Shown here: positions 1 through 64,000 of the stretch, piece by piece | How the letters are laid out: each line of letters starts with the position of its first letter | How positions within the stretch are numbered: position 1 is the stretch's first letter | Program-made: the position numbers and the translations under genes | Assembly: GCA_965224715.1 (NCBI GenBank) | Contig: OZ245054.1 | Coordinates: 906,411 to 970,410, forward strand | Source: Spirochaetota bacterium | Lineage (GTDB): Bacteria; Spirochaetota; UBA12135; COTS27; CAXSBA01 | DNA: 64,000 nt | Direction of reading: 5' to 3' | Notes under the pieces: model-generated | What the model was told of the DNA's origin: nothing | The model's database searches: none | The model's input: only the letters and a program-made list of their open reading frames with translations

Positions 1-745
1 GGAAAGGATGAGCCAGATCCCATCGGGGTAGAGTGTTAGTGGAGAAACGTCCATGAACCATCGCCATATGGGAGGTGAAAAGAGGATTTTTAAGGTCAAG
101 AAAATAGTCGCCAACTTGGATGGGAACTAATTGCCCTTTATAAACTATTTTATGTGTGGAGAGTGAACAGATATAAACTTTTTTAAAATCTTCTCCATCC
201 TTTTTAATTATTTTTTCAAATTGCCTTCGAGCTAAGAAGAGGCGGCGTTCGAAATAAAGAGGATCTTTTTTTAATCTATTTTTATTTTTAGACAGCTTGA
301 CAAATACTTGTTCAAAATTTGGTTCATTATAGGCGGGGATATTACCGATCAAATTTTTAGCAGTGGGAACAAATCGCCAACCCAATACTTTCATTCCCCA
401 GTTTTCCAAACATTTTTTTAATATTTTTTTATAATATTGGGCTATTCCAGAATCGTGTTTATCAAAAAACATCACTTGTCCGACTCCATAATTTCTAGAA
501 GTAGGTAGAGTGAAGTCAAGTTTTTCTGTTTCGCTGACAAAAAAGTCATGAGGAAGAGAAAACATGATTCCAGCTCCATCGCCAGAATTTCGTTCATCTC
601 CTACAGCGGTTCTATGGTTTAGATTGGTAAGTAAATCAATCCCTTGTTGAATAATTTTATGAGAACCCTCTCCTTTGACATTGCAAACAAAGCCAAAGCC
701 ACAGGAATCGTGTTCATATCGAGAATCGTATAAGCCCTGGTTCAT
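1..745 (-). CDS. gltB: Glutamate synthase (GOGAT) large subunit, N-terminal glutamine amidotransferase domain; partial, runs off window start
   Basis: Minus-strand translation from ATG (rc of 743-745) gives MNQGLYDSRYEHDSCGFGFVCNVKGEGSHKII...MAMVHGRFSTNTLPRWDLAHPF, matching the class-II amidotransferase N-terminus and the GltB 'HSRFSTNTFPSW' motif. The frame stays open to position 1. It is absent from the ORF track because it is truncated by the window edge. Confidence 0.8.
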   Translation of the reverse strand, partial: MNQGLYDSRYEHDSCGFGFVCNVKGEGSHKIIQQGIDLLTNLNHRTAVGDERNSGDGAGIMFSLPHDFFVSETEKLDFTLPTSRNYGVGQVMFFDKHDSGIAQYYKKILKKCLENWGMKVLGWRFVPTAKNLIGNIPAYNEPNFEQVFVKLSKNKNRLKKDPLYFERRLFLARRQFEKIIKKDGEDFKKVYICSLSTHKIVYKGQLVPIQVGDYFLDLKNPLFTSHMAMVHGRFSTNTLPRWDLAHPF

Positions 746-902
746 AGTGATGAATCTTAACTATAGTATAATTATATTAACATAATTATGATACTTTTTA
801 TATAATATCTTATAAAGAGGAAATTTCTTAAGTTTTTTTGTTTTGGAAATTAAATGTAATTATGTGAAGTTATATTGATTAATTAAATAGGCTAATGCTA
901 AA

Positions 903-1691
903 ATGACCAATAAGTTTAATATTTTTCATCTTTTTGAAGAAAAAATGTATCAACTAATTTTTAAAATTTCATCAAAATCAATTAAAAGTTTATTTTTGAA
1001 GTTAATCGTTTCCTTGATTTTTATTTCAGTGGTTATTGGTTGTTCTGTAGATGACCCTAGTTCTATAAGTCCTAGAACAACGCCTCTTTCTACGATTACT
1101 GTTACCAGTGATGATTTTAGTGATGGAGAGTCGCTTTCGGTCATCCACTACGGTACTAATCTTACTAATACAATATTTGCCAAAACAAATGGTGCTTTAA
1201 ACATTTCCCCCCATTTAAGTTGGACAAAAACTAATGATGATGTCAAAAGTTTTATTGTTATAATGATAGAGACTAATGCTTCATTTACTTCACTTATAAG
1301 TGCTAATCCTACTCTTTATTGGTTTCGAACAGGAATTACCAATAATAAGTTGTCCCAAGGGGTGGGAAGTAGTAATCAAGCTAATAATCAGGGATTAACT
1401 ACATTTGCTCAAATTGGCTATTCAAATAAAATGTATTTTGGGCCTCAACCAGCTATTGGTTCTGCATCTAATAATTATGACTTCGTTGTTTTTGGAATTG
1501 ATTCGAATTTGGATATAAGCGGTATGGATGATGATACATTGGTGAGTATTGAAAGTCAGATATTGAATATTTATAATGATTACAAAGTTGGAAATGCATT
1601 TGTAAAATTAATTTTCATGATTTCAGGTAAATCTGTATCATTTTTCCAAGTATTATCTATTGGTAAGATCACAGCTATTGCAAAACCTTAA
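903..1691 (+). CDS. Putative lipoprotein, diverged YbhB/YbcL (PEBP-like) family. The true start is probably the Met at 945 (MYQLIFK...VVIGCS lipobox)
   Basis: Lys-rich n-region, hydrophobic core and VIGC lipobox. The body (NISPHLSWTKTNDDVKSFIVIMIE...YFGPQPAIGS) resembles the PEBP/YbhB pattern SPxLxW...KSFxLxM...YxGPxPP. Confidence 0.4.
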   Translation: MTNKFNIFHLFEEKMYQLIFKISSKSIKSLFLKLIVSLIFISVVIGCSVDDPSSISPRTTPLSTITVTSDDFSDGESLSVIHYGTNLTNTIFAKTNGALNISPHLSWTKTNDDVKSFIVIMIETNASFTSLISANPTLYWFRTGITNNKLSQGVGSSNQANNQGLTTFAQIGYSNKMYFGPQPAIGSASNNYDFVVFGIDSNLDISGMDDDTLVSIESQILNIYNDYKVGNAFVKLIFMISGKSVSFFQVLSIGKITAIAKP

Positions 1692-1752
1692 TCCTACTTA
1701 TAGTGAAGTTACTAAAATACTTGGACTTATAAAATCGAATAATCGATAAATA

Positions 1753-2685
1753 ATGACTGAAATTCAATCCAAATTATTTGTAGCTGGTTATACATTTATA
1801 GAGTTGCTATTGGAACTGAGTACTTTGTTTATCGTGATCAGCTTTTTTGTCGCCATACTTAACCAAAAAATATCGAAAAAGAAAATTCAAAAAATACTAG
1901 GAGCAAATAAAGGAGGGTATTTTGTAGCTGCTGGATTGGGTGCTATCACTCCATTTTGTAGTTGTTCGACAATTCCGATGCTTGTTGGATTATTAAAAGC
2001 TCGGGCTGCCTTTGGCCCGTTGATGACATTTTTGTTGACCTCCCCCCTGTTGAATCCAATCATCGTTGTCTTATTTATTCCTGTTTTGGGAGTCAATGCA
2101 ACCATTATATATGGCTTGTTGGCATTAGCTTTATCGATTACTGCTGGTATGTTATTACAGTTTTTAGGTTTTAAAAAATTTATATATGAAGGTATAATTA
2201 CCCCCAGTCAATGTAGTGATAGTAAGAAATGTGATACGAATAATGAGGGAGTAGCTGCATATCAATCTACAAGAAATATATATAAGAATGCTTGGAAAGA
2301 AAGCATTAGCTTGTTTAAATCAATTTTTCCCTATTTATTTATTGCAATGATTATCGGGGGACTTGTAACCGGTTTTGTTCCCAATGAATTTTTTTCTGAA
2401 ATTGCTGGTGTCGGTAATATCATGGCGGTCCCAATCGCTGCCATAATCGGAATCCCTCTCTATGTTCGTGTGACCTCGCTTATCCCATTAATAGGAGCGT
2501 TCATCGCAAAAGGAGTGAGTGTAGGTGCGATCGTTGCTCTGATTATTGGTGCTGGGGGAGCAAGCTTACCAGAACTTATATTACTCAAAAAAATATTTAG
2601 GTGGCCATTGTTATTAGCATTCTTGTGTATGATTTTTTTCATTGCAATTATTGGTGGATACACATTTAATCTATTTTTAATCTAA
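1753..2685 (+). CDS. UPF0718/DUF318 family permease (YraQ-like) with conserved CxC motif
   Basis: Polytopic membrane protein with the hallmark 'PFCSCSTIPM' motif of COG0701 permeases. Confidence 0.6.
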   Translation: MTEIQSKLFVAGYTFIELLLELSTLFIVISFFVAILNQKISKKKIQKILGANKGGYFVAAGLGAITPFCSCSTIPMLVGLLKARAAFGPLMTFLLTSPLLNPIIVVLFIPVLGVNATIIYGLLALALSITAGMLLQFLGFKKFIYEGIITPSQCSDSKKCDTNNEGVAAYQSTRNIYKNAWKESISLFKSIFPYLFIAMIIGGLVTGFVPNEFFSEIAGVGNIMAVPIAAIIGIPLYVRVTSLIPLIGAFIAKGVSVGAIVALIIGAGGASLPELILLKKIFRWPLLLAFLCMIFFIAIIGGYTFNLFLI

Positions 2686-2829
2686 ATTGATATTTAAACT
2701 TGTTCTGTACTTGCTTCTTGAGCATATCTTGAGCATGTTAGAAGATCTTAGTCTAAAGAAGAGGTGAGAATTAAGCCTAGAGCAAGTAGGATAATATCAA
2801 TGAATCAATTCATCCAACTCTTCTTGTCT

Positions 2830-3300
2830 TCCTGATTCCACCAAAAGAAAAGGGTTCCCATGGCACTGGGATTCCTACATTAACCTCTACCATTCCGGCT
2901 TTGAGTTCAGTTACCATTTTCTGAACTGTTCTTTTTTATGGCAGTAGGAATGATAAGAGGGGGGGGGGGGGGGGTGAGTATTATTTTCCTGCTTTCATGC
3001 TTTTGGCCTTCGTGACGATATTTTCCTTTTCAGCGAGAATTATGTAATTCTTAGCACTTCTATAGGTCATACCCATTTTAGGTTTTGTGCAGAACGTTTA
3101 TAGACCAATTTTGTCACAGGAGTAGATTCTAAAAACTAATCGCCAGAAGATGTTTCTTGAAAATATCCTAATTACCTACCATCAATCGGAGAAAAAATTT
3201 TATATTTCTTTTCACCTCTTACTTCTTTTCCTTCAATGAAATAAGGAAAAATTTGGTATGGATTATTACTTTTACTGTTAATAATGTCTATGATTTTCAT
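2830..3300 (-). pseudogene. Remnants of methylmalonate-semialdehyde dehydrogenase (iolA/mmsA, ALDH family): the N-terminal 35 codons and a C-terminal fragment survive, and the ~1 kb middle is missing
   Basis: Minus ORF from rc(3298-3300) is MKIIDIINSKSNNPYQIFPYFIEGKEVRGEKKYKIFSPIDGR* (ALDH N-terminal pattern YINGEWV...NPATGE). The minus frame at ~2830-2930 reads KRTVQKMVTELKAGMVEVNVGIPVPWEPFSFGGIRKT (MMSDH C-terminal 'GxNVPIPVPxxxFSFxG'). Only ~265 bp separates the two fragments and there are many stops. Confidence 0.45.
2959..2974. repeat. Homopolymeric G16 tract inside the decayed iolA region
   Basis: Direct count of sixteen consecutive G at 2959-2974. Confidence 0.9.
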
Positions 3301-3375
3301 GGTTTACTCCTGAATTAAAAACCTCTAATAACTGTCTTAATATTAACAAAATATTATTGTATAATATAGTAGGAG

Positions 3376-4413
3376 GTGATTATGAATAAAATTACTGTTC
3401 TTAATATAGGGGTGGTGGCAGCAGGTCGGATCGGTATGATACATGCTGAAAACATCCTTCGGATACCCGGTGTTCAACTCAAAACTGTTTTGGATAAATA
3501 CCGAAGAGGTGCAAAGCTCCGTAAATATAATAAAGAAATTCTTATTACTGATGATGAGAAAAAATTCTGGGAAGATCCGGAAATCACTGCTGTGGTAATT
3601 GCAGCTTCTTCTTCTGCCCATGTAAACTTAATCAAAAAGGCAGTTCATTATCGAAAACATATATTTTGTGAGAAGCCTGTAAGTTTTAAATCTCAGGAAT
3701 TATGGAAGTTATCTCAATGGGTGAAGAAGCATAGATTATTTTTTCAAGTAGGATTTAATCGTCGATTCGACCATCATTTCCGTCGGGTTAAGATGGCAAT
3801 GGAATGGGAACAGATCGGAAAAGTCTACATGATAAAAATAGTGAATCGAGACGCATTTCGTCCTCCATACTCATTTATCTCTAAATCGGGGGGACTTTTT
3901 TTTGACTTCAATTCTCATGATTTTGATATGATCCATTATCTCACTGGTGAGGATATTGAAGAGGTCTATGCTTATGGAGCCAACCTCATTGATCCAAAAA
4001 TAAGAAAGCTAGGAGACGTCGATACTGCTCTTATCAGTTTGAAACTGAAGGGAGGGGGATTGGCCTCCATCGATTGTAGCCGGGAAAGTGGCTATGGTTA
4101 TGATCAGCGTTTAGAAGTATTTGGATCTGAAGGGTCTGCTGAAACTGGGAATCTTCGTGAGGATACCGTACTTTTAAGTCGTCAACGTGGTATATCCATC
4201 GCCAAACCTAAGAATGATTTTATGATTCGCTATCAAGATGCGTATCGAACGCAAATAGAATCTTTTTTTAATCATCTTCGTTTATTCTTGCAGAAAAAAA
4301 AGGTTAATCCAGAAGTTACTGGTTTTGACGCGGCACGTGCGGTGGCAGTATCCGAAGCAGTAATGAAATCTTATCGAACTGGGAAAGCTCAGAAAGTTAT
4401 TTACCCCAAATAA
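3376..4413 (+). CDS. Gfo/Idh/MocA-family NAD(P) oxidoreductase, myo-inositol 2-dehydrogenase-like
   Basis: N-terminal Rossmann 'VLNIGVVAAGRIGMIHAENI', 'EKP' motif (FCEKPVS) and length typical of IolG-like dehydrogenases. RBS aggagg sits 7 nt upstream. Confidence 0.7.
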   Translation: MIMNKITVLNIGVVAAGRIGMIHAENILRIPGVQLKTVLDKYRRGAKLRKYNKEILITDDEKKFWEDPEITAVVIAASSSAHVNLIKKAVHYRKHIFCEKPVSFKSQELWKLSQWVKKHRLFFQVGFNRRFDHHFRRVKMAMEWEQIGKVYMIKIVNRDAFRPPYSFISKSGGLFFDFNSHDFDMIHYLTGEDIEEVYAYGANLIDPKIRKLGDVDTALISLKLKGGGLASIDCSRESGYGYDQRLEVFGSEGSAETGNLREDTVLLSRQRGISIAKPKNDFMIRYQDAYRTQIESFFNHLRLFLQKKKVNPEVTGFDAARAVAVSEAVMKSYRTGKAQKVIYPK

Positions 4414-4419
4414 TGCTAT

Positions 4420-4548
4420 ATGAAAATAGCATTATTTGGATGTGGTCGTATTGCTCAAATCCATCTTAAGAATATTTTACAAAATAGATGCTAGTTTAGT
4501 TGGAGTTGTTGATTTTCTTGAATTTTCAATTACCAGATAGGCTAATTG
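4420..4548 (+). pseudogene. Truncated and frameshifted second Gfo/Idh/MocA oxidoreductase (N-terminal ~45 codons only)
   Basis: MKIALFGCGRIAQIHLKNILQNRC*, then the +1 frame continues IDASLVGVVDFLEFSITR*. This is a typical MocA N-terminus cut short. Confidence 0.4.
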
Positions 4549-4682
4549 ATGAAGAGTACCGATATTAACCTCTGAACAGGTTCTCAGAGATAATGTATCC
4601 ATGGAGTTCTCATTGCTTCATCATCAGATACTTATCAAGAAATAATATTTTGTTTCAAAAATAATTAAAATATTGGTACTAA

Positions 4683-5357
4683 ATGTCAAAAGGAATATAT
4701 CATCGTGATGATTATTTTACAATAAAAGCACAAAGAGAGGGAGTTCGGGCAAGAAGTTATTATAAGCTAGAGGAAATCGATCGTAAATTCCAAATTTTTT
4801 CTCATTTAAACGAAAAAAACTGGGTATTAGACCTTGGCTGCAGTCCTGGTTCTTGGGTTCAATATGTTTTGAAGCAAACAAATGGCAAAGCCAACATTGT
4901 TGGAGTTGACCTTAAAGAAACCCAAAATTTTCCTGAATATACCAAGAAATTTCATTTTATTCAGGGTAATGTTGAAGAAATAACGGAATCTTCACTACTC
5001 CAGATCACTAAAAAGAGAAATTTTTCGGTAATTATGAGTGATATGGCTCCAAATACTACCGGTAATCCTGATCGAGATGCTTATTTATCCTATGAATTGG
5101 TATTACATAGTTGGGAGATAGTGAAAAACCTCTTTATTAGAGTTTCTAAGAAATTCCCTCAAGAGTCTTCACAAGAAGGAGTTTTTATTGCTAAATATTT
5201 TCAAGGAAAAGAAAGTATGAAACTTTTTAATCAACTCAGAAATGAAGTAAAGGATCTTAAGAAATCGATAAATTTATTTAATTTAGGGAAAGTAAAGTTA
5301 TTCAAACCTAGTTCCAGTCGAAAAAAATCTCGTGAAATTTATATCATTATTAAATAG
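4683..5357 (+). CDS. rlmE: 23S rRNA (uridine2552-2'-O)-methyltransferase RlmE/FtsJ
   Basis: YFTIKAQREGVRARSYYKLEEIDRKFQIF...VLDLGCSPGSWVQY matches the FtsJ family AdoMet motif. Confidence 0.8.
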   Translation: MSKGIYHRDDYFTIKAQREGVRARSYYKLEEIDRKFQIFSHLNEKNWVLDLGCSPGSWVQYVLKQTNGKANIVGVDLKETQNFPEYTKKFHFIQGNVEEITESSLLQITKKRNFSVIMSDMAPNTTGNPDRDAYLSYELVLHSWEIVKNLFIRVSKKFPQESSQEGVFIAKYFQGKESMKLFNQLRNEVKDLKKSINLFNLGKVKLFKPSSSRKKSREIYIIIK

Positions 5358-5469
5358 TTGATTATAAGTAACTATTTTTTAAATTTTATAGGTTTAAGTT
5401 TCGAATATATATGTATGAATAGAAAGATAGTACAGGAAGTACTATTAGTAAATTTTTCATGGAGGAAAA

Positions 5470-6330
5470 ATGATTATTAATTCAAATTTAAGTAGTATCA
5501 ATACTAACAGGGTAATGAAATTCCAGGCTGAAGAAAGTGATTTTCGGTTTCGGAATTTATCATCTGGTAAGAGGATAAATCGTGCCGGTGATGATGCTTC
5601 AGGTTTTGCGGTTTCAGCAAAAATGACTGGTCAAATCGAAGGTTTGGACCGAGCAGAAAAGAATGCTATGGATGGAATTTCCATGATTCAAACTGCGGAA
5701 GGCTATCTTCATGAAACGATCAATGTCATGAATAGGATCCGCGAGATAGCTATTCAAGCTGCTAACGGTGTTTATAGTGATGAAGATCGTCTTTATATTC
5801 ATGTAGAAGTTAGTCAGTTAGTTGCAGAAGTGGATAGGATTGCTCATTATGCGGAATTCAATGAATTAGCACTTCTTACAGGTAGATTCGCTAATGAAGA
5901 AGCTGGTGGGGTTCCTGCAAGCAGTATGTGGTTTCATATTGGAGCCAATCCTAATCAGAGAATCCGTGCTTTTATTGGGACTATGACTGCTTATGCATTT
6001 AATCTGAAGGATATTAATGACGATATTGCTATTTCTGTAAGTGCACCGTCTCAAGCAAACGATGCTTTGGAAGTGGTGGACAACTCACTGAAAAAGATCT
6101 TAAAACAATTGGCTGATCTTGGTGCTTATCAAAGTCGTTTAGAACATGTTACCAGAAGTTTAGCCGTAGGTAGCGAGAATCTGCAAGCTGCTCGGAGTCG
6201 AATTCGTGATGCTAATATGGCAGAAGAGGTATCAAAACTTTCAACTAGTCAAATTTTGTCTCAGTCGCAAGTTTCGGTTTTGGCTCAGTCCAATCAGAGA
6301 GCTCAGTCAGTTCTTCGTCTTCTTCAATAA
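5470..6330 (+). CDS. flaB: Flagellar filament core protein FlaB (spirochaete flagellin)
   Basis: 286 aa. MIINSNLS...RINRAGDDASGFAVS...IQAANGVYSDEDRLYIHVEVSQLVAEVDRIA...SSMWFHIGANPNQR...RIRDANMA closely parallels Treponema FlaB along its whole length. Confidence 0.9.
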   Translation: MIINSNLSSINTNRVMKFQAEESDFRFRNLSSGKRINRAGDDASGFAVSAKMTGQIEGLDRAEKNAMDGISMIQTAEGYLHETINVMNRIREIAIQAANGVYSDEDRLYIHVEVSQLVAEVDRIAHYAEFNELALLTGRFANEEAGGVPASSMWFHIGANPNQRIRAFIGTMTAYAFNLKDINDDIAISVSAPSQANDALEVVDNSLKKILKQLADLGAYQSRLEHVTRSLAVGSENLQAARSRIRDANMAEEVSKLSTSQILSQSQVSVLAQSNQRAQSVLRLLQ

Positions 6331-6361
6331 CTTTTTTCATACAAATTATTGGATACAATAT

Positions 6362-6398
6362 TCAAGCGGTAGATAATTTTGCCGCTTGAGTATTTTTA
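6362..6398 (+). terminator. Rho-independent terminator downstream of flaB
   Basis: tcaagcgg-(loop agataatttt)-ccgcttga, followed by a T-rich tract (gtattttta). Confidence 0.5.
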
Positions 6399-6415
6399 TT
6401 CATTTTTATTGAATT

Positions 6416-6724
6416 ATGGTAAAACAAGTTGTTATTATCTTAGACAGTTTTGGTTATACAGTTGGCTATAGTCCCTATCACACTGATGCAGATATAAAAA
6501 AATATGCTTCTAAAAAAGATAGAGTGTCTGGGAAAAATTTTTTTACAGTTTATTCTCCCGATGGCTATGTGGTGGGAAGAATTCATGATCTCGAAGAAAA
6601 TGATAAATTCAAAATATCCCACCTTAAAACAATTATCAGTTATTTTAAGATGTTTGAAATTTCCAACTCTAAAGCTATAGTGATAGAGTTAGAAAGAATT
6701 CTTGATAAATCGAAGAAAAAATAG
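6416..6724 (+). CDS. Hypothetical small protein
   Basis: ORF only; no recognisable motif. Confidence 0.25.
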   Translation: MVKQVVIILDSFGYTVGYSPYHTDADIKKYASKKDRVSGKNFFTVYSPDGYVVGRIHDLEENDKFKISHLKTIISYFKMFEISNSKAIVIELERILDKSKKK

Positions 6725-6844
6725 GATATTTTTACTTATAGGTTTGTAAGTTTTACCGAATTTTAATAAATAACATTTGATTATTTTGTTGTTTTACCAA
6801 TACGAATAATCATTCATGGATTTATGAAGACGATTTAAGAAATA

Positions 6845-8542
6845 ATGTTTAAGATTACTAAGTTAAAATTTGTTTTTTCACCTTTGATAGTATTACTTCA
6901 ATTCCTTTTTCTCTTTCCTTTAATAGTAGTAGCTTGGGGAAACCCTTTAATATTGGAGATCGAAAAAAAGATGAGTGCAGCATCGTTCCCTACTTATAGT
7001 AATACTCTTTCCTCTGATCCAAGATTTCTTGTAAAAAAGGATAAGAAAGATGTCCAACAAATGATCAAGATATCTTTTTTTCCAGAGAATTTAGAGTATC
7101 GGGAAGGTGATAGTTTTACTTTCCATGTAACCATTGAAAATAGCTCGACAAAAAAAGTTTTTTCCTATAAAAATTTTAATGAACCTTTCCAGCAGTTCTT
7201 ATTCACTATAAAAAAAGGGCATCAAGATTATTCCATTAAGCATTTGAATTATTATCGGTTTTTATATGATCGAAGTACTTATAGCGATAGTCATAGAGTT
7301 ATATCTTTAAATCCTCAAGAAAGTTATTCTAAGATGATATCCCTAGGAGCTTTTTTTAAATTTGATCGTCCTGGCTTTTATGAAATAACGGGGGAATTCT
7401 ATCCTTTGGGAATTTCAGAAAGTGATTATCGAATACCCATTCAACCTTTTGTTTTAAGGATTCATTCCCGTCAACAGTATTTGTCAGATATTAATAGTGA
7501 AAGTCTCTCTAAGAAAACTATTATAAAGCAAATACCTCAATTTATTGGGGGGCCAAATATATCAGATAATCAGATAGGTATTTCTAAATCAGTTAGAGAA
7601 GAGGGTAACAGGCGAATAACTCCTCTTTTCCCCGGTGAGGTAGTTCGAGATCATTTTAATCAAATTCGAACTCATGATTATGCTGGTTATTTAAAGAATT
7701 TAGAACTAGAGCAGCTTCTAATCAATAGTTATCAGTCCAGTGAGGTCTATTTACGTTATCAAGAAGCAAAGGTTTACGAAAAGGAAATTATTATTGAAGA
7801 TTTTAAAAAATTTCTGATTGAGAAAATCGACTATTCCTTAATAGACAGTATGGTTTTAAAGACTACTGTAATCAAAGATTCCGCAGTGGTGGAAGCTGTT
7901 ATGGCAGTAAGAGAACCATTTGAGGACTACCATCAAGGGATTGACCCTCACACTGGAGAGACTCAACCATTGTGGATTAAGGAATCGATAAACCGTTTAG
8001 AAAAATTTTATTATCTTACATTTGACTTAATGATGATTCCAGAGGTCGATAATAGTAAACCTTGGAAAATCATCAGCTATATAGTCCGATCTCTTTCAGT
8101 CGAACAGTATCAAAACTATAAAAGTCGTATTCCAAGCATTGGCAAGCCCGTATTGCCATTGATGTATTCTCAGGAACAACAGAATCAACAAATCGATGAT
8201 CGATTAAATCATGTAATTCATTTTGGTTATAATCAGTTTGTAATAGAACGAGGGTATTTACCTCAAATCGAAAAAGTTACCCAATTCTTGGTAGCTTATC
8301 CTGAATTACTGATTGAGCTTTATGGTCATACTGATGATAGAGGTGAGGAGGACTACAATTATGAATTATCCAAAGAACGGGTGGAATCGGTTGCTGACTA
8401 TTTAATAGCGGGTGGTGTAGAACTTAGTCGAATGCGGTTTTTTTATAAAGGGGAAAGTGAGCCTGTTACTTACGGTCAAACCGATGGCGATCGTCGGCTC
8501 AACCGAAGGGTTGAAATAAAAATTTTTAAACCCCAGTTTTAG
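6845..8542 (+). CDS. OmpA-family protein (signal peptide plus C-terminal OmpA peptidoglycan-binding domain)
   Basis: N-terminal hydrophobic signal. C-terminus YGHTDDRGEEDYNYELSKERVESVADYL...NRRVEIKI is the OmpA_C motif. Confidence 0.7.
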   Translation: MFKITKLKFVFSPLIVLLQFLFLFPLIVVAWGNPLILEIEKKMSAASFPTYSNTLSSDPRFLVKKDKKDVQQMIKISFFPENLEYREGDSFTFHVTIENSSTKKVFSYKNFNEPFQQFLFTIKKGHQDYSIKHLNYYRFLYDRSTYSDSHRVISLNPQESYSKMISLGAFFKFDRPGFYEITGEFYPLGISESDYRIPIQPFVLRIHSRQQYLSDINSESLSKKTIIKQIPQFIGGPNISDNQIGISKSVREEGNRRITPLFPGEVVRDHFNQIRTHDYAGYLKNLELEQLLINSYQSSEVYLRYQEAKVYEKEIIIEDFKKFLIEKIDYSLIDSMVLKTTVIKDSAVVEAVMAVREPFEDYHQGIDPHTGETQPLWIKESINRLEKFYYLTFDLMMIPEVDNSKPWKIISYIVRSLSVEQYQNYKSRIPSIGKPVLPLMYSQEQQNQQIDDRLNHVIHFGYNQFVIERGYLPQIEKVTQFLVAYPELLIELYGHTDDRGEEDYNYELSKERVESVADYLIAGGVELSRMRFFYKGESEPVTYGQTDGDRRLNRRVEIKIFKPQF

Positions 8543-8859
8543 CCTTACTTTTCTCTTTTTTCCATTTATAGATGATAGCTTATTAATGGTTAGTTAATAA
8601 AATTATATTATATAAAACTAAAATCAAAAGTGACAATAGACGAGGGTGAATTTGCCTCTAAGAAAACACATCAAATTCATTATCCTCTAAACCAGAGGTT
8701 TTCGGGTGATCATACTGAATCTAATGGTATCTATCAAGATGGGGTATTATTTTGTTTAAAATATAAATAATAGTTATATTGCTTTTTTTCTTTGCCTTCA
8801 TTGAGCAATGCTCTCAAACTTACGAGGATGGGAATTGTGTAATTAAAAGATATAAATGA

Positions 8860-9237
8860 TTAAATTTGATTAGTAGAAAGTAGGACGAGGGTACAGGCTT
8901 GGATGAAGGGTAATTGATGGCGATTAAATAAATTCAAGGCCATTGGGGTATCAGAGCCAGGATTTAAAATGATAATAAGTGAGTTCTGGGTATTAGTTAA
9001 ATAAATAATATCTTCAATTACACTTTCTAAAATCGGATAACTTAGATAGATTGACAGACAGTCAATCTTTCCAACTTCTTTTAAAGAAGGTATTACAGGT
9101 AAACCGTCTATTTCAGTATATTTGGGATTAACTAGAACTGGATCCAATCCTTGAGTTTGTGCCATGTGGATAGCTTTGTTGGAATATTTTTCTTTATTTG
9201 GAGAAACTCCTAAAATAGCTATTTTTTTCTTCAGCAT
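8860..9237 (-). CDS. CoA-binding domain protein (YccU-like)
   Basis: KKIAILGVSPNKEKYSNKAIHMAQTQGLDPVLVNPKY...IDCLSIYL fits the CoA_binding_2 pattern. Confidence 0.55.
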   Translation of the reverse strand: MLKKKIAILGVSPNKEKYSNKAIHMAQTQGLDPVLVNPKYTEIDGLPVIPSLKEVGKIDCLSIYLSYPILESVIEDIIYLTNTQNSLIIILNPGSDTPMALNLFNRHQLPFIQACTLVLLSTNQI

Positions 9238-9247
9238 GTTACAAAAA

Positions 9248-9859
9248 TTATCCTAGCCCAATAATCGCTAATTGACATATGCCGATAAAGAAACCCAAAA
9301 CTGCCCCACTCCATTCAACAAAACGAAATTCTCTTTTCAATACTGAACGAATAAGTTCTTCCATTTCTTTCATAGATAAGCTATTCAGATAATCGGTTAC
9401 CACTTTTTTAATATCTAAATTAGCTATAGCTTCATGTAAAAACTCATTTTTTATCGGACCTAAACCTTCCTTAAAATCAGATAGTAAACTTTCTTCAATA
9501 CTCTGAACCATATCTTCATTGACAAGTGCTGAAATAAGAGGAATTTTCTTGATTTTATTGTTAATAAGACCACCGATATATTTTTTTATATTACTGGTGA
9601 TCAGTTCGTCAAGTTTGGGATTTGCAGTAATTTGATCAATCAATTTTTCTTTATGAAGGAGATCATGAGCTATGATAGTTGACAGCTTTTCAATCAAAGC
9701 ATGTCTTCGCTTAGGAAAAATTCCTTGAATCTTTATAAAAAGAAAATTTCTCTCTTTGTAAGGACGGAACAACATTTTAACTGCCACATAATTGGTCATC
9801 CAACCGATAAATGATGAGATTAAAGGGATAGTAAAGTAATAAAGGGACAAATTAAACAC
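9248..9859 (-). CDS. DUF445 family membrane protein
   Basis: PLISSFIGWMTNYVAVKMLFRP resembles the DUF445 signature. Confidence 0.5.
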   Translation of the reverse strand: MFNLSLYYFTIPLISSFIGWMTNYVAVKMLFRPYKERNFLFIKIQGIFPKRRHALIEKLSTIIAHDLLHKEKLIDQITANPKLDELITSNIKKYIGGLINNKIKKIPLISALVNEDMVQSIEESLLSDFKEGLGPIKNEFLHEAIANLDIKKVVTDYLNSLSMKEMEELIRSVLKREFRFVEWSGAVLGFFIGICQLAIIGLG

Positions 9860-10003
9860 GTGGTTTAAACAACATTATTAAAACGTTAATAAAAAATTTG
9901 ATTAAAAGGTATCTTACAAAGATTACCTATTAACCAAATTTCAGAATTTTTGATACTTCTTTTTCAAAAAATCGAAAAAGAGAAAACAATAAATAGCAAA
10001 AAG

Positions 10004-10273
10004 TTAAATGACGAGCTTAGGACTAGCAGAAAAAACCAACTTTTTTCTTTCAGGAAGTTTTTTAATTTCCCCAGTAAAAGGTAGTTTCATTTCCCTAGCA
10101 GCTAAGGTTCGACATTTAAAAGTTCCAAAACCCCTGATCCGAATATCAGAGCCATTTTTAATTTGTTTATGAATTTCCTCAAAAGTTGTTTCAATAATGA
10201 TGCGAACTTTATCGAGTTTTTCTTCATAGGGTAAATTGGAATTTACTTCTTTAATAAATTCATTAAATTGCAT
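10004..10273 (-). CDS. HU/IHF-family nucleoid DNA-binding protein
   Basis: IRGFGTFKCRTLAAREMKLPFTGE fits the HU arm motif GFGxF...R.GRNP.TGE. Confidence 0.7.
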   Translation of the reverse strand: MQFNEFIKEVNSNLPYEEKLDKVRIIIETTFEEIHKQIKNGSDIRIRGFGTFKCRTLAAREMKLPFTGEIKKLPERKKLVFSASPKLVI

Positions 10274-10288
10274 GAATACCTCCTATGT

Positions 10289-10570
10289 TTAAGATTCAAT
10301 AGCATTTTTTTTAAATACCAATACTTTTTTCGTAATTTCAGATTTTTTGCGATTAACATTATTCTTCTTAATAACCCCTTTTTTGACAGCTTTATCAGCG
10401 TATTTATAAAAAAGACTTAATTCAGAATCAATTTTATCTATTTTATTTTCTTCGACCGACTTAACTATTTTTTTCAATTGGGTACGCATTCGAGAAAGGA
10501 CCGCTCGATTATCTACTGATTTTTTCAGCGACTTTCTTAAATTCTTTTTATTAGATTTAATGTTTGGCAA
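10289..10570 (-). CDS. rpsT: 30S ribosomal protein S20
   Basis: MPNIKSNKKNLRKSLKKSVDNRAVLSRMRTQLKK matches the S20 N-terminus (MANIKSAKKR...). Confidence 0.8.
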   Translation of the reverse strand: MPNIKSNKKNLRKSLKKSVDNRAVLSRMRTQLKKIVKSVEENKIDKIDSELSLFYKYADKAVKKGVIKKNNVNRKKSEITKKVLVFKKNAIES

Positions 10571-10731
10571 ATTAATTTCCTATAAGTGTTTTAATTTTAA
10601 CTTGTAAAAATAATTTTGTCAACTCTTTCAACAATTAAAAAGCAAATTAAAAATAAAACTATAAAAAGCGTAAATGTTATGGTATAATTTATATTATTTA
10701 TTTTAATTTTTCTTAAAGTTAAGCAATTATT

Positions 10732-11049
10732 ATGAAAGAAGAAAATATGGAAGTAAAAGATAAAGAAATTTACGGTCAAACAATCAAAGCTAGAGGAAGA
10801 AGATATTATTTTGATATTAAAGAAAACCGAAATGGTGATCGATATGTTACTATTTCGGAGACACAACCGAAAAATAATCAGTTTAAACGCATGAGAATTA
10901 TGGTTTTTGGTGAATATTTAGATGATTTTATTGTTGGATTACAAGATTTGAAAAGTAAAATTAATATTTCTGAAGAAGAGGGCACTAGATTGGTTGCAGA
11001 ATTAAAAAAATCTCAAACTCAGCAAGATGACCAAAAACTGACCAAATAA
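10732..11049 (+). CDS. DUF3276 / bacterial Pur-alpha-like nucleic-acid-binding protein
   Basis: YYFDIKENRNGDRYVTISE...RIMVFGEYLDDFIVGLQDL resembles PUR repeats. Homologues are common in spirochaetes. Confidence 0.45.
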   Translation: MKEENMEVKDKEIYGQTIKARGRRYYFDIKENRNGDRYVTISETQPKNNQFKRMRIMVFGEYLDDFIVGLQDLKSKINISEEEGTRLVAELKKSQTQQDDQKLTK

Positions 11050-11080
11050 CACCTAAAATTCAGATGATTTAATCATTTTC

Positions 11081-11153
11081 GGGCCACTAGCTCAGTTGGT
11101 AGAGCAACTCCCTTTTAAGGAGTAGGTCGATGGTTCGAATCCATCGTGGCTCA
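11081..11153 (+). tRNA. tRNA-Lys (anticodon TTT)
   Basis: Cloverleaf: acceptor gggccac/gtggctc, anticodon stem actcc/ggagt with loop cTTTTaa, T-loop ggttcgaatcc. Confidence 0.85.
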
Positions 11154-11157
11154 TTAT

Positions 11158-11229
11158 GTCTCCATCGTCTAGTGGTTAGGACACCAGGTTTTCATCCTGG
11201 CAACCGGGGTTCGATTCCCCGTGGAGATG
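11158..11229 (+). tRNA. tRNA-Glu (anticodon TTC)
   Basis: gtctccatcgtctagtggttaggacaccaggttTTCatcctgg...ggggttcgattcccc. G1-U72 wobble at the acceptor end. Confidence 0.75.
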
Positions 11230-11260
11230 CTTTTCCCCCTGATTTTTTTTCTCTTGTATT

Positions 11261-12271
11261 ATGAATTTATCTACATCTAAACAATTTCTAAGAGATATTC
11301 TTCCTCAAGTTAGTCGAACTTTTGCCCTAAATATTCGAGTTCTTAATGAAATAGATTATAACTTTATTGGTAGTACCTACCTTATTTGTCGGTTTATTGA
11401 CACAATTGAAGATTCTCCCATCTTAACCAATAACCAAAAAATAAATATATTACAAGAATTTGCTCGAATTTTTCAAGTAACATTCCAATCAAAAGATTTT
11501 TTAAAAATAATTGATCAATGTAAAAATATCTCCCACTATCCACCTGAAAATGAGTTAATGGAACGTTTTGATGAAGTTATTTTTCTTTTCAATTCTTTTC
11601 CCCAGATTTATCATGACATTTCCAAAGATATGATTATCGAAATGGCCTTGGGAATGGCTGAATTTACAGAAAAATACTCCAAACAAGATAGGAAAATTCT
11701 TAAAAACATGGAGGAGTTGGAAAAATATTGCTATTATGTAGCTGGAACTGTAGGAATAATCTTAACCCGTCTTTTTACTCTGAAAATAAATTCAAAAACT
11801 AAGAAAAAAATTCTTAATAAATTTACCAATGATTTTGGACTTTGCCTTCAAATGACTAATATTGTTAAAGATGTCAATGATGATAAAAAAAGAGGCTGGT
11901 CTTATGTTCCCCAAACTGTTTTAGAAGAAGCAGGGGTTACAGTTAAAGAATTTTATAACGGATTAAAACCACAGCAAATAAAATCAATTCAAGAGATTTT
12001 AATCAGAAAAATTGAAATTTATATTAAAAATTCATTAGTTTACTGTCAAAACATACCTATATATCTAGGAAAATATCGTTTATTTTGTCTTATACCTCTT
12101 TTTTTATCGATTAAAACTGTTTATTTCTTAAAGAATCGAAAGTCTAGTCAAATTCATATAAAAAAAATAAGTAAAAAAAATCTATTTTCTACTATTTGTA
12201 TAGTTTATTTAATATTCCCATTCAACATTTTAATTAAAATTTACTTTTTTTTAATAAAAAAAACTAATTAA
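11261..12271 (+). CDS. Squalene synthase (farnesyl-diphosphate farnesyltransferase, eukaryotic/FDFT1-like class)
   Basis: VSRTFALNIRVL...YLICRFIDTIEDS (cf. SRSFAAVI...YLVLRALDTLEDD), YCYYVAGTVGIILTRLF, LQMTNIVKDVNDDKKRGWSYVPQ. Confidence 0.75.
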   Translation: MNLSTSKQFLRDILPQVSRTFALNIRVLNEIDYNFIGSTYLICRFIDTIEDSPILTNNQKINILQEFARIFQVTFQSKDFLKIIDQCKNISHYPPENELMERFDEVIFLFNSFPQIYHDISKDMIIEMALGMAEFTEKYSKQDRKILKNMEELEKYCYYVAGTVGIILTRLFTLKINSKTKKKILNKFTNDFGLCLQMTNIVKDVNDDKKRGWSYVPQTVLEEAGVTVKEFYNGLKPQQIKSIQEILIRKIEIYIKNSLVYCQNIPIYLGKYRLFCLIPLFLSIKTVYFLKNRKSSQIHIKKISKKNLFSTICIVYLIFPFNILIKIYFFLIKKTN

Positions 12272-12419
12272 TAAATGAATTTTTATTAAAAAAAAGTAAA
12301 TTTTATGTTAAAATATTAAACTTATATTTATAACTATATGTTGAAATCAATAATATTGGGATAATATTGACACAGTAAATTTTATTTTAAACTAATTAAG
12401 CATAATAATTGGAAATATC

Positions 12420-14129
12420 ATGGCAACTGGTGGAGAAATTCTCATCAAATGTTTGGAAAAGGAGGGTGTTGAATATATCTTCGGTTATTCTGGCGGAGCA
12501 GCAATGCCGATTTTCGATGCCATCTATGATTCTTCTAAAATAAAACTAATCTTAACCCGGCATGAACAGGGGGCTACTCATATGGCTGATGGTTATGCGC
12601 GGGCTACAGGAAAGCCAGGTGTTGTTCTTGTGACTTCTGGACCAGGGGCGACAAATACTATTACTGGTATCATTACCGCCCAAATGGATTCGGTACCTAT
12701 CATTATTCTTACGGGTCAACAAATCACTTCTATGTTGGGTAAAGATGCGTTTCAAGAGACTGATATTTTTGGAGCTACCATCCCAATTGTCAAACATAGT
12801 TATTTAGTGAAAGACAGACAGATTATTCCCAGAGTCATTATTGAAGCCTTTAAGATTTCCACTACTGGGCGACCTGGACCAGTTCTCGTTGACTTGCCTA
12901 AGGATATTACCGCTGGAGAATTTGATGAGAGTCATTATACAGATGAGATAGATTTGCCGGGATATAGTCTTAAAGACCTGGAAGTTCCCATTGAGGATGT
13001 GAGAGAAATGGCTAACCTTATCAACCAAAGTCGAAAACCTTTAATCTTGGTTGGTCATGGAGCCCTTATCTCTGGAGCTTCTAGAGAAGTAAAAGAATTA
13101 GCAGAAAAAATTAAAGCCCCTGTAACCACAACCCTTTTGGGGAAGGGGGCTTTTCCAGAAACGCATTCCCTTTCAGTCGGGATGCTGGGAATGCATGGGA
13201 CTGCTTATGCAAACAAATGTTTATTAGAATGTGACCTTGTGATCAATATCGGTTCTCGCTTTGATGACCGGATCTGTGGTGACAGTAATCAATTTTGTCC
13301 TCAATCTAAAATCATCCATATCGATATCGATCAGGCTGAAATTAGTAAAATTATTCAACCTGATTTTTATATTGTCGGAGATGCTAAAAAAGTGATCCGT
13401 GAACTTAATAAATTTATTAAGCCCATCAATACCCAAACTTGGCTTTATTCTATAAATCGTAATAAGAAAAAATTTCCTCTTACCTACAAAAAGAAAGGAG
13501 GTCTCCGAGCTCAACATGTGATCAAAATCCTTTATGAAGTGACCAAAGGTAAAGCAATTATCAGTACCGATGTGGGGCAGCATCAGATGTGGGCAGCTCA
13601 GTTTTATAAGATAGATGAACCGGATAAATGGCTTTCATCTGGGGGTGCTGGAACAATGGGATTTGGGTTTCCGGCTGCTGTTGGAGCTCAGCTTGGAAGA
13701 CCGGGGGAATTGGTAGTGGCTATTGTAGGGGATGGAGGTTTTCAAATGACTTCTTATGAACTTTCAACTATTTTGAACCATAAGATTCCCGTAAAAATTT
13801 TAGTAATCGATAACAAATTTCTTGGTATGGTCCGCCAGTGGCAGGAGTTGTTTTATGATCTACGTTACTCTGGAGTTGATCTTGAGGGTAACCCTGACTT
13901 TGTAAAATTAGGTAAGGCCTATAACATTAAGTCCTACCGCTTAAAGAAATCATCTCAAGCCAAAAAAATATTACAGGAAGCTATAAACTATGATGGTCCT
14001 TGTCTTATTCATGCAGAAGTGATCAAAGAAGATAATGTTTTTCCAATGATTCCTTCGGGGCAATCTGCTGATAAGATGATCATCGCCCCGCCCACCAAAA
14101 AATTGGATAAGCCTGTGGGAAGTACTTAG
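12420..14129 (+). CDS. ilvB: Acetolactate synthase large subunit
   Basis: TPP enzyme: GVEYIFGYSGGAAMPIFDA...HEQGATHMADGYARATGKPGVVLVTSGPGATN...GDGGFQMTSYELST. Confidence 0.85.
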   Translation: MATGGEILIKCLEKEGVEYIFGYSGGAAMPIFDAIYDSSKIKLILTRHEQGATHMADGYARATGKPGVVLVTSGPGATNTITGIITAQMDSVPIIILTGQQITSMLGKDAFQETDIFGATIPIVKHSYLVKDRQIIPRVIIEAFKISTTGRPGPVLVDLPKDITAGEFDESHYTDEIDLPGYSLKDLEVPIEDVREMANLINQSRKPLILVGHGALISGASREVKELAEKIKAPVTTTLLGKGAFPETHSLSVGMLGMHGTAYANKCLLECDLVINIGSRFDDRICGDSNQFCPQSKIIHIDIDQAEISKIIQPDFYIVGDAKKVIRELNKFIKPINTQTWLYSINRNKKKFPLTYKKKGGLRAQHVIKILYEVTKGKAIISTDVGQHQMWAAQFYKIDEPDKWLSSGGAGTMGFGFPAAVGAQLGRPGELVVAIVGDGGFQMTSYELSTILNHKIPVKILVIDNKFLGMVRQWQELFYDLRYSGVDLEGNPDFVKLGKAYNIKSYRLKKSSQAKKILQEAINYDGPCLIHAEVIKEDNVFPMIPSGQSADKMIIAPPTKKLDKPVGST

Positions 14130-14138
14130 TAATAAAGT

Positions 14139-14663
14139 GTGACTATGATAAATAATCAGAAACTCCATACCATCTCTATCAAAGTCCAAAATCAACCAGG
14201 AGTACTGGGACGAGTGGCTCTCGTTTTTGCCCGTAGAGGCTTCAATATCGAATCCCTAGTAGTTTCTGCTTCCTATAAAAATCCAAAATTTTCTACAATG
14301 ACAGTTACAGCTTTAGGTGAAGAAAAAGAATTGGAGCAGATTATTAAACAGGTTAAGAAGTTGATTAATGTTATCAGTGCTACCGATTATATCCAAGATA
14401 ATAAATCAGAGAGCAAGATTATTGAAAAGGAATTAGCTTTGATTAAGGTAATATTTAGGAATGAAGAACTTACCCCAATTCTTCAAATTGTAGATCATTT
14501 TAAAGCTAAAACTCAAGATATGTTGGAAGGTTCCCTTATCGTACAAATCACTGGGAGTACAGAAAAAATAAATGCTTGCATCGGGATGCTGAAACAGTTT
14601 CACTTAGTGGAAGTGGTTCGCTCCGGCAAACTATTGATTCGCCGAGGCAAGGAAATTACTTAA
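14139..14663 (+). CDS. ilvN: Acetolactate synthase small (regulatory) subunit
   Basis: ACT domain HTISIKVQNQPGVLGRVALVFARRGFNIESLVV immediately downstream of ilvB. Confidence 0.8.
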   Translation: MTMINNQKLHTISIKVQNQPGVLGRVALVFARRGFNIESLVVSASYKNPKFSTMTVTALGEEKELEQIIKQVKKLINVISATDYIQDNKSESKIIEKELALIKVIFRNEELTPILQIVDHFKAKTQDMLEGSLIVQITGSTEKINACIGMLKQFHLVEVVRSGKLLIRRGKEIT

Positions 14664-14679
14664 ATTTATCCAGTCTTTG

Positions 14680-15150
14680 TCAATCAGTTGATGATCGTTT
14701 AGAGTCTAAATTTTTGCTATCCAGCCAGATTGTTACCGGACCCGCTAATAAGAGTTTGATCTCCATATCCTCGCCGAATTTACCCTCAGCAACTTTTCCT
14801 GAATAATTTTGTTTAAGTTCTTTCACTAATTTATTGATTAAAGATCTAGCCAATTCTCTTGAGGCACTTTTGTCGAATGAGGGTTTCGTTCCTTTTCTGA
14901 CATCGGCATGGAGGGTGAATTGACTCACCACCAAAATCTCCCCATTTATATTAACCACACTTTGGCTCATCTTTCCTCCTTGAGAGAAAATTCTTAAGTT
15001 CAAGACTTTTTGAGCTATCCACCGTACATCGGAGAATGTATCATCCTTCCCTACTGAAACTAATATAGTAAGTCCTCTTTCAATTTGTGATACCTTCTCA
15101 CCATCGACACTGAGGGAAGACCGGTTCACCCTTTGAACTACGGCTCTCAT
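14680..15150 (-). CDS. dtd: D-aminoacyl-tRNA deacylase
   Basis: MRAVVQRVNRSSLSVDGEKV...GLTILVSVGKDD...VVSQFTLHAD..KGTKPSF...GPVTIWLDS. Confidence 0.85.
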   Translation of the reverse strand: MRAVVQRVNRSSLSVDGEKVSQIERGLTILVSVGKDDTFSDVRWIAQKVLNLRIFSQGGKMSQSVVNINGEILVVSQFTLHADVRKGTKPSFDKSASRELARSLINKLVKELKQNYSGKVAEGKFGEDMEIKLLLAGPVTIWLDSKNLDSKRSSTD

Positions 15151-15163
15151 ATTTTTTGTAGAA

Positions 15164-18100
15164 CTATTCTTTTTTAAGAAAAAATTCTACTCGTCGATTT
15201 TTTCGATAATTATCTTCAATCATCTTTTCTCGAATCTTCCCGGTAATTTGAGGATCTACTTCTTTCTCTTTAAGGATAAGAAGCTCTTGTTTTCCTTTAC
15301 CTTCACTGGTTAGTCGATCTTTGTCTAAACCACCTTGATTCTGAAGATAGTTCAAAACTCGTAAAGCTCGTTTGATCGAAAGAGAATTATTGTATGCATC
15401 AGAACCTCGAGAGTCAGTATGTCCCACCACATTAATATGATAATCTGGAAATTTCCTAAGCATACGGATTAAAAGATTTAGGACTTTTTCATAGTTTCCT
15501 AACATTTTGTCTGAATTATATTGAAAATTGATACTGTTGAGGATAATTCGCAATCGACCATCAGAAAGTTTTTCTACAAGGATATCCACTAAAAATGAAT
15601 GTTCAACTGTAACCGGCAACCCTACCTTATCTCTACCTCTCACAAATAGAACATAATCTGTAGCAGATTCTACTGAATCACCCAAATCCCCTTTTCCATT
15701 CCAACTAAATTGCTTATCAAATTTCTTTGAGTTAAAATTCCATGACCAGGTTTTTAATGGAATTTGTTTTTGGTTGTGATAAAGATAGCTCTCTTCTGGA
15801 CTCATCTTTTTTGGAGTCTCCTCCTTACGAAAAATTGCAGCTCCTACATTCTTAATTCCATAATTATCATTAACAATAATTCTAACACTGAGTTTATCAT
15901 TAATATTATCTCCATCGGGTGAGAAAAAGAGAGGTTGCGTATTGACTGTAGCCGTTGGATATTCATTATCGATATAAATTTTCTTGACCGGTGACTGAGG
16001 TCGATTTCCAGATTTATACTCTGCAATAGCTTGGAGATAATAAAAACCACCTTGAAGTTCTATTCCATTTACTGTGTTTTTTTTTTGTTTTAATAAATTC
16101 CATTTTACAGAATTTATATTGTTCTTTCTGGCAAAAGCTGATTTTTTTTCATTGCTTAGAAAGAAACTATAAGATATACCCTGTATGCCCTCAGTAGAAG
16201 AAATTTCAGGGGTAATGATGAGTTCATGAGGGCTACCTTCAGGAAGTGAAGTAAGCAAATCAGGCATGACTTTCAAGTTTAATTCTTCAAATTTACGTAC
16301 TAGTCTAAATAGACGACTCTTATATGTTTTCTCATTAAAAGCATGATCAATAGTATCGATCCGTAATCGATAAATCCCTTCTGGGCTATCTTCTTCCACT
16401 TGATCTTTTCCCGTCCATAAAAGTTCACTTGGAAAATCTCCCTTCCATTCTTTTCGACGATAGATAACCTCCTTCCCTTCTTCCACTTTGAAGATGTATA
16501 CGGTAAACTGATCTGATTCAGGCCTCAGTACACTAGGTATGTGACGATTGTTGAAAATGATTTGATCTTTATTTCCATCATCATTAGGAGAGAAAGCTGT
16601 TTCGTGAGACATTATCTCCAATTCTACTGGGGTAGTATCTAAATAAAGTTTTTCAGCGGTTGATAAAATATCTTCTTGGGTTTGAAATTTGGCTGTAAAT
16701 GTGAAGAAATAAACTCCATCGGGAAGGGGTCCGGATTCAGAGCCATCACGATTAAACTGAGGATCGACAAGCCCATCCCAAACCAAAGTTTCTGGTAATT
16801 TGGTGAAGTAAAATTCCTTGACCGTTTCTTGACTTTCGTTATAGATAAGAAGTTTTCCTTCTGTAAGGATATTCCGATATCTATTGTTGATGTTGAAGCT
16901 AAAGCTGATTGTGTCGAGTTTGCCATCTCCATTGGGAGATATGGAAGTGTTGTCAGTTATCACTTCAACATTCAAATTCTCATCAATCACCTCAAAAGGA
17001 TCACTCACAACAGAGTTTATATTCTCTACTTCATCTTTTGCTTTAAACACATAGACGTATTTTCCAGGAGATATCTCACCTTTCTCGTTTTTTCCATCCC
17101 AAAGGAAATCTTTGGGGGGATGGTTATTGAGATAACTTCTTTTCAAAATTGAGTCCCCATTCTGCTTTAAAATTGATATTTGATAGGAATTAGTTTCCGA
17201 TAAATCGTAGATATGCATAGCCAACAGGTTTTTATATCCGGACCCGATGGCATTTGGATTAAGGATTTTATTTCGTAGTTTTACTCCAACGGTAGGTGCT
17301 TCAGTATCTATTTTGAAAGTAACAGGGGGGGAATTTGGTTGGTTACCAGAGCGAAACCAAGTTCGGAGTTGGGAAGTATAAATACCATCAAATAATTGTT
17401 GTCCATCATCAGACTTCCCTTCATAGAAAATAGCTTTGGCAAAAGGTGAATTTCCAAAAGTTTTTACGATTCTCCCTGACTCATTTTTTATTTCCAAATT
17501 CCATTTCTCCATTCCTTCTGTTGATGAGAGATAGGTTTCAAAAGTGATATTATCAAAGAAGCCATCTTGATTGGGAGAGAAAACTGGTTGAGAGACTTCC
17601 AAATTTATTTCCTCAAATTCACGAACCAAATAAACTTTTTTTTTTTCGCTTTTATAACTATTCCCTGCCAAATCCCGTGACTCCAGGGCGATATGATAGG
17701 TTCCAGTTGGAGCTTTTTCCCCATTATCGGTGATACCATCCCAAGAGATTGAGGTATTAGGTTCACTGGAAACAAAAGTTTTTGTAACTTTACCTTCTGA
17801 ATTGGATAGAGTCAAATACCAACTATCTTGAGAGTTAAAATTTTTGGAATTGATGGCAATTTGTAATTCATCTTTTCGTCCATCCCCATTGGGTGAGAAA
17901 ATGTCTGTATCTAAAATAAACTCAGATTTAGGTGAAATAATATCAACCACGATTGGGATCAGGGGACTTTTATTCTTGTTCCCCCAGCTATCCACCGCAG
18001 TAATGGTGAAATAATAGATACCATCTTCAACTAATTCCCCGTTGTCATTTCTCCCTTCCCACAGGTAGGAATTGGGAGCTTTTAGGGGAGTATCTTTAGC

Positions 18101-18400
18101 TACCAAACGAGAAAAAAATTTAGTGAAACTAAGTTGTTCTTCTTTAGGGTTTATCGATTCGTGAGTCATTACCTGTAAAAAGCGATTCCCTTCTTTACGT
18201 ATGATGGTAAGTGACCATTTTTGAAGATTATCCTCCTTAATAATAAAAGGAATTTCTATAAAGTCTTTAACGCCATCTAAATTTGGAGAGAAATAACGGT
18301 TTGCATTGGTGAACTGCCCGTAACCTTTATGGACAGTCAACACAACTCCAAACATAATGACCGAAAGAAGTGATATTATATTCTTGATCAGATCGAACAT
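15164..18400 (-). CDS. Large (1078 aa) secreted OmpA-family protein with ~6 FlgD-Ig-like repeats
   Basis: Signal peptide. Recurrent 'FSPNGDGxxD' segments (FSPNGDGVKD, FSPNGDGRKD, FSPNQDGFFD, ISPNGDGKLD, FSPNDDGNKD, FFSPDGDNIND). C-terminal OmpA motif VVGHTDSRGSDAYNNSLSIKRA...NRRVEFFL. Confidence 0.65.
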   Translation of the reverse strand: MFDLIKNIISLLSVIMFGVVLTVHKGYGQFTNANRYFSPNLDGVKDFIEIPFIIKEDNLQKWSLTIIRKEGNRFLQVMTHESINPKEEQLSFTKFFSRLVAKDTPLKAPNSYLWEGRNDNGELVEDGIYYFTITAVDSWGNKNKSPLIPIVVDIISPKSEFILDTDIFSPNGDGRKDELQIAINSKNFNSQDSWYLTLSNSEGKVTKTFVSSEPNTSISWDGITDNGEKAPTGTYHIALESRDLAGNSYKSEKKKVYLVREFEEINLEVSQPVFSPNQDGFFDNITFETYLSSTEGMEKWNLEIKNESGRIVKTFGNSPFAKAIFYEGKSDDGQQLFDGIYTSQLRTWFRSGNQPNSPPVTFKIDTEAPTVGVKLRNKILNPNAIGSGYKNLLAMHIYDLSETNSYQISILKQNGDSILKRSYLNNHPPKDFLWDGKNEKGEISPGKYVYVFKAKDEVENINSVVSDPFEVIDENLNVEVITDNTSISPNGDGKLDTISFSFNINNRYRNILTEGKLLIYNESQETVKEFYFTKLPETLVWDGLVDPQFNRDGSESGPLPDGVYFFTFTAKFQTQEDILSTAEKLYLDTTPVELEIMSHETAFSPNDDGNKDQIIFNNRHIPSVLRPESDQFTVYIFKVEEGKEVIYRRKEWKGDFPSELLWTGKDQVEEDSPEGIYRLRIDTIDHAFNEKTYKSRLFRLVRKFEELNLKVMPDLLTSLPEGSPHELIITPEISSTEGIQGISYSFFLSNEKKSAFARKNNINSVKWNLLKQKKNTVNGIELQGGFYYLQAIAEYKSGNRPQSPVKKIYIDNEYPTATVNTQPLFFSPDGDNINDKLSVRIIVNDNYGIKNVGAAIFRKEETPKKMSPEESYLYHNQKQIPLKTWSWNFNSKKFDKQFSWNGKGDLGDSVESATDYVLFVRGRDKVGLPVTVEHSFLVDILVEKLSDGRLRIILNSINFQYNSDKMLGNYEKVLNLLIRMLRKFPDYHINVVGHTDSRGSDAYNNSLSIKRALRVLNYLQNQGGLDKDRLTSEGKGKQELLILKEKEVDPQITGKIREKMIEDNYRKNRRVEFFLKKE

Positions 18401-18410
18401 GTTTTTTTAC

Positions 18411-19499
18411 TTATTCGATCTCAACATCATTGAGAGTTCCCTCATCTTCAAAAGGTGAGGATATTTCTGGTTTGAGATTATCCACTTTTCCAAAACTAAT
18501 ATTGAATCCGAGAGTATGATAAAATTCAATAGAATCTCTTCGATTTAAGCCAAATGCATAACCGAGTTCTAGTTTTATGTCATCAAACATAAAAACAGTA
18601 CCTAGCCCACCACTGAGTGGAAATGGATTGTTCAATGCCGGATCTCTAAAGTGACCAAACATTAATGATAACTCTTTAAATTTACCATTGAATAAGAATA
18701 TGTTTTTAAGTCCAACCGTATAACCAAAGTCTAATGGATAGGTCAAGCCGATGTCATGATTTAACCGAACTTTCCAAGTCCCTTTATTTTTAGGGAAGTC
18801 TGCTTGAATAAAAGTAAAACCTGCCCCCAATTTAAACATATCAGCAGTTTTGGCATAATAGGTTTTATTTCCAAACTTTATATAAGGAAGCAGACCTAAT
18901 TGATCAATTTGAATACTGGCGATAAATTCTCTTAAAGTGAATATTGATTTTTGATAATCCCAATCTGGACTAAATGACGACGACAAACTAATATTAATTC
19001 CCCAAGACTGAATATCATTGTTTGGTACTGAAGTACTAGATTTATAATAGTCAAATAATATCATTGTGCCTATAGAAATTAATCGACTGATCTCTTTAGA
19101 AAAAACCGGTCCAAGAGCGAAAAAAAAGTCATCTGAATCATGATCGATAAAGTTACCGACATAACCTCCGAAAGTTCCATATTCAGTAGGATGAAGATAT
19201 CCGAGATTTACATAATTAATCGACTCCGTGCCATAGCCGATATTTGCTACTATCATTTGTTGAAGAATGGTGGAAGACAGAGCCGGGTTCACAGCAAAGT
19301 TACCTCCTTTCATTTCTAAACCTGAAGATGACCCACCTAAGGCAAAAGATTCTAGACTTCGTCCCATATTGAGCATATCTGAGCCTGGCACTATATTGTT
19401 TGCCAGTACTGGCTTCCATAGCCCCAATATTAGAGGAATAACGATCGTAAAAATAATTAAAATAAATTTTTGAATATTTTGAAAAAAACAGACAGTCAT
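18411..19499 (-). CDS. Hypothetical secreted/outer-membrane protein, co-directional and 10 bp from the large OmpA gene
   Basis: N-terminal signal-like hydrophobic region. The Gly/Tyr/Phe-rich alternating pattern and C-terminal aromatic residue (..VEIE) suggest a beta-barrel. Confidence 0.35.
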   Translation of the reverse strand: MTVCFFQNIQKFILIIFTIVIPLILGLWKPVLANNIVPGSDMLNMGRSLESFALGGSSSGLEMKGGNFAVNPALSSTILQQMIVANIGYGTESINYVNLGYLHPTEYGTFGGYVGNFIDHDSDDFFFALGPVFSKEISRLISIGTMILFDYYKSSTSVPNNDIQSWGINISLSSSFSPDWDYQKSIFTLREFIASIQIDQLGLLPYIKFGNKTYYAKTADMFKLGAGFTFIQADFPKNKGTWKVRLNHDIGLTYPLDFGYTVGLKNIFLFNGKFKELSLMFGHFRDPALNNPFPLSGGLGTVFMFDDIKLELGYAFGLNRRDSIEFYHTLGFNISFGKVDNLKPEISSPFEDEGTLNDVEIE

Positions 19500-19940
19500 C
19501 TTACCTCCAAATATAATTACATGGTAATTATATCATACTCATTTTTTTTGTAACAAAATCTTGTAAAAATTTATTACTTTATACAGATTTAACGATTATT
19601 CTGGACAGATATCATTTTATTAAAATTTATAAGCAAAATATCCATAGTTTGAGTAATAAAAGTTATAAAAACATTTCGTTTTCTTTACTCAAAAAAAAGA
19701 TAAAAACATGATAAAATTATTCTCGGTGAATTCTGAATTATTTTACTTTTTTACTTTTATGAATTTTGCTTTAATAAATTTGTTCAGTTTTTGTTTGAAT
19801 TAAAGGTTTAAATTATAAATTCAATTATGGTATAATTAATAATTACTGAGAATATTATTTATAATAGTTATTGTAAATTTTTATTAATAGATACCCTTCA
19901 AATTAAAAGTAAGGTTGTTTTAATAAAAATGAGGTAATGA

Positions 19941-21359
19941 ATGAAAGGCTTGAAATCAAAAAAGAATCTTAATTTAAATAAGTCCTATGATGTATGTATT
20001 GTAGGAGCTGGGGTTGCAGGAACGGTTTTGGCAGCTTTACTATCACGTCTTAACTACCGGATTTTGATTATCGAAAAAAGTTTCAGAGAACAGGAAAAGA
20101 TTATTGGTGAACTTCTTCAGCCAGGAGGAGTGGAGTGTTTAAAAAGTATGGGACTTGGCTTTCTTCTCGAAGAAATTGATGCTCAAGAGGTTGAAGGCTA
20201 TACCCTTTTTCTTAAGGATGAGTTTATCTCTATACCTTATAATCAGGAGAATAATTTGCAAGCCTATGCCTTTAGGAATGTCAAATTTGTTACTCGAGCC
20301 AGACAATATATTAGTACGCTCCCTCAAGTTGATCTGATAGAAGGGAATGTCTGTGATGTCATTATTGAAAATAAAACAATTAAGGGAGTTGTTTATCAAT
20401 ACCAAAATAGAACCATGCATGCCCATGCTAATCTTACCTTTGTCTGTGAAGGGGCGATGCCTAAACTGAAATTAAAAAAAAATCTGGCTTGTGAGAGTAG
20501 AAAAAAGAGCAGTTATTTTGTTGGAACATTGTTGACCGATTGTGAACTTCCAGTAGCTAAAAATGGACATGTCATTTTAACTGGAGAATATCCTATCCTT
20601 ATTTATCCAATTTCTTCTAGTGAGACACGAATTTTAATCGATTTCCCAAAAACTCCTAAAATGGGTCAACAGATGCGAGATCACCTAAAGAGCCAAATCC
20701 GCCCCCATTTACCCGAAACCGTTCTGTCAGCTTTTGATAAAGCTGTGGATAAAGGTAAATTTATAGGAATGCCTAACCAGAATCTTCGTACTTATCCACT
20801 TAAGAATAAGAAAAATGTGGTATTAATAGGTGATAGTTTTAATATGAGGCATCCTCTTACTGGTGGGGGGATGTCGGCAGTATTCAATGATATTAGGAAT
20901 ATTTTTACCTTGATAGCTGGATATTCTGATTTAAGCGATCAAAATAATATTGATAGAATCATAGCTCGTTATTATGACATTAGAGTTCGGGATGTAGCTA
21001 ATATTAATATTCTAGCGGATTCTCTTTATCGAGCTACCCTTGATCCCTATCTTAAAATAGCTAGCTTTAATTATTTAAAACAAGGTAACCATGATGCTAT
21101 CCGAATTTTGGCTGGGATTGATAAAAGTAAATTCAATTTAGTTAAACACTTTGCTAATGTTGTCTCAAATGGAATAAATAAACTTCAGCTTAATAATAGA
21201 AAGAAGATTCAACTACTAGCCAAAGCAAGTGGGATAGTTATCCCGCTTCTTCTACAAGAGGGGAACACAAAGTTTCATAGATGGGGCAAACAATTATTGG
21301 ATAGATTTTTCCCTCCTCACATTAATGCAAAAGCATCTACCCAAAAAAATTCCCCCTGA
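19941..21359 (+). CDS. Squalene monooxygenase (squalene epoxidase, ERG1/SQLE-like, FAD-dependent)
   Basis: YDVCIVGAGVAGTVLAALLS (GxGxxG), IGELLQPGGVECLKSMGL, EIDAQEVEGYTLF and GDSFNMRHPLTGGGMSAVFNDI all parallel eukaryotic SQLE motifs. Confidence 0.8.
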   Translation: MKGLKSKKNLNLNKSYDVCIVGAGVAGTVLAALLSRLNYRILIIEKSFREQEKIIGELLQPGGVECLKSMGLGFLLEEIDAQEVEGYTLFLKDEFISIPYNQENNLQAYAFRNVKFVTRARQYISTLPQVDLIEGNVCDVIIENKTIKGVVYQYQNRTMHAHANLTFVCEGAMPKLKLKKNLACESRKKSSYFVGTLLTDCELPVAKNGHVILTGEYPILIYPISSSETRILIDFPKTPKMGQQMRDHLKSQIRPHLPETVLSAFDKAVDKGKFIGMPNQNLRTYPLKNKKNVVLIGDSFNMRHPLTGGGMSAVFNDIRNIFTLIAGYSDLSDQNNIDRIIARYYDIRVRDVANINILADSLYRATLDPYLKIASFNYLKQGNHDAIRILAGIDKSKFNLVKHFANVVSNGINKLQLNNRKKIQLLAKASGIVIPLLLQEGNTKFHRWGKQLLDRFFPPHINAKASTQKNSP

Positions 21360-23598
21360 ACTTTTCATTAAGAGTTGGAAGTTATTTACTGAAAATGGTC
21401 GTCAATATTGGCGGTATTTACCGACTCAAGATCTTCGTTCTGTATTCAAGAAAAAACGACTTCAAGAAGAAGAAAAATTAAAAGCTCTTTCTCAAGCATT
21501 TGTATATGATAAACATAAATTGCATCATGCTTGTGATTTAGTCTTTCGAAAGTCAAGAAAATTCCACTATCAAACGAAACTCCGTCATCGTTTTCTCTCA
21601 AAAAAATCATCAAATAAGGATTCTGATCATTTAACTAATTTAGTGACGGACTCATTGGTGAGGGGATGGGATTATTTTACATCATTACAAACACAAGAAG
21701 GTCATTTCCCTGGGGACTATGGAGGACCGCTTTTTCTTATGTCTAATTTAGCTCTTCTCTCTTTCACCACCAGCTTTGATTTGGGAAAGCCTCAGGTTAC
21801 CTTGATGAAACGTTATATCTTTAACCATCAAAATCCTGATGGAGGGTGGGGTCTTCATATTGAAGGAGAATCGATCATGTTTACTACCGTAGTTAATTAC
21901 ATTACACTCCGGCTTTGGGGGGAAGATCCTTCTAAGTTAGAGGATGCCCGAAAATGGATCAGGAAGAATGGGGGAGCGGGAGATATCCCCTCATGGGGAA
22001 AATATTTTCTAGCTATGGTGGGGTTATATGAATGGAAAGGCATTGATTCCCTTTCTCCAGAAAGCTGGCTTTTTCCCCGATCTTTTATTTTTTCTCCTTA
22101 TCGTTTATGGTGTCATGCCCGGATGGTTTATCTTCCTCTAAGTTATCTTTATGGGATTCGTTTTAAGCCGAGTAAGAAACAATTATCGATGCCGATCATC
22201 TCTCAGCTTAAAAAGGAAATTTATCTTGAAAACTATGACAGTATAAATTGGATAAAGTTAAGAAAACGATGTTGTCCTCGGGATGAATATTTTCCGGTTT
22301 CTAAAAGGTTTAAGTTATTATCTATGGTTTTGAATTTTTATGAAAAAATTCATCTCTCTTTTTTTCGCAAGAAAGCATTATTGATAATAAGCAAATATAT
22401 CGATAGTGAGGATATCCAAACGGACTTTATCAACATCGGCCCTATCAGTAAGGTGTATAATGCTTTGGTGATTTATTATCGTCTACAGAATGATCCCGCT
22501 AACCCTAAATTGCAACAGTCATGGAAAAGACATTGTGAAAGGATCCAAGATTATCTTTGGGTAGCTGAAGATGGCATGAAGATGAATGGATATAATGGCT
22601 CCCAGTTTTGGGATACCCTATTTACTGGGAAAGCTCTACTTGCCTTACCTAGGAATTTAAAAAAGTATTACCGTAAACCCATGAAACAAATTCAAAGGTT
22701 TTTAAATAATCATAGGCTTGATGAAGGGGGCTGGCCCTTTTCGACGAGACAGCATTCTTGGCCAATTTCAGATTGTAGTGCTGAGGGAGTGATTTATAGT
22801 TTGGCTTTTCATAGGCGAGGCGATATAGATGATTACTCTAGACTTACTAAAAGTGTTAATTTTATATTGGGATTACAAAATCCTGATGGAGGCTGGCCTT
22901 CTTATGAAGTGCAAGGTGGACCTGCTTGGTTAGAATGCCTCAATTCTTCCATGATTTTTGGAGATATTATGGTTGATTATTCTTATGTGGAATGTACTTC
23001 ATCAAATATCCAGGCCTTGGAAAAATTTCATAACTTTTACCCTGATTATCGGAATAAGGAAATTTGTTGTGCGTTAGACAGAGGAAGACAATTTATTATC
23101 TCTAAACAAAAACCCGATGGATCCTGGTATGGGTCATGGGGGATATGCTTTACTTATGGAATTTTTTTTGCGGTAAAAGGTTTAATCGGATTAGACAAAC
23201 CTGCAAGTCGAAAGGCTCTTGTAAGTTCAGCTAAATTTCTATTGAAAAATAGAAATTCTGACGGTAGTTGGGGAGAGTCTTACCTTTCCTCAAGTAAAAA
23301 GATTTATCACAGTACTTCCGGTCAAGCTGTACATACCGCATGGGCAACTCTTTCTCTTCTTCCTCTTATTGAAAAGGGTATCTGTGATGAGTCTTTAATA
23401 CTTGATGAACTTAAAGCTGCAGTAAAAAAGGGGATCGGTTTTCTTATAAATATTCAAAAGAGTGATGGGGATTGGCCACAACCCCATATTACCGGCGTTT
23501 TTAATCAAAACTGTATGATCACTTATACTAACTATCGGAATATTTTTCCTTTATGGGCTTTGGGAGTTTTTCTTGATAGATCAAGTAAGTTTTCATAG
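21325..23598 (+). CDS. Oxidosqualene cyclase (lanosterol/cycloartenol synthase-type triterpene cyclase)
   Basis: 757 aa. GRQYWRY near the N-terminus. MKMNGYNGSQFWDTLF (cf. LSS MKMQGTNGSQIWDTAF). ISDCSAEG (the OSC DCTAE catalytic Asp motif, not the SHC DxDDTA). QW repeats QNPDGGWG, QNPDGGWP, KQKPDGSWYGSWG, NRNSDGSWGES. ATG start overlaps the SQE stop by 35 nt. Confidence 0.85.
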   Translation: MQKHLPKKIPPELFIKSWKLFTENGRQYWRYLPTQDLRSVFKKKRLQEEEKLKALSQAFVYDKHKLHHACDLVFRKSRKFHYQTKLRHRFLSKKSSNKDSDHLTNLVTDSLVRGWDYFTSLQTQEGHFPGDYGGPLFLMSNLALLSFTTSFDLGKPQVTLMKRYIFNHQNPDGGWGLHIEGESIMFTTVVNYITLRLWGEDPSKLEDARKWIRKNGGAGDIPSWGKYFLAMVGLYEWKGIDSLSPESWLFPRSFIFSPYRLWCHARMVYLPLSYLYGIRFKPSKKQLSMPIISQLKKEIYLENYDSINWIKLRKRCCPRDEYFPVSKRFKLLSMVLNFYEKIHLSFFRKKALLIISKYIDSEDIQTDFINIGPISKVYNALVIYYRLQNDPANPKLQQSWKRHCERIQDYLWVAEDGMKMNGYNGSQFWDTLFTGKALLALPRNLKKYYRKPMKQIQRFLNNHRLDEGGWPFSTRQHSWPISDCSAEGVIYSLAFHRRGDIDDYSRLTKSVNFILGLQNPDGGWPSYEVQGGPAWLECLNSSMIFGDIMVDYSYVECTSSNIQALEKFHNFYPDYRNKEICCALDRGRQFIISKQKPDGSWYGSWGICFTYGIFFAVKGLIGLDKPASRKALVSSAKFLLKNRNSDGSWGESYLSSSKKIYHSTSGQAVHTAWATLSLLPLIEKGICDESLILDELKAAVKKGIGFLINIQKSDGDWPQPHITGVFNQNCMITYTNYRNIFPLWALGVFLDRSSKFS

Positions 23599-23631
23599 AT
23601 CAATTTTTAACCTTCTATATTATTTTTAAAT

Positions 23632-24480
23632 TTGGGTTTTCCTTACCAATTTATGACCTGTAAGGATAATCTCAGAAGCTTTGTTCAAAAAGATTTCGTT
23701 AAACAAAATCAATTTTATCCGAAAATAGAATTGAGAAATTATAATAGTCAAAAAATGCCTACATTTTTAAAAATCTGTGTTCCATTTATTATTTTACTTC
23801 TATTCCATTTTTTTTATTTAAATGGTAAGAAACTAATGAAAGATCAGGATATTTATCGATTGAAAAAAGTTTCTTTCATCGGAGTAGAGGACTCTGATCC
23901 CTATGAGATTATAGAAGGATTAGGTTTAGAAAAAGGGATCAATCTTCTTTTTCTTGATACTGAAGAACTTACTCAAAAGATTAAGGCCATACCCCGCTAT
24001 CGAGATGCTGAAGTGATCTTACAATATCCCGATACCCTGATTTTGAAATTAGAGGAGAAAAGAACGGAGTATATTGTTAAAGTTAATGGAATGATGTATT
24101 CTGTGGATGCTTCTGGTGAAGTTACAGAGAGAAGTCATGAGATCAAGAATTATGATTTTTTTTTTATTGAAGCTACTGACTTTCAAAATTTACAAGAAGT
24201 ATTGTCAAATAACAAATTTGAGAAGTTTATTCGATTGGCTCAAGATGTTCCTGGTAATGAAAAGAATATATTTCAATTATTTTCGGGAGTTGAGTTTAGT
24301 CGTTTCAATAAGGACTGGATTCTCCATGGACATAGCCGGGAAGTGAAGTTTAATATGGGAAAGGATCTTTCGTTGGATAAATTAAGGAAAACTCTTTATG
24401 CTTATATGTATGGGAAATATAAGGAAATTCCCGTCAAAAACGTATTTATTACAGAAGATTTGGTATATTTTAACCAATAA
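23632..24480 (+). CDS. ftsQ: Cell division protein FtsQ/DivIB (POTRA domain). The ORF-track start is TTG; the likely true start is ATG at 23758 (MPTFLKICVPF...)
   Basis: Single TM helix followed by a POTRA-like region (KVSFIGVEDSDPYEIIEGLGLEKGINLLFLDTEELTQKIKAIPRYRDAEVILQYPDTLILKLEEK). Positioned immediately before ftsA-ftsZ. Confidence 0.6.
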   Translation: MGFPYQFMTCKDNLRSFVQKDFVKQNQFYPKIELRNYNSQKMPTFLKICVPFIILLLFHFFYLNGKKLMKDQDIYRLKKVSFIGVEDSDPYEIIEGLGLEKGINLLFLDTEELTQKIKAIPRYRDAEVILQYPDTLILKLEEKRTEYIVKVNGMMYSVDASGEVTERSHEIKNYDFFFIEATDFQNLQEVLSNNKFEKFIRLAQDVPGNEKNIFQLFSGVEFSRFNKDWILHGHSREVKFNMGKDLSLDKLRKTLYAYMYGKYKEIPVKNVFITEDLVYFNQ

Positions 24481-24553
24481 AGCCATATTTTTAGAAAATA
24501 TAGCTTTATTGGTGTCTTTTTTATTTTATAATAAAGAATCAAACTAATGGAAA

Positions 24554-25801
24554 ATGAATTCATTGTCAACTATTAACGTTATTGATATTGGCAGTAGTAA
24601 GGTTCAGTGTTTGATCACTCAGCCTAATCTTGATAACGGAGAACTGGAAGTCATTGGTTATGCTCACCAGGAGTCTTCTATCCACTTACTCAATCAAGGG
24701 AATATTATTAATATCGATAAAACGGCTAAAATAATTCGTGAAGTAGTGGCTAGTGCTGAAATGATGGCGGGAGTAGAAGTAGGGGATATTTTTACTAACA
24801 TTCCTGGGATTCTTTGTCATGGGATAAGTTCCCATGGTCTCATTACAGTTACCCCTAAGGAAGGAGGGGAGAAAAAAGTTGCTTTGTCCGATTTGGAAAG
24901 AGTGATAGATATTGCAGAGTCCACTCCTATTCCTCGTGATCACATCATTATTCATAGTGTGCCAGTTGAGTTCAAAGTTGATGGGATTAGAGTGGAAGAA
25001 GATCCTTTGGGTATGGTTGGAATGCGTTTGGAGACACAGGTTTATCTTCTTACCTGTCCTAAAGGAACCTTAGATAATCTTCATAAGGTTGTGCAAACTG
25101 CAGGGTATGAACTGCGCGATATTATGTCAGAAAGTATTACTTTTGTTGAGACGGTTTTGTCAGAGGAAGAGAAAAAGCTTGGTAGTTTGGTGATCGATAT
25201 TGGCAGTCAGTTTACTAATGCTGTACTTTATTCTGAAAATGGGGTGCATTTATCTTTTGCAATTCCTTTGGGGGGAGATAGTCTTACTAGGGACTTATCA
25301 GTTGGAATCAATACCGGTTTAACGGAAGCTGAGGAAATTAAAAAGCAACATGGGGTACTAGATTATAAAATGGTGGATGAAGACAAGATGATTACAGTTA
25401 AGTTGATCGCATACCAGAAAAAGACTCATATCTCTCAGCGAGCGGTTTTTCAGATTATTGAAGCCAGAATGATTGAAATATTAGATCTTATTAAGAAGGA
25501 GCTTAAAAGCCGTCAGGCAACTTTTCCAGTAGGCTGTGGTATTGTCGTTACTGGAGGTGGTGCAATGATGCCCGGTATAGATACTATTGTGCGAAATGCT
25601 TTTAATCTATCAGTTCGAGTTGGATATCCTTTGGGAGTGAAGGGATTGGACTCCCAAATGATTAGTCCAAATTACTCTACATCATTGGGTATGGCTCATA
25701 TAGTTAGTTCCAGAGATACGATGCCTGGGAAAGGTAAAATTTCTATAAAAGATGGAATATTAAAAAGAATTGAAAGTTCAATAAAAAATTTTTTTACATA
25801 G
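24554..25801 (+). CDS. ftsA: Cell division protein FtsA
   Basis: Actin-like ATPase: VIDIGSSKVQCLI...LVIDIGSQFTNAVLY...GIVVTGGGAMMPG. Directly precedes ftsZ. Confidence 0.85.
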   Translation: MNSLSTINVIDIGSSKVQCLITQPNLDNGELEVIGYAHQESSIHLLNQGNIINIDKTAKIIREVVASAEMMAGVEVGDIFTNIPGILCHGISSHGLITVTPKEGGEKKVALSDLERVIDIAESTPIPRDHIIIHSVPVEFKVDGIRVEEDPLGMVGMRLETQVYLLTCPKGTLDNLHKVVQTAGYELRDIMSESITFVETVLSEEEKKLGSLVIDIGSQFTNAVLYSENGVHLSFAIPLGGDSLTRDLSVGINTGLTEAEEIKKQHGVLDYKMVDEDKMITVKLIAYQKKTHISQRAVFQIIEARMIEILDLIKKELKSRQATFPVGCGIVVTGGGAMMPGIDTIVRNAFNLSVRVGYPLGVKGLDSQMISPNYSTSLGMAHIVSSRDTMPGKGKISIKDGILKRIESSIKNFFT

Positions 25802-25844
25802 TTAAAATATAAGTTAAATTAAGACAGTTTTATAGGGAGGGTCT

Positions 25845-27236
25845 ATGTCTTTTCAAATTTTAGAAAACGAACAAGGGAATAACAATCAAAGTCCCACTAT
25901 CATAAAAGTGGTTGGAGTTGGTGGGGGTGGCTGTAATGCCATCAACCGAATGATTGAAAATGGAATGAGTGGAGTGGAGTTTGTTGCGATCAACTCTGAT
26001 CTTCAAGCTCTAGCTCATTCCAAAGCCAAGACTAAACTTCAAATTGGGGTCAAAACCACTAGAGGATTAGGTGCCGGCGCTAATCCCGATGTTGGTTATT
26101 TAGCTGCAGAGGAACAGGAAAGTGATATTTTGGATATTCTTAAAGGGGCTCATATGGTATTCATCACTGCTGGTATGGGTGGAGGTACAGGAACTGGAGC
26201 GGCTCCGGTGGTGGCTAAATTAGCCAAGAGTTTGGATGCTCTTACAGTAGCAGTGGTTACTAAACCTTTTCTTTTTGAAAAAAAGAAAAGAATGGATCAT
26301 GCTATGTCTGGCATTGCTTCCCTTAGGGAGAATGTGGATACCATCATTGTGATCCCCAATCAAAATTTGCTTAATATTAATGATAAAAACATGTCCATTG
26401 GAGAGTCCTTTAGAATGGCGGACACTATTCTTATGGATGGGGTTCGGGGGATTACTGATCTAGTGGTAAATTCCGGTTTTATCAATGTTGATTTTGCCGA
26501 TGTTCGTACCGTGATGGAGAACCAAGGTAACGCAGTGATGTGTTCGAAAGTTTTTGATTCCCGCTTGCCGGCAGAGGAAGTGGTTAAAGAAATAGCTCAT
26601 AACCCCCTTATCGAAGGTGGAAATATTCAAGGAGCTAAGGGTCTTCTTATGAATTTAATTCATGGAAAAGATACACCTATTCAAGATGCTGTAAAGATTA
26701 TTGATTCTATCAGTAAACTCCTCGATTCTGAGGCAGCTTGTATTCATGGCTTTTTCTGTGATCCTAAATTAGAACGTGATATTAAAATCACTATCATTGC
26801 GACTGGGTTCATCTCAAATTTGGACCAGGAAGGGAGACTTGAAGAAAAAAATGAATCTATAATCTCCCAAGAAAGTTCTTCTAGAGCCAAGAGTTCTTCT
26901 GGGAATAATATTTCACAAGATTCAGACCAAAGTGAAAGTGTAAAAAGTATTTTGGAACAGCAGCCAGTAAACTTTAATACTGATAACGATCAAGAAGATC
27001 CCTTAGAGTGGGAGAAACGAAGAGTTTATACTTATGCTGCTAATCCTAACGCACCTACTCAAAACCTAAATGCCTCTTTGGTTAATCAAGCTGGCTATCA
27101 ACGTCATGCTCATTCGACTATAGAAGAACCGGTACATAAATTTGAAGAGTTAAATCAACAAACAATATCAGGTTATGATAAGGATGATCTCAGCATACCG
27201 ACTTTTATGCGATTAGGTAGGAAGATAGATTATTAA
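25845..27236 (+). CDS. ftsZ: Cell division GTPase FtsZ
   Basis: [17 protein letters not shown]...[19 protein letters not shown] (tubulin signature GGGTGTG)...[11 protein letters not shown]. Confidence 0.9.
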
Positions 27237-27241
27237 TCCTT

Positions 27242-29308
27242 GTGCCTTCTTTTATTGATCTTCCCCAGAAAAAGGAGTTTTCCGAAACTATCAATGAAAT
27301 CATTGAGCTGCGAAGTAAACGAAAATATATTTTTGAGACGAATATCAATAACAACGCGACTCGCAAGAAAGCTTTAGGTATCCTTAAGGAGAGGCTAGAC
27401 TTTCTGCGTCAATCAGCTCGTGAATTATACTCGACTGTATCTTCTATCAATAATCGTGCTTTCTTTACTGAGGACCCAGACTTTATTAAGGGCGAAGTAA
27501 AGCCGAATGCTCCAGTGGGAGATTATGAAATTGAAATTTTGGAATTAGGTGATAAGCAACTCCTTATAAGTGATCCATTGCCTGATAAAATCATATTGCC
27601 AGAGAGTCAGATTGAAATTGAAATTAAAAATGAAAAAATCTTTTTTGACTTTCAAGGGGGAGACGCTAAGAGTTTTGTTCGAAATTTTAATGAAGCGTAT
27701 AAAGGATATTTTACAGCAAATTGGATTAGCAAATCTGAAGATGAAAGTTACTTTGTCGTTCAAGCCAACCAAATAGGTGAGGCCTATCGATTTAACCTTA
27801 GAAAAGATTCTAGTGAAGTATTTGCAGCACTTAAACTACTTAAAGCTAAACCTCCAATCATCAAAACATTTATTGATACCAAATCTTTAATTGAAATGGG
27901 GTGGGCTACCTATAAGAAAGAAAATATTGCGGGAGTGATTATTCCTCCTGGTGCTATTCCTGATCTCAGTTTTTCCAATCACATGGAAGTTGGCTCTACA
28001 GTACCCAACCAGGGCGTTGAACCGGGAGTGATGCCTTTAGATCTTACCGTGGACTTTATAGAAACCCAACATATTTTTTTTAAGATAGATATACTTTCCC
28101 CTCAATCACTTTTTGAAAATAACAAGGTTGAACCTGATCTAGGTCATGATAAAAGTAATGGGTTATCGATCAGCCATTTGAATGCAACGAATGAGATTTC
28201 TAAAATCTCAAATCAGCACTTGATTAAATCTAGTCAGGAAAAAATTATTCAGGAACTTAAAATTCAAAATGAGCCGATTATGGTTTTGGAATACTTTGCT
28301 GAAGGGGAGGAGCGAACTAAGACTTTTACTTGGAATAATGTTTACGATGACCGAATTTGGATAAACGATTCACGATTGGGTGCTGGGTTAGACAAGACCG
28401 TTGTATTTCGTTCCATTAAATTTATTAATGGCTCTGAATATCCTTATATTGCAGGGAAGTGGTTTCGTTCCCTTTATAATACAAATCAAGATAAGTATCT
28501 TCCGGTCAATGAGAAGTCCTCACCTTCAAAAGTGGAATTTCGGTTTTATTCCATTGATATGGAAAGAGAAAGTGCAATTGTGGATGATCTTATTGATGGG
28601 GTTATCCTTAATTTTTTAAAGGTTAAGGATGAGCCAGTTCGGTTTTCGATTCAAAACTATATTGAAGGATATAATCAGCAAATCAAAAATTTTGTTGGGC
28701 AATATAATTATACTTTAGACTTTATAAATTTGAGTTTGGCTCCAGGAAAAGAAGAGTTGGTATTAGATCAGATAGAGTCTGGGATGGAAGAAATGATCGG
28801 AGTTTTTGACTCTGAAACAAGTATTCAACGACTTAAAGATAAGATGAAGGAAATTCTTCAAAAGGGTTATCTTCTTAAAGAAAATGAACGAGAGGTTTAT
28901 CTTCAAGAAGTTGGCATTAAGGTATTCAATTCATTATCCAAACCTTATCATATCAATGCTTCAAAAATAGAATTGGATGAGGAACGACTTCAAGCCCAAC
29001 TTTTGAAGTACGGAGATGAAATTAAGAATCTTTTTCGTTATGACAAGAATAAGGATTATGTTCCCGATGATGGTTTTGCTTATTTGATGGATAAGCTATT
29101 AAGAGAATATTTGGCTCCTAACTCTATATTTACTTTGATGGAGAGGAGCTTGGATAAAGAGAAAGATTCCTTAGAGAAATCACTGGATGCGGAACAAAAA
29201 CGTATCAATAGTTATCGAGAAAAATTAGAAAGTGATTTTGCTAAAGTAAAGCAAGTCCGTGAACGTCAGAAACAGTTAGAAAAGTGGCTTAAAACAGCAG
29301 GGGAATAG
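27242..29308 (+). CDS. Hypothetical 688-aa protein immediately downstream of ftsZ
   Basis: Long ORF with a coiled-coil C-terminus (EKDSLEKSLDAEQKRINSYREKLESDFAKVKQVRERQKQLEKWLK). No recognisable family. Confidence 0.35.
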   Translation: MPSFIDLPQKKEFSETINEIIELRSKRKYIFETNINNNATRKKALGILKERLDFLRQSARELYSTVSSINNRAFFTEDPDFIKGEVKPNAPVGDYEIEILELGDKQLLISDPLPDKIILPESQIEIEIKNEKIFFDFQGGDAKSFVRNFNEAYKGYFTANWISKSEDESYFVVQANQIGEAYRFNLRKDSSEVFAALKLLKAKPPIIKTFIDTKSLIEMGWATYKKENIAGVIIPPGAIPDLSFSNHMEVGSTVPNQGVEPGVMPLDLTVDFIETQHIFFKIDILSPQSLFENNKVEPDLGHDKSNGLSISHLNATNEISKISNQHLIKSSQEKIIQELKIQNEPIMVLEYFAEGEERTKTFTWNNVYDDRIWINDSRLGAGLDKTVVFRSIKFINGSEYPYIAGKWFRSLYNTNQDKYLPVNEKSSPSKVEFRFYSIDMERESAIVDDLIDGVILNFLKVKDEPVRFSIQNYIEGYNQQIKNFVGQYNYTLDFINLSLAPGKEELVLDQIESGMEEMIGVFDSETSIQRLKDKMKEILQKGYLLKENEREVYLQEVGIKVFNSLSKPYHINASKIELDEERLQAQLLKYGDEIKNLFRYDKNKDYVPDDGFAYLMDKLLREYLAPNSIFTLMERSLDKEKDSLEKSLDAEQKRINSYREKLESDFAKVKQVRERQKQLEKWLKTAGE

Positions 29309-29349
29309 AATTGTTATGACAATAGGATACAATTTTACTATTTGAGCAA

Positions 29350-30336
29350 ATGAAAATTTTCTTAAACGATCGTGAGATTGACTTTGAGCTCAAAGGCGAG
29401 AAGACACTGGGACAAGTTTTGGCTAGTTTAAAAACATGGGTACAAAAACAAAAGTATTTTCTTGGAGAAGTTAGGGTAAATCATGAAATTATTGATATAG
29501 AAAGTAAAGTTATTGAGAAAAGGTTATTAAGCGAGGTGACAACTCTTCATTGTACGGTTCTTTCAGCAGTTGCCTATGCGGTTTCTGTATGGTCTGAGTT
29601 GAGTCTTCATTTTAAACCGTTTAAATTAATCACCTCTGAATCAGTTATAGAGAATATGGAGGACATCAGTGGACGTTTGGAATGGATAAAAAAAATTATC
29701 GCTAAGTTAGATAACTTTTTTGACACACCGAAAGAAAATCAACCCTTGATTCAAAATGTTAAAGCTCTAGAAGTGATGCTGTTTCAACTTAAAACCCAGC
29801 CAGAAAAAATTGAAAAGATAAAGAATTTACTTGAGTTGATTGATCGTGATCTTGAACAGGGACTCTTTAAATTAAATTTAAAGATACTAAAGTCAGGACT
29901 TAAAGAAGATCTTTCTTCAGTTCGGAATAGTCTTGAAAATTATTCGGTTTTCTTAGAGCTTTTAGAAGAGAAACTTCTTATGACCGCAACCGCGTTTCAG
30001 AAATCTCATTTAAAGTCAGCTTTAGAAGATATTCCATTGATTGTTGAAGGCTTAAGTGTTTACTATATACTTGAACAACAACTTGATCAATTAAGTGATA
30101 ATTATCATTCAATTAAAGAGATGGAAAAGGCATCTCGAAATAAGTTAGCAGAATCATTGAAGGGCTTTTTACATGGAATGGAAGAGTCAATCAAAAACCA
30201 AGACTATATCGATACGGCCGACATCATTGAATATGAAGTTAAAGAAATGCTTCCTGCTATCAAGGAGGTGTTGGAAAATATTTGTTGTGAAATAGATCAG
30301 ACCCAAACCGATCAAGTGGTAGGGGCAACTGATTGA
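29350..30336 (+). CDS. Hypothetical 328-aa helical protein
   Basis: ORF with coding-like composition; no motif recognised. Confidence 0.3.
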   Translation: MKIFLNDREIDFELKGEKTLGQVLASLKTWVQKQKYFLGEVRVNHEIIDIESKVIEKRLLSEVTTLHCTVLSAVAYAVSVWSELSLHFKPFKLITSESVIENMEDISGRLEWIKKIIAKLDNFFDTPKENQPLIQNVKALEVMLFQLKTQPEKIEKIKNLLELIDRDLEQGLFKLNLKILKSGLKEDLSSVRNSLENYSVFLELLEEKLLMTATAFQKSHLKSALEDIPLIVEGLSVYYILEQQLDQLSDNYHSIKEMEKASRNKLAESLKGFLHGMEESIKNQDYIDTADIIEYEVKEMLPAIKEVLENICCEIDQTQTDQVVGATD

Positions 30337-30354
30337 TTCATATTTAGCTTACCT

Positions 30355-30888
30355 GTGTTTCTTCAAACTCAAATCAGATGCATTCTCACAGGAGGGACCA
30401 TCGATAACCGCTATCATCAACGTTTAGGGAAGATGGTGATAGGCAATAATGTAGAGAAAATGTTAAAAGACTTTCGTCTTCCCCATCATCGTATTATCAC
30501 TGAAAGGCTTTTTAAAATTGATTCTCGGAATATGACACAGGATCATCGATCTCAGATCATTACGATTATTCGAAAAAGTAAAGAAAGGAAGATCATCATC
30601 ACCCATGGTACCGATACCATTGTGGAAACCGCTCGTTATCTAAGGAAGAATCTGTCTGTCCTGGAAAAGAAAAAAAAGGTGGTAGTACTTACCGGAGCTC
30701 TGGTTCCTTACGGAGTAATGGGGGGAACACCTTCTGGTCAAAGAAAGGATGCTAAAATCAATCTAATTTCGGCTATCGCTATGCTGGAAGTGTTAACATC
30801 TAATGTTTGGATCACTTTTCATGGACGGAAGATCAATCCACTCAGGGCCTACAAGGATTATTCTCAGCTTACCCTATTGGAAAAATAG
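30355..30888 (+). CDS. Asparaginase/glutaminase N-terminal-domain protein (short, 177 aa)
   Basis: ILTGGTID...DSRNMTQ...IITHGTDTIVETARYL...VVVLTGALVPY are asparaginase N-domain motifs. The C-terminal domain is absent. Confidence 0.5.
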   Translation: MFLQTQIRCILTGGTIDNRYHQRLGKMVIGNNVEKMLKDFRLPHHRIITERLFKIDSRNMTQDHRSQIITIIRKSKERKIIITHGTDTIVETARYLRKNLSVLEKKKKVVVLTGALVPYGVMGGTPSGQRKDAKINLISAIAMLEVLTSNVWITFHGRKINPLRAYKDYSQLTLLEK

Positions 30889-30950
30889 TATTATAATAGG
30901 TTAGCTGAATTATGAATATTGAGTATTAATTTTTTCATTAAGGAGTATTT

Positions 30951-31994
30951 ATGGAACAGAGAAGATTAGGAGAAACAGATTTAAAGGTATCTAAAATCTG
31001 TCTAGGAACTATGACTTGGGGGGAGCAGAATAGTGAAGAAGAGGCTTTTTCGCAAATGGACTATGCAATGGGGCAAGGGATTAATTTTTTTGATACGGCA
31101 GAAATCTATGCTGTCCCCCCTAGGACAGAAACTTATGGTAAGACAGAAACGATGGTAGGGCGTTGGTTTAAAAAAACAGGTCATCGTCAAAAAATTATTC
31201 TGGCAACAAAAATGGCAGGGCCACGCCCCACATGGGTTCGTGAAGGTCGGGGGCTTGTTGTTTCGGACATTGAAGAAGCGATTAATGGCTCATTAAAAAG
31301 ACTACAAACGGATACCATTGATCTATATCAGTTGCATTGGCCGCAAAGACAGGTACCGCTTTGGGGAAAGGAAAATTACCATCCAAACATGTTTGATTTG
31401 CAAGCTGCAGAGCAGATGGAAGAATTTTTCTATGCTTTGAGTCGGGAACAGAAAAAAGGACGTATTCGTCATATTGGGGTTTCTAATGAGACCGCTTGGG
31501 GAGTGATGTACTATATGATGATTGCAAGGAAAAGGGAAATTTTACCTATTGTTTCCATTCAAAACGCCTATTCTCTCGTTCGCCGGGAATATGAGGTAGG
31601 TCTTGCAGAAGTTTCTTTGCATACCAAGGTGGGATTGTTGGCCTATTCTCCTTTAGCTGGTGGTTTGCTTTCTGGTAAGTATATTGATGGAGTACAACCG
31701 GAAAAAGCTCGTTTTACACTTTTTCCAGAAATGCAAAGTTATTATAAAAACGAAAAAAGTAACTTAGCGGTCAAGGCTTATCAGAAAATCGCTGAGGAAT
31801 TAAATTTAAGTCTTACCCAATTAAGTTTGGCTTTTGTCAATCAACAGGCTTTTGTTACTTCAAATATTATTGGAGCAACAACTATGGATCAGTTGAAAGA
31901 AAATATTGCTACCCATACGATTACTTTGGATACAGAAGTTTTAAAAAAAATTGACGACATTTTTAGAGAGTATCCAAATCCAGGTAATTTTTAA
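30951..31994 (+). CDS. Aldo/keto reductase, Tas-like
   Basis: LGETDLKVSKICLGTMTWGEQNSEEEAFSQMDYAMGQGINFFDTAEIYAVPP parallels E. coli Tas almost residue by residue. 347 aa. Confidence 0.8.
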   Translation: MEQRRLGETDLKVSKICLGTMTWGEQNSEEEAFSQMDYAMGQGINFFDTAEIYAVPPRTETYGKTETMVGRWFKKTGHRQKIILATKMAGPRPTWVREGRGLVVSDIEEAINGSLKRLQTDTIDLYQLHWPQRQVPLWGKENYHPNMFDLQAAEQMEEFFYALSREQKKGRIRHIGVSNETAWGVMYYMMIARKREILPIVSIQNAYSLVRREYEVGLAEVSLHTKVGLLAYSPLAGGLLSGKYIDGVQPEKARFTLFPEMQSYYKNEKSNLAVKAYQKIAEELNLSLTQLSLAFVNQQAFVTSNIIGATTMDQLKENIATHTITLDTEVLKKIDDIFREYPNPGNF

Positions 31995-32519
31995 TTTATC
32001 TATATGGAGTGTTGGAAGGAATGTAAAAACCTCCTATTTATATTAGGAGAGGTAAGAGAACTTCTGCAGTATAACGACAACTGACAATAAAAGAGCGAAT
32101 CCTGTATCGTTAGCTGCTCGGGCAAGGCTAGAGATCGCACAGACAACCCGCCTAACCGAAACCCTAGTTCTGTCTTTTCAGATAAGAATATAGTATGAAA
32201 CTAGAGTTTTCCAAGCCAGAAAATGTAATAAGCCTTCCAAATTTAATAGGATTACTGTTGTTAATCTTACGTAAATCCATTTTTCCTGTGTGCATATACA
32301 TTTAACGATGTTTTCTTTTCTGTTGTTCCAAAGCGATACATATACAGGACCTCTATAACCAGCATCCGAAGTTGCAAAAATTTTCCAGCTGCCTATTATT
32401 TCTATAAGATTGCCATTCCACCCATGCGTTTGTCTCTGTGGCCGGGGTCCACGTTATTTACATCCTTGCTGTCAAAAATCAACCCGCTACCGTTATTAAA
32501 ATGGCTTGTCAACCTTGCC

Positions 32520-33013
32520 CTAGAATGGTATAGCTAGAGTTAGTGAAATGAGTCTTAGCGTAATCATGGGGGCATTTATCTTTTGAGCGATAAGCACGTT
32601 GATGGAGTTAGTGCTTAGATGACGTTTTAAAGCTCCCTCTGTCATTTCCGTGGTGGTAGGGGCTGGTTTGTTTGTCTCTTTTACAGCGAGAAGATAGTCG
32701 GATATGTTTTTGTTAGCCTTAATGCTGAACAGCACGTAAGAGTCCCGCACATCGGTGTTGGCTCTTTTGGGGATCTCTGTTACTGTGATTTCGGCCTGAC
32801 TACCTGTTTTTGTTTCGTTATCTGCGGTAACGTTACAAGCAATGATTGAGATTGCTAAGAATACAATGACTGAGAACTGTTTGAGAAGAGAAAGATGTTT
32901 TAGATGTAAACTTTTATTTAGAAGATTTGGGGGGAGGGGGGGTGATTTTACTTGAGGGAGCGATTAACTCTGGGGTTTTAGTTTGCTGTAATTTTAGTTT
33001 TGTTTTTAATTTT
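32520..33013 (-). pseudogene. Frameshifted member of the lipoprotein family. Its promoter and first ~60 nt are near-identical to the gene at 37419..38801
   Basis: ATGAAAAAAATTAAAAAC... carries A7 where the paralog has A6, so a stop follows after 13 codons. A second frame change is needed at the C7TC6 tract (32930-32945). Removing one A and one C restores MKKLKTKLKLQQTKTPELIAPSSKITPPPPNLLNKSLHLKHLSLLKQFSVIVFLAISIIAC(NVT...)...AIPF. Confidence 0.5.
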
Positions 33014-33066
33014 TTTCATTAAATGATCCTTTTGATGAATTTTTAAATAATAATAATATTATAAAT

Positions 33067-33095
33067 ATAATAACATACTAACCGTGATTTGTCAA
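33067..33095 (-). promoter_or_regulatory. Near-consensus sigma70 promoter (TTGACA-17-TATTAT) of the lipoprotein-family cassette
   Basis: Minus strand reads ccccaTTGACAaatcacggttagtatgtTATTATattt, with RBS AAAGGA 7 nt before the ATG. Confidence 0.55.
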
Positions 33096-33257
33096 TGGGG
33101 TTTTTTTTTAACGGTTTACTTAGTTTATGTTTGATGATTGTAAAACCCATCTATAGTATACCTAGAATGTTGTGATTAAGAATAAAAGTTTTCTTTAGTT
33201 TGAGTCATTATATAGTTCTTATCTAAATCAGCAGATGAAAAAAATGACGGATTACTT

Positions 33258-34391
33258 TTACAGTTGAAATGACCAGTAAATTGGTTCATTTGATATGACA
33301 GTATCAGGAGTAACTTCAAAACGATTCCGGATATTATTATGAGACAAATCACTGACTCTAGTGGTGATAACTACAGTATAGACAACCCCCTTCTTCCAGA
33401 GTGCAGTAAATTTCCAGCGACTATCATTTTTATCATGAGTAACTGCAACTTTTGTTTTTTCTTGCGGAAGATTTTGGGGATGAATATAAATCCCATCAAC
33501 AATGGAAAAATAATCCATGCTTTCAGAGAAGACCAAAACCAAAGGATCATTCGATGATTTTGGAACAATACTGGACTGAGGTAAGAAGTGAGGGATTTCA
33601 TAGTCCGGAGCTGTTACCTTATAAGTTTTTTGATAATCGCTGGCTAATTTTCTATAAAAAATATCATGGAAACCTTCTTTATTTATTGTTACAGTATATT
33701 CTTCATCTTTTCTGATTGCCGTTTTTCTGATTTTTCCTTTAAGACTAATTCCTCGTTTTACTCTTCCTGGATGAATCATAATCGGCAAATAATTTTGTAT
33801 ATTTTTTCTCGGTGGTAAAAGAAAACTTGTCCATACATTAGATTGTTTAACTCCATCTGTGTTAAGAAGGTTAACATAAAGAAGACTATCTCGTTTTATT
33901 TCTATAGGAGAAGTGAAAAAGGCATAAAAAGTTAAATGATTTTCAGGGATGCTAGAACCCACGGGATAAAATTCTTTTATTGATACTAATGGTTCATCTG
34001 TTGGGATAAAAGCCGGAGTTTGAAATGTTAGGGTGATTTTGTCTCCATTATTGTTGTTTATTCCCTCAGAAGTCCATTCCACCATAAAATTCCCTTGAGG
34101 CATAAGTGGCGATGCTGGTATAAGGCTTAATTCTTCATTAGAATATGAATAGAAAGAATAAACAGGTAGATCATTCTTCTTTCCTTCAACCATTAAATAC
34201 AACCGTAAGATATCTTCCTTTTTTGATTTTTTCTTTTTCAAAAAAGGAACAGAAATCCGAGGAAGCAAAGGATTCTGAGTATCAAGCTTTATAGATTTAA
34301 CTTCTTTGTTGCAAGAAATAAAAACAAATAAAGCAGTGAACAGAAGACAACCATTTTTCATATTACCATATTTTAATTGTCTACTGAGCAC
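33258..34391 (-). CDS. Putative lipoprotein (hypothetical), overlaps the upstream gene by 11 nt
   Basis: MKNGCLLFTALFVFISCNKE signal and lipobox. No family recognised. Confidence 0.45.
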   Translation of the reverse strand: MLSRQLKYGNMKNGCLLFTALFVFISCNKEVKSIKLDTQNPLLPRISVPFLKKKKSKKEDILRLYLMVEGKKNDLPVYSFYSYSNEELSLIPASPLMPQGNFMVEWTSEGINNNNGDKITLTFQTPAFIPTDEPLVSIKEFYPVGSSIPENHLTFYAFFTSPIEIKRDSLLYVNLLNTDGVKQSNVWTSFLLPPRKNIQNYLPIMIHPGRVKRGISLKGKIRKTAIRKDEEYTVTINKEGFHDIFYRKLASDYQKTYKVTAPDYEIPHFLPQSSIVPKSSNDPLVLVFSESMDYFSIVDGIYIHPQNLPQEKTKVAVTHDKNDSRWKFTALWKKGVVYTVVITTRVSDLSHNNIRNRFEVTPDTVISNEPIYWSFQL

Positions 34392-35685
34392 TTACAGCTT
34401 CTAGCCAAACATTATCTTTATTTTTTAAAGCAAATAATAGTTTTTCTTCGGAATAATAAGGAACACCCGAAATCCATTCCTCCCCGACCTTTAAGGTCGT
34501 TCTTTTATATTCACTTTCTGATAAGTCGGGGAACTGCGATGAGAACTGAGGATCTAATATGTCTACATTTTTACCGGACTTTAAATCATCATTATTATAG
34601 CTCCCGTCAATATACTTTGAACCGATTCTTTCAAAATATCTATCTTCATAAGAGGATAATATAAAATAATAAGTATCTTTTTTACCTGAGACTGTAACTT
34701 CATAGTGAAAAGACTTTTTTGGGTTGTTGAAAGCCATATTAAATGTTTGCACGAAAGTAATTGGATCAAAACTAGAACGAATTTCGGAAGTTGGCAATGA
34801 AAATCCCGGTGAGCAAGTATTTACTCCTGTAAGAAAACTTGTTCCGTCAATAATAGTTACAGACATTTTTTCTACAGGAGCGGATGTACTATATGTTGAG
34901 GGATCTCTTGGCCGGGAACCTGACGTAAATCTTGCTTCCCTATAACCCATACTATTAGTTTGTTGATCATTGGTAATAATAACCTCTTCTTTGTTAAAAG
35001 GAGCCTTTATCCATGCTATTCGAGAGCGTAGCTCCCTTCTATTCCCATAACTTACATATAAATAACTTTCTGCAGTATCCCAAGAAAAATCTATAACCTC
35101 ATCATCTCCAGATTGATGGTTTGTCACATTTATTTTTGCGGTTTTTACTGAACTAAGATCTACTGCTTCAATATTAGTTACATTTTCAGAAATAACTACT
35201 TTATATAACTTCCCCGTATCACCCAAAATGTAAACTCTCTTAGTAATAGGGTCTACTTCAATATTTTTCACCCCAGTGCCAGATCCAGATACAGCTTCAA
35301 GTTTATCTTTAAAATCTGTAGAATTTGAAGACCCGAAACTATCTCCTATATAACCGCTATCGATAGTCCCTGCAATTTCCAATTCTATAATAAAAATATT
35401 AGTCCCATGAGTAGATAAAAAACCTAAAGTATTTCCATATTTATCATTAGCCACTTTAAAGATATTAATATTTTCTTTACTTAAGTCTATGAGAGAATTA
35501 TCACTGAAAACGGAGCCATGGCTAGTTGCAGGAGTATTATCATCATTATCATTCTGTTTAAATACAGTACAACTAGTAATAGTAATCAAACAAATAGCTA
35601 TCATGAGTAAATTAATAAGCCTTTTAAACACTTTTATTATCCCTTTGTTTGGGTAATCTTCTTGAGGTGGTTTTATTTTTTTCAT
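34381..35685 (-). CDS. Putative lipoprotein sharing the family promoter and MKKIK leader
   Basis: MKKIKPPQEDYPNKGIIKVFKRLINLLMIAICLITITSC lipobox. The conserved promoter is at 35724..35752. Confidence 0.5.
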   Translation of the reverse strand: MKKIKPPQEDYPNKGIIKVFKRLINLLMIAICLITITSCTVFKQNDNDDNTPATSHGSVFSDNSLIDLSKENINIFKVANDKYGNTLGFLSTHGTNIFIIELEIAGTIDSGYIGDSFGSSNSTDFKDKLEAVSGSGTGVKNIEVDPITKRVYILGDTGKLYKVVISENVTNIEAVDLSSVKTAKINVTNHQSGDDEVIDFSWDTAESYLYVSYGNRRELRSRIAWIKAPFNKEEVIITNDQQTNSMGYREARFTSGSRPRDPSTYSTSAPVEKMSVTIIDGTSFLTGVNTCSPGFSLPTSEIRSSFDPITFVQTFNMAFNNPKKSFHYEVTVSGKKDTYYFILSSYEDRYFERIGSKYIDGSYNNDDLKSGKNVDILDPQFSSQFPDLSESEYKRTTLKVGEEWISGVPYYSEEKLLFALKNKDNVWLEAVSAQ

Positions 35686-35723
35686 TAAATAATCCTTTTG
35701 ATAAATTTTTAAATAATGATATT

Positions 35724-35752
35724 ATAATAACACATTAACCGTGATTTGTCAA
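35724..35752 (-). promoter_or_regulatory. Conserved family promoter copy (TTGACA-17-TATTAT)
   Basis: Minus strand: cccaTTGACAaatcacggttaatgtgtTATTATaat. Confidence 0.55.
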
Positions 35753-35903
35753 TGGGATTTTGACATAATTTTTTCACTGTGATATAAAAATTTTGTAGAT
35801 GCAGCGACGGCAGAATCGGTTTCATCATAACTTTCTTTATGAAAGACTCTTATTATGAAACCGACTTTGTCTTTGCCATATAACTTATCTTGATAAGAGG
35901 AAA

Positions 35904-37178
35904 TTACAGTTTTTGTTCCCAATTGATACCGTCTGAGGATTTCCATACATCATTATAGCGAGAGCTGCCATCAATTCCACCGATGAGGTATAGTTCATTG
36001 TTAAACACGACTACACTGTGAGCTTGTCTTCCGGAAAACTGAGCTTGGTTAGTCACTTCTGTCCAATCGATACCGTCTGAGGATTTCCATACATCGTTTT
36101 TGAAAGAGCCATCATTTCCAACGATGAGGTATAGTTCATTGTTAAACTTGACTACACTGTGATCGTATCTTCCGGTAAACTGAGCGTTACCAGTCACTTC
36201 TGTCCAATCGATACCGTCTGAGGATTTCCATACATCGTTATAGCGAGTGTTTCCGCCCCCAAATCCACCGATGAGGTATAGTTCATTGTTAAACTCTACT
36301 ACACGGTGACTGTTTCTTTTGGGAAACTGAGCGTTACCAGTCACTTCTGTCCAATCGATACCGTCTGAGGATTTCCATACATCGTTTCTGAAAGAGCCTC
36401 TGCTATGCCCACCGATGAGGTATAGTTCATTGTTAAACTCTACTACACTGGGAGTATTTCTTTCGGAAAACTTAGCTTGAGTGGTAGTCACTTCTGTCCA
36501 GGTAGCACCGTCCGATGATTTCCATATATCATTTAGTTGATTGAAGCCACTACTTTCTCCTCCAATGAGATATAGTTCATTGCTAAACTTGACTAAACTG
36601 TGAAGGTATCTTCCGGAAAACTGAGCATTACCAGTAACTTCTGTCCAGGTAGCACCGTCTGAGGATTTCCATACATCGTTTAGTAGATTGTTGCCGGTAT
36701 CTTGTCCTCCGATGAGGTAGAGTTCATCGTTAAGTTTTACTACACTGTGAGAGTATCTTGCGGAAAAATGATTTACTTTTATGGAAACAGTTCCTGTAAC
36801 CGACCCCTTGTATTGGGGATTATTTTCGGTTACGGTTGCGGTTATGGTGTAAGTATTGGAAAAACCCGGAGCATTGGTTGTTACTGTGATGGTGCCGTTT
36901 GTTAGATTCAGGGTAACTCCATTTGGTAAGGGAGGCTCTACACTGTAGCTGTAGTCGCTATTAGTAGTAGCATCAGAGGGAGTTATGTTGGTTAGCTTAG
37001 CTGTCCTGCTGACTTCGGTTCCGTAATTGACTTGGATATTCTGATAGCTGATGCTACCTGTTATTTGTGTTTTGCCATCTGAGGAATCCGTAGAATTCGT
37101 CTCGGTGCTGCATCCTAAAGTTAGTATAGTCAGGATGGCTGTGAGAGCGATTGTTAATGAGATTTTTATTTTTTTCAT
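35904..37178 (-). CDS. Kelch-repeat beta-propeller lipoprotein (N-terminal Ig-like segment plus 6 Kelch-like blades)
   Basis: MKKIKISLTIALTAILTILTLGCS lipobox, then ~47-aa units repeated 6 times: NNELYLIGG...NDVWKSSDG(A/I)(T/D)WTEVT. Confidence 0.6.
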   Translation of the reverse strand: MKKIKISLTIALTAILTILTLGCSTETNSTDSSDGKTQITGSISYQNIQVNYGTEVSRTAKLTNITPSDATTNSDYSYSVEPPLPNGVTLNLTNGTITVTTNAPGFSNTYTITATVTENNPQYKGSVTGTVSIKVNHFSARYSHSVVKLNDELYLIGGQDTGNNLLNDVWKSSDGATWTEVTGNAQFSGRYLHSLVKFSNELYLIGGESSGFNQLNDIWKSSDGATWTEVTTTQAKFSERNTPSVVEFNNELYLIGGHSRGSFRNDVWKSSDGIDWTEVTGNAQFPKRNSHRVVEFNNELYLIGGFGGGNTRYNDVWKSSDGIDWTEVTGNAQFTGRYDHSVVKFNNELYLIVGNDGSFKNDVWKSSDGIDWTEVTNQAQFSGRQAHSVVVFNNELYLIGGIDGSSRYNDVWKSSDGINWEQKL

Positions 37179-37217
37179 TGAATAAATCCTTTTGATAAAT
37201 TTTTAAATAATGATATT

Positions 37218-37246
37218 ATGATAACACATTAACCATGGTTTGTCAA
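37218..37246 (-). promoter_or_regulatory. Conserved family promoter copy (TTGACA-17-TATCAT)
   Basis: Minus strand: ccctTTGACAaaccatggttaatgtgtTATCATaat. Confidence 0.5.
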
Positions 37247-37418
37247 AGGGCCTTTTTACATGAAATTTTTTCGCTGTGATATGAAAATTTTATGGATTCA
37301 GCGACGACAAAAGAGTTAACGGTTCATCATAATTTTTTCCTTTATTTAGGAAAGAATCAATATTATGGAACCGACTTTGTCGTCGCCATATAACTTGTAT
37401 TACTTCGATAAGAGGAAA

Positions 37419-38801
37419 TTACAGTTTTTGTTCCCAGTCAATACCGTTTGAGGATTTCCATACATCGTTTAGTAGATTGTTGCCGGCCTCTTGTCCACCG
37501 ATGAGGTATAATTCATTATTAAACACGGTTGCACTGTGACCCCGTCTTGCGGAAAACTGAGCTTGACTAGTAACTTCTGTCCAATCGATACCGTCTGAGG
37601 ATTTCCATACATCATTTAGTCGATTGGTGCCATCAAATCCACCGATGAGGTATAGTTCATTATTAAACTCGACTACACTGTGATAGGATCTTTCGGAAAA
37701 CTTAGCTTGAGTGGTAGTCACTTCTGTCCAGGTAGCACTGTCTGAGGATTTCCATATATCGTTTTTGTAAGGGGTTGCGGATGTTCCGCCCTCATATCCA
37801 CCGAAGAGATATAGTTCATTGTTAAACACGACTACATTGTGACTACTTCTTGCGGAAAACTGAGCTTGATTAGTAACTTCTGTCCAAGTAGCACCGTCCG
37901 GTGATTTCCATACATCGTTTTTGTAAGTGATGCCACTATATCCACCGATGAGGTATAGTTCATTGTTAAACACGACTACATTGTGACTATTTCTTGCGGA
38001 AAACTGAGCTTGATTAGTAACTTCTGTCCAAGTAGCACCGTCCGGTGATTTCCATACATCGTTTAGTTGATTGTTGCCGGTATCTTGTCCTCCGATGAGG
38101 TATAGTTCATTATTAAACTTGGTTACATAAGCCCGTCTTGTGGGAAACTGAACTTGATCAGTAACTTTTGTCCAGGTAGCACCGTCCGGTGATTTCCACA
38201 CATCGTTTAGTAGATTGTCGCCGGCCTCTTGTCCTCCGATGAGGTATAATTCATTATTAAGTTCTACTACACTGTGGCCACCTCTTATAGAAAAATGATT
38301 TACTTTTATGGAAACAGTTCCTGTAACCGACCCCTTGTATTGAGGATCATTTTCGGTTACGGTTGCGGTTATGGTGTAAGTGTTGGAAAAACCCGGAGCA
38401 TTGTTTGCTACTGTGATGGTACCGTCTGATGGATTCAGGGTAACTCCATTTGGTAAGGTGGGCTCTACACTGTAGAGGTAGTCGCTATCGATAGCATTAG
38501 AGGGAGTCATATTGGTCAGCTTAGCAGTACTGCTGTCTGTGTTTCCGTAATCGACCTGGATATTCTGATAGCTGATGCTACCTGTTATTTGTGTTTTGTC
38601 AATTGAAGAGTCTGTTTCGGAGTTGCATCCTAAAGTTAATATAGTCAGGATGACCGTGAGAGTGATTGTCATGAGATATCTGAGCCGTGAGCTTTTGTTT
38701 AGATGGATTGAGGGAGAGGGGGGAGGTATTTTGCTTGAGGGAGCGATTAACTCTGGGGTTTTAGTTTGCTGTAATTTTAGTTTTGTTTTTAATTTTTTCA
38801 T
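37419..38801 (-). CDS. Kelch-repeat beta-propeller lipoprotein, paralog of 35904..37178, with a Pro-rich pre-lipobox leader
   Basis: MKKLKTKLKLQQTKTPELIAPSSKIPPPSPSIHLNKSSRLRYLMTITLTVILTILTLGCNS, then the same Ig-like segment (TYTITATVTENDPQYKGSVTGTVSIKVNHF) and 6 Kelch-like repeats. Confidence 0.6.
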   Translation of the reverse strand: MKKLKTKLKLQQTKTPELIAPSSKIPPPSPSIHLNKSSRLRYLMTITLTVILTILTLGCNSETDSSIDKTQITGSISYQNIQVDYGNTDSSTAKLTNMTPSNAIDSDYLYSVEPTLPNGVTLNPSDGTITVANNAPGFSNTYTITATVTENDPQYKGSVTGTVSIKVNHFSIRGGHSVVELNNELYLIGGQEAGDNLLNDVWKSPDGATWTKVTDQVQFPTRRAYVTKFNNELYLIGGQDTGNNQLNDVWKSPDGATWTEVTNQAQFSARNSHNVVVFNNELYLIGGYSGITYKNDVWKSPDGATWTEVTNQAQFSARSSHNVVVFNNELYLFGGYEGGTSATPYKNDIWKSSDSATWTEVTTTQAKFSERSYHSVVEFNNELYLIGGFDGTNRLNDVWKSSDGIDWTEVTSQAQFSARRGHSATVFNNELYLIGGQEAGNNLLNDVWKSSNGIDWEQKL

Positions 38802-38839
38802 TAAATGATCCTTTTGATGAATTTTTAAATAACGATATT

Positions 38840-38868
38840 ATGATAACATATTAACCGTGATTTGTCAA
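38840..38868 (-). promoter_or_regulatory. Conserved family promoter copy (TTGACA-17-TATCAT)
   Basis: Minus strand: ccacTTGACAaatcacggttaatatgtTATCATaat. Confidence 0.5.
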
Positions 38869-39078
38869 GTGGTTTTTTTCTCTCTATATTCTCTGAGTAA
38901 ATCAAAGAACTAAATTCAAGTCATTCATGCGAAATAGAAGCTATGTTAAAATTTATTGAATAAAGTTGTTGTACTTTTTGGAATTTTAATTTCATTGAAG
39001 AAACTAGAAAATAAGAAGTTATCTTGTTAGTTTTTACAGAGTGTTTTATATTTTTGAATAACTGATTATGGAGAAAAA

Positions 39079-42048
39079 ATGAATCATTTAGAGCGATTAA
39101 ACCAACAATACCAGGAAACTGTAAGTAAGTGTAATGAATGCCGTCCTATAAGGAAGTCTAATCAATTTTATGGGGTAGGCCCGATCACCAATTTGGCTCT
39201 TGATGAGATGGATGGTCGAATGAAAAAATTAGAATTCGAAAAGTGGGTAGAGGAGAATTACCTAAAATACGATGACAAAGGAAATCTCATCGGGAATTTT
39301 ACTGTATCCGAACTCAATCGGAGTATGCACAGGGGATATCCTGCCGACAAAATTTTATTGGATATGGTGAGAGGAATTCATAGCTATTTTGAATTTCCCA
39401 AAAAAAACAAAATGGCTATTGGGCTTGGTGGGGGACATAGTGGCTTCACTGTGGCTGCTATGCATCTTATGAACGCTAATGACGAAAAGCAAATCGTCTT
39501 TGTGGACACTCCTAAGCCTGAATCAGAATTGGCATCAGCCGGTGGTTTTTTTAGACAATCCTGGGGCACCCAACTCATGGAAATGCAAAAATATGCCAAA
39601 AAGGGAAATACTGAAAGGATACTGTTTGCCAACAGTGAAGGAACGATCCCACCTGCACGGGAATTAAAGAACAAAGGGGTAAAATTATTTTTTGGAGTTG
39701 GGCACGAAACCACCGGTGCCACAACCTATACCGAAAAAGAAATCGAAAATTTGTTGGAATGGATAGAGGATAATCTGGCAGAACATCATGCGGTAATTGA
39801 TGCTACCTCTTTATTAGGCTCAATGGTATGGAGCAACAAAGTAATCAAACGGCTTTTGGATCGATGCAATATGTTTATGCCTTTCCAAAAAGCTATCGGA
39901 GGTGTGTCTGGTTACTTCAGTTTAGTATTGACCCCAGAAACATTAGCATTAATTGAGAGAAACTTGTCTAATCCATCGTGGGCTGTTCCCCGGCAATTAA
40001 AATTAACACCACCCGATAATCCCAAAAAGCCTCTTTCCGGAACCTACTCAACTAAGATGGGACCTATTTATGATCCGGTAAACGATAGAATGCAGGGTGG
40101 AATCATTAACACCTTCAGTAATTTAGCCCTTGCAGAAACTACATTTGCGATAATCCAGAGTAAGAAAGTCATTGGACCTGTTTCTAAAATGAACGAACGA
40201 TCTTTAAAAAACAGAGCACTTGTTGATAAATGGATTGTCGAAAACGAACTTTTTGAGCATGGGGTAACTACCCCCGAATCCCGTGGGTCTGCGGTTACTT
40301 TATTAAAAGTGAATGACCCTGAAATAACCGACCCAACCATTCACGCCGATATTATTCAAAAAGCCAAACAAATCCTCAGTTATGAAGGGATCACCCATTC
40401 AGACGGTAATCACGAACCCGGACTAGATGCAGCTAGGTATATTAATGCTTTCCCGGGTACTCCAGGAGATTTTCGAGCTTGGATAGGGGGTATCCGTAGT
40501 GAAGATGAAATTAAAACCTTTTTGGAGAATTTAAAGTATGCCTACTTTAAAGCTAAGTCGATTTATCTGGAGGAACAATTAGCAAAAGCTGGAAAAAAAA
40601 TTACCGATCATAATCCATCGAAAGAGACAACTTCCGGAAACAATCCAGAAAAAACATATAAAGTTCTAATCGCTGACTTGGTTGGTCTTAAATTAAATGA
40701 AAACGGACAGCCCGACTGTTCAGAATTAAAACAATATATTGAGGAAAAAGAAGGACGGTTTCACCTTGGCTGTGCCACAGATCATTTGAATCCAGAAAAA
40801 GGGAAGATTCATTTTTATTACTTATCGGATTTAAGCAGGGAGGAAGCAATTCTAAAAGAAACTGAAGCCGGAAAATACGATGCTTTGATAGCTACATCCA
40901 CAAAAATATCGGCAGAATGCAAATTTCCTCTAGGTGGGGTAAGAATTGGAGTGAGCACTGTAAATATGGGCTCAGTTAGTTGGGGTGGTGGAAGTGGTAC
41001 AGGTGGCGAAGCCCCACTTATGAACACTCCTGGACTTAATGGGGGTGTTGCCGCTCATGTTGCTTTCAAAGCTTTACTGAAAGTTCGTTCCGATTTAAAA
41101 TATTCAGAGATACATCAACAGATTATAGCTGGTAACTTCAATGCTGGGAAACATCTTAAAGACTACTCTTATACCCAAATTGAGGGGAAAAAGATGGCCG
41201 TCCTCGGATATGGTAATGTTGGTCGAGAAATGGCTAAACTTGCCTCAGCTTTCAAAATGAATGTGATTGTTTACGCACGACCCATACATCGGGAATGGAT
41301 TGAATCGGAGGGATACGAATACGCTGAAACTGTTTTAGTCGCTGCTACCCATGCCGATGTTCTTTCCTCCCACCTTGGATTGGGGAAACTGGATGCTGCT
41401 ACAGGTAATTTTTCTAATGCAGAGATAATTAATTCCCAAATCCTTTCGGCTATGAATGATGGCGGTGTTTTGATTCATTATGATCACGGAGAACTTGTTG
41501 AGGTCAATGCTCTTGAGAAAGCACTCACTAGTGGAAAACTCTCCCATGTGGCTATCGATGCTGACTTTTTCATTAAGCCGGATAAAAGCCTATCCGGTCA
41601 TCTTGCTCTTTATAGAAAACTCCTGGATCAGTATCCCGATAAATTAGAGTTGCTTTCCCATGCAGTTTTAGACACTGAGCATGCCTCCCGAGTAGAAGGA
41701 GCTAAACAGGCGGTTGATCAAATTATGGATTGTATTCGCACTAAGACGGTTGTAAACCTTGTCGGTGATATGCCACAAGGCTATGTCAACGGGGGGAGTA
41801 AGTCGCTATTGAATATGGGCAAAGCAACCCCGACTGACTTCAAACGACTATCCGATGATGAGTTAAAAAAAATCCGAAAGCTCACAGAAGGTATTTACGC
41901 TTTTTGGAGTTCGATGGAATCGATGAAAGATACAGCTTCAAGAACATCAATTGTTAAAAAATATGCTAAACAGGCAATTCTCGATTCCAATACTTTGGCT
42001 AGCCAACTCAGAAAGTTTGGCCTTACCGGTCCTTTTATTCAGGAATAA
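39079..42048 (+). CDS. Fusion protein: N-terminal phosphoserine-aminotransferase-like (class V aminotransferase, SerC-like) domain plus C-terminal D-2-hydroxyacid dehydrogenase (SerA/PdxB-like) domains
   Basis: N-terminus: KMAIGLGGGHSGFTVAAMHLM (cf. SerC [21 protein letters not shown]), GVGHETTGAT (cf. CPNETIDG), FQKAIGG (PLP-Lys region AQKNIG). C-terminus: KYDALIATSTKISAECKFPLGGVRIGVSTVNMGSV (SerA substrate domain) and KKMAVLGYGNVGREMAKLA (NAD GxGxxG). Confidence 0.5.
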   Translation: MNHLERLNQQYQETVSKCNECRPIRKSNQFYGVGPITNLALDEMDGRMKKLEFEKWVEENYLKYDDKGNLIGNFTVSELNRSMHRGYPADKILLDMVRGIHSYFEFPKKNKMAIGLGGGHSGFTVAAMHLMNANDEKQIVFVDTPKPESELASAGGFFRQSWGTQLMEMQKYAKKGNTERILFANSEGTIPPARELKNKGVKLFFGVGHETTGATTYTEKEIENLLEWIEDNLAEHHAVIDATSLLGSMVWSNKVIKRLLDRCNMFMPFQKAIGGVSGYFSLVLTPETLALIERNLSNPSWAVPRQLKLTPPDNPKKPLSGTYSTKMGPIYDPVNDRMQGGIINTFSNLALAETTFAIIQSKKVIGPVSKMNERSLKNRALVDKWIVENELFEHGVTTPESRGSAVTLLKVNDPEITDPTIHADIIQKAKQILSYEGITHSDGNHEPGLDAARYINAFPGTPGDFRAWIGGIRSEDEIKTFLENLKYAYFKAKSIYLEEQLAKAGKKITDHNPSKETTSGNNPEKTYKVLIADLVGLKLNENGQPDCSELKQYIEEKEGRFHLGCATDHLNPEKGKIHFYYLSDLSREEAILKETEAGKYDALIATSTKISAECKFPLGGVRIGVSTVNMGSVSWGGGSGTGGEAPLMNTPGLNGGVAAHVAFKALLKVRSDLKYSEIHQQIIAGNFNAGKHLKDYSYTQIEGKKMAVLGYGNVGREMAKLASAFKMNVIVYARPIHREWIESEGYEYAETVLVAATHADVLSSHLGLGKLDAATGNFSNAEIINSQILSAMNDGGVLIHYDHGELVEVNALEKALTSGKLSHVAIDADFFIKPDKSLSGHLALYRKLLDQYPDKLELLSHAVLDTEHASRVEGAKQAVDQIMDCIRTKTVVNLVGDMPQGYVNGGSKSLLNMGKATPTDFKRLSDDELKKIRKLTEGIYAFWSSMESMKDTASRTSIVKKYAKQAILDSNTLASQLRKFGLTGPFIQE

Positions 42049-42291
42049 TCTTGTTTGATTTTTTATCAAGGTATGGGTGCGATGATAACCTTTGTAAAGG
42101 AAATGCTTCCCCAACTCCTGTAAACTGAAGTAGAAGTCAGATAGTTTAGATAATTTATATTATTTATTTGCCATTGGAAGTAGGGAGTCCCAGAACTCCC
42201 TCCGATTGGGAAAAGCCTCCTCTTACACAATTGCTCCCCATTTCAACAAAAGAGAAAATTAAATCTTGAAAATCGTTTAGGAATGATTTCT

Positions 42292-42807
42292 TTATTCTTT
42301 GTAACCATAAACTCGGCTGGTTTTGCCGTTTTTATCCCATAAAGGATAACCGGAAAATTTCCAACGAAAAATTCCTCCTTTCAGGCTTAAGAAACGAAAC
42401 TTTGAGTCTCGCTTTTGTAATTTAAGGTATTTAGTGGTTTTTTCTACAAAAGTTGAAGAGCGTACCCCAACCGAACAGTAAAACACAACAGTTTTATCAT
42501 GTAGCTTTTTGTCATATTTTTTAAAGAAGTCTTTTATTTGGGTTTTTGGATTGATTTGTATTGAGTCTTTGATATGAGATATATCATATTCCTCTTTTTC
42601 TCTTACGTCGAAAAGTAAATATTTTTTCTTGTCTTTATCTAACTCTTTTTTTAAAACTTTAGCCTCTATTTGTTCAATGTCAAAAACTTGGTTTACATAG
42701 GCCTCAGCTATGGAAATTGTAGTCGCACTAGTCGCATAAGACATTGGGGATGCAAGAAAAAGTATTCCGACCATGACCTTCAAGTAAAAAAAAATAATTT
42801 TATTCAT
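42292..42807 (-). CDS. Secreted rhodanese-domain sulfurtransferase
   Basis: Signal peptide plus rhodanese active-site loop FYCSVGVRSS. Confidence 0.65.
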   Translation of the reverse strand: MNKIIFFYLKVMVGILFLASPMSYATSATTISIAEAYVNQVFDIEQIEAKVLKKELDKDKKKYLLFDVREKEEYDISHIKDSIQINPKTQIKDFFKKYDKKLHDKTVVFYCSVGVRSSTFVEKTTKYLKLQKRDSKFRFLSLKGGIFRWKFSGYPLWDKNGKTSRVYGYKE

Positions 42808-43109
42808 ATATGAATAATACTCCTTGTCCCTTTCCCAATAGGATTATCAAAGGAAATTATTGATAGTATATCATAGATTCAGAGGACTATAATATCTAGA
42901 TTTATCATTAATAGTCCAAAAAATTTGACGGAAATTTATTTTTTTTCGTTAAATTAGAAAGGCTGTTTTATTATTCACTTGTTTTCCCGTCCTTATAGTA
43001 TTATATTCTTATTATCATATTGTTATTATCTTCAAAATTTTTTATTTAGAAGAGATACGGAATAAATGTTACAATTTATAGTAATGGCACTATACTTCAA
43101 AAATTATCT

Positions 43110-44609
43110 TTGATTAAACCGTTAATTGAATCAATCATTACTCTTCAAGAAATATTTATTATGAAAACAATCGGGTTAATGTTCTTATGTGCCCTAGCTT
43201 TATGGCCATTACCCCTTCAGGCTCAAACGGTATTAGATCTTTCTATAGTCGAATATATTGAAAAAGTTCGAGAAAACCATCCTAAAATCAAGATTGAAGA
43301 AATAAATCCTGAAATTAAAAAGTCCATCTATGAAGAACATCCGGTAGTATCAGGATTTGGAGGGGCTTTCACGGCTGGCTATCAACAAAATTTTAATAAC
43401 ACTTCCTTAAAAAACGAAAGTAAATCTTTTAATTTTGGCTGGGCCTATAAACTTCTACAATCAGGAACCTCTTTTGGAATAAATTTTAACAATGTTCGGT
43501 CTCCTAGCTCCACCATGGGAACCGATCTCTGGAATACGACAGCTACTCTTTCCCTCGAGCAACCTTTACTTTTCAATGGATTGCTTGGAGATAATGTCAA
43601 TGCCCATGATATTAAGCGATACGAATATGAAATCAGCCAAGTGAGTTCCGAGTTAACCATGTCCCAAATTATTCTCCAAGCCCTCCTCCTTTATCGAAGA
43701 TATGAGATCACCAAGGAAATCAATAATCTTTCCAAGGAGCTTCTTAAAAGTGCCCGGGAGATTTTTGACTTCAATCGGAAGAGGGTAAAGATTGGAACCG
43801 TCAGTCGTTCCGATATCCTCAACTCAGAAAGTCAAATCATCAAAAACCAAATCGATATTCAGAACTCTGATAACAACCTTATCCAACTTCAAGAATCCAT
43901 CCTTTACAATATGGGTTATGGGGAAGAGAGTAGCAAGAATATCAAATTAAAATTTTCTGACAATCCCAATATTTCTAAATTCCAAAAAGTGAACTTTCAA
44001 GAGGTCTGGAATGTAGCTTCTCGAGAAAGAAAAGAGTTTCAACTTTATTCCTTGCAATTAGCAGCTGCGGAGAATGCTATTAGCTTGGGAAAGAAGGCTG
44101 TATTTCCTCAGCTCAATGCCTTTCTCAACTACAGTTTTCTCGGTCAAGACAGTTCTCTGGGAGAATCTTATAACGATACCTTCAGTGGTTTTTCCTTCGA
44201 CAACACCGACCTTACTGTTGGGGTTAATCTAATCCTCAGTACTGACATCTCTAAATATCGGCTAGCTTCCCAAAGACCCAATCAAAACAAGGAGTTAGCG
44301 GAAAGGTCATTGATTGATTTTCAAAACAATCTTCGAAACGATCTACGGGTTAAGGTGAGAAATTTCAATAATGCCTATGATGTTTATAAAAAAAATCAGA
44401 AGGTAGAGGCTTTAACCAGTGAACGTTATTCCATCTCCAGAAAAGAATATTTTATCGGAAAACTTGATTATCCTCGTCTCCTCCAAGTGGAACAGGAGTT
44501 AAAGCAGGCCACTATCAACTATCTTAACAGTAAGATTGCCTATTATCTGGCGGAATTAGAACTGGAAAACTCTCAAGGAATTGTTCTAAAAAAGTACGGC
44601 ATCGAATAA
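43110..44609 (+). CDS. TolC-family outer membrane efflux protein; likely start at 43161 (MKTIGLMFLCALALWPLPLQAQ)
   Basis: Signal peptide and two helical/beta repeat halves typical of OEP family proteins. Positioned immediately upstream of an RND pump. Confidence 0.65.
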   Translation: MIKPLIESIITLQEIFIMKTIGLMFLCALALWPLPLQAQTVLDLSIVEYIEKVRENHPKIKIEEINPEIKKSIYEEHPVVSGFGGAFTAGYQQNFNNTSLKNESKSFNFGWAYKLLQSGTSFGINFNNVRSPSSTMGTDLWNTTATLSLEQPLLFNGLLGDNVNAHDIKRYEYEISQVSSELTMSQIILQALLLYRRYEITKEINNLSKELLKSAREIFDFNRKRVKIGTVSRSDILNSESQIIKNQIDIQNSDNNLIQLQESILYNMGYGEESSKNIKLKFSDNPNISKFQKVNFQEVWNVASRERKEFQLYSLQLAAAENAISLGKKAVFPQLNAFLNYSFLGQDSSLGESYNDTFSGFSFDNTDLTVGVNLILSTDISKYRLASQRPNQNKELAERSLIDFQNNLRNDLRVKVRNFNNAYDVYKKNQKVEALTSERYSISRKEYFIGKLDYPRLLQVEQELKQATINYLNSKIAYYLAELELENSQGIVLKKYGIE

Positions 44610-44632
44610 TCCCTTATCCTCTAACTCTATTT

Positions 44633-47600
44633 ATGATTGAATTTTTCATTAGACAACATAAGATGATGAATCTGGTTTTGATCGGAATCATCGTTATCGG
44701 GGCGTATTATTTCGTAATCGGACAAAAAGAAGGTTTCCCTAATATCGGCTTGGATCAAGTTTATATCAGTACCTCCTATCCGGGAGTGTCAGCCAAAGAT
44801 ATAGATACCCTTATTACTTCCAAGATTGAAGATGCCATTGAATCTGTAGATGGCATTAAAGATATAAAATCTACTTCTTCACAAGGACAATCCACCATTA
44901 TTGTTTCTATCGATACTGTGAACAGTGGTGTGGATTTGGATACGGTAGCTAGTAAAATTCGTGATAAGATCGATCTTATTAAGAAAGACCTTCCCGCAAA
45001 TTTGGATTCCGATCCAGTGGTTCAAACTATCTCTTTTGCCGAAGTTATGCCCATCATCCAAGTTTTCATAGCCGGCGATCTTGATTTTAATGAATTGAAA
45101 AAGATAGCCGATCAATTCAGTACTCGGATGGGCAATGTTTCCGGGGTTAGTAAAACCGAAAAAGTCAATTATCCCAAAACTCAGGTATGGGTCTCTATCG
45201 ATCCACAAAAACTGGAGAAATACGAAATCGATATAAGTGAAGTGGGCAATGCGGTTAGAGCTGCCAATCTCAATATGCCCAGCGGAACCATCAAAGATAA
45301 TAATGAAGAGATCATTATTAAGACCTGGAATCCTCTCCAAAATGTTTCAGACATTGAAAGCATCATTATCCGTGGTAATGATAACTTTCAATCGATTCGT
45401 ATTAAGGGTTTAGCACGAACTGAAGTAACCTCGGAAACGCTTAGAGAAATTATTGAAAGTGACGGGAAAGCTGGAATAGGGGTTAGCGTTTTCAAAAGTT
45501 TGAATGGAGATGTGATTGATGTTGCCGATGCTACCAAAGATTTGATTAAGGAATTTCAAGAACTATATCCAAACCTTACCATCTTCCATATTCAAGATAT
45601 TTCTTTTTATGTGAAAAGACGGCTCAATGTTTTGGGTAATAATGCTACTATTGGGCTTCTCTTGGTTTTTCTCTGTCTCATCATCTTTTTTGAATTCCGA
45701 GTCACTTTTTGGACCACATTGGGTATCCCGGTATCTTTATGTTTTGCCCTTATTGCCTGTTATCAATTGGGGATCACCCTTAACCTTATGAGTATGTTTG
45801 GTTTTATTATTGTTCTTGGGATGTTGGTTGATGATGCTATTATCGTCTCGGAAAATATCTATCAAAAATACGAGAAGGGGATGCCCTTGATGGAGGCTGC
45901 TGTCAGCGGTGCTCAGGAGATGTTAATTCCGATTCTCGCTATTGTGGCCACCACCATGGCCTCTTTCCTGCCCTTGATGACCCTTCCTGATATTTTTGGA
46001 AAAGTTTTAGGAATTATTCCCCAGGTTGTCGTTTTAGCGATGATCGCCTCTTTTCTGGAGTCCCTCCTCATCCTTCCCGGACATATCGCTCATATGAGAG
46101 ATCGAAACATCGGTCGTAAAGAACATCAAGGCGAACTCCAGAAACAATTTATCGAGTCCCCCTATAATATAAGCAATGAGACAGTGCCGGACTTTTCCAA
46201 TGTAGCTGCTCTTTCAGTTCATGGAAAGTTGGGGCAAAAACAAAAAAAGCCTCCCCAAGAAAAAAGACAATGGTTCAATAAACTACGTAATTTTTATATC
46301 AACCTGATTACACGACTCACCTTGAGACCGGTTCTCAGCGCTACTTTTATTCTGTTGTTGTCCATTGCGATCCTTTTGGGTCTTGGTAGTCAACTTAGGT
46401 TCGTTTTCTTTCCCGGTGAGGCTGAGGATATCATTCTCAATATCAAATTGGATAAGAAAGCACCCATTGAAAAAACCCAAGCCGCATTACGGAAATTGGA
46501 AAGACAATTACGTGTCCAATTAGGTAATGATGTACGAGAGTATTTTTCCACAGCTGGGTCAACCCAAGAAATTGACCAAGCTAATAAATTAACGAGGAGC
46601 TATGTGGGTAATGTTTATATGAATATCTACCCTAGTGAAGAACGGAAATACAGTGTTGGGGAGATCACTAAAATTATGGAAGATACCGCGGCAACCGTTC
46701 CGGAAGTGAAAGAAGCCTATGTTGTTGCCTTCGCAGGTGGTCCACCCGCAGGAAACCCGGTGGAAGTAGAGATGTTCTTTGACAATATCGAGTCTATGGG
46801 TAAAGCTAAACTCATGGCAGATAAAATGAAAGAATTTATCTCGGGTATCCCTAATACCACTTCAGAAACAGTGAGTTATGAAGAGGGTAAAGAAGAAATT
46901 ATCCTCACTCCTAATATTGATCGTGCTATAGTCTATGGGATAAATCTAGATAAAATCGGTACTATCGTAGGCTCTTCTTTTCAAGACTTCCCAGTTACCA
47001 CGATTAATGATTTTACCGGAGTGGATGGAGAGGTGGAAGTGGTGGTTAAATTAGATGAAGAGAAGGTAACTCAGTCCACTGTTACCAACCTCATGGTCAA
47101 GAGTTTGTTCGGGAAGAATTTAGGGCTTGATAATTTTGTTACCGCAAATACTATTGTGGGTGAAGGCCGAATCACTAAGGAAAATGGCCGCTATACATTG
47201 AAGGTAGCCTCCCAATTAGAAGATGTCGAAGCTAAAGAATATACTGGACAGAAGATCAATCAAGAAATCAAGAAAAAAATCCCGGAATGGGAAAAAGAAT
47301 TTCCGGAAGCAGATTTTCTTTTAGGTGGAGAACAAGAAGAACAACAGAAACTCATGTTTGGAGGAATTCGTGCTTTCCTTCTCTCACTTTTCGGAGTACT
47401 CTTAGTGTTAGTAACAATTTTCAGGAGTTACCTCCAACCCTTCATTATCATGAGTGTTCTGCCATTTATCACTGTAGGGGCGACGATCGGTCTTTTTATC
47501 AATGATGTTCCCGTTGGTCTTATGCCCCTCTTGGGGATGGTGGCTCTCACCGGAGTGGTGGTCAACGACTCCATCGTTATGGTCAATCTTATCAATAAAA

Positions 47601-47878
47601 AACGTCTTCATGATCACCACCGACCTCTCCGAGAAATTGTGATTGAATCTGCCGGGCAACGGCTTCGAGCTATTCTTATGACCACCATCACCACTATCGT
47701 AGGGCTTATTCCTATCGCTTATGGAATTGGGGGAGAAGAGCCCTTCATTGCTCCCATGGCCATTACTTTTCTTTGGGGAATGGTCTTCTCGTCATTGATG
47801 ATCCTTCTCCTCATTCCCAACTTCTATTTGATCATTGATAAGATCAGGCATTTTCCCTCCCGCTTTCGTAAATCTTAA
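44633..47878 (+). CDS. RND-superfamily efflux permease (AcrB/HAE1-like, 1081 aa)
   Basis: 12-TM, two-large-loop architecture. GMLVDDAIIVSENI matches the AcrB motif; GMVALTGVVVNDSIVMVN is the second pseudo-repeat. Confidence 0.8.
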   Translation: MIEFFIRQHKMMNLVLIGIIVIGAYYFVIGQKEGFPNIGLDQVYISTSYPGVSAKDIDTLITSKIEDAIESVDGIKDIKSTSSQGQSTIIVSIDTVNSGVDLDTVASKIRDKIDLIKKDLPANLDSDPVVQTISFAEVMPIIQVFIAGDLDFNELKKIADQFSTRMGNVSGVSKTEKVNYPKTQVWVSIDPQKLEKYEIDISEVGNAVRAANLNMPSGTIKDNNEEIIIKTWNPLQNVSDIESIIIRGNDNFQSIRIKGLARTEVTSETLREIIESDGKAGIGVSVFKSLNGDVIDVADATKDLIKEFQELYPNLTIFHIQDISFYVKRRLNVLGNNATIGLLLVFLCLIIFFEFRVTFWTTLGIPVSLCFALIACYQLGITLNLMSMFGFIIVLGMLVDDAIIVSENIYQKYEKGMPLMEAAVSGAQEMLIPILAIVATTMASFLPLMTLPDIFGKVLGIIPQVVVLAMIASFLESLLILPGHIAHMRDRNIGRKEHQGELQKQFIESPYNISNETVPDFSNVAALSVHGKLGQKQKKPPQEKRQWFNKLRNFYINLITRLTLRPVLSATFILLLSIAILLGLGSQLRFVFFPGEAEDIILNIKLDKKAPIEKTQAALRKLERQLRVQLGNDVREYFSTAGSTQEIDQANKLTRSYVGNVYMNIYPSEERKYSVGEITKIMEDTAATVPEVKEAYVVAFAGGPPAGNPVEVEMFFDNIESMGKAKLMADKMKEFISGIPNTTSETVSYEEGKEEIILTPNIDRAIVYGINLDKIGTIVGSSFQDFPVTTINDFTGVDGEVEVVVKLDEEKVTQSTVTNLMVKSLFGKNLGLDNFVTANTIVGEGRITKENGRYTLKVASQLEDVEAKEYTGQKINQEIKKKIPEWEKEFPEADFLLGGEQEEQQKLMFGGIRAFLLSLFGVLLVLVTIFRSYLQPFIIMSVLPFITVGATIGLFINDVPVGLMPLLGMVALTGVVVNDSIVMVNLINKKRLHDHHRPLREIVIESAGQRLRAILMTTITTIVGLIPIAYGIGGEEPFIAPMAITFLWGMVFSSLMILLLIPNFYLIIDKIRHFPSRFRKS

Positions 47879-47891
47879 CTAATCCTTTACG

Positions 47892-48563
47892 ATGAAAAAA
47901 AAAATCTATGCCGCTTGGTTTTCCGGTAAGGAAAAATCGGCGGTTTTTTATGATAGTTGGGAAGCCTGTAAGCCTCAAGTGGAAGGGGTTTCCGGTATCC
48001 GTTATCGGGGTTTCCTAGACCGAAAACATGCTGAGGAATTTTTGGGAATCACCCCCTCCGATCACGGTCTGGATATTCCCGATGATACCTTGTTTCGAGA
48101 TAAAGAGGCTGAAAATACCCTCATTATTTATGTGGATGGCTCTTTTCAAGAGGGCACTCCTTATGCCGGATGGGCTTGGGTGGCTCTCACCCATCATAAT
48201 CAAAAAGATACCTTGGTTGGAGAAGATTATGGCATAACCGCAGAACCAGCCCTAAGCCGCAATATCGACGGGGAAATCACTGCAGTGTTGGAATCGGTGA
48301 AATGGGTGGAAAATTATCTGCCTACCCAAAAAAGTGATTGGCAAAAAACCAAGGTGGTTGTTCTCTATGACTATCAGGGAATAGAATCCTGGGCTATGGG
48401 GAAATGGAAAGCCAAAACCCTCATCAGTCAACATTACCAAAAAGAGATGATCCCTTACCGAAATTATATCCATTTCCACAAAGTTTCTGCTCATTCCGGT
48501 AAAAAATGGAATGAATACGTGGACCGACTGGCCAAGGAAGCAGTTTGGAAGTTGAAAGGATAG
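47892..48563 (+). CDS. rnhA: RNase H type 1 with N-terminal hybrid-binding (caulimovirus viroplasmin-like) domain
   Basis: HBD: KIYAAWFSGKEKSAVFYDSWEACKPQVEGVSGIRYRGFLDRKHAEEFL. RNase H core: IYVDGS...GEITAV...HKVSAHSGKKWNEYVDRLAKEA. Confidence 0.7.
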   Translation: MKKKIYAAWFSGKEKSAVFYDSWEACKPQVEGVSGIRYRGFLDRKHAEEFLGITPSDHGLDIPDDTLFRDKEAENTLIIYVDGSFQEGTPYAGWAWVALTHHNQKDTLVGEDYGITAEPALSRNIDGEITAVLESVKWVENYLPTQKSDWQKTKVVVLYDYQGIESWAMGKWKAKTLISQHYQKEMIPYRNYIHFHKVSAHSGKKWNEYVDRLAKEAVWKLKG

Positions 48564-48667
48564 TAAGGCGTTAATTCTGATGATCGAAAGACAAAGATTC
48601 CCTACTACTTTTAATAATAAAATTTGGAGAAAAACTGATACTTAGTTTATTTAATATTTACTAAAAC

Positions 48668-48752
48668 TAAAAAATGGGCAGTTAAGGATGCCCAGCCTTG
48701 CAGTATGAACTTTATTATAGTCCACTTACCAAAGATATTGTATCATTAATTT
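48668..48752 (-). ncRNA. Candidate tracrRNA (anti-repeat, linker, GC hairpin, U-tract)
   Basis: Minus strand reads AUGAUACAAUAUCUUUGGUAAGUGGACUAUAAU (complementary, with a bulge and G:U pairs, to the minus-sense repeat GTTATAGCCCACTTACCACC...). Then aaaguucauacugcaaggcu, then GGGCAuccuuaacUGCCC, then AUUUUUU. Confidence 0.55.
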
Positions 48753-48797
48753 ACAGTTGGATTAATAAATTTTTTTGAAATTTACAAAGGAGTCATT

Positions 48798-51700
48798 ATG
48801 AAAATTCTTGGAATTGATATGGGAATCACTTCTATTGGATGGGGCCTTATTCACTTTAATCCTCGGGAAAGAGAAGAAACTCGAATTATCGATGCCGGGG
48901 TAAGGATTTTTACCAAGGCTGAGCATCCAAAAGATGGATCTTCTCTGGCACTTCCTCGCAGAGAAGCCAGGGGAAGAAGACGAATATTAGTTAGAAAAAG
49001 GGAAAGGATGCAGAAAATCAAGGAGCTATTTATCGAGTATTTTGGTCTTGACCGTGAAAGTCTTTTTGAGATAGGGGATTACGGTTCTGGAACGATTTTT
49101 AAGGAGAAGAAGAAGAGTGATGTTTGGGAACTTAGAGATGCAGCCCTTGAAAGAAAATTAAGTCTAAAGGAGATGGCTAGAGTCCTGACCCATATCGCCA
49201 AACGCAGAGGTTATCATTCCAACAGTAAATCTGATGATTCAGAAAAAGACAAAGGTAAGGTTATTGAAGCGATTAAGGCTAATCAAGAAAATTTAAAAAA
49301 ATTAGGCTATTCTACACCGGGACAAATGATGTATCGGGAATCTCAAAAAAGTAGTTCCAAATCCGGTGATTATTTTTTACGAATTCGAAATACTACCAAT
49401 GATTATCGCCATGTAGTAACTCGGGAAATGCTCCGCGATGAAGTGGAAAAAATTTTTTCTGTTCAGAAAAAATTTTCCAAAAAATATTCTTCAGAGTTAA
49501 AGAACCGGTATTTGGATATAGCCTTTTATCAAAGACCACTCAAATCCAGCGAAGATATGGTAGGACCTTGTACTTTTGAGTCTGATGAAAAAAGGGCTCC
49601 TAAATACAGTTATAGTGCTGAACGATTTGTTTTGCTTGGCAAGATTATCAATACCATGATGATCGATGCCGGTGAAAATAATCGGTATAAAGAAAAGCGT
49701 CTCCTTGACTTCTGTCCGATGGATAAAATTCTTGAAGTCTTTCATGACCAGAAAGAGGTGAAATACCAAACTTTGAGGAAAAATTTAGAGATAGCAGATC
49801 ATCTCAAATTTAAAGATGTCAACTATAACGAGGATCCGGAGAATAAAAAGCTTCCCAAGGTAGATTCTTTTTTTAAAAAAGAGACCTGGTTAGAGAAAGA
49901 TCAAAAAGAACTCTTGACTTATAATGATAAGGAGAATCATTCACACTTTCATAAATGGATCCGAAAATATACGGACATTAGAAGGGCTTTGAAACTTGAT
50001 AAGAATTTTGAATTTATCTCTTTGAAAAGTGATTATAAGAAGCACCCTGAAAGCAAGGAATTCTACTCGCTAAAGGGGTATCATATTTTCAAAAAAGCAT
50101 TATCTTCAGAAGAATTTGAACAGTTTTTTCAAAATCTTTCGGTTTATAATGAGGTAGCTTATATCTTAACCGTAGAGCAAGGAATTAAAGAAATCCGAGA
50201 GCGTTTAGAGTCTATTCCTGGCATTTCCTCCTATATCGATAAGCTGGTCACCATTACGGGCTTTAAGGGATTTAATCATTTGTCCATTAAGGCGATGAAC
50301 AAACTTACCCCTCATCTTAGGGCTGGGAAACGATATGATGAGGCTGCTCGGGAGGTGTATGGACATCACTCGGTTAAAAAGGGAAATCAGGCTGAACTCC
50401 TGAGAATCTTGAATCGAGAAGAGAATTATCAACTTACCAACCCGGTGGTGAAACGGGCCTTCGCTCAATTTCGCAAGGTTGTTAATGCAATAGTCCGAAA
50501 GCATGGTCAGTTTGATAGCCTTCATATTGAACTAGCCCGCGAGCTAAAGCATAGTTACAAGCAACGGCAAGAAATCATACGGGGGCAAAATGAATTTAAA
50601 GGTAACAAGGATGCGGCTAAGGAAAAGTTTATAGAACTCTGTCGCAGAGAACCGGCTGCGAGTGAACTTCTAAAATTTCGTTTGTGGGAGGAACAAGAAG
50701 GGAAATCAGTTTATAGCGGTAAGCCTATCTCTATTAACGAATTGGCAAAAAACGATAAGGCTTTCGAAATTGATCATATTCTTCCTTATAGTCGAACTTT
50801 CGATAATACCCTCAATAACAAAGTTTTGGTGTTAGCAGAAGAGAATCAACATAAGAAAAACCGAACTCCCTTTGAATGGTTGGGAAAGAAAAATGAAGAC
50901 GATCCCTCCTGGCTGGAATTCAAAAGTCGATTATTCAGTTTTAAGAATTTGGGAAAAGCTAAGATTAATAAACTTTTCAATACCACCCTGTCTCAAAAAC
51001 ACGGGGAAGAATTCGATGAAGACGATCCGGAAAGTAATTTTTTCATCAATCGCAATCTCAACGATACTCAGTTCATGGCTAAGTTTATTAAAAATTTTGT
51101 GGAACAGAACCTTAAATTTGCCGATAACCCGGATGTCAAGCAAAAGGTCAAAGTGAGGAATGGGATGGTAACTTCTCATCTTGCCTATCTTTGGGGAATA
51201 GGTCGGGTGATCCAGGAAATCCTTCCTACTGAAAAAGAAGATCGAGATGGAAAAGATCCGACCAAGAAGATTCGAGATAATCACCTCCACCATGCCCTTG
51301 ATGCCCTGGTGATTGCCGCTACCACTCAAAGCGAAGTGCAGCGGATGTCCACTTATTCTGCCCGTTTTGAAGATTATCAGTTCAAAAGTAAGGAGGAGAA
51401 GGAGAAAGTTAAAAAACTGAGAACCTCCACGCCCTTCAATGACGAGGAACTGAAGCGGAAACTCTCGAATATTTTTCCTTCCTATGCTCCCCGTCGTAAG
51501 GTGACCGGAGCCGCCCATGAAGAAACCCTTTACAGTGGAAAAACTTATCAGTCAAAAAACAAATCCAAATTGGTCGGAGCTAGCCTTAAGTACCCGGTAA
51601 AACTCAACCACGGAAAGACCTTGGCTAAAAAAAGTTCCATGCCTCGTATCGATCTCTTCCGTCATGTGGAAAACAAAAAATATTTCATCGTCCCCATCTA

Positions 51701-52097
51701 TGTAGCTGACTTTGTCAAAAAACAACTGCCCAGTCATGCGATTATTGGCGGAAAAGATAAGGAAGGAAACCCCAAACCCTGGTTAGAGATGGATGATAGC
51801 TATGAGTTCATCACTTCCATCTATAAGAACGATCTCATCGAAGTGAAGACAAAGAAGGAAACAGTAAGAGGCTACTTTGATAGCGCTGACAGTAGTACCG
51901 GTACTATCTCTTTAAAATCTCCTCAAACCGGTCATCCTTTTAGGAAAGGTATGGGAATTCAAGGAGCTTTACAAGTTCGTAAATTCGAGGTCTCTCCTCT
52001 TGGTGAAATCCATGAGGTTTCCCTCCCTCAAGATCGGGTGGGAACCCTCCATGAGTTGAGAAGGATCAAGAAAGAAAAAGCAATGGATAAAAACTAA
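48798..52097 (+). CDS. cas9: Cas9 (type II-C size class, 1099 aa)
   Basis: RuvC-I MKILGIDMGITSIGWG. Arg-rich bridge helix RREARGRRRILVRKRER. HNH EIDHILPYSRTFDNTLNNKVLV...NRTPFEW. RuvC-III HHALDALVIAATT. RBS aaaggag lies 6 nt upstream. Confidence 0.95.
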   Translation: MKILGIDMGITSIGWGLIHFNPREREETRIIDAGVRIFTKAEHPKDGSSLALPRREARGRRRILVRKRERMQKIKELFIEYFGLDRESLFEIGDYGSGTIFKEKKKSDVWELRDAALERKLSLKEMARVLTHIAKRRGYHSNSKSDDSEKDKGKVIEAIKANQENLKKLGYSTPGQMMYRESQKSSSKSGDYFLRIRNTTNDYRHVVTREMLRDEVEKIFSVQKKFSKKYSSELKNRYLDIAFYQRPLKSSEDMVGPCTFESDEKRAPKYSYSAERFVLLGKIINTMMIDAGENNRYKEKRLLDFCPMDKILEVFHDQKEVKYQTLRKNLEIADHLKFKDVNYNEDPENKKLPKVDSFFKKETWLEKDQKELLTYNDKENHSHFHKWIRKYTDIRRALKLDKNFEFISLKSDYKKHPESKEFYSLKGYHIFKKALSSEEFEQFFQNLSVYNEVAYILTVEQGIKEIRERLESIPGISSYIDKLVTITGFKGFNHLSIKAMNKLTPHLRAGKRYDEAAREVYGHHSVKKGNQAELLRILNREENYQLTNPVVKRAFAQFRKVVNAIVRKHGQFDSLHIELARELKHSYKQRQEIIRGQNEFKGNKDAAKEKFIELCRREPAASELLKFRLWEEQEGKSVYSGKPISINELAKNDKAFEIDHILPYSRTFDNTLNNKVLVLAEENQHKKNRTPFEWLGKKNEDDPSWLEFKSRLFSFKNLGKAKINKLFNTTLSQKHGEEFDEDDPESNFFINRNLNDTQFMAKFIKNFVEQNLKFADNPDVKQKVKVRNGMVTSHLAYLWGIGRVIQEILPTEKEDRDGKDPTKKIRDNHLHHALDALVIAATTQSEVQRMSTYSARFEDYQFKSKEEKEKVKKLRTSTPFNDEELKRKLSNIFPSYAPRRKVTGAAHEETLYSGKTYQSKNKSKLVGASLKYPVKLNHGKTLAKKSSMPRIDLFRHVENKKYFIVPIYVADFVKKQLPSHAIIGGKDKEGNPKPWLEMDDSYEFITSIYKNDLIEVKTKKETVRGYFDSADSSTGTISLKSPQTGHPFRKGMGIQGALQVRKFEVSPLGEIHEVSLPQDRVGTLHELRRIKKEKAMDKN

Positions 52098-52165
52098 CCA
52101 TAGCTTATCAAAGTCATTAAAGAACCGGGGAGTCAATATCGAGAATTTAACTACCTTTTTTATTA

Positions 52166-53077
52166 TTGATTATGGCTTGGCGATCTGTTTCTATCACCCA
52201 TCCCGCTCATCTTTCGGTGTCTTCGGGTCGTCTCAAGATCGCCCAGGAAGAAACCCATTTCCTCCCTCTCGATGATCTTAATGCTATCATCTTGAGTCAT
52301 CCCCGGATATCTCTTACCGCTCCCCTCCTGGGACGGTTGGCAGATCACAATATTGCGGTGTTTAGTACCGATGAACGGCATCTCCCTAATGGGGTTTTTT
52401 ACTCCTTTCAGGGTCATAGTCGGCAGACCAAGATGATCAAGGAGCAGATCGGTTGGTCATTACCTTTTAAAAAAAGGATGCAGCAGAAAATCATAATCAA
52501 CAAAATCAGAAATCAGGGAGAGGTTTTAAATTACCTCTATCCCGAGACTCGTCCGGGAGAAAAGCTGTTTCCTTTAATCAAGGATGTTGATTCCGGTGAT
52601 CGCCGCAATCGAGAGTCGCAGGCTGCCAGTCAATATTTTCGAATCTTATTTCATGCCTTTAACCGTCGAGCAGACAACCTCCACAATGCGGCTCTCAATT
52701 ACGGCTATTCCTTAGTCAGGGGATTTACCGCCCGGGCAGTTGTAGCCCATGGTTTTATTCCCTGTTTGGGACTTTTTCATGATAGTGAGCTTAACTCGTT
52801 TAATTTAGCCGATGATCTCATGGAGCCTTACCGTCCCCTCGTGGATGAGAGAATATTCCAATTACTGGGAAAAGATACCCGAAAAGTATCCGACAGTGAA
52901 CTTAGCCCGGAATTAAAAAAATCTATAGCGGAGATTATTTTCACTCCCTGTCGATTGCGGGGGGAGGAATTACAGCTTCATCACAGCCTGGATGTTCTCG
53001 CTCGAAGTCTTAGCAGTGCCTCCCGGCATAATGACTACAAACGTTTTTTAGAAGTGGAGTTGATTTTATCTTCATGA
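52166..53077 (+). CDS. cas1: Cas1 (type II). TTG start in the ORF track; alternative ATG at 52172
   Basis: NAALNYGYSLVRGFTARAVVAHGFIPCLGLFHDSELNSFNLADDLMEPYRPLVD matches the type II Cas1 core. 4-nt overlap with cas2. Confidence 0.9.
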   Translation: MIMAWRSVSITHPAHLSVSSGRLKIAQEETHFLPLDDLNAIILSHPRISLTAPLLGRLADHNIAVFSTDERHLPNGVFYSFQGHSRQTKMIKEQIGWSLPFKKRMQQKIIINKIRNQGEVLNYLYPETRPGEKLFPLIKDVDSGDRRNRESQAASQYFRILFHAFNRRADNLHNAALNYGYSLVRGFTARAVVAHGFIPCLGLFHDSELNSFNLADDLMEPYRPLVDERIFQLLGKDTRKVSDSELSPELKKSIAEIIFTPCRLRGEELQLHHSLDVLARSLSSASRHNDYKRFLEVELILSS

Positions 53078-53400
53078 AAGAGGAGGATCGGTTTTTGCGT
53101 CTTTTTGTTTTTTTCGATTTACCGGTAGTGAGCGAACAGGAAAGAAGCCGAGCCGGTCGTTTCCGGCGACTACTCATTAAAAATGGTTTTTTTATGATAC
53201 AGTTCTCCATTTATTGTCGAATCTGTCGAGGACAGCAGAATGTGGATAAATATCGCAAACGGATCAAATCCTATCTCCCCCCTTACGGCAATATTCGCCT
53301 CATGCAGGTAACAGAGAAACAGTTTGAGAATATGGAAATTTTACTAGGAAAATTTAAAAAAGAAGAAAAATTTAAAGATAATCAACTTCTCCTTTTTTAA
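53074..53400 (+). CDS. cas2: Cas2
   Basis: LRLFVFFDLPVVSEQERSRAGRFRRLLIKNGFFMIQFSIY is a typical Cas2 N-terminal beta-alpha fold signature. 108 aa. Confidence 0.85.
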   Translation: MKEEDRFLRLFVFFDLPVVSEQERSRAGRFRRLLIKNGFFMIQFSIYCRICRGQQNVDKYRKRIKSYLPPYGNIRLMQVTEKQFENMEILLGKFKKEEKFKDNQLLLF

Positions 53401-53521
53401 AAAATTCAGAAAAAATTTGACTCAAGTCACAGTTTTAGCCCCTCCTCAATGTATTTTTTTGATCAAAAAAACCTTGATTTCCTAAGTTTTTCCATAGAAA
53501 ATCAGGGTTTTTTCGAGACGT

Positions 53522-55404
53522 ATTATAACACAGAAAAGGTGGTAAGTGGGCTATAACGGGGCAGATGACAAATACGGAAATATCGATATTATAACACAGA
53601 AAAGGTGGTAAGTGGGCTATAACACTGCGGGTTTTAGCTACATAGAATTAATTATTATAACACAGAAAAGGTGGTAAGTGGGCTATAACTTGAACCCCAT
53701 TATTCAGAATTTAAATAATATTATAACACAGAAAAGGTGGTAAGTGGGCTATAACGGTTATCTTGAATTCACCTATTCCTCAGATATTATAACACAGAAA
53801 AGGTGGTAAGTGGGCTATAACACTAAAGCTCAAGGGGGGTTCAAGGTAACAATTATAACACAGAAAAGGTGGTAAGTGGGCTATAACCCTGTACCTGTGT
53901 TCTTTGGTGAGGTTGCAATTATAACACAGAAAAGGTGGTAAGTGGGCTATAACATCGATTACAAACTCTTGTGCCGCCTCAAGATTATAACACAGAAAAG
54001 GTGGTAAGTGGGCTATAACGATTTAAGGAAGAAGAAGGCAGAAGCTGACATTATAACACAGAAAAGGTGGTAAGTGGGCTATAACTAGTCATAGCCACGC
54101 CTGCCACAAGGTCTCATTATAACACAGAAAAGGTGGTAAGTGGGCTATAACTTCATAGATAGTCCAATGGAAAGTGTCGATATTATAACACAGAAAAGGT
54201 GGTAAGTGGGCTATAACGATGACACCAGAGCAACAAATAAAAAAGTTATTATAACACAGAAAAGGTGGTAAGTGGGCTATAACGAATAAATACCCTTTAT
54301 GCTTATAACTCTAATTATAACACAGAAAAGGTGGTAAGTGGGCTATAACTGATACTATGAACGAAGATAGGAAAATAAAGATTATAACACAGAAAAGGTG
54401 GTAAGTGGGCTATAACGCCTCTGATTTAATATTCTTAAACGCCTCAATTATAACACAGAAAAGGTGGTAAGTGGGCTATAACCGATATATATCGCAGAAG
54501 TTACCTGTAGACATTATAACACAGAAAAGGTGGTAAGTGGGCTATAACTATTGTACTAAACTGCTACTTTTTAATTTTATTATAACACAGAAAAGGTGGT
54601 AAGTGGGCTATAACAAAGGTAATTTAAGTAGTAAGAGAGTAGCTATTATAACACAGAAAAGGTGGTAAGTGGGCTATAACTCGCACCCGTGTTAGTATTC
54701 GTGGGTGTGAATTATAACACAGAAAAGGTGGTAAGTGGGCTATAACGGCAAAAAAAAACACACCTTAAGATTATTATTATAACACAGAAAAGGTGGTAAG
54801 TGGGCTATAACCTTCGTCAAGGAGCAGTACTGACACCGATTATTATAACACAGAAAAGGTGGTAAGTGGGCTATAACATCTTGAGTTCACATACTCGGCT
54901 GAGTATGATTATAACACAGAAAAGGTGGTAAGTGGGCTATAACTCAGGGTTTGTGATGATGAACGGATCTTTAATTATAACACAGAAAAGGTGGTAAGTG
55001 GGCTATAACATATTAATAGAATACACGCCAGACTGTCAGATTATAACACAGAAAAGGTGGTAAGTGGGCTATAACCTTTGTCCCCATCGATAAGAGGTTT
55101 GTCTATTATAACACAGAAAAGGTGGTAAGTGGGCTATAACACCCCATACCCTCCCCCACCAGTTGGGGAGATTATAACACAGAAAAGGTGGTAAGTGGGC
55201 TATAACAGGTACATTGGTCTTGTGAAAGCTATCGGGATTATAACACAGAAAAGGTGGTAAGTGGGCTATAACCATTAAGTCGATGTCATGAGTTGAAAGA
55301 ACATTATAACACAGAAAAGGTGGTAAGTGGGCTATAACTCAGAGGTTACGAGTTGGTTACGAGTTGTCATTATAACACAGAAAAGGTGGTAAGTGGGCTA
55401 TAAC
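53522..55404 (-). CRISPR. CRISPR array: 29 identical 36-bp repeats and 28 spacers (29-31 bp, mostly 30). The crRNA sense is inferred to be the minus strand (repeat 5'-GTTATAGCCCACTTACCACCTTTTCTGTGTTATAAT-3')
   Basis: Repeat starts at 53522, 53588, ... 55369 (period 66). Plus-strand repeat is ATTATAACACAGAAAAGGTGGTAAGTGGGCTATAAC. The minus-sense repeat begins GTT.TAG like other type II repeats and ends in the extended -10 TGTTATAAT. Confidence 0.95.
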
Positions 55405-55424
55405 TCGGAAGGCTTATAAAAAAT

Positions 55425-55475
55425 GTCTGCGTTTATCTGCGGTAAATAAAATCGTATCCGCAGATAAACGCAGAC
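55425..55475 (-). terminator. Strong hairpin (18-bp perfect stem, 15-nt loop) followed on the minus strand by a T6 tract; likely terminator of the minus-strand ABC-transporter operon, shielding the array
   Basis: gtctgcgtttatctgcgg / ccgcagataaacgcagac. The plus strand is preceded by ttataaaaaat, which reads aTTTTTTataa on the minus strand after the stem. Confidence 0.5.
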
Positions 55476-55690
55476 GGCGGATGGTGAGATAATATACCCT
55501 TGAAGATAAAACTTTTACCTAGACTCCTTCTTAACTCTGGATGAGGGTTTGCCATTGACATCTAACATTTCTTTTTTCATAATTTTATTGCCTTTCTATA
55601 GTTATTTTTTATATTGATCTTGACTTCATTAACAGATGACAGGGGTATTCTATCAATATTTTCTTCAAAGTATCTCCAAGAGTACTATTT

Positions 55691-55726
55691 CTATAAGGTT
55701 ATAAATAACACGGAAGAGGTGGTAAA
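55691..55726. repeat. Degenerate CRISPR repeat remnant ~290 bp beyond the array
   Basis: ataaATAACACgGAAgAGGTGGTAAaTaGGttttat vs ATAACACAGAAAAGGTGGTAAGTGGGCTATAAC. Confidence 0.4.
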
Positions 55727-55803
55727 TAGGTTTTATTATTTTCTCATTATTTGTTATTTCATAAAGCATTTAAAACTTAAAGAATGTGATTGAGTACTTT
55801 TTG

Positions 55804-56910
55804 CTATACTTTAGGAAAGAAAATATAGGGTTTGTTGATTACGTGGACGGTAACCTGGTCGCCGATATTTTTTTCAAAGTCTGCCGGCATTAGTGAATAA
55901 AGGATTAAATGATCCTGATCTGAGGAATTGGGATAAGCGATTTGAACCCGATAGAGATAGCTTCCACTTTGAAATTCTTTCCCGACAATCACCCCGATGG
56001 CCGTACCTTTCTTTTTCTCTCTTCTATTCAAAATAACATTTTCCGGCCTTAGGTGAACCCTGACCTCTTGTTCTTTGTAACATTTAATATTCGACGGACT
56101 ATTGCCCTTAAAAGAAAACCAATGATTAATTGCTTGATTTTGGGAATAAATCGCTGTAACAAAGGATCCGATGCCGATGAAACCTGCTGTAAAGCAAGTA
56201 GTGGGAAAGTAATAGATTTCCTTAGGGGTTCCAAGTTGTTCCAACCGGTATTCTTGCATGACACCGACACGATGAGATATTTTAAAAGCCTCATTTTGGT
56301 CATGGGTGACAATTAAGGTAGTGATCTTCTCTTTTTGAAGAAGATACAATACCGAATCAATGATCTTGGCTTTGAGTCCCACATCTTGACTGGTGAAGGG
56401 TTCATCCATGAGGAGTAACTTGGGGCGAGGTGCGATAGAACGAGCCAAAGAGGTACGTTGCTGCTGTCCTCCGGAGATTTCATGCGGATATTTCTCAGCA
56501 AGAGGGAGGATGTCGAGGATATTCAGGATCTCTCGGATTCTTTCCTGAGTTTCAGACTTTTTTTGTGCTGCCTTGGGGATACCAAATATCACATTTTCAT
56601 ATACGGTGAGGTGGGGAAAGAGAGCATTATCTTGAAAGACCATGCCGAGTCCACGTTTTCGGGTAGGGAGTGATTTACTTGGAGTTTGTACTGTGGAACC
56701 TGAAATACAGATTTTCCCATTACAGATGTTTTCTAATCCGGCAATATTTTTAAGTAAGGTAGTTTTGCCGCAACCGGAGGGACCCAGTAGAGAAATGATC
56801 TCTTCGGGATAAATAGTAAGAGAGAAATGATCCAAAATAATTTTATTTCCGTATTTTGAAGTAATTTCTTTGATCTCTAAAACCGGTGTCATGTTTTTCA
56901 TTGTTTCCAT
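55804..56910 (-). CDS. ABC transporter ATP-binding protein (Fe3+/spermidine PotA/FbpC type)
   Basis: Walker A LLGPSGCGKTT, signature SGGQQQR, Walker B LLLMDEPF. C-terminal TOBE-like domain. Confidence 0.8.
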   Translation of the reverse strand: METMKNMTPVLEIKEITSKYGNKIILDHFSLTIYPEEIISLLGPSGCGKTTLLKNIAGLENICNGKICISGSTVQTPSKSLPTRKRGLGMVFQDNALFPHLTVYENVIFGIPKAAQKKSETQERIREILNILDILPLAEKYPHEISGGQQQRTSLARSIAPRPKLLLMDEPFTSQDVGLKAKIIDSVLYLLQKEKITTLIVTHDQNEAFKISHRVGVMQEYRLEQLGTPKEIYYFPTTCFTAGFIGIGSFVTAIYSQNQAINHWFSFKGNSPSNIKCYKEQEVRVHLRPENVILNRREKKKGTAIGVIVGKEFQSGSYLYRVQIAYPNSSDQDHLILYSLMPADFEKNIGDQVTVHVINKPYIFFPKV

Positions 56911-58565
56911 TCCAAAAAGTTGACTTCGGTTTTCCGGGCACGATCGATATGGCGGGTTAGGAGGATAACCGGGAGTAATCCCAGGAGGACAATAGTTAAA
57001 GCTGAAGGAGAAGCCAAGGTTAAATTTTCATTAGAAGCATAGGTAAAAACATGGGTAGCCAGATTTTCATAGTTTAGGGGACGGAGGATGATCATCAAGG
57101 GGAGCTCTTTCATTACATCAACGAATACAATAATGAAAGCGGTAAAGATACATTTTTTAAGTAGGGGAATATCCAGAGTTAGGGCCCGCTCCCATCGGGT
57201 CTTTCCTAAAATATTTGCGGAATGATAGATATTTTCTGAAATCTTACGATGTCCGGTTTCGATAGAACCTAGGGGAATGGTAATGAAGCGGATCACATAG
57301 GCAAAGATTACTGCCAGGAGCGTTCCTCCGATGAAAAAGATATTCTCAATAAGAACGTTGATGCTCATAACCACCGGGATAATGCCAATACCCAATAAGG
57401 TGCCGGGCAAGGCATAACCGATGGAAAAGGCGGGAAGAACAGTATGGATAACTTTTGATTTATGGGTTACTACTGTCTTGACTACCAAAAAAGCGATGAT
57501 ACAGGTAAGGGAGGCTATGAGAAAAGCTAAACTTATACTATTCCAGGAATAGAGGAGGTATTCAGTTATGGTGGTGTTGGAGTTTTGTCCTCTTAGGGTG
57601 ATGATGCTAAAGTAGATGAGGATAAGGAGTGGGATAATGAAACCGATAAGGACAGGCATTCCAGTTATAGTTATAGCCAAAGTTGCTTGAGGGAATTTAA
57701 GTTTTCGTTGAGGAAGGGGTTGCTGGTTATTTTCAAAATGTCGTTTTTTGGACCGTTGCCATTTTTCTAAATATATCATCGTTAAGATGAGAATCAAAGT
57801 GATGATAGCGATATGAATAGCTCCCTCTAAACTTCCCATATTGATCCAGAAGTTATAGGCTCCCAATGAAAGGGTAGGGATGGAAAAATAACTTACGGTT
57901 CCAAAATCAGCGAGTATTTCCATCATCACTAGAAAAACCCCTAATACAATCGCAGGACGAGTAAGAGGCCAGGAAATTTTGAAAAAAAGTTGTCGAGAGG
58001 AAAGTCCGAAAACTTGAGCGGTTTGTTGGAGAAATTGTGATTGTTCTAAAAAAGCTTTCCGGGCAAACATATAAACATAGGGGTAAAGACTAACAGCAAA
58101 AAAAACAATCGCTCCCGGCAAACTTCGGATTTCTGGAAACCAATAGTCCTGAGGTCCCCAGCCCGTCCAGGTTCGAAGAATGGTTTGAATGGGGCCGGGG
58201 TAGTCAAAAATTTCAGTGTAGATAAAAGCTATGAGGTATGAGGGGAAGGCAAAAGGAAGAAGAAGAAGCCAAATCAAATAACTTCGTCCAGGAAAACGGT
58301 AGAAAGTAACAATCCAAGCGGTAAGAATACCCAAAATGGTAGCGAGGAATCCAGATCCGATCATCAGTATCAAAGTATTACTGACATATAGGGGGAGCAT
58401 GGTTTGGTAGAGATGTTTCCATATCTCACCTTCGACATCCCAGGAACCGACCCCTAATTTAAGAATGAAGAAAACCGGGGATAGAAAAATTGAGAGGGTG
58501 ATGAAAATAATCACTCCCCGCCGATCCAAGAAATCCGGCCAGTGAAAAGGGTAATGCTTTGGCAA
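56898..58565 (-). CDS. ABC transporter permease, two-domain Fe3+ (FbpB-like) type
   Basis: 555 aa, ~12 TM. Duplicated binding-protein-dependent permease modules. 13-nt overlap with the ATPase gene. Confidence 0.75.
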   Translation of the reverse strand: MPKHYPFHWPDFLDRRGVIIFITLSIFLSPVFFILKLGVGSWDVEGEIWKHLYQTMLPLYVSNTLILMIGSGFLATILGILTAWIVTFYRFPGRSYLIWLLLLPFAFPSYLIAFIYTEIFDYPGPIQTILRTWTGWGPQDYWFPEIRSLPGAIVFFAVSLYPYVYMFARKAFLEQSQFLQQTAQVFGLSSRQLFFKISWPLTRPAIVLGVFLVMMEILADFGTVSYFSIPTLSLGAYNFWINMGSLEGAIHIAIITLILILTMIYLEKWQRSKKRHFENNQQPLPQRKLKFPQATLAITITGMPVLIGFIIPLLILIYFSIITLRGQNSNTTITEYLLYSWNSISLAFLIASLTCIIAFLVVKTVVTHKSKVIHTVLPAFSIGYALPGTLLGIGIIPVVMSINVLIENIFFIGGTLLAVIFAYVIRFITIPLGSIETGHRKISENIYHSANILGKTRWERALTLDIPLLKKCIFTAFIIVFVDVMKELPLMIILRPLNYENLATHVFTYASNENLTLASPSALTIVLLGLLPVILLTRHIDRARKTEVNFLEWKQ

Positions 58566-58611
58566 ATTTAATGGAGTGTATCTTGCAAATACCTACTGTT
58601 AAGTTGATCGA

Positions 58612-60216
58612 TTATTGGTCAAACTGGATGGAATCCAGAATTTGGATTGTTTTTCGCCTTTCTGCTACAACTTTATCTAAACTGAGGTCATCCCATTTCT
58701 TATCAGACATATAAGTTTTAAGAAAACTGGATAGGGGAATGCCCTTTTTAACTGGGTACTCGTAATTCTCTGAAGAATAGATATATTGAGCTATATCGCT
58801 TACCAGGAATTCCATAAGTTTAATTGCCGATGATTTATTGGGGGCGTATTTAGCCAAGGCCATTCCGCTAACATTGTAATGGGTTCCTCGATTATCTTGA
58901 TTAGGGAAGATCAAATTGACAGATTTCGCCCATTTGATTTGTTCCGGTTGGTCGTGATTGTAGAGCATCTTGGCATAATAATAACTGTTGCCAATCGAAA
59001 GGTCACAGAGCCCTTCTTTGATGGCTTTTACTTGAGCCCGGTCATTTCCTTGAGGTTTACGAGCAAGATTTCTTTTCAAATTTTTAAGAAATTTTTCGGT
59101 GGCTGTTTTTCCCTCATGAGCGATAATAGATGAGAACAGTGCCAAATTATAGGGATGGTATCCGGAACGGATACAGATTTTTTTTTTCCATTTTGGATTA
59201 GCTAGATCAGCATAATCCTTGATATCACCTTCTTTAATCCGATCCTTAGAAGCATAGATAATTCGAGCACGGGTAGTAAGGGCAAACCAGGTTCCCTCTT
59301 TGTTACGAAGATTAGACGGGATGGCAGACCTTATTTTTTTACTTCTTACTTTTTTAACGATGTCGTTGTTTTTCAATTCAATCAATTGGCCTATATCGGT
59401 AGTCAAAATCACATCAGCGGGGGATTGCTTCCCTTCTAATTTGATCCTTTCCGCTAATCCCTTTTTGATGTAAATTGTATTAACTTTAATACCTGTGGTC
59501 TTTGTGAATTTATCTAATATCCCTTCGATGAGAAATTGCTGTCGGTAGGAATATACATTGACTTCCTTGGCATTGACTTCAGATAAGACAAAAAAGGCTA
59601 GGAAGAAAACTAGGGCGGAAACTTTTAATCGTCTTACTTGAACAAAATTCTTAACCGGACTTAATATCGAGCCTATTAATCCTATGATAGAACCTTTGCT
59701 TTGTTTATCAGTAGCAGAGGTTTTTTGAGGTTGAAGATTTTTTTGACTCGTTGTTTTGGCTTTAACACCATGATGATTGTTATTGTTGTCCAGATGATAA
59801 GGAGTGAGAATTTCCGATAAAGAAATACCTTTATAAATTTCACGAAATTTATTGTTCAATAGACGCATCGGGTCAATGATACTACAACCATAATCATAGT
59901 TACAAGACTTATCCACATTGATACAATTCACTATGGTGTAATGTCCTTCTAGTACTTCCAACAGTTGGAGTAAGGAAATTTTAGAGAGATCCTCGTTAAG
60001 ATAATAACCACCATGAGCCCCTTGTTTGGATATTAAAATTTGCTTTTTACCTAATTTTTGCATCACTTTAGCCACAAAATCTTCAGAAATTTTATGGACT
60101 CTAGCGATCTCATGGGCTTTAACCACAATTTGACTATCTTTATTATTTAGATTTTTTTCTTCAAGATGTTTTAATATTATTAAAGCAAATTCAACTTTTT
60201 TAGTTAACGATATCAT
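58612..60216 (-). CDS. Single ORF fusing an Rrf2/IscR-like winged-helix regulator domain (N-terminus, with a Cys cluster), one TM/signal-like helix, and a periplasmic Fe3+-type solute-binding protein (FbpA/AfuA-like)
   Basis: N-terminus: MISLTKKVEFALIILKHL...VHKISEDFVAKVMQKLGKKQILISKQGAHGGYYL...VNCINVDKSCNYDYGCSI. Middle: VSALVFFLAFFVLSEVNA. C-terminus: EVNVYSYRQQFLIEGILDKFTKTTGIKVNTIY...ADVILTTD... No in-frame ATG/GTG/TTG lies near the hydrophobic segment. Confidence 0.5.
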   Translation of the reverse strand: MISLTKKVEFALIILKHLEEKNLNNKDSQIVVKAHEIARVHKISEDFVAKVMQKLGKKQILISKQGAHGGYYLNEDLSKISLLQLLEVLEGHYTIVNCINVDKSCNYDYGCSIIDPMRLLNNKFREIYKGISLSEILTPYHLDNNNNHHGVKAKTTSQKNLQPQKTSATDKQSKGSIIGLIGSILSPVKNFVQVRRLKVSALVFFLAFFVLSEVNAKEVNVYSYRQQFLIEGILDKFTKTTGIKVNTIYIKKGLAERIKLEGKQSPADVILTTDIGQLIELKNNDIVKKVRSKKIRSAIPSNLRNKEGTWFALTTRARIIYASKDRIKEGDIKDYADLANPKWKKKICIRSGYHPYNLALFSSIIAHEGKTATEKFLKNLKRNLARKPQGNDRAQVKAIKEGLCDLSIGNSYYYAKMLYNHDQPEQIKWAKSVNLIFPNQDNRGTHYNVSGMALAKYAPNKSSAIKLMEFLVSDIAQYIYSSENYEYPVKKGIPLSSFLKTYMSDKKWDDLSLDKVVAERRKTIQILDSIQFDQ

Positions 60217-60324
60217 AAGAGATTATCCTCCTCTTTTTCAATAATTTTTTCAACTTTATACAGGACATAATATGTCCTGTATAATTATAGCATATATTTC
60301 AGTTGAGAAGAAAAAAAAGAGAAT

Positions 60325-62063
60325 TTAATGAAGAAAATGGCGTGTGGAGGTAAAAACCAGTTCGATTTTCCGTTTTTTAGCTTCAGCGATTACCTCATCA
60401 TCACGAATGCTGCCTCCTGGTTGAATAATTTTACGAATTCCACAGTCATAACTTGCCACAATACTATCTTTAAAGGGGAAGAAGGCATCACTTGCGAGAA
60501 CACAGTCGTGAAGTAAAGTTTCTAACTCTGTTTTAGGTAATTGCGGAAACATTCTGGACAAGTTATCTTTAGCTTTTACAATAGCTAGTTTTTTGATGGA
60601 ATCAATTCGGTTGGGTTGACCAGTTCCAGCACCCAGAAGCATGAATTGACCGTTTTGATAAGGATAGCAGATACAGATTGCATTACTTTTAAGGTGTTTG
60701 ACAGTCCGAAAGGAGAATTCATAAAGATCAACATTCATCCTTTCTTTCTTTTTAAAGCCTGTTGAGCTCATTTTGCTATAGAGTTGCTGATCTTTTTCTT
60801 GGACTAGTATTCCTCCGGTAATAAAATGATAAGTTAATTCTTTAATTTCATTTTTAATCTTACTGATTTTCATATTACGGAGATTGGTTTCGGTTAATAC
60901 CTTAGACTGTGGGGTTTTGATAATCCTAAGGCTCTTACTTTTTTTCTTAAGCCATGCCAAAGCTTTAGGTTCAAAGTCAGGAGCTAAAATAACTTCAATA
61001 AATTTATCATTCAAAAATCGAATACTCTTAAAATCGAAAGTCTGATTGGTTGCGACAATTCCACCGTAGGCGGAAACTGGATCTCCTTCCCAAGCCATTT
61101 CTAAACAAGTAGCGAGATTATCTCCTGTGGCTAATCCGCAAGGATTGCCATGTTTGACAACAACAGCTGCCTTACTCGGGAAAAAATCCCAAACACAAGC
61201 CAAGGCGGCTTCAGCATCCAAATAATTATTATAAGACATGGCTTTGCCATTGAGGATTTCCGCTCCGATTAAAGTTGGCTGTTGATTTATAGGGCCTATT
61301 TTACCACCCTGATTAAGGGGAGATGAGCTATCTTTTTGGGATAGGTAATTCTCTGGATTATAAGAAGAATATATCCAAGCCTTCTGGTGAGGGTTTTCTC
61401 CGTAACGAAGTTCACGGCCACTTTGAAAATGTAGATTAAGATTTTTTTCTTCGAAATAAGTTTCACTAAAGTAGTTGGAAATAGTTAGGTCATAATGGGC
61501 TGTTGTTCTGAAGGCTTTAATGGCCAGATACCTTCGAGTTTCCGAATCTGTATTTTTTTTATATCGTATCTGTTGGATAACTTTTTCATAATCATTGATA
61601 TCGGAAACTACAGTCACCCATTCATGATTTTTAGCGGCAGCTCTTATAAGAGCCACACCGCCGATATCTATATTTTCGATAGCACTTTTGGTATTGGCTT
61701 TACCTGATTTAATAGTTTTTTCAAAAGGATAAAGATTAACAACTACAAGGCGAAGATCAACATAACTGAGTTCCCGGATCATCCGGCTGTCTGAAGTATG
61801 ATTGCGGCGATAGAGAATGCTGGCATGGATAGCAGGATGCAGGGTTTTTACTCGCCCTTCCAAAATTTCAGTAAAGTGGGTAAGATGTTCGACTTTATGA
61901 ACGTCAAGACCTTCTTTTTTTAGGTAAGAATAGGTTCCACCACTGAATAGATGACAATTCCACTTCGAGCTAAATTTTGAGCAAATTCTTTTATCCCAGT
62001 TTTATCAGAAACCGAAATTAGGGCTGCGGTTATTCGATTTAACTCTTTTTTTGATTTTTTCAT
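60325..62063 (-). pseudogene. purH: purH (bifunctional AICAR transformylase/IMP cyclohydrolase) interrupted by a -1 frameshift near 61945-61960
   Basis: Frame A from ATG at rc(62061-62063) gives MKKSKKELNRITAALISVSDKTGIKEFAQNLARSGIVIYSVVEPILT*. The -1 frame continues FSGGTYSYLKKEGLDVHKVEHLTHFTEILEGRVKTLHP..., which joins the 512-aa ORF 60325..61863. Confidence 0.7.
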
Positions 62064-62582
62064 TTTTCGTATGAAATAAGTCTTATAAAATTTTATGTTA
62101 TTAATTATAATATTAATTGTCATTTTTAGCAAATTCTCTTTTTTAAAAAAAAGAATTTAACTCTCAGTTCATTGAAAAATCAGTGTTTAAATGTAAATAA
62201 TGAAGAAATAGTTTTTATCAAATAAGCTTTTATACATTGATTTATGATAAATTCTTTAAAGTTATAGGGATTAAGTTACAAAAACAAAGGCTAATAAGTT
62301 GAAATGAAAGTCAGTTGTCAAGGTATCGGTCTTTTTATTGAATACAAGATAAACGAGAAAATTGACAGCTTAAATTTTATTTATTTATTAAGTATGGATA
62401 TATTAAAACTTAAAAAACTTTGAAGGTAATTGAACCCATTTTTTGAAATATCTGTCTTGTTTTACACATCATCGGTATTCCAAAATGATATTTACCCCGC
62501 TGATTTGTCGGCTATTTGTTCCAATTTTTTTTAAATATATACTCAATATAGCTTTACAATCCGATTTAGCTTTTTTTATTTA

Positions 62583-63551
62583 ATGTTAAAATTTATAATT
62601 ATTGAAGTTATGAGTGGCTCTTTTGATAAATTTTCTCAGTTCACTACCATTGTAGCAGATACTGCTGATATCAAAATGATTAAAAAATACCTTCCCCAAG
62701 ATGCCACTACTAATCCCAGTCTGATTTTGAAGAATGCCGGAAATATTGATCCATCTTTAATCTCATCGGAATCTGGCCGAAGGTTAATCGCGGAAGCTAA
62801 TGTAAGTGATGAAGATATCTTTTATATTGAAACAGTAGTCCAACTAGGGATTAAGATTTTAGATATCATTCCTGGTCGAATATCCACCGAAGTTCCTTCA
62901 CGATACAGTTTCGATATTGAAAAAACCGTGGCTCTTGCCCGTCATGTTATCGCCCGTTATAATGAGAATGGGATCGGTACTGAAAGGATTTTAATTAAGA
63001 TTGCTTCTACTTGGGAGGGTATTCAGGCTGCCCAAATATTAGAAAGAGAGGGAATTCATTGTAATATGACTTTGCTTTTTTCGCTTACCCAAGCAATCGC
63101 TTGTGCAGAAGCAGGGGTCACTCTCATATCTCCCTTTGTAGGAAGGGTCTATGATTGGTATAAAGACCATGGGAAGTTACTTAATCCTGACCCTGGGGTA
63201 AAGTTGGTGAGGGATATTTATAATTATTATAAGAAATTTGATTATCCGGTGGAGATTATGGGAGCTTCGTTTAGAACTTTAGATCAGGTTATAGCCTTGG
63301 CTGGATGTGACCTTCTTACTATTAGCCCTACTTTGTTGGGAGAGTTGGAAAATTTTTCCGGAGAAATCGTTCCCCATCTTAGTCTAGAAAAAGCTAAGAC
63401 CGATGAAAATGTTATTACAAAAAATCAATCCCTTGACCGAATGACCTTTATGTGGGAGTTATGTTCTGACCCGATGGCTACAGAAAAACTGGCAGAGGGT
63501 ATTCGTCTATTTCACAGAGATTTTTTAAAATTTAATGAATTATTTAACTAA
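62583..63551 (+). CDS. tal: Transaldolase; probable start at Met 62613 (MSGSFDKF...)
   Basis: FTTIVADTADIKMIKKYLPQDATTNPSLIL and the later FVGRVYDWYK motif. Confidence 0.85.
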   Translation: MLKFIIIEVMSGSFDKFSQFTTIVADTADIKMIKKYLPQDATTNPSLILKNAGNIDPSLISSESGRRLIAEANVSDEDIFYIETVVQLGIKILDIIPGRISTEVPSRYSFDIEKTVALARHVIARYNENGIGTERILIKIASTWEGIQAAQILEREGIHCNMTLLFSLTQAIACAEAGVTLISPFVGRVYDWYKDHGKLLNPDPGVKLVRDIYNYYKKFDYPVEIMGASFRTLDQVIALAGCDLLTISPTLLGELENFSGEIVPHLSLEKAKTDENVITKNQSLDRMTFMWELCSDPMATEKLAEGIRLFHRDFLKFNELFN

Positions 63552-63605
63552 TAATATAATTTTTAACTAATAATATAATTATATATGATATTTTGAGGAC
63601 TATGT

Positions 63606-64000
63606 ATGAATAAAATAAGAGTAACAAACCCGATTGTAGAAATTGATGGGGATGAAATGACCCGCATTATCTGGCAGATGATAAAAGATAAATTTATTTA
63701 CCCTTACTTAGATATTGATCTAAAATATTATGATTTATCTATTCAAAATCGAGATCAAACTGATGATCAAGTTACTTTGGATTGTGCCCATGCAATAAAG
63801 AAATACCATGTTGGAGTTAAATGTGCTACCATAACACCTGATGAAGGTCGGGTCAAGGAATTCGGGCTCAAACAAATGTGGCGGTCTCCCAATGGTACCA
63901 TCAGAAATATTCTTGATGGCACAGTTTTTCGTGAACCGATCTTAATTAAGAGTGTGCCTCGATTGGTCCCTGGATGGAAGAAATCCATTTGTATAGGTCG
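63606..64000 (+). CDS. icd: NADP-dependent isocitrate dehydrogenase (IDH1-like homodimeric type), 5' part; runs off window end
   Basis: [44 protein letters not shown]...[44 protein letters not shown] is near-identical to the eukaryote-type IDH N-terminus. Confidence 0.85.

Follow-up and report, generated by a model that had tools for sequence, protein, structure and literature searches.

A squalene synthase, squalene epoxidase and oxidosqualene cyclase module predicted to make a protosterol in a deep-branching Spirochaetota bacterium

The locus described here raises the question of whether a bacterium of the Spirochaetota, a sterol-scavenging phylum, carries its own route to a sterol. The DNA analyzed (64,000 nucleotides; hereafter, the window) comes from a contig of chromosome size (2.11 Mb) that belongs to a deep-branching Spirochaetota bacterium, and the original prediction was that it encodes the steps from FPP through squalene and 2,3-oxidosqualene to a tetracyclic sterol scaffold. 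At the level of the genes this core reading is supported. We estimate a probability of about 0.72 that a squalene synthase (SQS), a squalene epoxidase (SQE) and an oxidosqualene cyclase (OSC) form a working three-gene route from FPP to a protosterol, probably cycloartenol, which would have been acquired horizontally and then inherited vertically. Such a route would add the Spirochaetota to the scattered bacteria able to make sterols. The features are listed in Table 1.

Table 1. Positions in the window of the module genes and their associated sites.
Feature	Position	Strand	Basis
Squalene synthase, one-step FDFT1/ERG9-like, 336 aa, hydrophobic C-terminal tail	11261..12271	+	SQS_PSY, TIGR01559
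Likely module promoter and SQE ribosome-binding site	19500..19940	+	AT-rich divergent intergenic region
Squalene epoxidase/monooxygenase, 472 aa	19941..21359	+	Pfam SE, human SQLE match, motifs
SQE 3′ end/OSC 5′ end overlap, 35 nt, one transcription unit	21325..21359	+	
Oxidosqualene cyclase, 757 aa, predicted cycloartenol synthase	21325..23598	+	HMM, residues, AF2 model

The SQE and OSC ORFs both begin with ATG, are read in different frames and overlap as originally described. The junction is 100% identical in the related assemblies L001 and L087, in both of which the same overlap was called. The OSC ATG is the 5′-most start and the sole ATG, GTG or TTG before the invariant W18 of the OSC alignment. 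Two candidate sigma-70-like sites, each a consensus match only, were located upstream of SQE at 19807–19836 (TTTAAA-18-TATAAT with TG) and 19836–19865, and a Shine-Dalgarno sequence, GAGG, lies 7 nt 5′ of the SQE ATG. Co-transcription of SQE and OSC is well supported, but the translational coupling also claimed for the pair is only plausible, because the OSC ATG lacks a preceding Shine-Dalgarno sequence and 35 nt would be a long overlap for termination-reinitiation. The SQS gene is located 7.7 kb from the pair, behind ilvBN-dtd and 31 bp downstream of a tRNA-Glu gene.

Judged by its sequence, the second ORF is an oxidosqualene cyclase and not a hopene cyclase. Its best-scoring model was TIGR03463 osq_cycl (552.6 bits, below the cutoff of 851); it scored above the cutoff of TIGR01787 for squalene/oxidosqualene cyclases (536.8 versus 322.7 bits), and below that of the hopene cyclase model TIGR01507 (203 versus 431 bits). 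The best solved-structure match by sequence was human OSC (1W6K; 3.8e-151, 508 bits, 40% identity), whereas the squalene-hopene cyclase (SHC) of A. acidocaldarius (2SQC) gave 134 bits (5e-38). An AF2 model (pLDDT 85.2, pTM 0.88) adopted a double alpha/alpha barrel, and this predicted structure was closest to solved OSCs: Foldseek returned human OSC 1w6j/1w6k as best match (E 2e-49, TM 0.82/0.85), with SHC at E 2e-25. SHC shares this double-barrel fold and the QW repeats, but has the DxDDTA motif, and the pattern D.DD[TS]A was absent anywhere in the OSC protein. With no DxDDTA, a hopene cyclase score below cutoff and a far better match to OSC, an SHC identity was rejected. The predicted catalytic motif was found as ISDCSAEG, with DCSAE at D483 (human D455; DCTAE in the human enzyme). 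By validated human numbering, the catalytic residues D483, C484, C557, H264, Y527, W262 and N727 were all kept, including the Asp-activating Cys pair C484/C557 (human C456/C533) and the deprotonation dyad H264/Y527 (human H232/Y503), and 141 of 159 near-invariant columns were retained. The dN/dS of OSC was 0.15–0.18. The four canonical QW motifs (Q..DG.W) were located at 169, 518, 595 and 711, together with three degenerate ones; the canonical four are visible in the DNA as a 21-nt direct-repeat family.

The product of the cyclase is most likely cycloartenol and not lanosterol, as suggested by its specificity residues. The MKMxGxNGSQ segment, originally likened to that of lanosterol synthases, was present (MKMNGYNGSQFWDT at 418) but carried Tyr and not Thr, so the lanosterol-like part of that description did not hold. 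The alignment of specificity residues proposed at the outset gave Y423/H477/I481 for human positions 381, 449 and 453, which are T381/C449/V453 in the lanosterol-type human enzyme; OSC thus has Y381/H449/I453 of the cycloartenol subtype in place of T, C or Q, and V. The triad Y381/H449/I453 denotes cycloartenol synthase according to Wei et al. 2016 (PMC4919349), who found I453 to accompany cycloartenol in all the bacteria they tested; this product rule is correlative and empirical. In the proposed mechanism, SQS would condense two FPP into squalene, SQE, as an FAD- and O2-dependent monooxygenase, would make (3S)-2,3-oxidosqualene with an inferred requirement for O2, and Asp483 of OSC, activated by Cys484 and Cys557, would protonate the epoxide. 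OSC would then fold the substrate in the chair-boat-chair form to give the protosteryl cation and most likely terminate by cyclopropane closure to cycloartenol, since Tyr423, His477 and Ile481 occupy the specificity positions.

It is unlikely, though conceivable, that the cyclase of a functional module instead ends the reaction by losing a proton, giving lanosterol or parkeol. The rule that links residues to product is empirical, and Val and Ile alternate at position 453 inside a single Fluviicola (Bacteroidota) clade in the alignment, where a MAG labelled F. taffensis has Val. One metagenomic bacterial OSC yields lanosterol and parkeol. Tyr381 is also found in the lanosterol-type Methylococcales OSCs (YQV/YNV) and is therefore non-discriminating in bacteria. 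However, H449 and I453, the two discriminating positions, are both of the cycloartenol type, and I453 was linked to cycloartenol in all bacteria tested by Wei et al. (PMC4919349). Cycloartenol may itself be the end product, because no downstream tailoring gene was detected in the window. CYP51, sdmAB, C-4 demethylases and bstABC-like genes, proposed at the outset as search targets, and reductases were absent from the ORFs of 120 aa or more across the 64 kb of the window, so that the tailoring genes of a complete bacterial sterol pathway are not found there. The same situation is known from Fluviicola taffensis, in which cycloartenol is the only product and downstream tailoring genes are lacking.

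The first gene of the route encodes a divergent one-step squalene synthase. As predicted, it matched Pfam SQS_PSY (1.9e-36). The best NCBIfam model was TIGR01559 squal_synth (119 bits against an equivalog cutoff of 286.75), followed by HpnD (65) and CrtB (61), and the protein scored 86 bits against human SQS and 46 bits against CrtM. The motifs DTIED, YCYYVAG, DVNDD and LFCLIP aligned with human DTLED, YCHYVAG, DYLED and NFCAIP, so that two Asp-rich motifs, YCxYVAG and the SQS-specific FCxIP are all present. Mutagenesis of rat and human SQS links this last segment to the second half-reaction, which depends on NADPH. The dN/dS of SQS was 0.115, and its GC content (0.257) was the lowest of the window genes.

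SQE aligned with Pfam SE (PF08491) almost end to end (profile positions 1–261 of 276) and well above the gathering score (2.7e-61; 207.5 bits, cutoff 20.1), as the original prediction required, and its best solved-structure match was human SQLE (PDB 6C6N; 1.4e-62, 215 bits, 37% identity). The predicted motif set was confirmed, with GAGVAG (GxGxxG) at residue 22, GELLQPGG at 56 and the GD...MRHPLTGGGM motif at 297 (GDSFNMRHPLTGGGM). A generic FAD monooxygenase of the UbiH type was rejected as an identity, with UbiH, geranylgeranyl reductase and similar models far below their own cutoffs. SQE lacks the eukaryotic N-terminal regulatory region.

A reading in which the genes are maintained but provide no de novo sterol route, SQE being inactive or acting on another substrate and OSC cyclizing host oxidosqualene or another epoxy-polyprenoid, is very unlikely. 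In its favor, the DG fingerprint of flavoprotein hydroxylases is not intact in SQE, which reads CEGAMPKLK where human SQLE has ADGLFSKFR (D170E, S174P and R179K, in columns conserved to 95% or more across 61 homologs), and 13 of the 67 near-invariant SQE columns differ, 54 being retained. SQS and OSC also fall below curated equivalog or subfamily cutoffs, and the lineage looks host-associated. Against it, no other gene of the region is as tightly constrained as SQE (dN/dS 0.03–0.08), which retains the SE domain end to end with the GxGxxG, GELLQPGG and GD motifs and is locked to OSC by the conserved overlap; a squalene synthase bearing SQS-specific motifs has been retained too, and exactly this three-gene set occurs in sterol-producing Bacteroidota. 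The change of DG to EG is conservative (D to E), in a gene under strong purifying selection.

The module is of a known bacterial kind, apparently unreported for the Spirochaetota. The closest counterparts are those of Bacteroidota (F. taffensis Fluta_3214; Wei et al. 2016, PMC4919349), which have the same clustered SQS, SQE and OSC, carry the Y/H/I triad in 40 of 51 OSC loci, and provide the closest sequences to SQE and SQS of the window, although identities reach only 40–45% for OSC and at most 43% for SQE and 31% for SQS. Besides the host phylum, the arrangement differs: in Bacteroidota, SQS-SQE mostly runs divergently from OSC or lies far from it, whereas here SQE precedes OSC with the 35-nt overlap, and this layout, with SQS 7.7 kb away, was found in none of the 80 loci compared. 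In the lanosterol pathway of Methylococcales, OSC and SQE likewise lie on one strand and the catalytic residues are identical to those of the window, but OSC precedes SQE, the specificity residues are of the lanosterol type, and the genomes carry downstream demethylation genes, the pathway including CYP51-ferredoxin, SdmAB and the BstABC transporters, none of which is in the window. Bacterial OSC clades also contain homologs that use oxidosqualene to make pentacyclic arborane triterpenols, such as the eudoraenol synthase of Eudoraea adriatica and metagenomic isoarborinol cyclases, for which W230S, H232Y and N697Y are reported as sufficient for eudoraenol production, with Y503C in the isoarborinol cyclases (Banta et al. 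2017, cited in PMC12324236). An arborane product is extremely improbable for the window OSC, because all four of these defining changes are absent (W262, H264, N727 and Y527).

The host belongs to a lineage that branches deeply within the Spirochaetota. Its periplasmic-flagellum FlaB-type core flagellin (286 aa) had named best matches exclusively in Spirochaetota/Treponema/Spirochaetia (56–64% identity) and scored 269 bits against the FlaB1 filament structure 6pwb; an adjoining protein with the spirochaete TP0873_N domain was called at the orthologous loci, and synteny with COTS27 (below) agrees. Bacterial flanking genes (ilvBN, dtd, ftsQAZ and two tRNAs) were located where originally placed, and the family matches of the called genes (E 1e-47 to 1e-165) were far above chance. 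The NCBI contig and two Logan assemblies made independently of it (SRR14371711 and SRR14371676) did not differ in gene order, and SQE and OSC lay within the host range for GC, GC3 and codon usage. The dN/dS values of 0.03–0.18 across the module, similar to those of FtsA/FtsZ, and a dS equal to that of the flanking genes indicate that the genes are in use and that the contig is not a chimera. Thus, the module is intact, selectively maintained and vertically inherited in the clade, and HMM, PDB, fold, residue, synteny, codon-usage and dN/dS evidence concur with the original claim that it resides in a spirochaete genome. A chimera, with eukaryotic or Bacteroidota contaminant DNA joined to a spirochaete contig, could be suggested by a module that is foreign to the phylum by phylogeny and absent from the relatives examined, but it is effectively refuted by both flanking junctions being common to three independent assemblies from different runs, host-like codon usage and GC3, synonymous divergence matching that of flanking housekeeping genes, the lack of introns, the GAGG preceding SQE and the absence of detectable mobile-element boundaries.

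Most likely, the module was acquired horizontally, with another bacterium as donor, rather than being ancestral and lost in relatives. In a search of 5.8 billion proteins, every OSC from outside the window's clade was at most 45% identical, and none of the best 120 OSC matches lay on a 2.68-Mb contig that could be COTS27. In neighbor-joining trees of 85 and 203 sequences, the OSC of the clade formed an isolated branch; the tree, which is distance-based and comprises no Myxococcota, Planctomycetota or Cyanobacteria, places the clade with only 47% bootstrap support. SQE and SQS point weakly to an affinity with Bacteroidota. The label "eukaryote-type" suits the pathway but not the sequence, the nearest relatives of which are bacterial OSCs (Bacteroidota, Methylococcales) that share 45% identity or less with it. 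No SQS, SQE or OSC was found in the syntenic flaB-to-dtd region (20 kb) of COTS27, and in the relative L086 no SQE-OSC pair lies directly upstream of ftsQ, where murD-ftsW-murC-ddl is found instead. Such an acquisition would be older than the split between the three sampled strains; since then the module has been passed on vertically under purifying selection. The view that sterol synthesis is unknown in spirochaetes needs qualification, since a CYP51-ferredoxin fusion is tabulated for a "Spirochaeta sp." genome (Lamb et al. 2020). Bacterial steroid pathways are now claimed in 14 phyla, which makes the finding less surprising than first rated.

The nearest named genome is COTS27 (AP019861), the subcuticular "marine spirochete" symbiont of Acanthaster (Wada et al. 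2020, PMC7444263). Its genome is also small, its FlaB is 62–63% identical, and it shares with the window the FtsJ-FlaB-OmpA neighborhood and a block comprising a 362/421-aa protein, a 1078/1132-aa OmpA-domain protein and Dtd; the kinship is distant, FtsA relatives outside the window's own clade being at most 36% identical. The product may serve in membrane ordering. It is quite unlikely that the bacterium is, like COTS27, an obligate or habitual associate of marine invertebrates in which cycloartenol matters to the partnership, with an OSC that may represent an unsampled deep bacterial lineage. Were this the case, a host whose own sterol synthesis is limited or unusual could receive cycloartenol as a sterol precursor, or a sterol-containing symbiont membrane could be adapted to saponin-rich echinoderm tissue, and a deep OSC lineage would bear on where sterol cyclization first arose. 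A nearby RND pump is of the generic multidrug type, and the host itself is a small-genome spirochaete distantly related to the starfish skin symbiont.

ORF listing confirmed the two overlapping ORFs of the original prediction, a squalene epoxidase (SQE) and an oxidosqualene cyclase (OSC), which share 35 nt in different frames; every base of this overlap was the same in two related assemblies. In the OSC alignment, the ATG at 21325 was the sole usable start 5′ of the family-invariant Trp18. All of the motifs that had been quoted were found, namely GAGVAG (residue 22), GELLQPGG (residue 56) and GDSFNMRHPLTGGGM (residue 297) in SQE, and ISDCSAEG (D483), MKMNGYNGSQFWDT (residue 418) and four canonical QW repeats in OSC, and a motif scan of the OSC protein showed that DxDDTA was absent. 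The SQS_PSY ORF, ilvBN, dtd, ftsQAZ and the tRNA-Lys/tRNA-Glu genes were likewise located in the window.

Features of the window, with positions in window coordinates
Feature	Position	Strand	Remarks
HU-like DNA-binding protein	10004-10273	-	between DUF445 and tRNAs
Ribosomal protein S20	10289-10570	-	between DUF445 and tRNAs
DUF3276/PUR-like nucleic-acid-binding protein	10732-11049	+	between DUF445 and tRNAs
SQE	19941-21359	+	472 aa
SQE fingerprint region	20436-20480		residues ~166-180; the three changed columns (170, 174, 179) show at least 95% conservation across 61 homologs
OSC	21325-23598	+	757 aa
ftsQAZ region compared	23632-27236		versus 4413-12527 of contig L086; here split from the remaining dcw cluster
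Kelch-repeat beta-propeller protein, first of two in tandem	35904-37178	-	
Kelch-repeat beta-propeller protein, second of two in tandem	37419-38801	-	
989-aa ORF	39079-42048	+	phosphoserine-aminotransferase-like, 227-494; phosphoglycerate-dehydrogenase-like 2-hydroxyacid dehydrogenase, 647-895
RNase H1 with Cauli_VI-type (hybrid-binding) N-terminal domain	47892-48563	+	between RND pump genes and cas9
Type II CRISPR-Cas locus, complete	48798-55405		Cas9 of 1099 aa (HNH + RuvC_III), Cas1, Cas2
Cas2	53074-53400		in type II CRISPR-Cas locus
CRISPR array	53521-55405		~28 units of 66 bp (~36-nt repeat + 30-nt spacer)
534-aa ORF	58612-60216	-	N-terminal Rrf2-type regulator domain, then periplasmic solute-binding protein domain

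HMM, PDB, fold and motif results agreed that ORF2 encodes an OSC, as had been proposed, and not a squalene–hopene cyclase (SHC). Its best profile was the OSC-specific TIGR03463 with 552.6 bits, which is under the curated cutoff; it reached 536.8 bits on the general cyclase model, above the cutoff there, and 203 bits on the hopene cyclase model against a cutoff of 431. Among solved structures, it matched human lanosterol synthase with 508 bits, a plant OSC with 441 and SHC with 134. An AlphaFold2 model (pLDDT 85.2, pTM 0.88) had human OSC as its best Foldseek match (E 2e-49, TM 0.82/0.85), compared with an E of 2e-25 for SHC. Human-OSC numbering was taken from a HMMER alignment in which 10/10 known human residues matched as a control. 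The catalytic D483/C484/C557 (human D455/C456/C533) and H264/Y527 (human H232/Y503) were conserved, the equivalents of human W230, F444, W581, F696 and N697 were also kept. Of 159 columns with at least 97% conservation among 82 other OSCs, the enzyme retained 141.

SQE matched the Pfam family PF08491 at 2.7e-61 over profile positions 1–261 of 276, and generic FAD-binding families in Pfam gave weak matches. Its only strong relative of solved structure was human SQLE (6C6N, 1.4e-62), and every NCBIfam model for UbiH, geranylgeranyl reductase or hydroxylase was far under its cutoff. The nearly end-to-end SE domain and the failure of the UbiH-type models bear out its assignment as a squalene epoxidase rather than a generic FAD monooxygenase. 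The “DG” flavoprotein-hydroxylase fingerprint of SQE reads EG, with the changes D170E, S174P and R179K.

Judged from its profile matches and motifs, the ORF at 11261–12271 is a divergent squalene synthase (SQS). Its best NCBIfam model was TIGR01559, at 119 bits (under the cutoff), followed by HpnD at 65 and CrtB at 61; it matched human SQS with 86 bits and CrtM with 46. DTIED, YCYYVAG, DVNDD and an SQS-type FCxIP segment are conserved. SQS begins 31 bp past the tRNA-Lys/tRNA-Glu pair (11081–12271 for tRNAs and gene together) and is the most AT-rich gene of the window (GC 0.257, GC3 0.187).

One OSC segment had been ascribed to lanosterol synthases. Mutagenesis has associated T381/C,Q449/V453 with lanosterol synthases and Y381/H449/I453 with cycloartenol synthases, and I453 correlated perfectly with cycloartenol among the bacteria analysed (Wei et al. 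2016, PMC4919349). Since the OSC has Y423/H477/I481 at these specificity positions, the rule points to cycloartenol instead. Tyr381 is near-universal in the sampled bacterial OSCs, including lanosterol-type Methylococcales (YQV/YNV), and Val and Ile alternate at 453 inside one Fluviicola clade. An arborinol-type cyclase was rejected because none of W230S, H232Y, N697Y and Y503C, the changes given for eudoraenol/isoarborinol conversion of a bacterial OSC (Banta et al. 2017, as cited in PMC12324236), is present. Cycloartenol is the probable product under the residue rule (roughly two chances in three), provided that the enzyme is active. For a bacterial pathway that ends with cycloartenol there is a precedent in Fluviicola taffensis; its type strain is a reported cycloartenol maker, yet a MAG so labelled has Val at the OSC 453-equivalent. 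No P450, Rieske/SDR (SdmAB-like) protein, sterol reductase or methyltransferase was found among the ORFs of at least 120 aa within the 64 kb. Two candidates for sterol enzymes were discarded, a GFO/IDH/MocA protein, which is an IolG-like inositol dehydrogenase, and an AKR, which is a generic NADPH aldo-keto reductase. The nearby TolC/AcrB pair was left out of the module as a sterol/hopanoid exporter because it matches generic multidrug RND models only.

SQE and OSC had been described as one translationally coupled operon. A 441-bp AT-rich spacer 5′ of SQE contains two good −35/−10 matches, and GAGG lies 7 nt ahead of the SQE ATG. No terminator was found after OSC, including in the OSC–ftsQ gap, which spans ~157 bp and carries its own promoter-like sites if ftsQ starts, as it probably does, near 23755. 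No Shine-Dalgarno sequence precedes the OSC ATG, and no Rfam elements were found in the module region. Given the upstream promoter-like sites, the missing terminator and an OSC ATG that lacks a Shine-Dalgarno sequence, co-transcription is well supported and translational coupling only plausible.

The reading that the contig is neither a contaminant nor a chimera was upheld by two independent assemblies (Logan SRR14371711, 38 kb, and SRR14371676, 22 kb), which have the same 35-nt overlap and the same gene order: dtd(−), 1078aa(−), 362aa(−), SQE, OSC, ftsQ, ftsA, ftsZ, fliD. SQE (GC 0.356, GC3 0.273, codon-usage distance 0.075) and OSC (0.369, 0.302 and 0.066) both fell inside the host distribution, in which the codon-usage distance averages 0.095. 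By the Nei–Gojobori method against the two sister genomes, dN/dS was 0.15–0.18 for OSC and 0.115 for SQS, compared with 0.09–0.11 for FtsA and 0.10–0.19 for FtsZ; SQE, despite its EG change, was under tighter constraint than any other gene in the region (0.03–0.08). Synonymous divergence of the module (0.14–0.29) was at the level of the flanking genes. The conserved order, host-like codon usage, low dN/dS and flank-level synonymous divergence therefore indicate that the module is resident, inherited vertically in the clade and under purifying selection.

The window proteins lie on a single NCBI/ENA contig of 2,112,975 bp. The window encodes a FlaB-type flagellin of 286 aa, whose named best matches are all from Spirochaetota (56–64% identity) and which has the FlaB1 filament among its best matches of solved structure, together with FliD and a TP0873_N-domain neighbour. 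[quoted passage not shown] 2020, PMC7444263). COTS27 has in common with the window the FtsJ–FlaB–OmpA neighbourhood and a block comprising the 362-aa protein, the 1078-aa OmpA protein and Dtd, but SQS, SQE and OSC are all missing from its syntenic 20 kb. The host lineage is very isolated. FtsA had relatives at 97, 61 and 52%, each on a Logan contig; all others were at 36% or less, and FtsA was rejected as a taxonomic marker because matches outside the clade were of mixed phyla at this low identity. The more remote contig L086 keeps ftsQAZ–fliD–TP0873_N, but has a canonical murD–ftsW–murC–ddl directly 5′ of ftsQ, in the slot occupied by SQE–OSC in the window. Another, L084 (FtsA 61%), ends 270 bp 5′ of ftsQ, and those 270 bp are non-coding. 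Positions 1–170 of this contig (Logan SRR29726839) contain a long imperfect inverted repeat, GGTTTAGCTTGGTTGGGGTT ... AACCCAACAAAGCTAAACC, either a possible terminator or an artefact of the contig end.

In a search of 5.8 billion clustered proteins, only clade members exceeded 45% identity to OSC. A scan of genome contigs with an OSC alignment returned only OSCs of Bacteroidota, Gammaproteobacteria and Chlorobiota (40–44%); its best taxon-labelled genomes were Bacteroidota, Methylococcales/Methylothermaceae and one Chlorobiota MAG. In the OSC/SHC phylogeny that had been proposed as a check, a bootstrapped neighbor-joining (NJ) tree of 727 columns and 80 sampled bacterial OSCs with SHC as the root, the spirochaete pair formed a long isolated branch. 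In 47% of replicates it lay outside all 80 of these bacterial sequences, and in 27% outside the bacterial and human sequences together; it never grouped within eukaryotes. The outcome was the same when 118 unlabelled OSC matches were added, and NJ did not resolve the OSC donor (47% bootstrap). SQE and SQS lean weakly to a Fluviicola/Crocinitomicaceae-like Bacteroidota group (63%; 54%/22%). No att-like direct repeats, integrase or transposase were found around SQS, beside tRNA-Lys/Glu, or around SQE–OSC. An ancestral module that was lost in other lineages is conceivable; an old transfer between bacteria, with the genes fully ameliorated since, would be the most economical account. In a “Glaciecola amylolytica” chromosome, a Fluviicola-type SQS–SQE...OSC locus nests in Bacteroidota, which could reflect transfer or mislabelling.

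Cultivated and pathogenic spirochaetes such as Borrelia, Brachyspira and Treponema are textbook sterol scavengers. The original prediction knew of no sterol synthesis in spirochaetes, and no report of OSC or SQE in Spirochaetota was found in the literature searched; however, a CYP51–ferredoxin fusion has been tabulated from a “Spirochaeta sp.” genome (Lamb et al. 2020), so that sterol genes are not entirely new to the phylum. A 2025 cyclase survey placed Spirochaetota only in an uncharacterised “SHC-like” clade, sterol and squalene are unmentioned in papers on COTS27, a sponge spirochaete and brittle-star symbionts, and Hoshino & Gaucher (2021) claim potential steroid pathways for 14 bacterial phyla. 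The SQS–SQE–OSC module is a real and well-supported further bacterial case, though an incremental one given the patchy distribution already known. An intact, selected module in Spirochaetota suggests that sterol synthesis spread between bacteria beyond the picture from culture-based surveys, and offers a further non-eukaryotic origin to consider where steranes and cyclopropyl-sterol derivatives serve as eukaryote biomarkers. The interest of the module lies in symbiosis and in OSC evolution. No other known sequence exceeds 45% identity to the OSC, so that evolutionary reconstructions of the family gain a long, isolated branch. With its small genome, eukaryote-like Kelch proteins and starfish-symbiont kin, the lineage would be a useful test of the role of a bare protosterol in a bacterium, and could also test symbiont sterol supply to invertebrate hosts.

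Several other features of the window were observed. The Kelch proteins, of a eukaryote-like repeat type often met in symbionts, have a GC of 0.42 against a window average of ~0.36. A complete CRISPR-Cas locus is notable given the 2.1-Mb, apparently host-associated genome. The 989-aa ORF may be a fused SerC–SerA serine-pathway enzyme. The 534-aa ORF, upstream of ABC permease and ATPase genes, is an unusual fusion, or its start is possibly mis-called.

Follow-up and report, generated by a model that had tools for sequence, protein, structure and literature searches.

Families of surface lipoproteins whose genes share a promoter and a leader sequence play a central part in the host interaction of Borrelia and Mycoplasma. 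To our knowledge, next to nothing has been described of such families in spirochaetes that are uncultured and probably environmental or invertebrate-associated. In Mycoplasma hyorhinis, the Vlp lipoproteins are encoded by clustered genes, each with its own conserved promoter, 5' UTR and prolipoprotein signal, followed by a divergent repeat body with a variable number of repeats, and a poly(A) tract within the spacer of the promoter acts as the ON/OFF switch. Neisseria pilC, with poly-G in the signal-peptide coding region, and the poly-G/C genes of Campylobacter and Helicobacter are intragenic contingency genes. The vls and vmp systems of Borrelia comprise one expression site and promoterless silent cassettes, with gene conversion between lipoprotein paralogues. 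The Erp (OspE/F-related, Elp) genes of Borrelia burgdorferi share a promoter/operator and a leader peptide, and the mature parts of their products are diverse or unrelated; recombination onto one and the same promoter/leader sequence has been named as the cause of this pattern, which results in co-expression (PMC10016077; PMC12242104).

The locus described here lies in a 64-kb stretch of DNA (hereafter, the window) from an uncultured, spirochaete-like bacterium. We read it, with a probability of about 60%, as a chromosomal lipoprotein gene cluster sharing one lineage-specific expression module, which grew by tandem duplication and 5' conversion.

Four genes preceded by the same promoter-leader module

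A block of about 95 nt is found ahead of four genes, all on the minus strand. It comprises, in this order, TTGACA, a spacer of 17 nt, TG followed by TATCAT or TATTAT, an A/T-rich 5' UTR, AAAGGA, and ATGAAAAAA. Copy 1 (38787..38880) has its -35 TTGACA at 38868-38863, a -10 TATCAT ending at 38840, an AAAGGA Shine-Dalgarno sequence and an ATG at 38801. The -35, the end of the -10 and the ATG are at 37246, 37218 and 37178 in copy 2 (37164..37258), and at 35752, 35724 and 35685 in copy 3 (35671..35764). In copy 4 (33005..33107), they are at 33095, 33067 and 33019, with a 9-nt insertion directly after the -10 and an A7 run after the ATG. The 26-nt core gave four matches with at most three mismatches in the window, where 0.00 were expected from shuffles, and no further copy was present elsewhere in the 64 kb at this threshold; the part comprising the UTR, the Shine-Dalgarno sequence and the ATG gave three matches with at most two mismatches. 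A reading of this DNA made earlier from the sequence only had claimed such a block in four units (TTGACA, 17-bp spacer, TATTAT or TATCAT, AAAGGA), and all four were recovered, with none expected by chance.

The 5' boundary of the block is sharp, at about -47, and the pairwise identity of the four copies is 77-90% from there to about +15. With this degree of identity in front of three unrelated bodies, the module resembles the Erp genes and their "upstream homology box" in architecture, which does not imply homology. In contrast to the Erp genes, which occupy one allelic site on multiple cp32 prophage plasmids, the copies in the window are in tandem, seemingly chromosomal and between housekeeping genes, with no phage or plasmid genes adjoining the cluster. 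Another difference lies in the bodies, Kelch propellers and others in the window, for which no relation to Erp proteins has been stated. In Borrelia, the erp operator is the site of regulation by BpaB, BpuR and EbfC.

All four promoters score 11/12 (TTGACA, 17 nt, TATCAT or TATTAT, TG extension), and they are the top four promoter-like sites within 31.5-39.5 kb. Judged from these consensus matches, they would be near-consensus extended -10 sigma-70 promoters, presumably strong and co-regulated. The spacers are all exactly 17 nt long and of the AATCACGGTTAATRTGT type, and none of the four contains a homopolymer. This is a difference from Vlp, and the candidate tract discussed below is inside the coding leader. 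The conservation of the spacer could reflect an operator, or merely recent common ancestry.

The 5' UTR and early coding region are unstructured, with a dG of -2.6 to -6.3 kcal/mol. As this is the level of the shuffles (z about 0), a riboswitch or a thermosensor was rejected as a reading of the block. The Rfam scan of the window returned two tRNAs only, so that neither the 5' block nor the 3' hairpin described below corresponds to a known RNA family. A scan of a genome collection with the promoter core matched three times only, by chance, in MAGs of Omnitrophota and Geobacteraceae, the species of the window not being among the species representatives matched.

All four genes begin with MKK(I/L)K and have a lipobox. 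The lipoboxes, inspected by eye in the translations, are LTLGC (38801 and 37178), ITSC (35685) and IIAC (33019, a pseudogene), in addition to FISC in the gene starting at 34361. The claim that the next 40 or so codons are related in all four units stands for this start and the lipobox; the long leader of 43 codons is common to 38801 and 33019 only, and the leader of 35685 diverges after codon 5.

The module would thus consist of a near-consensus extended -10 sigma-70 promoter, an unstructured A/T-rich 5' UTR with AAAGGA, and the first leader codons, and its long form would add a Lys/Pro-rich extension of about 43 aa before the signal peptide. It would provide strong and coordinated transcription, efficient translation and export of lipoproteins that are probably at the surface or in the periplasm. 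The ends of the module can be set to the nucleotide; at least two protein families that are unrelated to each other have it, and the position of its homopolymer-coded tract is conserved. It may also serve as a natural strong promoter, UTR and leader for expression work in this lineage.

Tandem duplication of the Kelch genes

The first Kelch lipoprotein gene (37419..38801, minus strand) encodes 460 aa, with a Lys/Pro-rich N-terminal extension of 43 aa (MKKLKTKLKLQQTKTPELIAPSSKIPPPSPSIHLNKSSRLRYL), a signal peptide ending in LTILTLGC, one Ig-like module of about 100 aa and six Kelch blades. The second (35904..37178, minus strand) is its tandem paralogue, with about 84% nucleotide identity, and encodes 424 aa with six Kelch blades. 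It has a short canonical signal peptide (MKKIKISLTIALTAILTILTLGC) without the long leader insert, and shares the hydrophobic region and the lipobox with the first. The two proteins match PF24681 with 158 and 120 bits (cut-off 50) and PF01344 with 147 and 112 bits (cut-off 20.1). Kelch beta-propellers had been proposed for both; Pfam E-values of 1e-34 to 1e-46 and PDB matches to Kelch propellers agree with this.

The 3' flanks of the two genes had been described as conserved and as containing stem-loops, which is what we observed. The flank of the first gene (37262..37418, minus strand), which adjoins the next promoter, contains a long imperfect hairpin at about 37302-37392, and that of the second (35762..35903, minus strand) a hairpin with arms at 35804-35838 and 35842-35876. 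The flanks are 86-88% identical, and the folding z of their hairpins is -4.9 and -4.4, respectively. Covariation was uninformative, with one compensatory pair among three sequences. The hairpin is kept in the related locus L004, where it is followed by a relic of the downstream promoter. These hairpins would insulate or stabilise the individual transcripts.

Since the two 1.5-kb Kelch units are about 84% identical from end to end, including the 3' hairpin and the following promoter, the arrangement of module, Kelch gene and 3' hairpin is, as judged by this identity, a tandem duplication.

The 434-aa lipoprotein and the Big_5 gene

The third module copy precedes a gene (34381..35685, minus strand) for a 434-aa lipoprotein starting with MKKIK, which had been described as unlike the Kelch proteins and as heading a two-gene operon. 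Its product has no match in Pfam and NCBIfam, and an AlphaFold model made without an alignment had a pLDDT of 34 and was unusable. The product of the following gene (33258..34361, minus strand) is a lipoprotein (MKNGCLLFTALFVFISC) whose C-terminal domain is Ig-like (Big_5). The ATG of this second gene is located about 20 nt past the stop of the 434-aa gene, with an alternative GTG start at 34391, and the two genes probably form an operon, in agreement with that description.

Conversion of the 5' ends and portability of the module

The 5' ends of 33019 and 38801 are about 99% identical over about 115 nt, although they are 5.8 kb apart, and unrelated beyond. The only indels in this stretch are in the A run (A7 versus A6) and in the C-rich tract. 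The near-identity of 32943..33100 and 38727..38880 noted in the sequence-only reading is correct for this stretch, and the promoters differ by the 9-nt insertion after the -10. As the two genes are unrelated beyond the stretch and one of them is a decayed pseudogene, its identity indicates 5' gene conversion, probably recent. Both this conversion and the tandem Kelch duplication bear out the proposal of recent duplication or gene conversion.

The bodies behind the module are unrelated: Kelch, the 434-aa protein without a known family, and a third family represented by the pseudogene. The long leader is also present in Kelch paralogues of a related 2.11-Mb genome and in intact relatives of the pseudogene (P0243, P0262, P0264 and P0267). 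The occurrence of the same Lys/Pro-rich extension in intact members of both families argues that the promoter-leader unit is a portable module. We know of no Erp gene with such a long Lys/Pro-rich extension and its homopolymer-coded tract.

By recombination or gene conversion affecting the 5' end only, the module would have come to stand before unrelated bodies, and its copies would be kept alike within a genome, while diversity over evolutionary time would come from gain, loss and decay of paralogues and from changes in repeat number. The cluster is similar to vls/vmp in being a spirochaetal lipoprotein family with conversion between paralogues. However, the conversion signal is in the 5' module and not in the antigenic body, and there is no layout of expression site and silent cassettes, as all four copies have their own promoter, Shine-Dalgarno sequence and ATG.

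Related genomes

For the positional orthologue in L005, the upstream intergenic DNA is about 87% identical to that of the window, and its UTR/Shine-Dalgarno region is more diverged than the four copies of the window are from each other, a pattern of concerted evolution. The same promoter core is found at the orthologous position in L005 and L006, and both of these contigs, from short-read assemblies of close relatives, stop in or just past the block, which is consistent with a repeat. The 2.11-Mb relative has at least ten paralogues with one to three Ig-like modules and three to seven Kelch blades. This variation in repeat number, together with a block conserved for each gene, is reminiscent of Vlp, although the bodies are folded Kelch and Ig-like domains, whereas those of Vlp are short charged repeats.

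Neither of two metagenome scans, made with a signal-peptide/lipobox pattern and with the leader of L007, gave a match, and an exact-protein look-up returned no record for the proteins of the window or for the closest paralogues, P0008, P0009 and P0002. A word-index search with the N-terminal 171 aa also gave no matches although the full-length query retrieved relatives, which reflects the sensitivity of the search and not absence.

The leader tract and possible phase variation

The intact gene 38801 carries a C-rich tract in its leader (38718..38735, minus strand; CCTCCCCCCTCTCCCTC), which encodes PPPSPS and has C6 as its longest run. An alternative explanation, which we hold to be possible and on balance unlikely, is that these genes are contingency loci, in which the C run (Pro tract) and the A run after the ATG slip, switching the lipoprotein genes ON and OFF, with the module as the switch cassette. 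Changes in run length by slipped-strand mispairing would then give a stochastic, phase-variable repertoire of surface lipoproteins. The position of the tract is kept in two unrelated families and in several genomes (PPPSP, PPPP, PPPPP, and up to seven P in P0268), and the A run and the C tract are the sole indel sites between the nearly identical 5' ends of 33019 and 38801. G/C runs of at least 7 nt are rare in the 64 kb (two G7 and one G16).

Several proteins of related genomes point in the same direction. P0003 (649 aa) and P0010 (397 aa) of the 2.11-Mb relative begin with MFLQVRSPPPPP, which corresponds to the other frame of the leader (the equivalent frame of the window reads LPQVKSPPLPP), and their bodies are fully intact. 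P0009 is in a different frame midway through the leader and returns at the tract. The start of P0007 is within the lipobox, and P0244, P0245 and P0246, of the pseudogene's family, have theirs at the lipobox. Four Kelch lipoprotein genes of L007, a more distant relative, are near-identical in promoter and leader and have G8, G9TG7, G16 and G15 between the ATG and the signal peptide. As in pilC, a G/C homopolymer in the 5' part of the coding region, before or inside the signal sequence, would shift the frame with its length.

Nevertheless, the run in the only intact long-leader gene of the window is C6, interrupted by T, which is short for high-frequency slippage; runs of about 7-8 nt or more were taken as long enough to slip. 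The tract of the window thus differs from pilC in having only C6, or C7/C6 in the pseudogene, and in belonging to a module common to unrelated genes. The tract is wholly missing from 37178, the leader of 35685 is different, and the out-of-frame copy 33019 is a pseudogene with many other lesions and not a clean OFF phase. None of the four L007 genes is out of frame, and their G-run lengths are uncertain, as the contig has about 2x coverage. The frame argument from the 2.11-Mb relative rests on protein N-termini chosen by a gene caller. CCC accounts for 25% of the Pro codons, which makes short C runs in a Pro tract unremarkable, and a codon bias towards CCC was rejected as a weak sign of selection on the tract at the DNA level. 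P0034/L008, considered as a third example of a leader tract, was also rejected: a homopolymer is absent from it, and its long N-terminus probably results from a start mis-called over a promoter.

Taken together, the tracts suggest that on/off switching by homopolymer phase variation may occur. The proposed resemblance to a variable surface-protein family is partly sustained: there is a multigene family with unrelated bodies on one module, conversion and paralogues, but neither a silent-cassette layout nor a spacer homopolymer. Of the known systems, Erp/UHB of Borrelia and Vlp of Mycoplasma come nearest. A plain co-regulated family of the Erp type explains the window equally well or better, although simple co-regulation does not explain the homopolymer tract in the leader and the frame-shifted yet intact paralogues of the relative.

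A bolder version, which we consider somewhat more doubtful still, is that the lineage has a portable switchable cassette, comprising a strong promoter, a UTR and a pre-signal leader with a G/C homopolymer, spread by 5' conversion onto unrelated lipoprotein genes. The G/C homopolymer between the start codon and the signal peptide would then be the only constant feature of the leader at the DNA level, and the targets would be Kelch propellers, the DVRDSYVLF family and others. If so, much of the surface lipoproteome would be phase-variable gene by gene, and this outside any known pathogen. Phase variation could be tested concretely and at low cost at the three short tracts; without switching, the locus would be another case of concerted 5'-end evolution in a paralogous lipoprotein family.

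The disrupted gene and its family

The fourth gene had been described as a short disrupted form. It is indeed disrupted, but it does not end at 32520, as its homology to intact relatives can be followed, in other frames, as far as about 32167 (pseudogene 32167..33019, minus strand). The intact relatives of this second lipoprotein family have 318-363 aa, and its more distant members have ordinary short signal peptides. The pseudogene goes out of frame at the A7 run and at a C7-T-C6 tract (32929-32942), besides which there are at least five more frame changes and an internal deletion of about 80 aa. The first two changes, in A7 and C7 runs, are at typical error sites of some sequencing platforms, and the fourth gene could in principle be truly intact. 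This is very improbable, as the other frame changes and the deletion fall outside homopolymers and no split genes were noticed among the other 38 long ORFs of the window, which tile cleanly.

Surroundings of the cluster

The multiple copies of the block with sharp 5' boundaries, together with the IS-like and inverted-repeat elements close to the Kelch gene of L004, would fit a mobile element (IS or MITE) that had inserted ahead of several genes, with the block as its outward-facing end and as the source of a promoter, but we give this the least credence of all, since no copy has a transposase, terminal inverted repeats or target-site duplications beside it, the block runs on into the coding leader with homology grading with the adjacent gene and 3' flank, it is confined to this cluster within the 64 kb, and the same promoter core is at the orthologous position in L005 and L006.

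Together with the lipoboxes, a FlaB-type flagellin and a match of FliD to NCBIfam PRK06664 are indicative of a spirochaete. The neighbours of the cluster include an aldo-keto reductase, an asparaginase-like gene, a 989-aa dehydrogenase fusion, ftsA/ftsZ and fliD.

The promoter-leader block

The minus strand between ~32.2 and 38.9 kb holds five genes or gene remnants, named here by their start-codon positions, four of which have the same block upstream. This block, which is family D3 in the repeat finder output, had its extent set by a four-way alignment, placing its 5' limit ~12 nt upstream of TTGACA. This hexamer is followed by a near-constant 17-nt spacer (AATCACGGTTAATRTGT), a TG-extended TATCAT or TATTAT, an A/T-rich 5'UTR of ~40 nt, AAAGGA and ATGAAAAAA. 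The four copies exhibit a pairwise identity of 77-90%. A 26-nt core gives four matches at ≤3 mismatches, versus 0.00 expected from shuffles, and none elsewhere in the 64-kb window, and the four block promoters are the top four sigma-70-like sites in the 31.5-39.5 kb region, each with a score of 11/12 and a TG extension. The recurrence of the block is therefore real and well above chance, and the four units with a common promoter and 5' leader, proposed in the sequence-only reading, are confirmed by the repeat finder, the alignment and the core search against shuffles.

The 5'UTR and the early coding region show no structure exceeding that of shuffles, which makes a riboswitch or thermosensor in the 5'UTR unlikely and efficient translation initiation likely. 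Directly upstream of each TTGACA lies a run of A4 to A9 and then two to four Cs (e.g. window 33101-33109); it is also present in L004, a contig of a more distant relative, and may be a UP-element-like part of the module. The contigs of relatives were drawn from public assemblies (ENA, Logan and NCBI).

Genes downstream of the block

Two of the blocks precede Kelch lipoprotein genes, located at 38801-37419 (460 aa) and 37178-35904 (424 aa) on the minus strand, each encoding one Ig-like module of ~100 aa and six Kelch blades. The two Kelch beta-propellers described earlier are upheld by the Kelch families of Pfam (E = 1e-34 to 1e-46) and by PDB matches, which are Kelch propellers. The two units are ~84% identical end to end, including 140-155 nt past the stop codon and the next promoter block, and such a whole-length alignment indicates a 1.5-kb tandem duplication of the module, the gene and the 3' flank. 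As had been noted for these conserved flanks of ~150 bp, each folds as a long imperfect hairpin (dG of -31.6 and -37.1 kcal/mol, z = -4.4 and -4.9, respectively). The same 3' flank and hairpin are found downstream of the single Kelch homologue of L004 (protein 62% identical); beyond them, L004 retains the next promoter in decayed form, a remnant of the same tandem arrangement. The hairpin has no match in Rfam, and its covariation, with three sequences only, is uninformative; it would act as a transcript-end, insulating or stabilising element. L004 also exhibits repeated inverted-repeat elements (GTGTCTCGAAGAATGTGGAAT ... ATTCCACATTCTTCGAGACAC) at 11900-12420, between the conserved hairpin and the decayed promoter, and an IS-like transposase fragment at ~9780-9900, immediately upstream of the Kelch promoter.

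Gene 35685 (35685-34381, minus strand) encodes a 434-aa lipoprotein with the lipobox ITSC, for which no Pfam or NCBIfam family was matched and for which AlphaFold, run from the single sequence, gave an unusable model (pLDDT 34). It is followed after ~20 nt by a minus-strand gene (ATG at 34361) whose product is a lipoprotein of 367 aa containing a Big_5 domain. As the gap contains no promoter-like block, a two-gene operon is plausible, which fits the earlier description of an unrelated 434-aa lipoprotein heading such an operon.

The gene behind the fourth block is broken, and its frame from ATG 33019 stops after 13 codons. The lipobox frame is reached only with one base less in an A7 run and one base less in a C7-T-C6 tract. 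With the in-frame body of 33019 as query, exhaustive HMMER searching returned 31 relatives, among which are intact lipoproteins (318-363 aa) at 73-77% identity. Tblastn of these second-family relatives against the window extends the homology past the apparent stop at 32520 to ~32167, across five or more additional changes of frame and a ~80-residue gap. These lesions mark the copy as a decayed pseudogene of a second lipoprotein family and not as a gene that is simply switched off. The disruption reported previously thus stands, while the end at 32520 does not. Sequencing error as the cause of the frame disruptions is ruled out by the same lesions.

A portable and probably homogenised leader

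In the protein of gene 38801, an unusual Lys/Pro-rich extension of 43 residues separates MKK from the hydrophobic signal region. Its nearest Kelch homologues, at 67-70% identity, comprise at least 10 paralogues, all on one 2.11-Mb contig, and most of them bear a homologous extension, e.g. MKKKQLTTKKSELITPLTKITPPPPHQSYLSKSLRFKHL. Among the second-family proteins, intact close relatives bear the same extension (P0243 starts with MKKLQVTKKSELITPLAKIAPPPPSIHLNKSSQLKYL...IIAC), and remoter members have ordinary short signal peptides. This distribution marks the extension as portable: in this lineage it has come to precede two or more unrelated bodies, and in the window its promoter goes with it. 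Gene 37178, in which MKKIK runs straight into the hydrophobic region and lipobox shared with 38801, shows the extension to be dispensable. In other lineages, the second-family relatives P0265, P0270 and P0272 have, before the lipoprotein signal peptide, long N-terminal extensions built from tandem repeats of five or seven residues (NRTEQ, PRTENRE and MTQLMQE), a second type of simple-sequence repeat in the family's pre-signal leader.

Genes 33019 and 38801, which are 5.8 kb apart, share ~99% identity over ~115 nt, from the UTR up to codon ~25, in contrast to only ~84% for the tandem Kelch pair. Beyond this codon, the similarity is ~65% and then none, in agreement with the recent duplication or gene conversion suggested for these 5' ends. 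L005, a contig of a close relative, contains the positional orthologue; the gene next to it, of 989 aa, has 89% identity, and the upstream intergenic DNA is ~87% identical to that of the window. The UTR and Shine-Dalgarno region of L005 diverges from that of the window more than the four copies of the window do among themselves. This divergence and the ~99% identity both speak for gene conversion and concerted evolution that keep the 5' modules of a genome alike. The short-read contigs L005 and L006, both from close relatives, break off in the block or just beyond, as expected of an assembly that meets a dispersed repeat.

Possible phase variation and other explanations

Homopolymer switching of the leader, i.e. 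phase variation, is a rival reading or an addition, and we consider it rather unlikely in this organism. A C-rich run codes for the proline tract, which in both families keeps its place between the ATG and the signal peptide, but CCC is common here (25% of Pro codons). In the 2.11-Mb relative, P0003 and P0010 start with MFLQVRSPPPPP, which, judged from the protein N-termini, is the leader read in its other frame (LPQVKSPPLPP in the window), and their bodies are intact (649 and 397 aa). P0009 is in another frame in mid-leader and back in frame at the tract, the lipobox is where P0007 and three proteins of the second family begin, and the lesions seem to be concentrated in the leader. In the window, however, the long-leader gene that is intact has no more than an interrupted C6, the tract is absent from one Kelch gene, the 434-aa gene has a different leader, and the out-of-frame copy is a true pseudogene. 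L007, from a more distant and more GC-rich organism, has four Kelch lipoprotein genes with a nearly identical promoter and leader and with G8, G9TG7, G16 and G15 at the equivalent position, all in frame, although the coverage of this contig is ~2x. These four genes (L007 7590-13694), three of which are in tandem, have mosaic bodies of 80-100% identity and adjoin restriction-modification and AAA-ATPase genes. The resemblance to antigenic or phase-variable surface proteins is therefore partly supported: the multigene module holds, and phase variation is serious but unproven.

That the block could be the end of a mobile element, as also considered in the sequence-only reading, finds no mark in its favour, as no transposase, terminal inverted repeat or target duplication was seen at any copy and the block merges gradually into the coding leader.

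Comparison with known systems

In the Borrelia Erp/UHB family, one promoter, operator and leader is found on diverse, co-expressed mature lipoproteins (PMC10016077; PMC12242104). The locus has the architecture of this family, one module on differing bodies, but is not on a cp32-like prophage. Mycoplasma Vlp clusters are defined by a poly(A) tract in the promoter spacer; the locus resembles them but lacks this tract. A vls/vmp-type system is rejected because each copy has its own promoter. By analogy, the locus would work like the Erp/UHB and Vlp families, and we assign it as a member of none. What is new is a variant of an already known kind of lipoprotein system. The organism is marked as a spirochaete-like bacterium by a FlaB-type flagellin, a FliD matching NCBIfam PRK06664, and the lipoboxes.

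Other features of the window

The longest G/C run of the window by far is a G16 at 2959-2974, within a stretch of ~690 nt devoid of long ORFs (2686-3375), with a permease-like gene on one side and an oxidoreductase gene on the other. On the minus strand, it comes immediately after a 31-codon ORF (MGMTYRSAKNYIILAEKENIV...). The run may represent a phase-variable site or what is left of a mobile element.

A squalene-synthase-like gene (11261-12271; TIGR01559, E = 2e-34), an FAD monooxygenase gene (19941-21359), overlapping with the one after it, and a 2,3-oxidosqualene-cyclase-like gene (21325-23598; TIGR03463, E = 1e-165, 553 bits versus a cut-off of 851) form a possible sterol or cyclic-triterpenoid pathway, unusual for a spirochaete-like genome. 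A type II CRISPR-Cas locus (48798-55405) comprises Cas9 (48798-52097; TIGR01865, E = 4e-198) and an array of ~28 copies with a period of ~66 nt (53521-55405), with an ORF (52166-53077) following Cas9; no tracrRNA family was found by Rfam.

The 989-aa fusion at 39079-42048 carries the JGI name lactate dehydrogenase-like 2-hydroxyacid dehydrogenase/phosphoserine aminotransferase. Two close relatives are 89-90% identical, and all other best matches are ~54% identical, the named ones being mostly from marine Proteobacteria (Marinomonas, Aliikangiella and Kiloniella), which suggests horizontal acquisition. A single 534-aa ORF at 58612-60216 has an Rrf2-family regulator domain at its N-terminus (residues 4-137) and a phosphonate-type ABC substrate-binding domain further on (residues 214-496), and is either an unusual fusion or the result of a missed stop.

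What the first reader, a model, noticed from the sequence alone, without database searches (positions are those of the whole stretch)
32900..33013. Family member silenced only by homopolymer lengths (A7 at the start codon, C7TC6 in the leader): candidate slipped-strand phase variation
The copy at 32520..33013 differs from its intact paralog by one extra A immediately after the ATG (ATGAAAAAAATT versus ATGAAAAAATT) and needs one fewer C in the poly-C tract. With those two changes it encodes a complete signal peptide and lipoprotein (...QFSVIVFLAISIIAC...). Both lesions are in simple repeats and both are +1. This is the signature of contingency loci, although homopolymer miscalls in the assembly are the alternative. 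The intact paralog (38690..38730) carries the same C7 tract in-frame, and a G16 tract occurs at 2959.
Basis: seen in the sequence. Interest (0 to 1): 0.55.

Follow-up and report, generated by a model that had tools for sequence, protein, structure and literature searches.

The report
Dead lipoprotein gene with relic switch
This is a decayed, irreparably broken copy of a spirochaete-type surface-lipoprotein gene; its run of C's is the worn-down remnant of a slippery on/off tract that still looks active in related genomes, so this copy cannot be switched back on.

Summary
The sequence facts are mostly right. On the minus strand there is an ATG at 33019..33017 followed by A7, where the paralog has A6, and C7-T-C6 lies at 32942..32929. 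Removing one A and one C gives a leader, signal peptide and lipobox (..AISIIAC). The claim "silenced only by homopolymer lengths" is wrong. The repaired ORF stops after 165 aa, while intact homologues are 335-450 aa. The rest of the gene lies downstream in other frames. It has about five further frameshifts outside long repeats (~32557, 32510, 32449, 32345, 32293) and a ~93-codon internal deletion (~32415), and it runs to the natural stop at 32166..32164. So this copy is a dead pseudogene, not a reversible switch. A promoter, leader and poly-C cassette precedes several kinds of lipoprotein gene. In related spirochaete-like metagenome contigs the same tract is an uninterrupted C11-C21. There, full-length genes are in frame at C19 and out of frame at C20 or C21 through tract length alone. 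In one 2.1-Mb genome, 9 of 17 paralogs are called from inside the signal peptide. The family therefore probably undergoes leader-peptide phase variation, as Neisseria opa and pilC do. In this window the tracts are short and interrupted.

The parts
33067..33095 (-). Sigma-70-like promoter of the pseudogene: TTGACA at 33095..33090, a 17-nt spacer, and TG-extended TATTAT at 33072..33067. It is one of four near-identical promoter cassettes in the tandem array.
   Evidence: scores it 11/12, level with the sites at 35752, 37246 and 38868 as the best sites in 7.3 kb. One search finds the 17-mer TTGACAAATCACGGTTA four times, against 0.27 expected.
33017..33031 (-). Shine-Dalgarno AAGGA (33031..33027) and start codon ATG (33019..33017).
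   Evidence: The 27-nt stretch AAAATTCATCAAAAGGATCATTTAATG is identical to the one before the intact gene at 38801.
33010..33016 (-). A7 run directly after the ATG (lesion 1). The paralog and all related leaders have A6 or shorter. As it stands, translation gives MKKIKNKTKITAN and then a stop.
   Evidence: A7/T7 runs are common here: 68 runs of exactly 7 in the window.
32943..33019 (-). Leader cassette coding region, an N-terminal extension that reads MKKLKTKLKLQQTKTPELIAPSSKI.. once A7 is corrected to A6. It is about 99% identical to the leader of the intact gene at 38801.
   Evidence: The leader is translated in frame in full-length homologues.
32929..32942 (-). C7-T-C6 tract (lesion 2). This is the poly-proline-coding poly-C tract of the leader, at a frame-breaking length. 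It is homologous to the uninterrupted C11-C21 tracts in related loci.
32835..32882 (-). Signal-peptide hydrophobic core and lipobox, KQFSVIVFLAISIIAC, with the Cys codon at 32837..32835.
   Evidence: It aligns with the signal peptides of P0014, P0021 and P0022 (..KQFTVIVF..ILIIAC). No lipoprotein predictor was run.
32559..32834 (-). N-terminal domain of the mature protein, still in one frame (EITVTEIPKRANTDVRDSYVLF...INVLIAQKINAPMI).
   Evidence: tblastn against P0001: 73% identity, E = 9e-40.
32520..32522 (-). Out-of-frame TAG that ends the 'repaired' 165-aa ORF. It is not the gene's natural stop.
32164..32558 (-). Degraded C-terminal remainder of the gene. It has frameshifts near 32557, 32510, 32449, 32345 and 32293, and a ~93-codon internal deletion with a frame change near 32415. 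The natural end ...SYLKRQN is followed by the stop at 32166..32164.
   Evidence: P0034, 151/211 identity, 93 residues unmatched. Consistent maps come from P0001, P0002, P0014, the L001 ORF and the L005 homologue. One search shows only short runs (4-5 nt at most) within 18 nt of the lesions.
32030..32050 (-). Possible intrinsic terminator of the former gene: a stem-loop followed by TTTTT, about 115 nt past the natural stop.
   Evidence: This is a consensus match only; 5 were found against 4.8 expected, so the evidence is weak.
37419..38868 (-). Intact reference paralog. It has the same promoter (38868..38840), ATG at 38801, A6, the same leader, and an interrupted tract CCTCCCCCCTCTCCCTC (38726..38710) that is read in frame as PPPSPS. 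It encodes a 460-aa Kelch-repeat lipoprotein.
33258..37246 (-). The rest of the tandem array. It contains two further genes that have the promoter/5'UTR cassette but no poly-C leader insert: ATG 37178 (a 424-aa Kelch lipoprotein) and ATG 35685 (434 aa, no family match). There is also a downstream overlapping 377-aa Big_5 protein (34391..33258).

Best explanation
Window 33095..32164 (minus strand) is an eroded pseudogene. It is the last member of a tandem array of surface-lipoprotein genes that each carry the same strong promoter and 5'UTR cassette.

It keeps an intact promoter, SD and ATG. It also keeps a leader cassette, which is an N-terminal extension placed before the lipoprotein signal peptide and which contains a poly-C (poly-proline) tract. 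Signal peptidase II would remove this leader, so the tract can change length without altering the mature protein.

The copy is disabled by an extra A (A6 to A7), by a frame-breaking tract length (C7TC6), by about five more frameshifts outside long repeats, and by a ~93-codon internal deletion. No change in tract length can restore it. At most it is transcribed and yields a 13-aa peptide. These points are shown.

The tract itself is a relic. In related genomes the homologous leader has an uninterrupted C11-C21 tract, and tract length alone decides whether otherwise intact 340-450-aa lipoprotein ORFs are in frame. From this I infer that the family is regulated by slipped-strand translational phase variation in the cleaved leader peptide. 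In this genome the tracts have been shortened and interrupted by C-to-T changes. The intact copy is effectively locked ON (longest run C6), and this copy has died.
For: Lesion map. P0034, the closest intact homologue, aligns at 151/211 identity through to the natural C-terminus at 32167. The alignment needs 5 frameshifts and a 93-residue gap. Independent homologues give the same breakpoints. Shuffled-query controls give observed scores of 65, 48, 79 and 74 against null maxima of 45, 39, 51 and 43. The lesion contexts have no run longer than 5 nt.

ORF lengths. The repaired ORF is only 165 aa, whereas leader-bearing homologues are 340-489 aa.

Assembly quality. 80% of the window is covered by ORFs of at least 150 aa, and these contain 188 A/T runs of 6 or more and 49 G/C runs of 5 or more without disruption.

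Family level. The same promoter and leader are found in ENA contigs L002-L005, with tracts of C11 (2), C19 (7), C20 (2) and C21 (1). At C19 there are four full-length ORFs of 355-450 aa that start at the leader ATG. At C20 (L004:4470) and C21 (L005:2032), full length (434 and 340 aa) is restored by tract change alone.

A library-wide profile search finds the leader in frame on Kelch, He_PIG-type and DVRDSY-type bodies, with 2 to 7 prolines. In one genome with a 2.11-Mb contig, 6 paralogs carry the full leader and 9 are called from 'MIIACN..', inside the signal peptide.

A more distant homologue, in L001, has (TTCC)18 at the equivalent position.
Against: No read-level data are available, so tract heterogeneity has not been shown in any genome.

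The contigs with C19-C21 are labelled 1x-3x and show several other short-homopolymer frameshifts. Their exact tract lengths and ON/OFF states may therefore include sequencing error.

The OFF state of the nine 'MIIACN' paralogs is inferred from gene-call start sites. The DNA of that genome could not be fetched.

The exact positions of the weaker distal frameshifts (32345, 32293) depend on alignment parameters. Lipoprotein processing is inferred from the sequence only.
Confidence: 0.85

Rival explanations
1. One reading: this copy is a live contingency locus, switched OFF only by the A7 and C7 tract lengths and able to return to ON by slipped-strand mispairing.
For: Both 5' lesions lie in homopolymers. 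Correcting them opens a leader, signal peptide and lipobox ORF. The promoter, SD and ATG are intact. The family tract is long and variable elsewhere.
Against: The corrected ORF is 165 aa and ends at an out-of-frame stop. About five further frameshifts and a ~93-codon deletion break the body. Two independent tracts would also have to change together. A7 runs are commonplace here, and a C7 tract interrupted by a T is at best marginally mutable.
Confidence: 0.03
2. Assembly artefact: the A7 and C7 lengths, and possibly the other frameshifts, are homopolymer or indel miscalls, and the real gene is intact.
For: Long-read assemblies do miscall homopolymers. The related low-coverage contigs clearly contain such errors.
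Against: In this window, 237 homopolymer runs sit inside unbroken long ORFs, including 27 A/T runs of 8 or more. The body lesions are not in long homopolymers. One of them is a ~276-nt deletion, which is not a miscall type.
Confidence: 0.04
3. Silent archive copy: the pseudogene is retained as a donor or recipient for gene conversion among family members. This would be cassette-type antigenic variation rather than an expressed gene.
For: The 5' cassette is about 99% identical to that of the intact gene over ~100 nt, while the body is heavily decayed. That pattern suggests recent homogenisation of the cassette. The family looks modular: the same leader sits on three body types, and the N-terminal half of this copy resembles P0014/P0001 while its C-terminal half resembles P0034.
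Against: Unlike classical silent cassettes, it has its own full promoter and start. There is only one such remnant in 64 kb. No conversion tracts were demonstrated. Frameshifted, deleted donor sequence would be of little use.
Confidence: 0.06
4. Expression is rescued without any DNA change, through transcriptional slippage or ribosomal frameshifting on the A7 and poly-C runs.
For: Slippage on long homopolymers is established in other bacteria (my own knowledge). The C19-C21 tracts in relatives would be prone to it.
Against: Two separate corrections would be needed on short tracts, and the body is still broken downstream.
Confidence: 0.02

Closest known systems
Neisseria opa genes (CTCTT coding repeats in the leader peptide)
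   Same: Both are multigene families of surface proteins in which each copy has its own promoter. Both switch translation ON and OFF through a simple repeat inside the cleaved leader-peptide coding region, so that some copies are in frame and others are not within one genome (PMC3960869; family pattern here). The (TTCC)18 in L001 is an even closer formal analogue.
   Different: The repeat here is a homopolymer (poly-C, coding poly-Pro) and not a pentamer. The products are lipoproteins (Kelch, He_PIG-type and an uncharacterised family), not beta-barrel OMPs. There is no sequence homology. The window copy itself is dead.
Neisseria pilC poly-G tract in the signal-peptide coding region (my own knowledge: Jonsson et al. 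1991)
   Same: A G/C homopolymer within the signal-peptide coding region sets the frame of an otherwise intact surface-protein gene.
   Different: Different phylum and different protein. That system has one or two genes, whereas here there are dozens.
Treponema pallidum poly-G tracts (tprE/G/J, tprL, tp0126)
   Same: Same phylum, assuming the spirochaete assignment holds. G/C homopolymers of variable length are associated with surface-protein genes and slipped-strand phase variation (PMC7864442).
   Different: The characterised T. pallidum tracts lie in promoters and modulate transcription. Here the tract lies after the start codon and acts on the reading frame. The proteins are not homologous.
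Mycoplasma variable lipoproteins (for example the Vaa poly-A tract in the 5' coding region, and the Vlp promoter poly-A tract; my own knowledge)
   Same: Families of surface lipoproteins with conserved 5' and signal-peptide regions are switched by homopolymer length.
   Different: Those systems use A-tracts, have different cassette architecture, and belong to an unrelated lineage.
Ordinary decaying pseudogene in a host-associated bacterium
   Same: There are multiple independent frameshifts and an internal deletion, and the homopolymers were hit first or among the first lesions. The promoter is retained.
   Different: The 5' end carries a recognisable relic of a switch tract and is kept nearly identical to that of a live paralog.

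Membership tests
Simple-sequence contingency locus (reversible translational phase variation) | A hypermutable repeat (typically a G/C homopolymer of about 8 or more) inside the 5' coding region | tested here: inconclusive
   The tract is C7-T-C6 together with A7, which is at or below the usual mutability threshold. The homologous tracts elsewhere are C11-C21.
Simple-sequence contingency locus (reversible translational phase variation) | A change in repeat length alone switches an otherwise intact ORF between ON and OFF | tested here: not met
   After both tract corrections the ORF is 165 aa. About five more frameshifts and a ~93-codon deletion remain.
Simple-sequence contingency locus (reversible translational phase variation) | Tract-length heterogeneity within a population or among reads | not testable with these tools
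   No reads are available for the window or for any related genome.
Leader-peptide repeat-switched surface-protein family (opa/pilC-like logic), applied to the gene family and not to this copy | The same repeat position in many paralogs, with intact bodies and a mixture of in-frame and out-of-frame tracts | tested here: met
   There are 12 cassettes in L002-L005. Four are full length at C19, and two are restored by tract change alone at C20 and C21. In one genome there are 6 leader-bearing and 9 signal-peptide-truncated gene calls. Caveats: the contigs have low coverage, and the OFF calls are inferred from start sites.
Leader-peptide repeat-switched surface-protein family (opa/pilC-like logic) | The repeat lies in a part of the protein that is removed on maturation | tested here: inconclusive
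   The tract lies between the ATG and the hydrophobic core and lipobox Cys in every ON example. Cleavage by signal peptidase II is inferred, not tested.
Pseudogene | Clear homology to intact genes over the full length, with several independent disabling lesions | tested here: met
   In total there are 2 lesions in the leader, about 5 frameshifts and 1 large deletion in the body.
Bacterial (spirochaete-type) lipoprotein | An N-terminal signal peptide ending in a lipobox with an invariant Cys | tested here: inconclusive
   ..VIVFLAISIIAC in this copy and ..ILTILTLGC in the paralogs. The Cys is conserved across homologues. No LipoP or SpLip predictor was available.
Kelch-repeat paralog of the genes at 38801 and 37178 | A Kelch beta-propeller body | tested here: not met
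   Pfam finds Kelch in the 38801 and 37178 proteins and nothing in the repaired 33019 product. Its homologues form a separate family with no Pfam or NCBIfam match.

The most novel reading that the evidence does not exclude
The promoter, leader and poly(C) module is a portable switch cassette. It has been placed in front of at least three unrelated lipoprotein body types (Kelch propellers, He_PIG/Ig-like proteins, and the uncharacterised 'EIPKR..DVRDSY' family). It is present in a dozen or more copies per genome in a clade of marine, invertebrate-associated spirochaete-like bacteria. This would be an undescribed large contingency-gene repertoire in a non-pathogen. The window would then show its evolutionary end states: one copy locked ON by tract interruption and one dead copy.
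Probability: 0.5. Interest if true: 0.55.

Novelty: new member of a known kind. Interest (0 to 1): 0.35.

Why it matters
The flagged locus itself is an ordinary pseudogene and should not be listed as a phase-variable gene.

The wider point is that its leader identifies a lipoprotein family that appears not to have been described. Members share a promoter, a leader and a poly-C module, and the arrangement has the hallmarks of opa/pilC-type translational switching. It occurs in spirochaete-like bacteria, and some relatives are labelled as coming from lucinid-clam gill metagenomes.

If reads confirm tract heterogeneity, this would extend large contingency repertoires from pathogens to marine symbionts. 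It would also give clear examples of how such switches decay, either by tract interruption (locked ON) or by gene death.

There is a practical consequence for annotation. In these genomes, gene calls that start at 'MIIACN..' are probably leader-OFF genes and not true starts.

Tried and rejected
- Exact-product look-ups of three window proteins found nothing, so the source genome is not in the collection. The same was true for P0001, P0013 and P0014, so the DNA of the 2.1-Mb relative could not be inspected.
- The single genome-contig scan returned one distant locus, L001.
- Two metagenome-contig scans with leader patterns returned nothing.
- Pfam and NCBIfam give no family for the pseudogene's body or its intact homologues.
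- AlphaFold2 on P0014 with 22 homologues gave pLDDT 48.9, which is too poor for a fold search, so none was run.
- Rfam finds no RNA family at the locus.
- I tested whether an alternative start codon downstream of the tract could express the lipoprotein frame. There is no ATG, GTG or TTG between the upstream TAA and the GTG at 32750, which lies beyond the lipobox.
- I considered whether the G16 at 2959 sits in the same leader context. Its flanks are unrelated, and it lies in non-coding debris.
- I considered the 35685 and 37178 genes as carriers of the tract. They share only the promoter and 5'UTR.

Full report
**1. What is in the sequence**

The feature lies on the minus strand. A consensus sigma-70-type promoter precedes it: TTGACA at 33095..33090, a 17-nt spacer, and TG-extended TATTAT ending at 33067. 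An AAGGA Shine-Dalgarno follows at 33031..33027, then ATG at 33019..33017. The ATG is followed by A7 (33016..33010), and C7-T-C6 lies 75 nt further on (32942..32929).

A tract of this kind is not expected by chance. There were 0 matches in 100 shuffles, and the only other match in 64 kb is the G16 at 2959..2974. As it stands, the ORF is 13 aa. Correcting A7 to A6 gives 34 aa. Correcting A7 to A6 and removing one C from either run gives 165 aa, which contains KQFSVIVFLAISIIAC, a signal-peptide core with a lipobox Cys at 32837..32835.

- The coordinates are a few bases off.
- The intact paralog has no C7. It has an interrupted CCTCCCCCCTCTCCCTC (38726..38710, longest run C6).
- The two genes are similar only in the 5' cassette.

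**2. The neighbourhood**

Four minus-strand genes in tandem carry the same promoter and 5'UTR cassette. Their starts are at 38801, 37178, 35685 and 33019. The four promoters are the four best promoter matches in 7.3 kb. The genes at 38801 and 37178 encode Kelch-repeat lipoproteins. The gene at 35685 encodes a 434-aa protein with no family match, and it is followed by a Big_5 protein.

Only the 38801 and 33019 copies contain a ~110-nt insert between MKK(L)K and the signal-peptide core. That insert holds the C-rich tract. From 33047 to 32950 the two copies are about 99% identical, differing by the extra A and one T/C. Identity then drops to about 60% and disappears.

**3. The body is not intact**

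The repaired product has no Pfam match. Its homologues are proteins of 288-450 aa. They continue for about 200 residues beyond the point where the repaired ORF stops at TAG 32522..32520.

Frameshift-aware alignments show that this missing part is present downstream in other frames. I ran them with P0001, P0002, an ORF from locus L001, an intact 355-aa homologue from L005, and P0014. Scores were well above shuffled-query controls: 65, 48 and 79 against null maxima of 45, 39 and 51, and 74 against 43.

The closest intact relative, P0034, gives the clearest lesion map. It aligns at 151/211 identity and runs through to the natural C-terminus ...SYLKRQN, with the stop at 32166..32164. The alignment requires frameshifts near 32557, 32510, 32449, 32345 and 32293, and a 93-residue gap with a frame change near 32415. 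None of these sites is in a long homopolymer; the longest run within 18 nt is 5 nt. The locus is a multi-lesion pseudogene.

**4. Not an assembly artefact**

ORFs of at least 150 aa cover 80% of the window. They contain 188 A/T runs of 6 or more (27 of them 8 or more) and 49 G/C runs of 5 or more, with no disruption. A ~276-nt deletion is also not a type of homopolymer miscall.

**5. What the tract is**

A locus from an ENA metagenome assembly (L002) that encodes a homologue showed the same leader with C11. A profile of the leader peptide then recovered more loci from the same assembly, L003-L005.

In total there are 12 cassettes. All share the TTGACAAA(T/C)C promoter, a GGAGG SD, an ATGAAAAAA or ATGGAAAAA start, the ..QELITP..KIT motif, and an uninterrupted poly-C tract. 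Tract lengths are C11 (2 cassettes), C19 (7), C20 (2) and C21 (1). Each tract is followed by ..THL(S/N)K..RLKHL.., a hydrophobic core and a lipobox.

The frame outcomes are as follows:
- At C19, four genes read from the leader ATG into full-length lipoproteins of 355-450 aa. One of these is a homologue of the window pseudogene.
- At C20 (L004, ATG 4470), the body is intact, and changing the tract length alone restores a 434-aa ORF.
- At C21 (L005, ATG 2032), the body is also intact, and changing the tract length alone restores a 340-aa ORF.

A search of 1.84 billion representative proteins found only 13 proteins with this leader. They have it in frame on Kelch, He_PIG-type and 'DVRDSY' bodies, with 2 to 7 prolines.

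A genome with a 2.11-Mb contig holds at least 17 paralogs. Six start with the full leader. Nine are called from 'MIIACN', 'MITACN' or 'MLAIVSC', a few residues before the lipobox Cys. That is what a gene caller would produce if the leader were out of frame. A more distant homologue in a Spirochaetaceae MAG (L001) has (TTCC)18 at the equivalent position.

**6. Mechanism**

Shown:
- The leader is translated as part of full-length ORFs.
- The tract lies upstream of the lipobox.
- Tract length differs among paralogs and sets the frame.

Inferred:
- Slipped-strand mispairing changes tract length at high frequency.
- Signal peptidase II removes the leader, so tract length does not affect the mature lipoprotein.
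- This yields stochastic ON/OFF expression of individual family members.

In the window, the tracts are short and interrupted by T. The intact 38801 gene is effectively fixed ON. The 33019 copy acquired frame-breaking A7 and C-tract lengths and then, or earlier, decayed throughout its body. The near-identity of its 5' cassette to the live paralog suggests cassette homogenisation by recombination. That remains an inference.

**7. Caveats**

- The C19-C21 contigs are labelled 1x-3x and contain other short-homopolymer frameshifts, so individual ON/OFF calls may be wrong.
- The OFF states in the 2.1-Mb genome are inferred from start-site calls. Its DNA was not retrievable.
- No read-level heterogeneity is available.
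- The taxonomic assignment rests on source labels of homologues: a Spirochaetaceae MAG and Spirochaeta sp. LUC14. The lucinid-gill context comes from PMC6461927. The window's own genome was not identified.

**8. Comparison with known systems**

In logic, the family matches Neisseria opa, which has CTCTT repeats in the leader-peptide coding region (PMC3960869), and pilC, which has poly-G in the signal-peptide region (my own knowledge). It differs from the characterised Treponema pallidum poly-G tracts, which sit in promoters (PMC7864442). It is not homologous to any of these.

**9. Verdict**

Novelty: a new member of a known kind of system. Interest is modest, at 0.35.

Noticed in passing
window 48798-55405: A type II CRISPR-Cas locus. 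It includes a 1099-aa Cas9-like protein with HNH_4 and RuvC_III domains (48798..52097), Cas1 (52166..53077), and an array of about 27 units with a 66-nt period (53521..55405; repeat approximately TATTATAACACAGAAAAGGTGGTAAGTGGGCTATAAC).
   Followed up: partly
window 2959-2974: A G16 tract, the longest homopolymer in the window. It lies in a 690-nt stretch with no long ORF (2686..3375), among short minus-strand ORFs. One of these (2810..2917) weakly resembles the C-terminus of aldehyde dehydrogenases (Pfam E = 0.038, below threshold). Its flanks are unrelated to the lipoprotein leader, and its role is unknown.
   Followed up: partly
L001 9692-9763, with 9200-9540 and 10988-11057: In a Spirochaetaceae MAG (OZ245363.1), the homologous lipoprotein gene has (TTCC)18 between the SD and the signal peptide. 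With 17 or 20 units the signal peptide would be joined in frame. However, there is no canonical start codon (ATA where ATG is expected), and there is a further frameshift after the lipobox. The gene is flanked by clusters of C7-11/G7-11 palindromes.
   Followed up: partly
L004 1163-6234; L005 1978-11257: Tandem arrays of 4-5 lipoprotein genes (He_PIG-type and DVRDSY-type), each with its own promoter, leader and C19-C21 cassette. The contigs are labelled 1x-3x coverage and show extra short-homopolymer frameshifts.
   Followed up: yes
P0013, a protein from another genome and a homologue of window 37419-38801: The middle of its leader reads TKNRSQSLFPIKY where the window gene has TKTPELIAPSSKI. 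It then returns to PPPPPSIHLNK. This looks like a pair of compensating frameshifts on either side of the leader spacer, with the second at the poly-C tract. If so, the leader's amino-acid sequence is only loosely constrained.
   Followed up: no
window 33044-33073: The pseudogene's promoter-to-SD spacer contains a 9-nt insertion (TATATTTAT, part of a TAAATATTA-like triplication) that is absent from the other three cassettes.
   Followed up: no
window 35919-36771 and 37443-38276: The two Kelch lipoprotein genes contain 144-147-nt internal tandem repeats, about 6 copies at 78% match. These correspond to the propeller blades.
   Followed up: no
window 43110-47878 and 11081-11229: An RND efflux pair: an OEP outer-membrane factor (43110..44609) and an AcrB-family pump (44633..47878). 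There are also two adjacent tRNA genes at 11081..11153 and 11158..11229.
   Followed up: no
P0039 and P0046 (protein database labels): One family member is labelled as coming from a 'Candidatus Thiodiazotropha sp.' MAG on a 1.7-kb contig, and another as 'Spirochaeta sp. LUC14_002_19_P3'. The first is probably a mis-binned spirochaete contig from a lucinid gill metagenome (context in PMC6461927).
   Followed up: no

What the first reader, a model, noticed from the sequence alone, without database searches (positions are those of the whole stretch)
47892..55404. Complete type II-C CRISPR-Cas locus with 28 spacers
cas9 (1099 aa, all RuvC/HNH motifs intact), cas1 and cas2 are followed 121 bp later by 29 perfectly identical 36-bp repeats. 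There is no csn2 or cas4, so the locus is subtype II-C. Perfect repeat identity, uniform 30-bp spacers and intact nucleases suggest an active system. The spacers are a record of this organism's mobile-element exposure.
Basis: seen in the sequence. Interest (0 to 1): 0.6.

Follow-up and report, generated by a model that had tools for sequence, protein, structure and literature searches.

The report
Ordinary complete type II-C CRISPR-Cas9 locus
This is a complete, apparently working but otherwise ordinary type II-C CRISPR-Cas9 immune locus, from a poorly sampled spirochaete lineage; none of the phage or plasmid targets of its 28 spacers could be found.

Summary
There are 29 identical 36-bp repeats (53522-55404) and 28 spacers, starting 121 bp after cas2. 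Upstream lie cas9 (1099 aa, catalytic motifs intact), cas1 and cas2. No csn2 or cas4 is present, so the subtype is II-C.

- A ~62-nt tracrRNA sits upstream of cas9 on the minus strand (about 48730-48669). It has its own promoter, a 17-nt anti-repeat and an intrinsic terminator.
- The array is read on the minus strand, towards cas2. Every repeat ends in TGTTATAAT, a perfect extended -10 promoter, as in Neisseria and Campylobacter II-C arrays.
- Terminator hairpins flank the array on both sides.
- An orphan degenerate repeat (55702-55737) lies 297 bp beyond the array. It is the ancestral terminal repeat.

Corrections: three spacers are 29 or 31 bp, not 30.

No protospacer was found in any searched collection, so the PAM and the targets remain unknown. 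The Cas9 is divergent: 92% identity to one relative, 49% or less to everything else. The host is probably an undersampled Spirochaetota lineage.

Verdict: a new member of a known kind, of low interest.

The parts
47892..48563 (+). RNase H-like gene with an N-terminal hybrid-binding domain.
   Evidence: Pfam Cauli_VI plus RNase_H. The best solved match is 2kq2, 'ribonuclease H-related protein'. It starts 14 bp after the RND pump gene. It is found next to cas9 only in the close relative L001 and in none of the 83 other Cas9 loci.
48737..48745 (-). Predicted tracrRNA promoter, TGATACAAT (extended -10).
   Evidence: Read directly from the minus strand. It lies 7 nt upstream of the anti-repeat. It is identical in L001. 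L002 has TATAAT at the same distance.
48669..48730 (-). Predicted tracrRNA of about 62 nt. It comprises the anti-repeat GGUAAGUGGACUAUAAU (48730-48714), a linker AAAGUUCAUACUGCAAGGC, a terminator hairpin (48694-48675) and a U6 run (48674-48669).
   Evidence: The anti-repeat is the best match to the repeat outside the array. The terminator was called by the scan. A chimeric repeat-tracr fold gives 7 bp, a 1x1 mismatch and 9 bp, at -30.2 kcal/mol and z = -4.8. The core is 100% conserved in L001 while its flanks diverge. A homologue in L002 carries a compensatory A-U to G-C change.
48798..52097 (+). cas9, 1099 aa.
   Evidence: TIGR01865 at 661 bits, plus HNH_4 and RuvC_III. II-C structures are the best solved relatives. 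Catalytic residues D7, E578, H660, H832 and D835 are present.
52166..53077 (+). cas1, type II (the exact start codon is uncertain).
   Evidence: TIGR03639 cas1_NMENI at 262 bits. 97% identical in L001.
53074..53400 (+). cas2. It overlaps cas1 by 4 bp.
   Evidence: TIGR01573 and PF09827.
53401..53521 (.). The cas2-array gap. This is the inferred spacer-integration side (leader-equivalent). It contains a bidirectional terminator-like hairpin at 53466-53513.
   Evidence: 95% identical to L001. The hairpin is flanked by an A run and a T run and folds on both strands, with z = -3.5 on plus and z = -6.4 on minus.
53522..55404 (-). CRISPR array of 29 identical 36-bp repeats and 28 spacers. The crRNA sense is the minus strand, where the repeat reads GTTATAGCCCACTTACCACCTTTTCTGTGTTATAAT. 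Each repeat ends in the extended -10 TGTTATAAT.
   Evidence: TGNTATAAT occurs 34 times in the window, against 4.8 expected; 29 of these are in the repeats on the minus strand. The repeat aligns without gaps to the C. jejuni and Neisseria II-C repeats (sequences verified in PMC4607530).
55417..55475 (-). Intrinsic terminator just upstream, in the crRNA sense, of the first transcribed repeat. It has a perfect 18-bp stem (55425-55442 / 55458-55475) followed by a U6 run.
   Evidence: The fold is -36.4 kcal/mol with z = -6.9. The T run exists only on the minus strand. It lies between the minus-strand ABC transporter operon and the array.
55405..55701 (.). A 297-bp segment separating the array from the ancestral terminal repeat. 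It carries the terminator above and is absent from the relative L001.
   Evidence: It has no other copy in the window or in the 84 fetched loci.
55702..55737 (-). Orphan degenerate repeat, the ancestral terminal ('extra') repeat.
   Evidence: It was found as the 30th copy and matches 19 of 21 positions in BLAST. It aligns, together with its flank, to the degenerate terminal repeat of L001.

Best explanation
This is a complete type II-C CRISPR-Cas9 adaptive immunity locus with the Neisseria/Campylobacter style of crRNA production.

cas9, cas1 and cas2 are expressed on the plus strand. The array is read on the minus strand, towards cas2. Each repeat ends in a perfect extended -10 promoter (TGTTATAAT). 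Transcription is therefore inferred to start about 7 nt into each spacer, giving a crRNA with a guide of roughly 23 nt followed by the next repeat.

A ~62-nt tracrRNA is encoded divergently just upstream of cas9. It pairs with the first 17 nt of the repeat, with a single internal mismatch that marks the usual bulge. This duplex loads Cas9, whose RuvC and HNH sites then cut matching DNA next to a still unknown PAM.

New spacers are inferred to enter at the cas2-proximal repeat. The oldest end is the far end, where an ancestral degenerate repeat survives.

A strong terminator immediately upstream of the first transcribed repeat should block read-through from the ABC transporter operon. That would prevent a spacer-less 'extraneous' crRNA. 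A bidirectional terminator separates the cas operon from the array.

Shown here: the gene content, motifs, repeat and anti-repeat complementarity, promoter and terminator sequences, and their conservation in relatives. Inferred: expression, RNA processing, the polarity of spacer acquisition, and interference activity.
For: Cas proteins.

Array.

tracrRNA:
- The anti-repeat is the best non-array match to the repeat.
- It has a promoter, a terminator and a U run on the minus strand only.
- The duplex fold has z = -4.8.
- The core is invariant in L001 while neighbouring sequence has indels.
- L002, whose Cas9 is 49% identical, has a homologous tracr in the same place and orientation. Repeat position 11 changes A to G, and the tracr partner changes U to C. 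L002 has a 2-nt bulge exactly where the window has a C.A mismatch.
- The motif ACUAUAAUAAAG resembles the CjCas9 tracrRNA motif ACUAAAAUAAAG (sequence verified in PMC8038530).

Orientation and promoters:
- The repeats of the window, L001, L002 and L003 all end in TGnTATAAT on the minus strand, although the adjacent bases differ.
- All 29 copies carry the motif, against 4.8 expected per window.
- The repeat aligns without gaps to the Cje and Neisseria II-C repeats, sharing GTTnTAG at the start and TGnTAnAAT at the end.

Polarity: the degenerate terminal repeat is at the cas-distal end in L001 and L003, and survives as an orphan in the window. This matches the published II-C rule that spacers enter through the last transcribed repeat and that each repeat has its own promoter (PMC12080349).

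Upstream terminator. It matches one of the three strategies against extraneous crRNAs described for II-C arrays in PMC12080349.
Against: There is no expression data. The promoters, the tracrRNA ends and the terminators are all sequence predictions.

No Rfam family matched the tracrRNA.

The repeat:anti-repeat duplex is short (17 nt). In the proposed orientation it contains a C.A mismatch. On the opposite strands the same position would be a G.U wobble.

No protospacer was found, so neither interference nor the PAM is supported by target data.

The comparison array in L001 comes from a Logan short-read assembly, which could have collapsed a longer array.
Confidence: 0.9

Rival explanations
1. 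The components are the same, but the array is transcribed as one precursor on the plus strand from a leader promoter next to cas2, in II-A style. The tracrRNA would then be read on the plus strand towards cas9.
For: Complementarity is strand-symmetric. The one irregular position would be a G.U wobble rather than a C.A mismatch on the plus strands. The leader lies next to cas2, as in II-A loci.
Against: - The plus-strand 'tracr' has no terminator hairpin, and its fold is no better than shuffled sequence (z = -0.3).
- The minus strand has a promoter, a terminator and a U6 run.
- A bidirectional terminator lies between cas2 and the first repeat.
- The extended -10 motif in every repeat, conserved in three related repeat families, is on the minus strand.
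- On the plus strand the anti-repeat would pair with the 3' end of the repeat, which is not the part retained in mature type II crRNAs.
Confidence: 0.05
2. The locus is a recently silenced or non-functional relic. It looks intact but no longer acquires spacers or interferes.
For: No spacer matches anything in the searched collections. The distant relative L004/L005 keeps cas9 without cas1, cas2 or an array. This shows that decay does occur in this Cas9 clade.
Against: All catalytic motifs and all three ORFs are intact. All 29 repeats are identical. The tracrRNA core is perfectly conserved. The array content differs completely from the 92% relative. The lack of spacer matches is expected for a lineage whose own housekeeping proteins have almost no close relatives in the databases.
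Confidence: 0.07
3. The RNase H-like gene at 47892-48563 is an accessory component of this CRISPR system.
For: It lies immediately next to the tracrRNA and cas9. It is convergent with the tracrRNA, and the adjacency is retained in L001.
Against: L001 is syntenic across the whole neighbourhood, so the retained adjacency carries little weight. The gene is absent from the 83 other Cas9 loci examined, including the 48-49% relatives. It starts 14 bp after the RND pump gene, which suggests co-transcription with that gene.
Confidence: 0.03

Closest known systems
Type II-C CRISPR-Cas of Campylobacter jejuni (CjCas9 system)
   Same: - It has the same cas9-cas1-cas2 content, with no csn2 or cas4.
- It has 36-bp repeats beginning GTTnTAG and ending in a -10-like TGnTAnAAT.
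- Promoters are embedded in the repeats, and the array is read towards the cas genes.
- A terminator lies upstream of the first transcribed repeat (PMC12080349).
- The tracrRNA motif ACUAnAAUAAAG follows the anti-repeat.
- The nearest named Cas9 homologues are Campylobacterota proteins at about 40% identity.
   Different: - Cas9 here is about 115 aa longer (1099 against 984 aa) and only 32-41% identical to Campylobacterota and Helicobacter proteins.
- The tracrRNA lies upstream of cas9 on the opposite strand.
- The anti-repeat is only 17 nt.
- The host is probably a spirochaete.
- The PAM is unknown.
Type II-C CRISPR-Cas of Neisseria meningitidis / N. lactamica (NmeCas9 system)
   Same: Protein sizes are similar (1082, 304 and 108 aa, against 1099, 303 and 108 aa here; PMC4607530). 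Cas1 matches the NMENI model. The repeat aligns without gaps and ends in an extended -10 (TGCTACAAT against TGTTATAAT). Nme1 and Nme2 Cas9 structures are among the best solved matches, at E about 1e-128.
   Different: Sequence identity is low, and the homology is split into three or four stretches. The predicted tracrRNA here is much shorter. The lineage is different.
GeoCas9-like Cas9 structures (chains 9ar4 and 8uza; organism assigned from memory)
   Same: 9ar4 is the best-scoring solved relative, at E = 1.8e-129. The RuvC-I, RuvC-II, HNH and RuvC-III motifs align residue for residue.
   Different: The REC lobe and the C-terminal PAM-interacting region align poorly, so PAM specificity cannot be transferred.

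Membership tests
Type II-C CRISPR-Cas | Cas9 effector with RuvC-like and HNH nuclease domains | tested here: met
   TIGR01865 at 661 bits (cut-off 100), plus HNH_4 and RuvC_III. Catalytic residues align with solved Cas9 structures.
Type II-C CRISPR-Cas | cas1 and cas2 are the only other cas genes, with no csn2 (II-A) and no cas4 (II-B) | tested here: met
   The locus runs cas9-cas1-cas2, then 121 bp, then the array. The flanking genes are an RND pump and an RNase H-like gene upstream, and an ABC transporter downstream. The rest of the genome beyond the window could not be checked.
Type II-C CRISPR-Cas | tracrRNA with an anti-repeat complementary to the CRISPR repeat | tested here: met
   A 17-nt anti-repeat with a promoter and a terminator, conserved in L001 and L002 with one compensatory change. 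Expression was not tested.
Type II-C CRISPR-Cas | Cas9 sequence groups with II-C orthologues | tested here: met
   The top solved matches are 1055-1154-aa Cas9 chains, then 5x2g. I recognise these from memory as II-C enzymes, including Nme1/Nme2 (6jdq, 6kc8) and, I believe, GeoCas9 and CjCas9. The tool output names them all only 'Cas9'. Homologues are Campylobacterota II-C Cas9 proteins. Sizes fall within published II-C ranges. No formal phylogeny was built.
Type II-C CRISPR-Cas (Nme/Cje mode of crRNA biogenesis) | Repeat-embedded promoters; array read towards the cas genes; spacers acquired at the last transcribed repeat; oldest 'extra' repeat at the transcription-proximal end | tested here: inconclusive
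   The sequence features are all present. These are TGTTATAAT in every repeat, motif conservation in relatives, and the degenerate or orphan repeat at the cas-distal end. Transcription start sites and acquisition polarity need experiments or more strains.
Type II-C CRISPR-Cas | PAM-dependent, crRNA-guided DNA interference | not testable with these tools
   No protospacer was found in any searched collection.
Type II-D (Cas9d) | Cas9d-type effector | tested here: not met
   NF049971 scores 147 bits, against a cut-off of 375.

The most novel reading that the evidence does not exclude
The hybrid-binding-domain RNase H gene directly upstream is a lineage-specific accessory of this II-C system. It is convergent with the tracrRNA and retained next to cas9 in the only close relative. 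It might process or clear the RNA:DNA hybrids that Cas9 R-loops create.

A milder alternative concerns the 297-bp terminator-bearing segment. It may have cut off the old terminal repeat and 're-founded' the array from a single repeat. That would explain why all 29 repeats are identical.
Probability: 0.03. Interest if true: 0.55.

Novelty: new member of a known kind. Interest (0 to 1): 0.2.

Why it matters
It matters modestly.

- It adds a divergent, compact Cas9 orthologue, with its cognate tracrRNA and repeat defined. The sequence is 49% identical or less to anything except one near-twin. It comes from a barely sampled spirochaete lineage, and it could be tested for a new PAM.
- The window and its relative L001 appear to use different published strategies against spacer-less crRNAs. 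The window has an upstream terminator; L001 has a mutated extra repeat. This is a neat natural comparison.
- The 28 spacers are, for now, an unreadable record, because the mobile elements of this lineage are not in the public collections.

Nothing here challenges current understanding of type II systems.

Tried and rejected
Spacer targets:
- The whole array was run through BLAST against 50,697 phage records and 72,556 plasmids. Only chance-level hits came back, all with E >= 0.6.
- Exact scans of IMG/VR covered 15 spacers (1-10, 14, 18, 23, 24, 25). There were no hits.
- JGI metagenomes held no match to spacers 1 and 10.
- There is no self-target in the window and nothing meaningful in the 84 fetched loci.

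Other searches:
- The repeat has no match in JGI metagenomes.
- Rfam gives no tracrRNA hit, only two tRNAs.
- The window's own genome is not among the GTDB species representatives.

Ideas considered and dropped:
- An internal duplication in the Cas9 REC lobe, suggested by an overlapping PDB alignment. BLASTP of the two segments finds no similarity.
- The 297-bp segment as decayed repeats or a multi-copy MITE. It has no residual repeat similarity and no second copy.
- The orphan repeat as a second tracrRNA. It is homologous to L001's terminal repeat and lacks a terminator.
- A cyanobacterial host. The window contains no HIP1 (GCGATCGC) sites.
Full report
**Observation.** The array is exactly as described. 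There are 29 identical copies of a 36-bp repeat between 53522 and 55404, separating 28 spacers. Twenty-five spacers are 30 bp, one is 31 bp and two are 29 bp, so 'uniform' is only nearly true. Upstream on the plus strand lie three genes:
- cas9 (48798-52097, 1099 aa);
- cas1 (52166-53077);
- cas2 (53074-53400), which ends 121 bp before the first repeat.

Cas9 scores 661 bits against the Cas9 equivalog TIGR01865. Cas1 matches the type II model cas1_NMENI, and Cas2 matches TIGR01573. Aligned to solved Cas9 structures, the RuvC-I aspartate (D7), RuvC-II glutamate (E578), HNH histidine (H660) and RuvC-III H832/D835 are all present.

**Subtype.** The locus is bounded by an RND efflux pump plus an RNase H-like gene on one side. 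On the other side is an ABC transporter operon on the minus strand. There is no room or ORF for csn2 or cas4.

The best solved relatives are 1055-1154-aa Cas9 chains. I recognise these from memory as type II-C enzymes, including Nme1/Nme2 (6jdq, 6kc8) and what I take to be GeoCas9, followed by 5x2g, which I take to be CjCas9. E-values run from 1e-129 to 1e-94, and the tool output labels them all simply 'Cas9'. The Cas9d (type II-D) model scores far below its cut-off. Protein sizes of 1099, 303 and 108 aa sit inside published II-C ranges (PMC4607530). The II-C call is therefore supported.

**tracrRNA.** The best match to the repeat outside the array lies in the cas9 upstream region, in inverted orientation (48730-48714, 16 of 17 positions). 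Read on the minus strand, this region contains, in order:
- an extended -10 box, TGATACAAT (48745-48737);
- 7 nt of spacing;
- the anti-repeat GGUAAGUGGACUAUAAU;
- a short linker;
- a G+C-rich hairpin (48694-48675);
- a U6 run.

This predicts an RNA of about 62 nt. A repeat-tetraloop-tracr chimera folds into 7 bp, a 1x1 mismatch and 9 bp, plus the terminator, with z = -4.8. The plus strand of the same region has no terminator and folds no better than shuffled sequence.

In L001, a Logan contig whose Cas9 is 92% identical, the promoter-to-terminator core is invariant. Sequence on either side carries substitutions and indels.

In L002, whose Cas9 is 49% identical, a homologous element sits at the same place and on the same strand. 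It keeps ACUAUAAUAAAG and CUGCAGGGCUGGGCAUCC...CUGCCCA. There the repeat has G instead of A at position 11 and the tracr partner has C instead of U, which is a compensatory change. A 2-nt bulge falls exactly where the window has its C.A mismatch. The motif after the anti-repeat resembles that of the C. jejuni tracrRNA (sequence checked in PMC8038530). Rfam has no matching family.

**Orientation and crRNA production.** On the minus strand the repeat reads GTTATAGCCCACTTACCACCTTTTCTGTGTTATAAT. Its last nine bases are a perfect extended -10 promoter (TGnTATAAT). The motif occurs 34 times in the window against 4.8 expected, and 29 of those are in the repeats.

The repeats of L001, L002 and L003 differ in the neighbouring bases but keep TGnTATAAT at the same end. 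The repeat also aligns without gaps to the C. jejuni and Neisseria II-C repeats. It shares the GTTnTAG start and the TGnTAnAAT end with them (sequences verified in PMC4607530).

This is the known II-C arrangement. Each repeat carries its own promoter, the array is read towards the cas genes, and new spacers enter through the last transcribed repeat (PMC12080349). I therefore infer crRNAs that start about 7 nt into each spacer on the minus strand. The PAM should lie 3' of the protospacer when spacers are read in minus-strand orientation.

**The ends of the array.** Between cas2 and the first repeat there is a hairpin flanked by an A run and a T run (53466-53513). It folds on both strands, with z = -3.5 and z = -6.4. 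It looks like a bidirectional terminator separating the cas operon from the array. This 121-bp region is 95% identical in L001.

At the other end, 12 nt beyond the last repeat, a perfect 18-bp hairpin (55425-55475) is followed on the minus strand only by a U6 run (z = -6.9). It stands between the minus-strand ABC transporter operon and the first transcribed repeat. Terminators in this position are one of three mechanisms proposed and tested for II-C arrays to stop read-through from generating a spacer-less 'extraneous' crRNA (PMC12080349).

**The orphan repeat.** A 30th, degenerate copy lies at 55702-55737, 297 bp past the array. It aligns, together with its downstream flank, to the degenerate terminal repeat of L001. 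It is therefore the ancestral cas-distal repeat, which fits the II-C polarity.

In L001 the terminal repeat is mutated in its first eight transcribed bases. That is the 'mutated extra repeat' strategy of PMC12080349. The window instead has a perfect terminal repeat plus the terminator-bearing 297-bp segment, which L001 lacks. The segment has no other copy in the window or in the fetched loci.

One speculative reading is that the insertion cut off the old end and the present array regrew from a single repeat. That would explain the perfect identity of all 29 copies. I cannot test this.

**Evidence for activity.** This is indirect. The motifs are intact, the repeats are identical, and the tracrRNA is conserved. 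L001's array has two repeats and one spacer, and that spacer is unrelated to any in the window. L001 is a short-read Logan assembly, so its array could be collapsed.

**Spacer targets.** None was found.
- There is no self-match in the window.
- Only chance-level hits appear in phage and plasmid records, all with E >= 0.6.
- There is no exact match in IMG/VR for 15 spacers.
- There is no match in JGI metagenomes for spacers 1 and 10.
- The repeat itself is absent from JGI metagenomes.

This is unsurprising. Apart from L001, the best database match to the window's transaldolase is only 56% identical.

**Host.** The genome is not among the GTDB species representatives. The 286-aa flagellin has only Spirochaetota among its named relatives, at 56-62% identity. 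One is on the same Spirochaetota MAG (the 1,685,129-bp contig, OZ255710) that carries the 41% Cas9 homologue. The host is therefore probably a member of an undersampled spirochaete lineage.

**The RNase H-like gene.** Its best solved match is 2kq2, a 'ribonuclease H-related protein'. It starts 14 bp after the RND pump gene. It is next to cas9 only in the fully syntenic L001, and in none of the 83 other Cas9 loci. I treat it as a neighbour, not a component.

**Verdict.** This is a well-formed, probably functional type II-C locus with all the published II-C hallmarks. It is a new member of a known kind. Its only points of interest are a divergent Cas9 from a rarely sampled lineage and a tidy example of array insulation.

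Noticed in passing
window 11261-12271, 19941-21359, 21325-23598: A squalene/phytoene synthase-like gene, a squalene epoxidase (PF08491, 207 bits) and a squalene-hopene/oxidosqualene cyclase lie in the same window. An epoxidase plus cyclase pair suggests sterol-type triterpenoid synthesis. That is uncommon in bacteria and would be notable in a spirochaete.
   Followed up: no
window 47892-48563: This is an RNase H-like protein with an N-terminal hybrid-binding domain. It is conserved beside cas9 only in the close relative L001.
   Followed up: yes
window 60325-61863 (minus strand): The purH ORF is 512 aa and matches its family model only from position 62 onward. The L001 homologue is 579 aa and has the N-terminal MGS domain. 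Possible causes are a frameshift, an unusual start codon or a sequencing error.
   Followed up: no
L002 9407-9537 and 9826-9956: A 419-bp tandem duplication upstream of cas9 in this 49% relative duplicates the tracrRNA region. It also appears to split a SpoU methylase gene into two ORFs. It could be real or an assembly artefact.
   Followed up: partly
L002 19636-19967: The 74-repeat array of this relative is interrupted after a truncated repeat by about 310 bp, which contains an 87-aa minus-strand ORF. Two more repeats follow. This is a second case of an insertion near the cas-distal end of an array in this Cas9 clade.
   Followed up: no
L004/L005 10001-13312 (Spirochaetota MAG OZ255710): The 41%-identical cas9 in this complete-looking chromosome has no cas1, cas2 or CRISPR array within 10 kb. 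It is a solitary cas9.
   Followed up: no
window 5470-6330, 15164-18400, 27242-29308: Three genes point to a spirochaete host: a 286-aa flagellin whose named relatives are all Spirochaetota, a 1078-aa OmpA-family protein resembling the Leptospira adhesin Lsa66, and FliD.
   Followed up: partly
window 11081-11229: Two adjacent tRNA genes are the only Rfam hits in the window.
   Followed up: no
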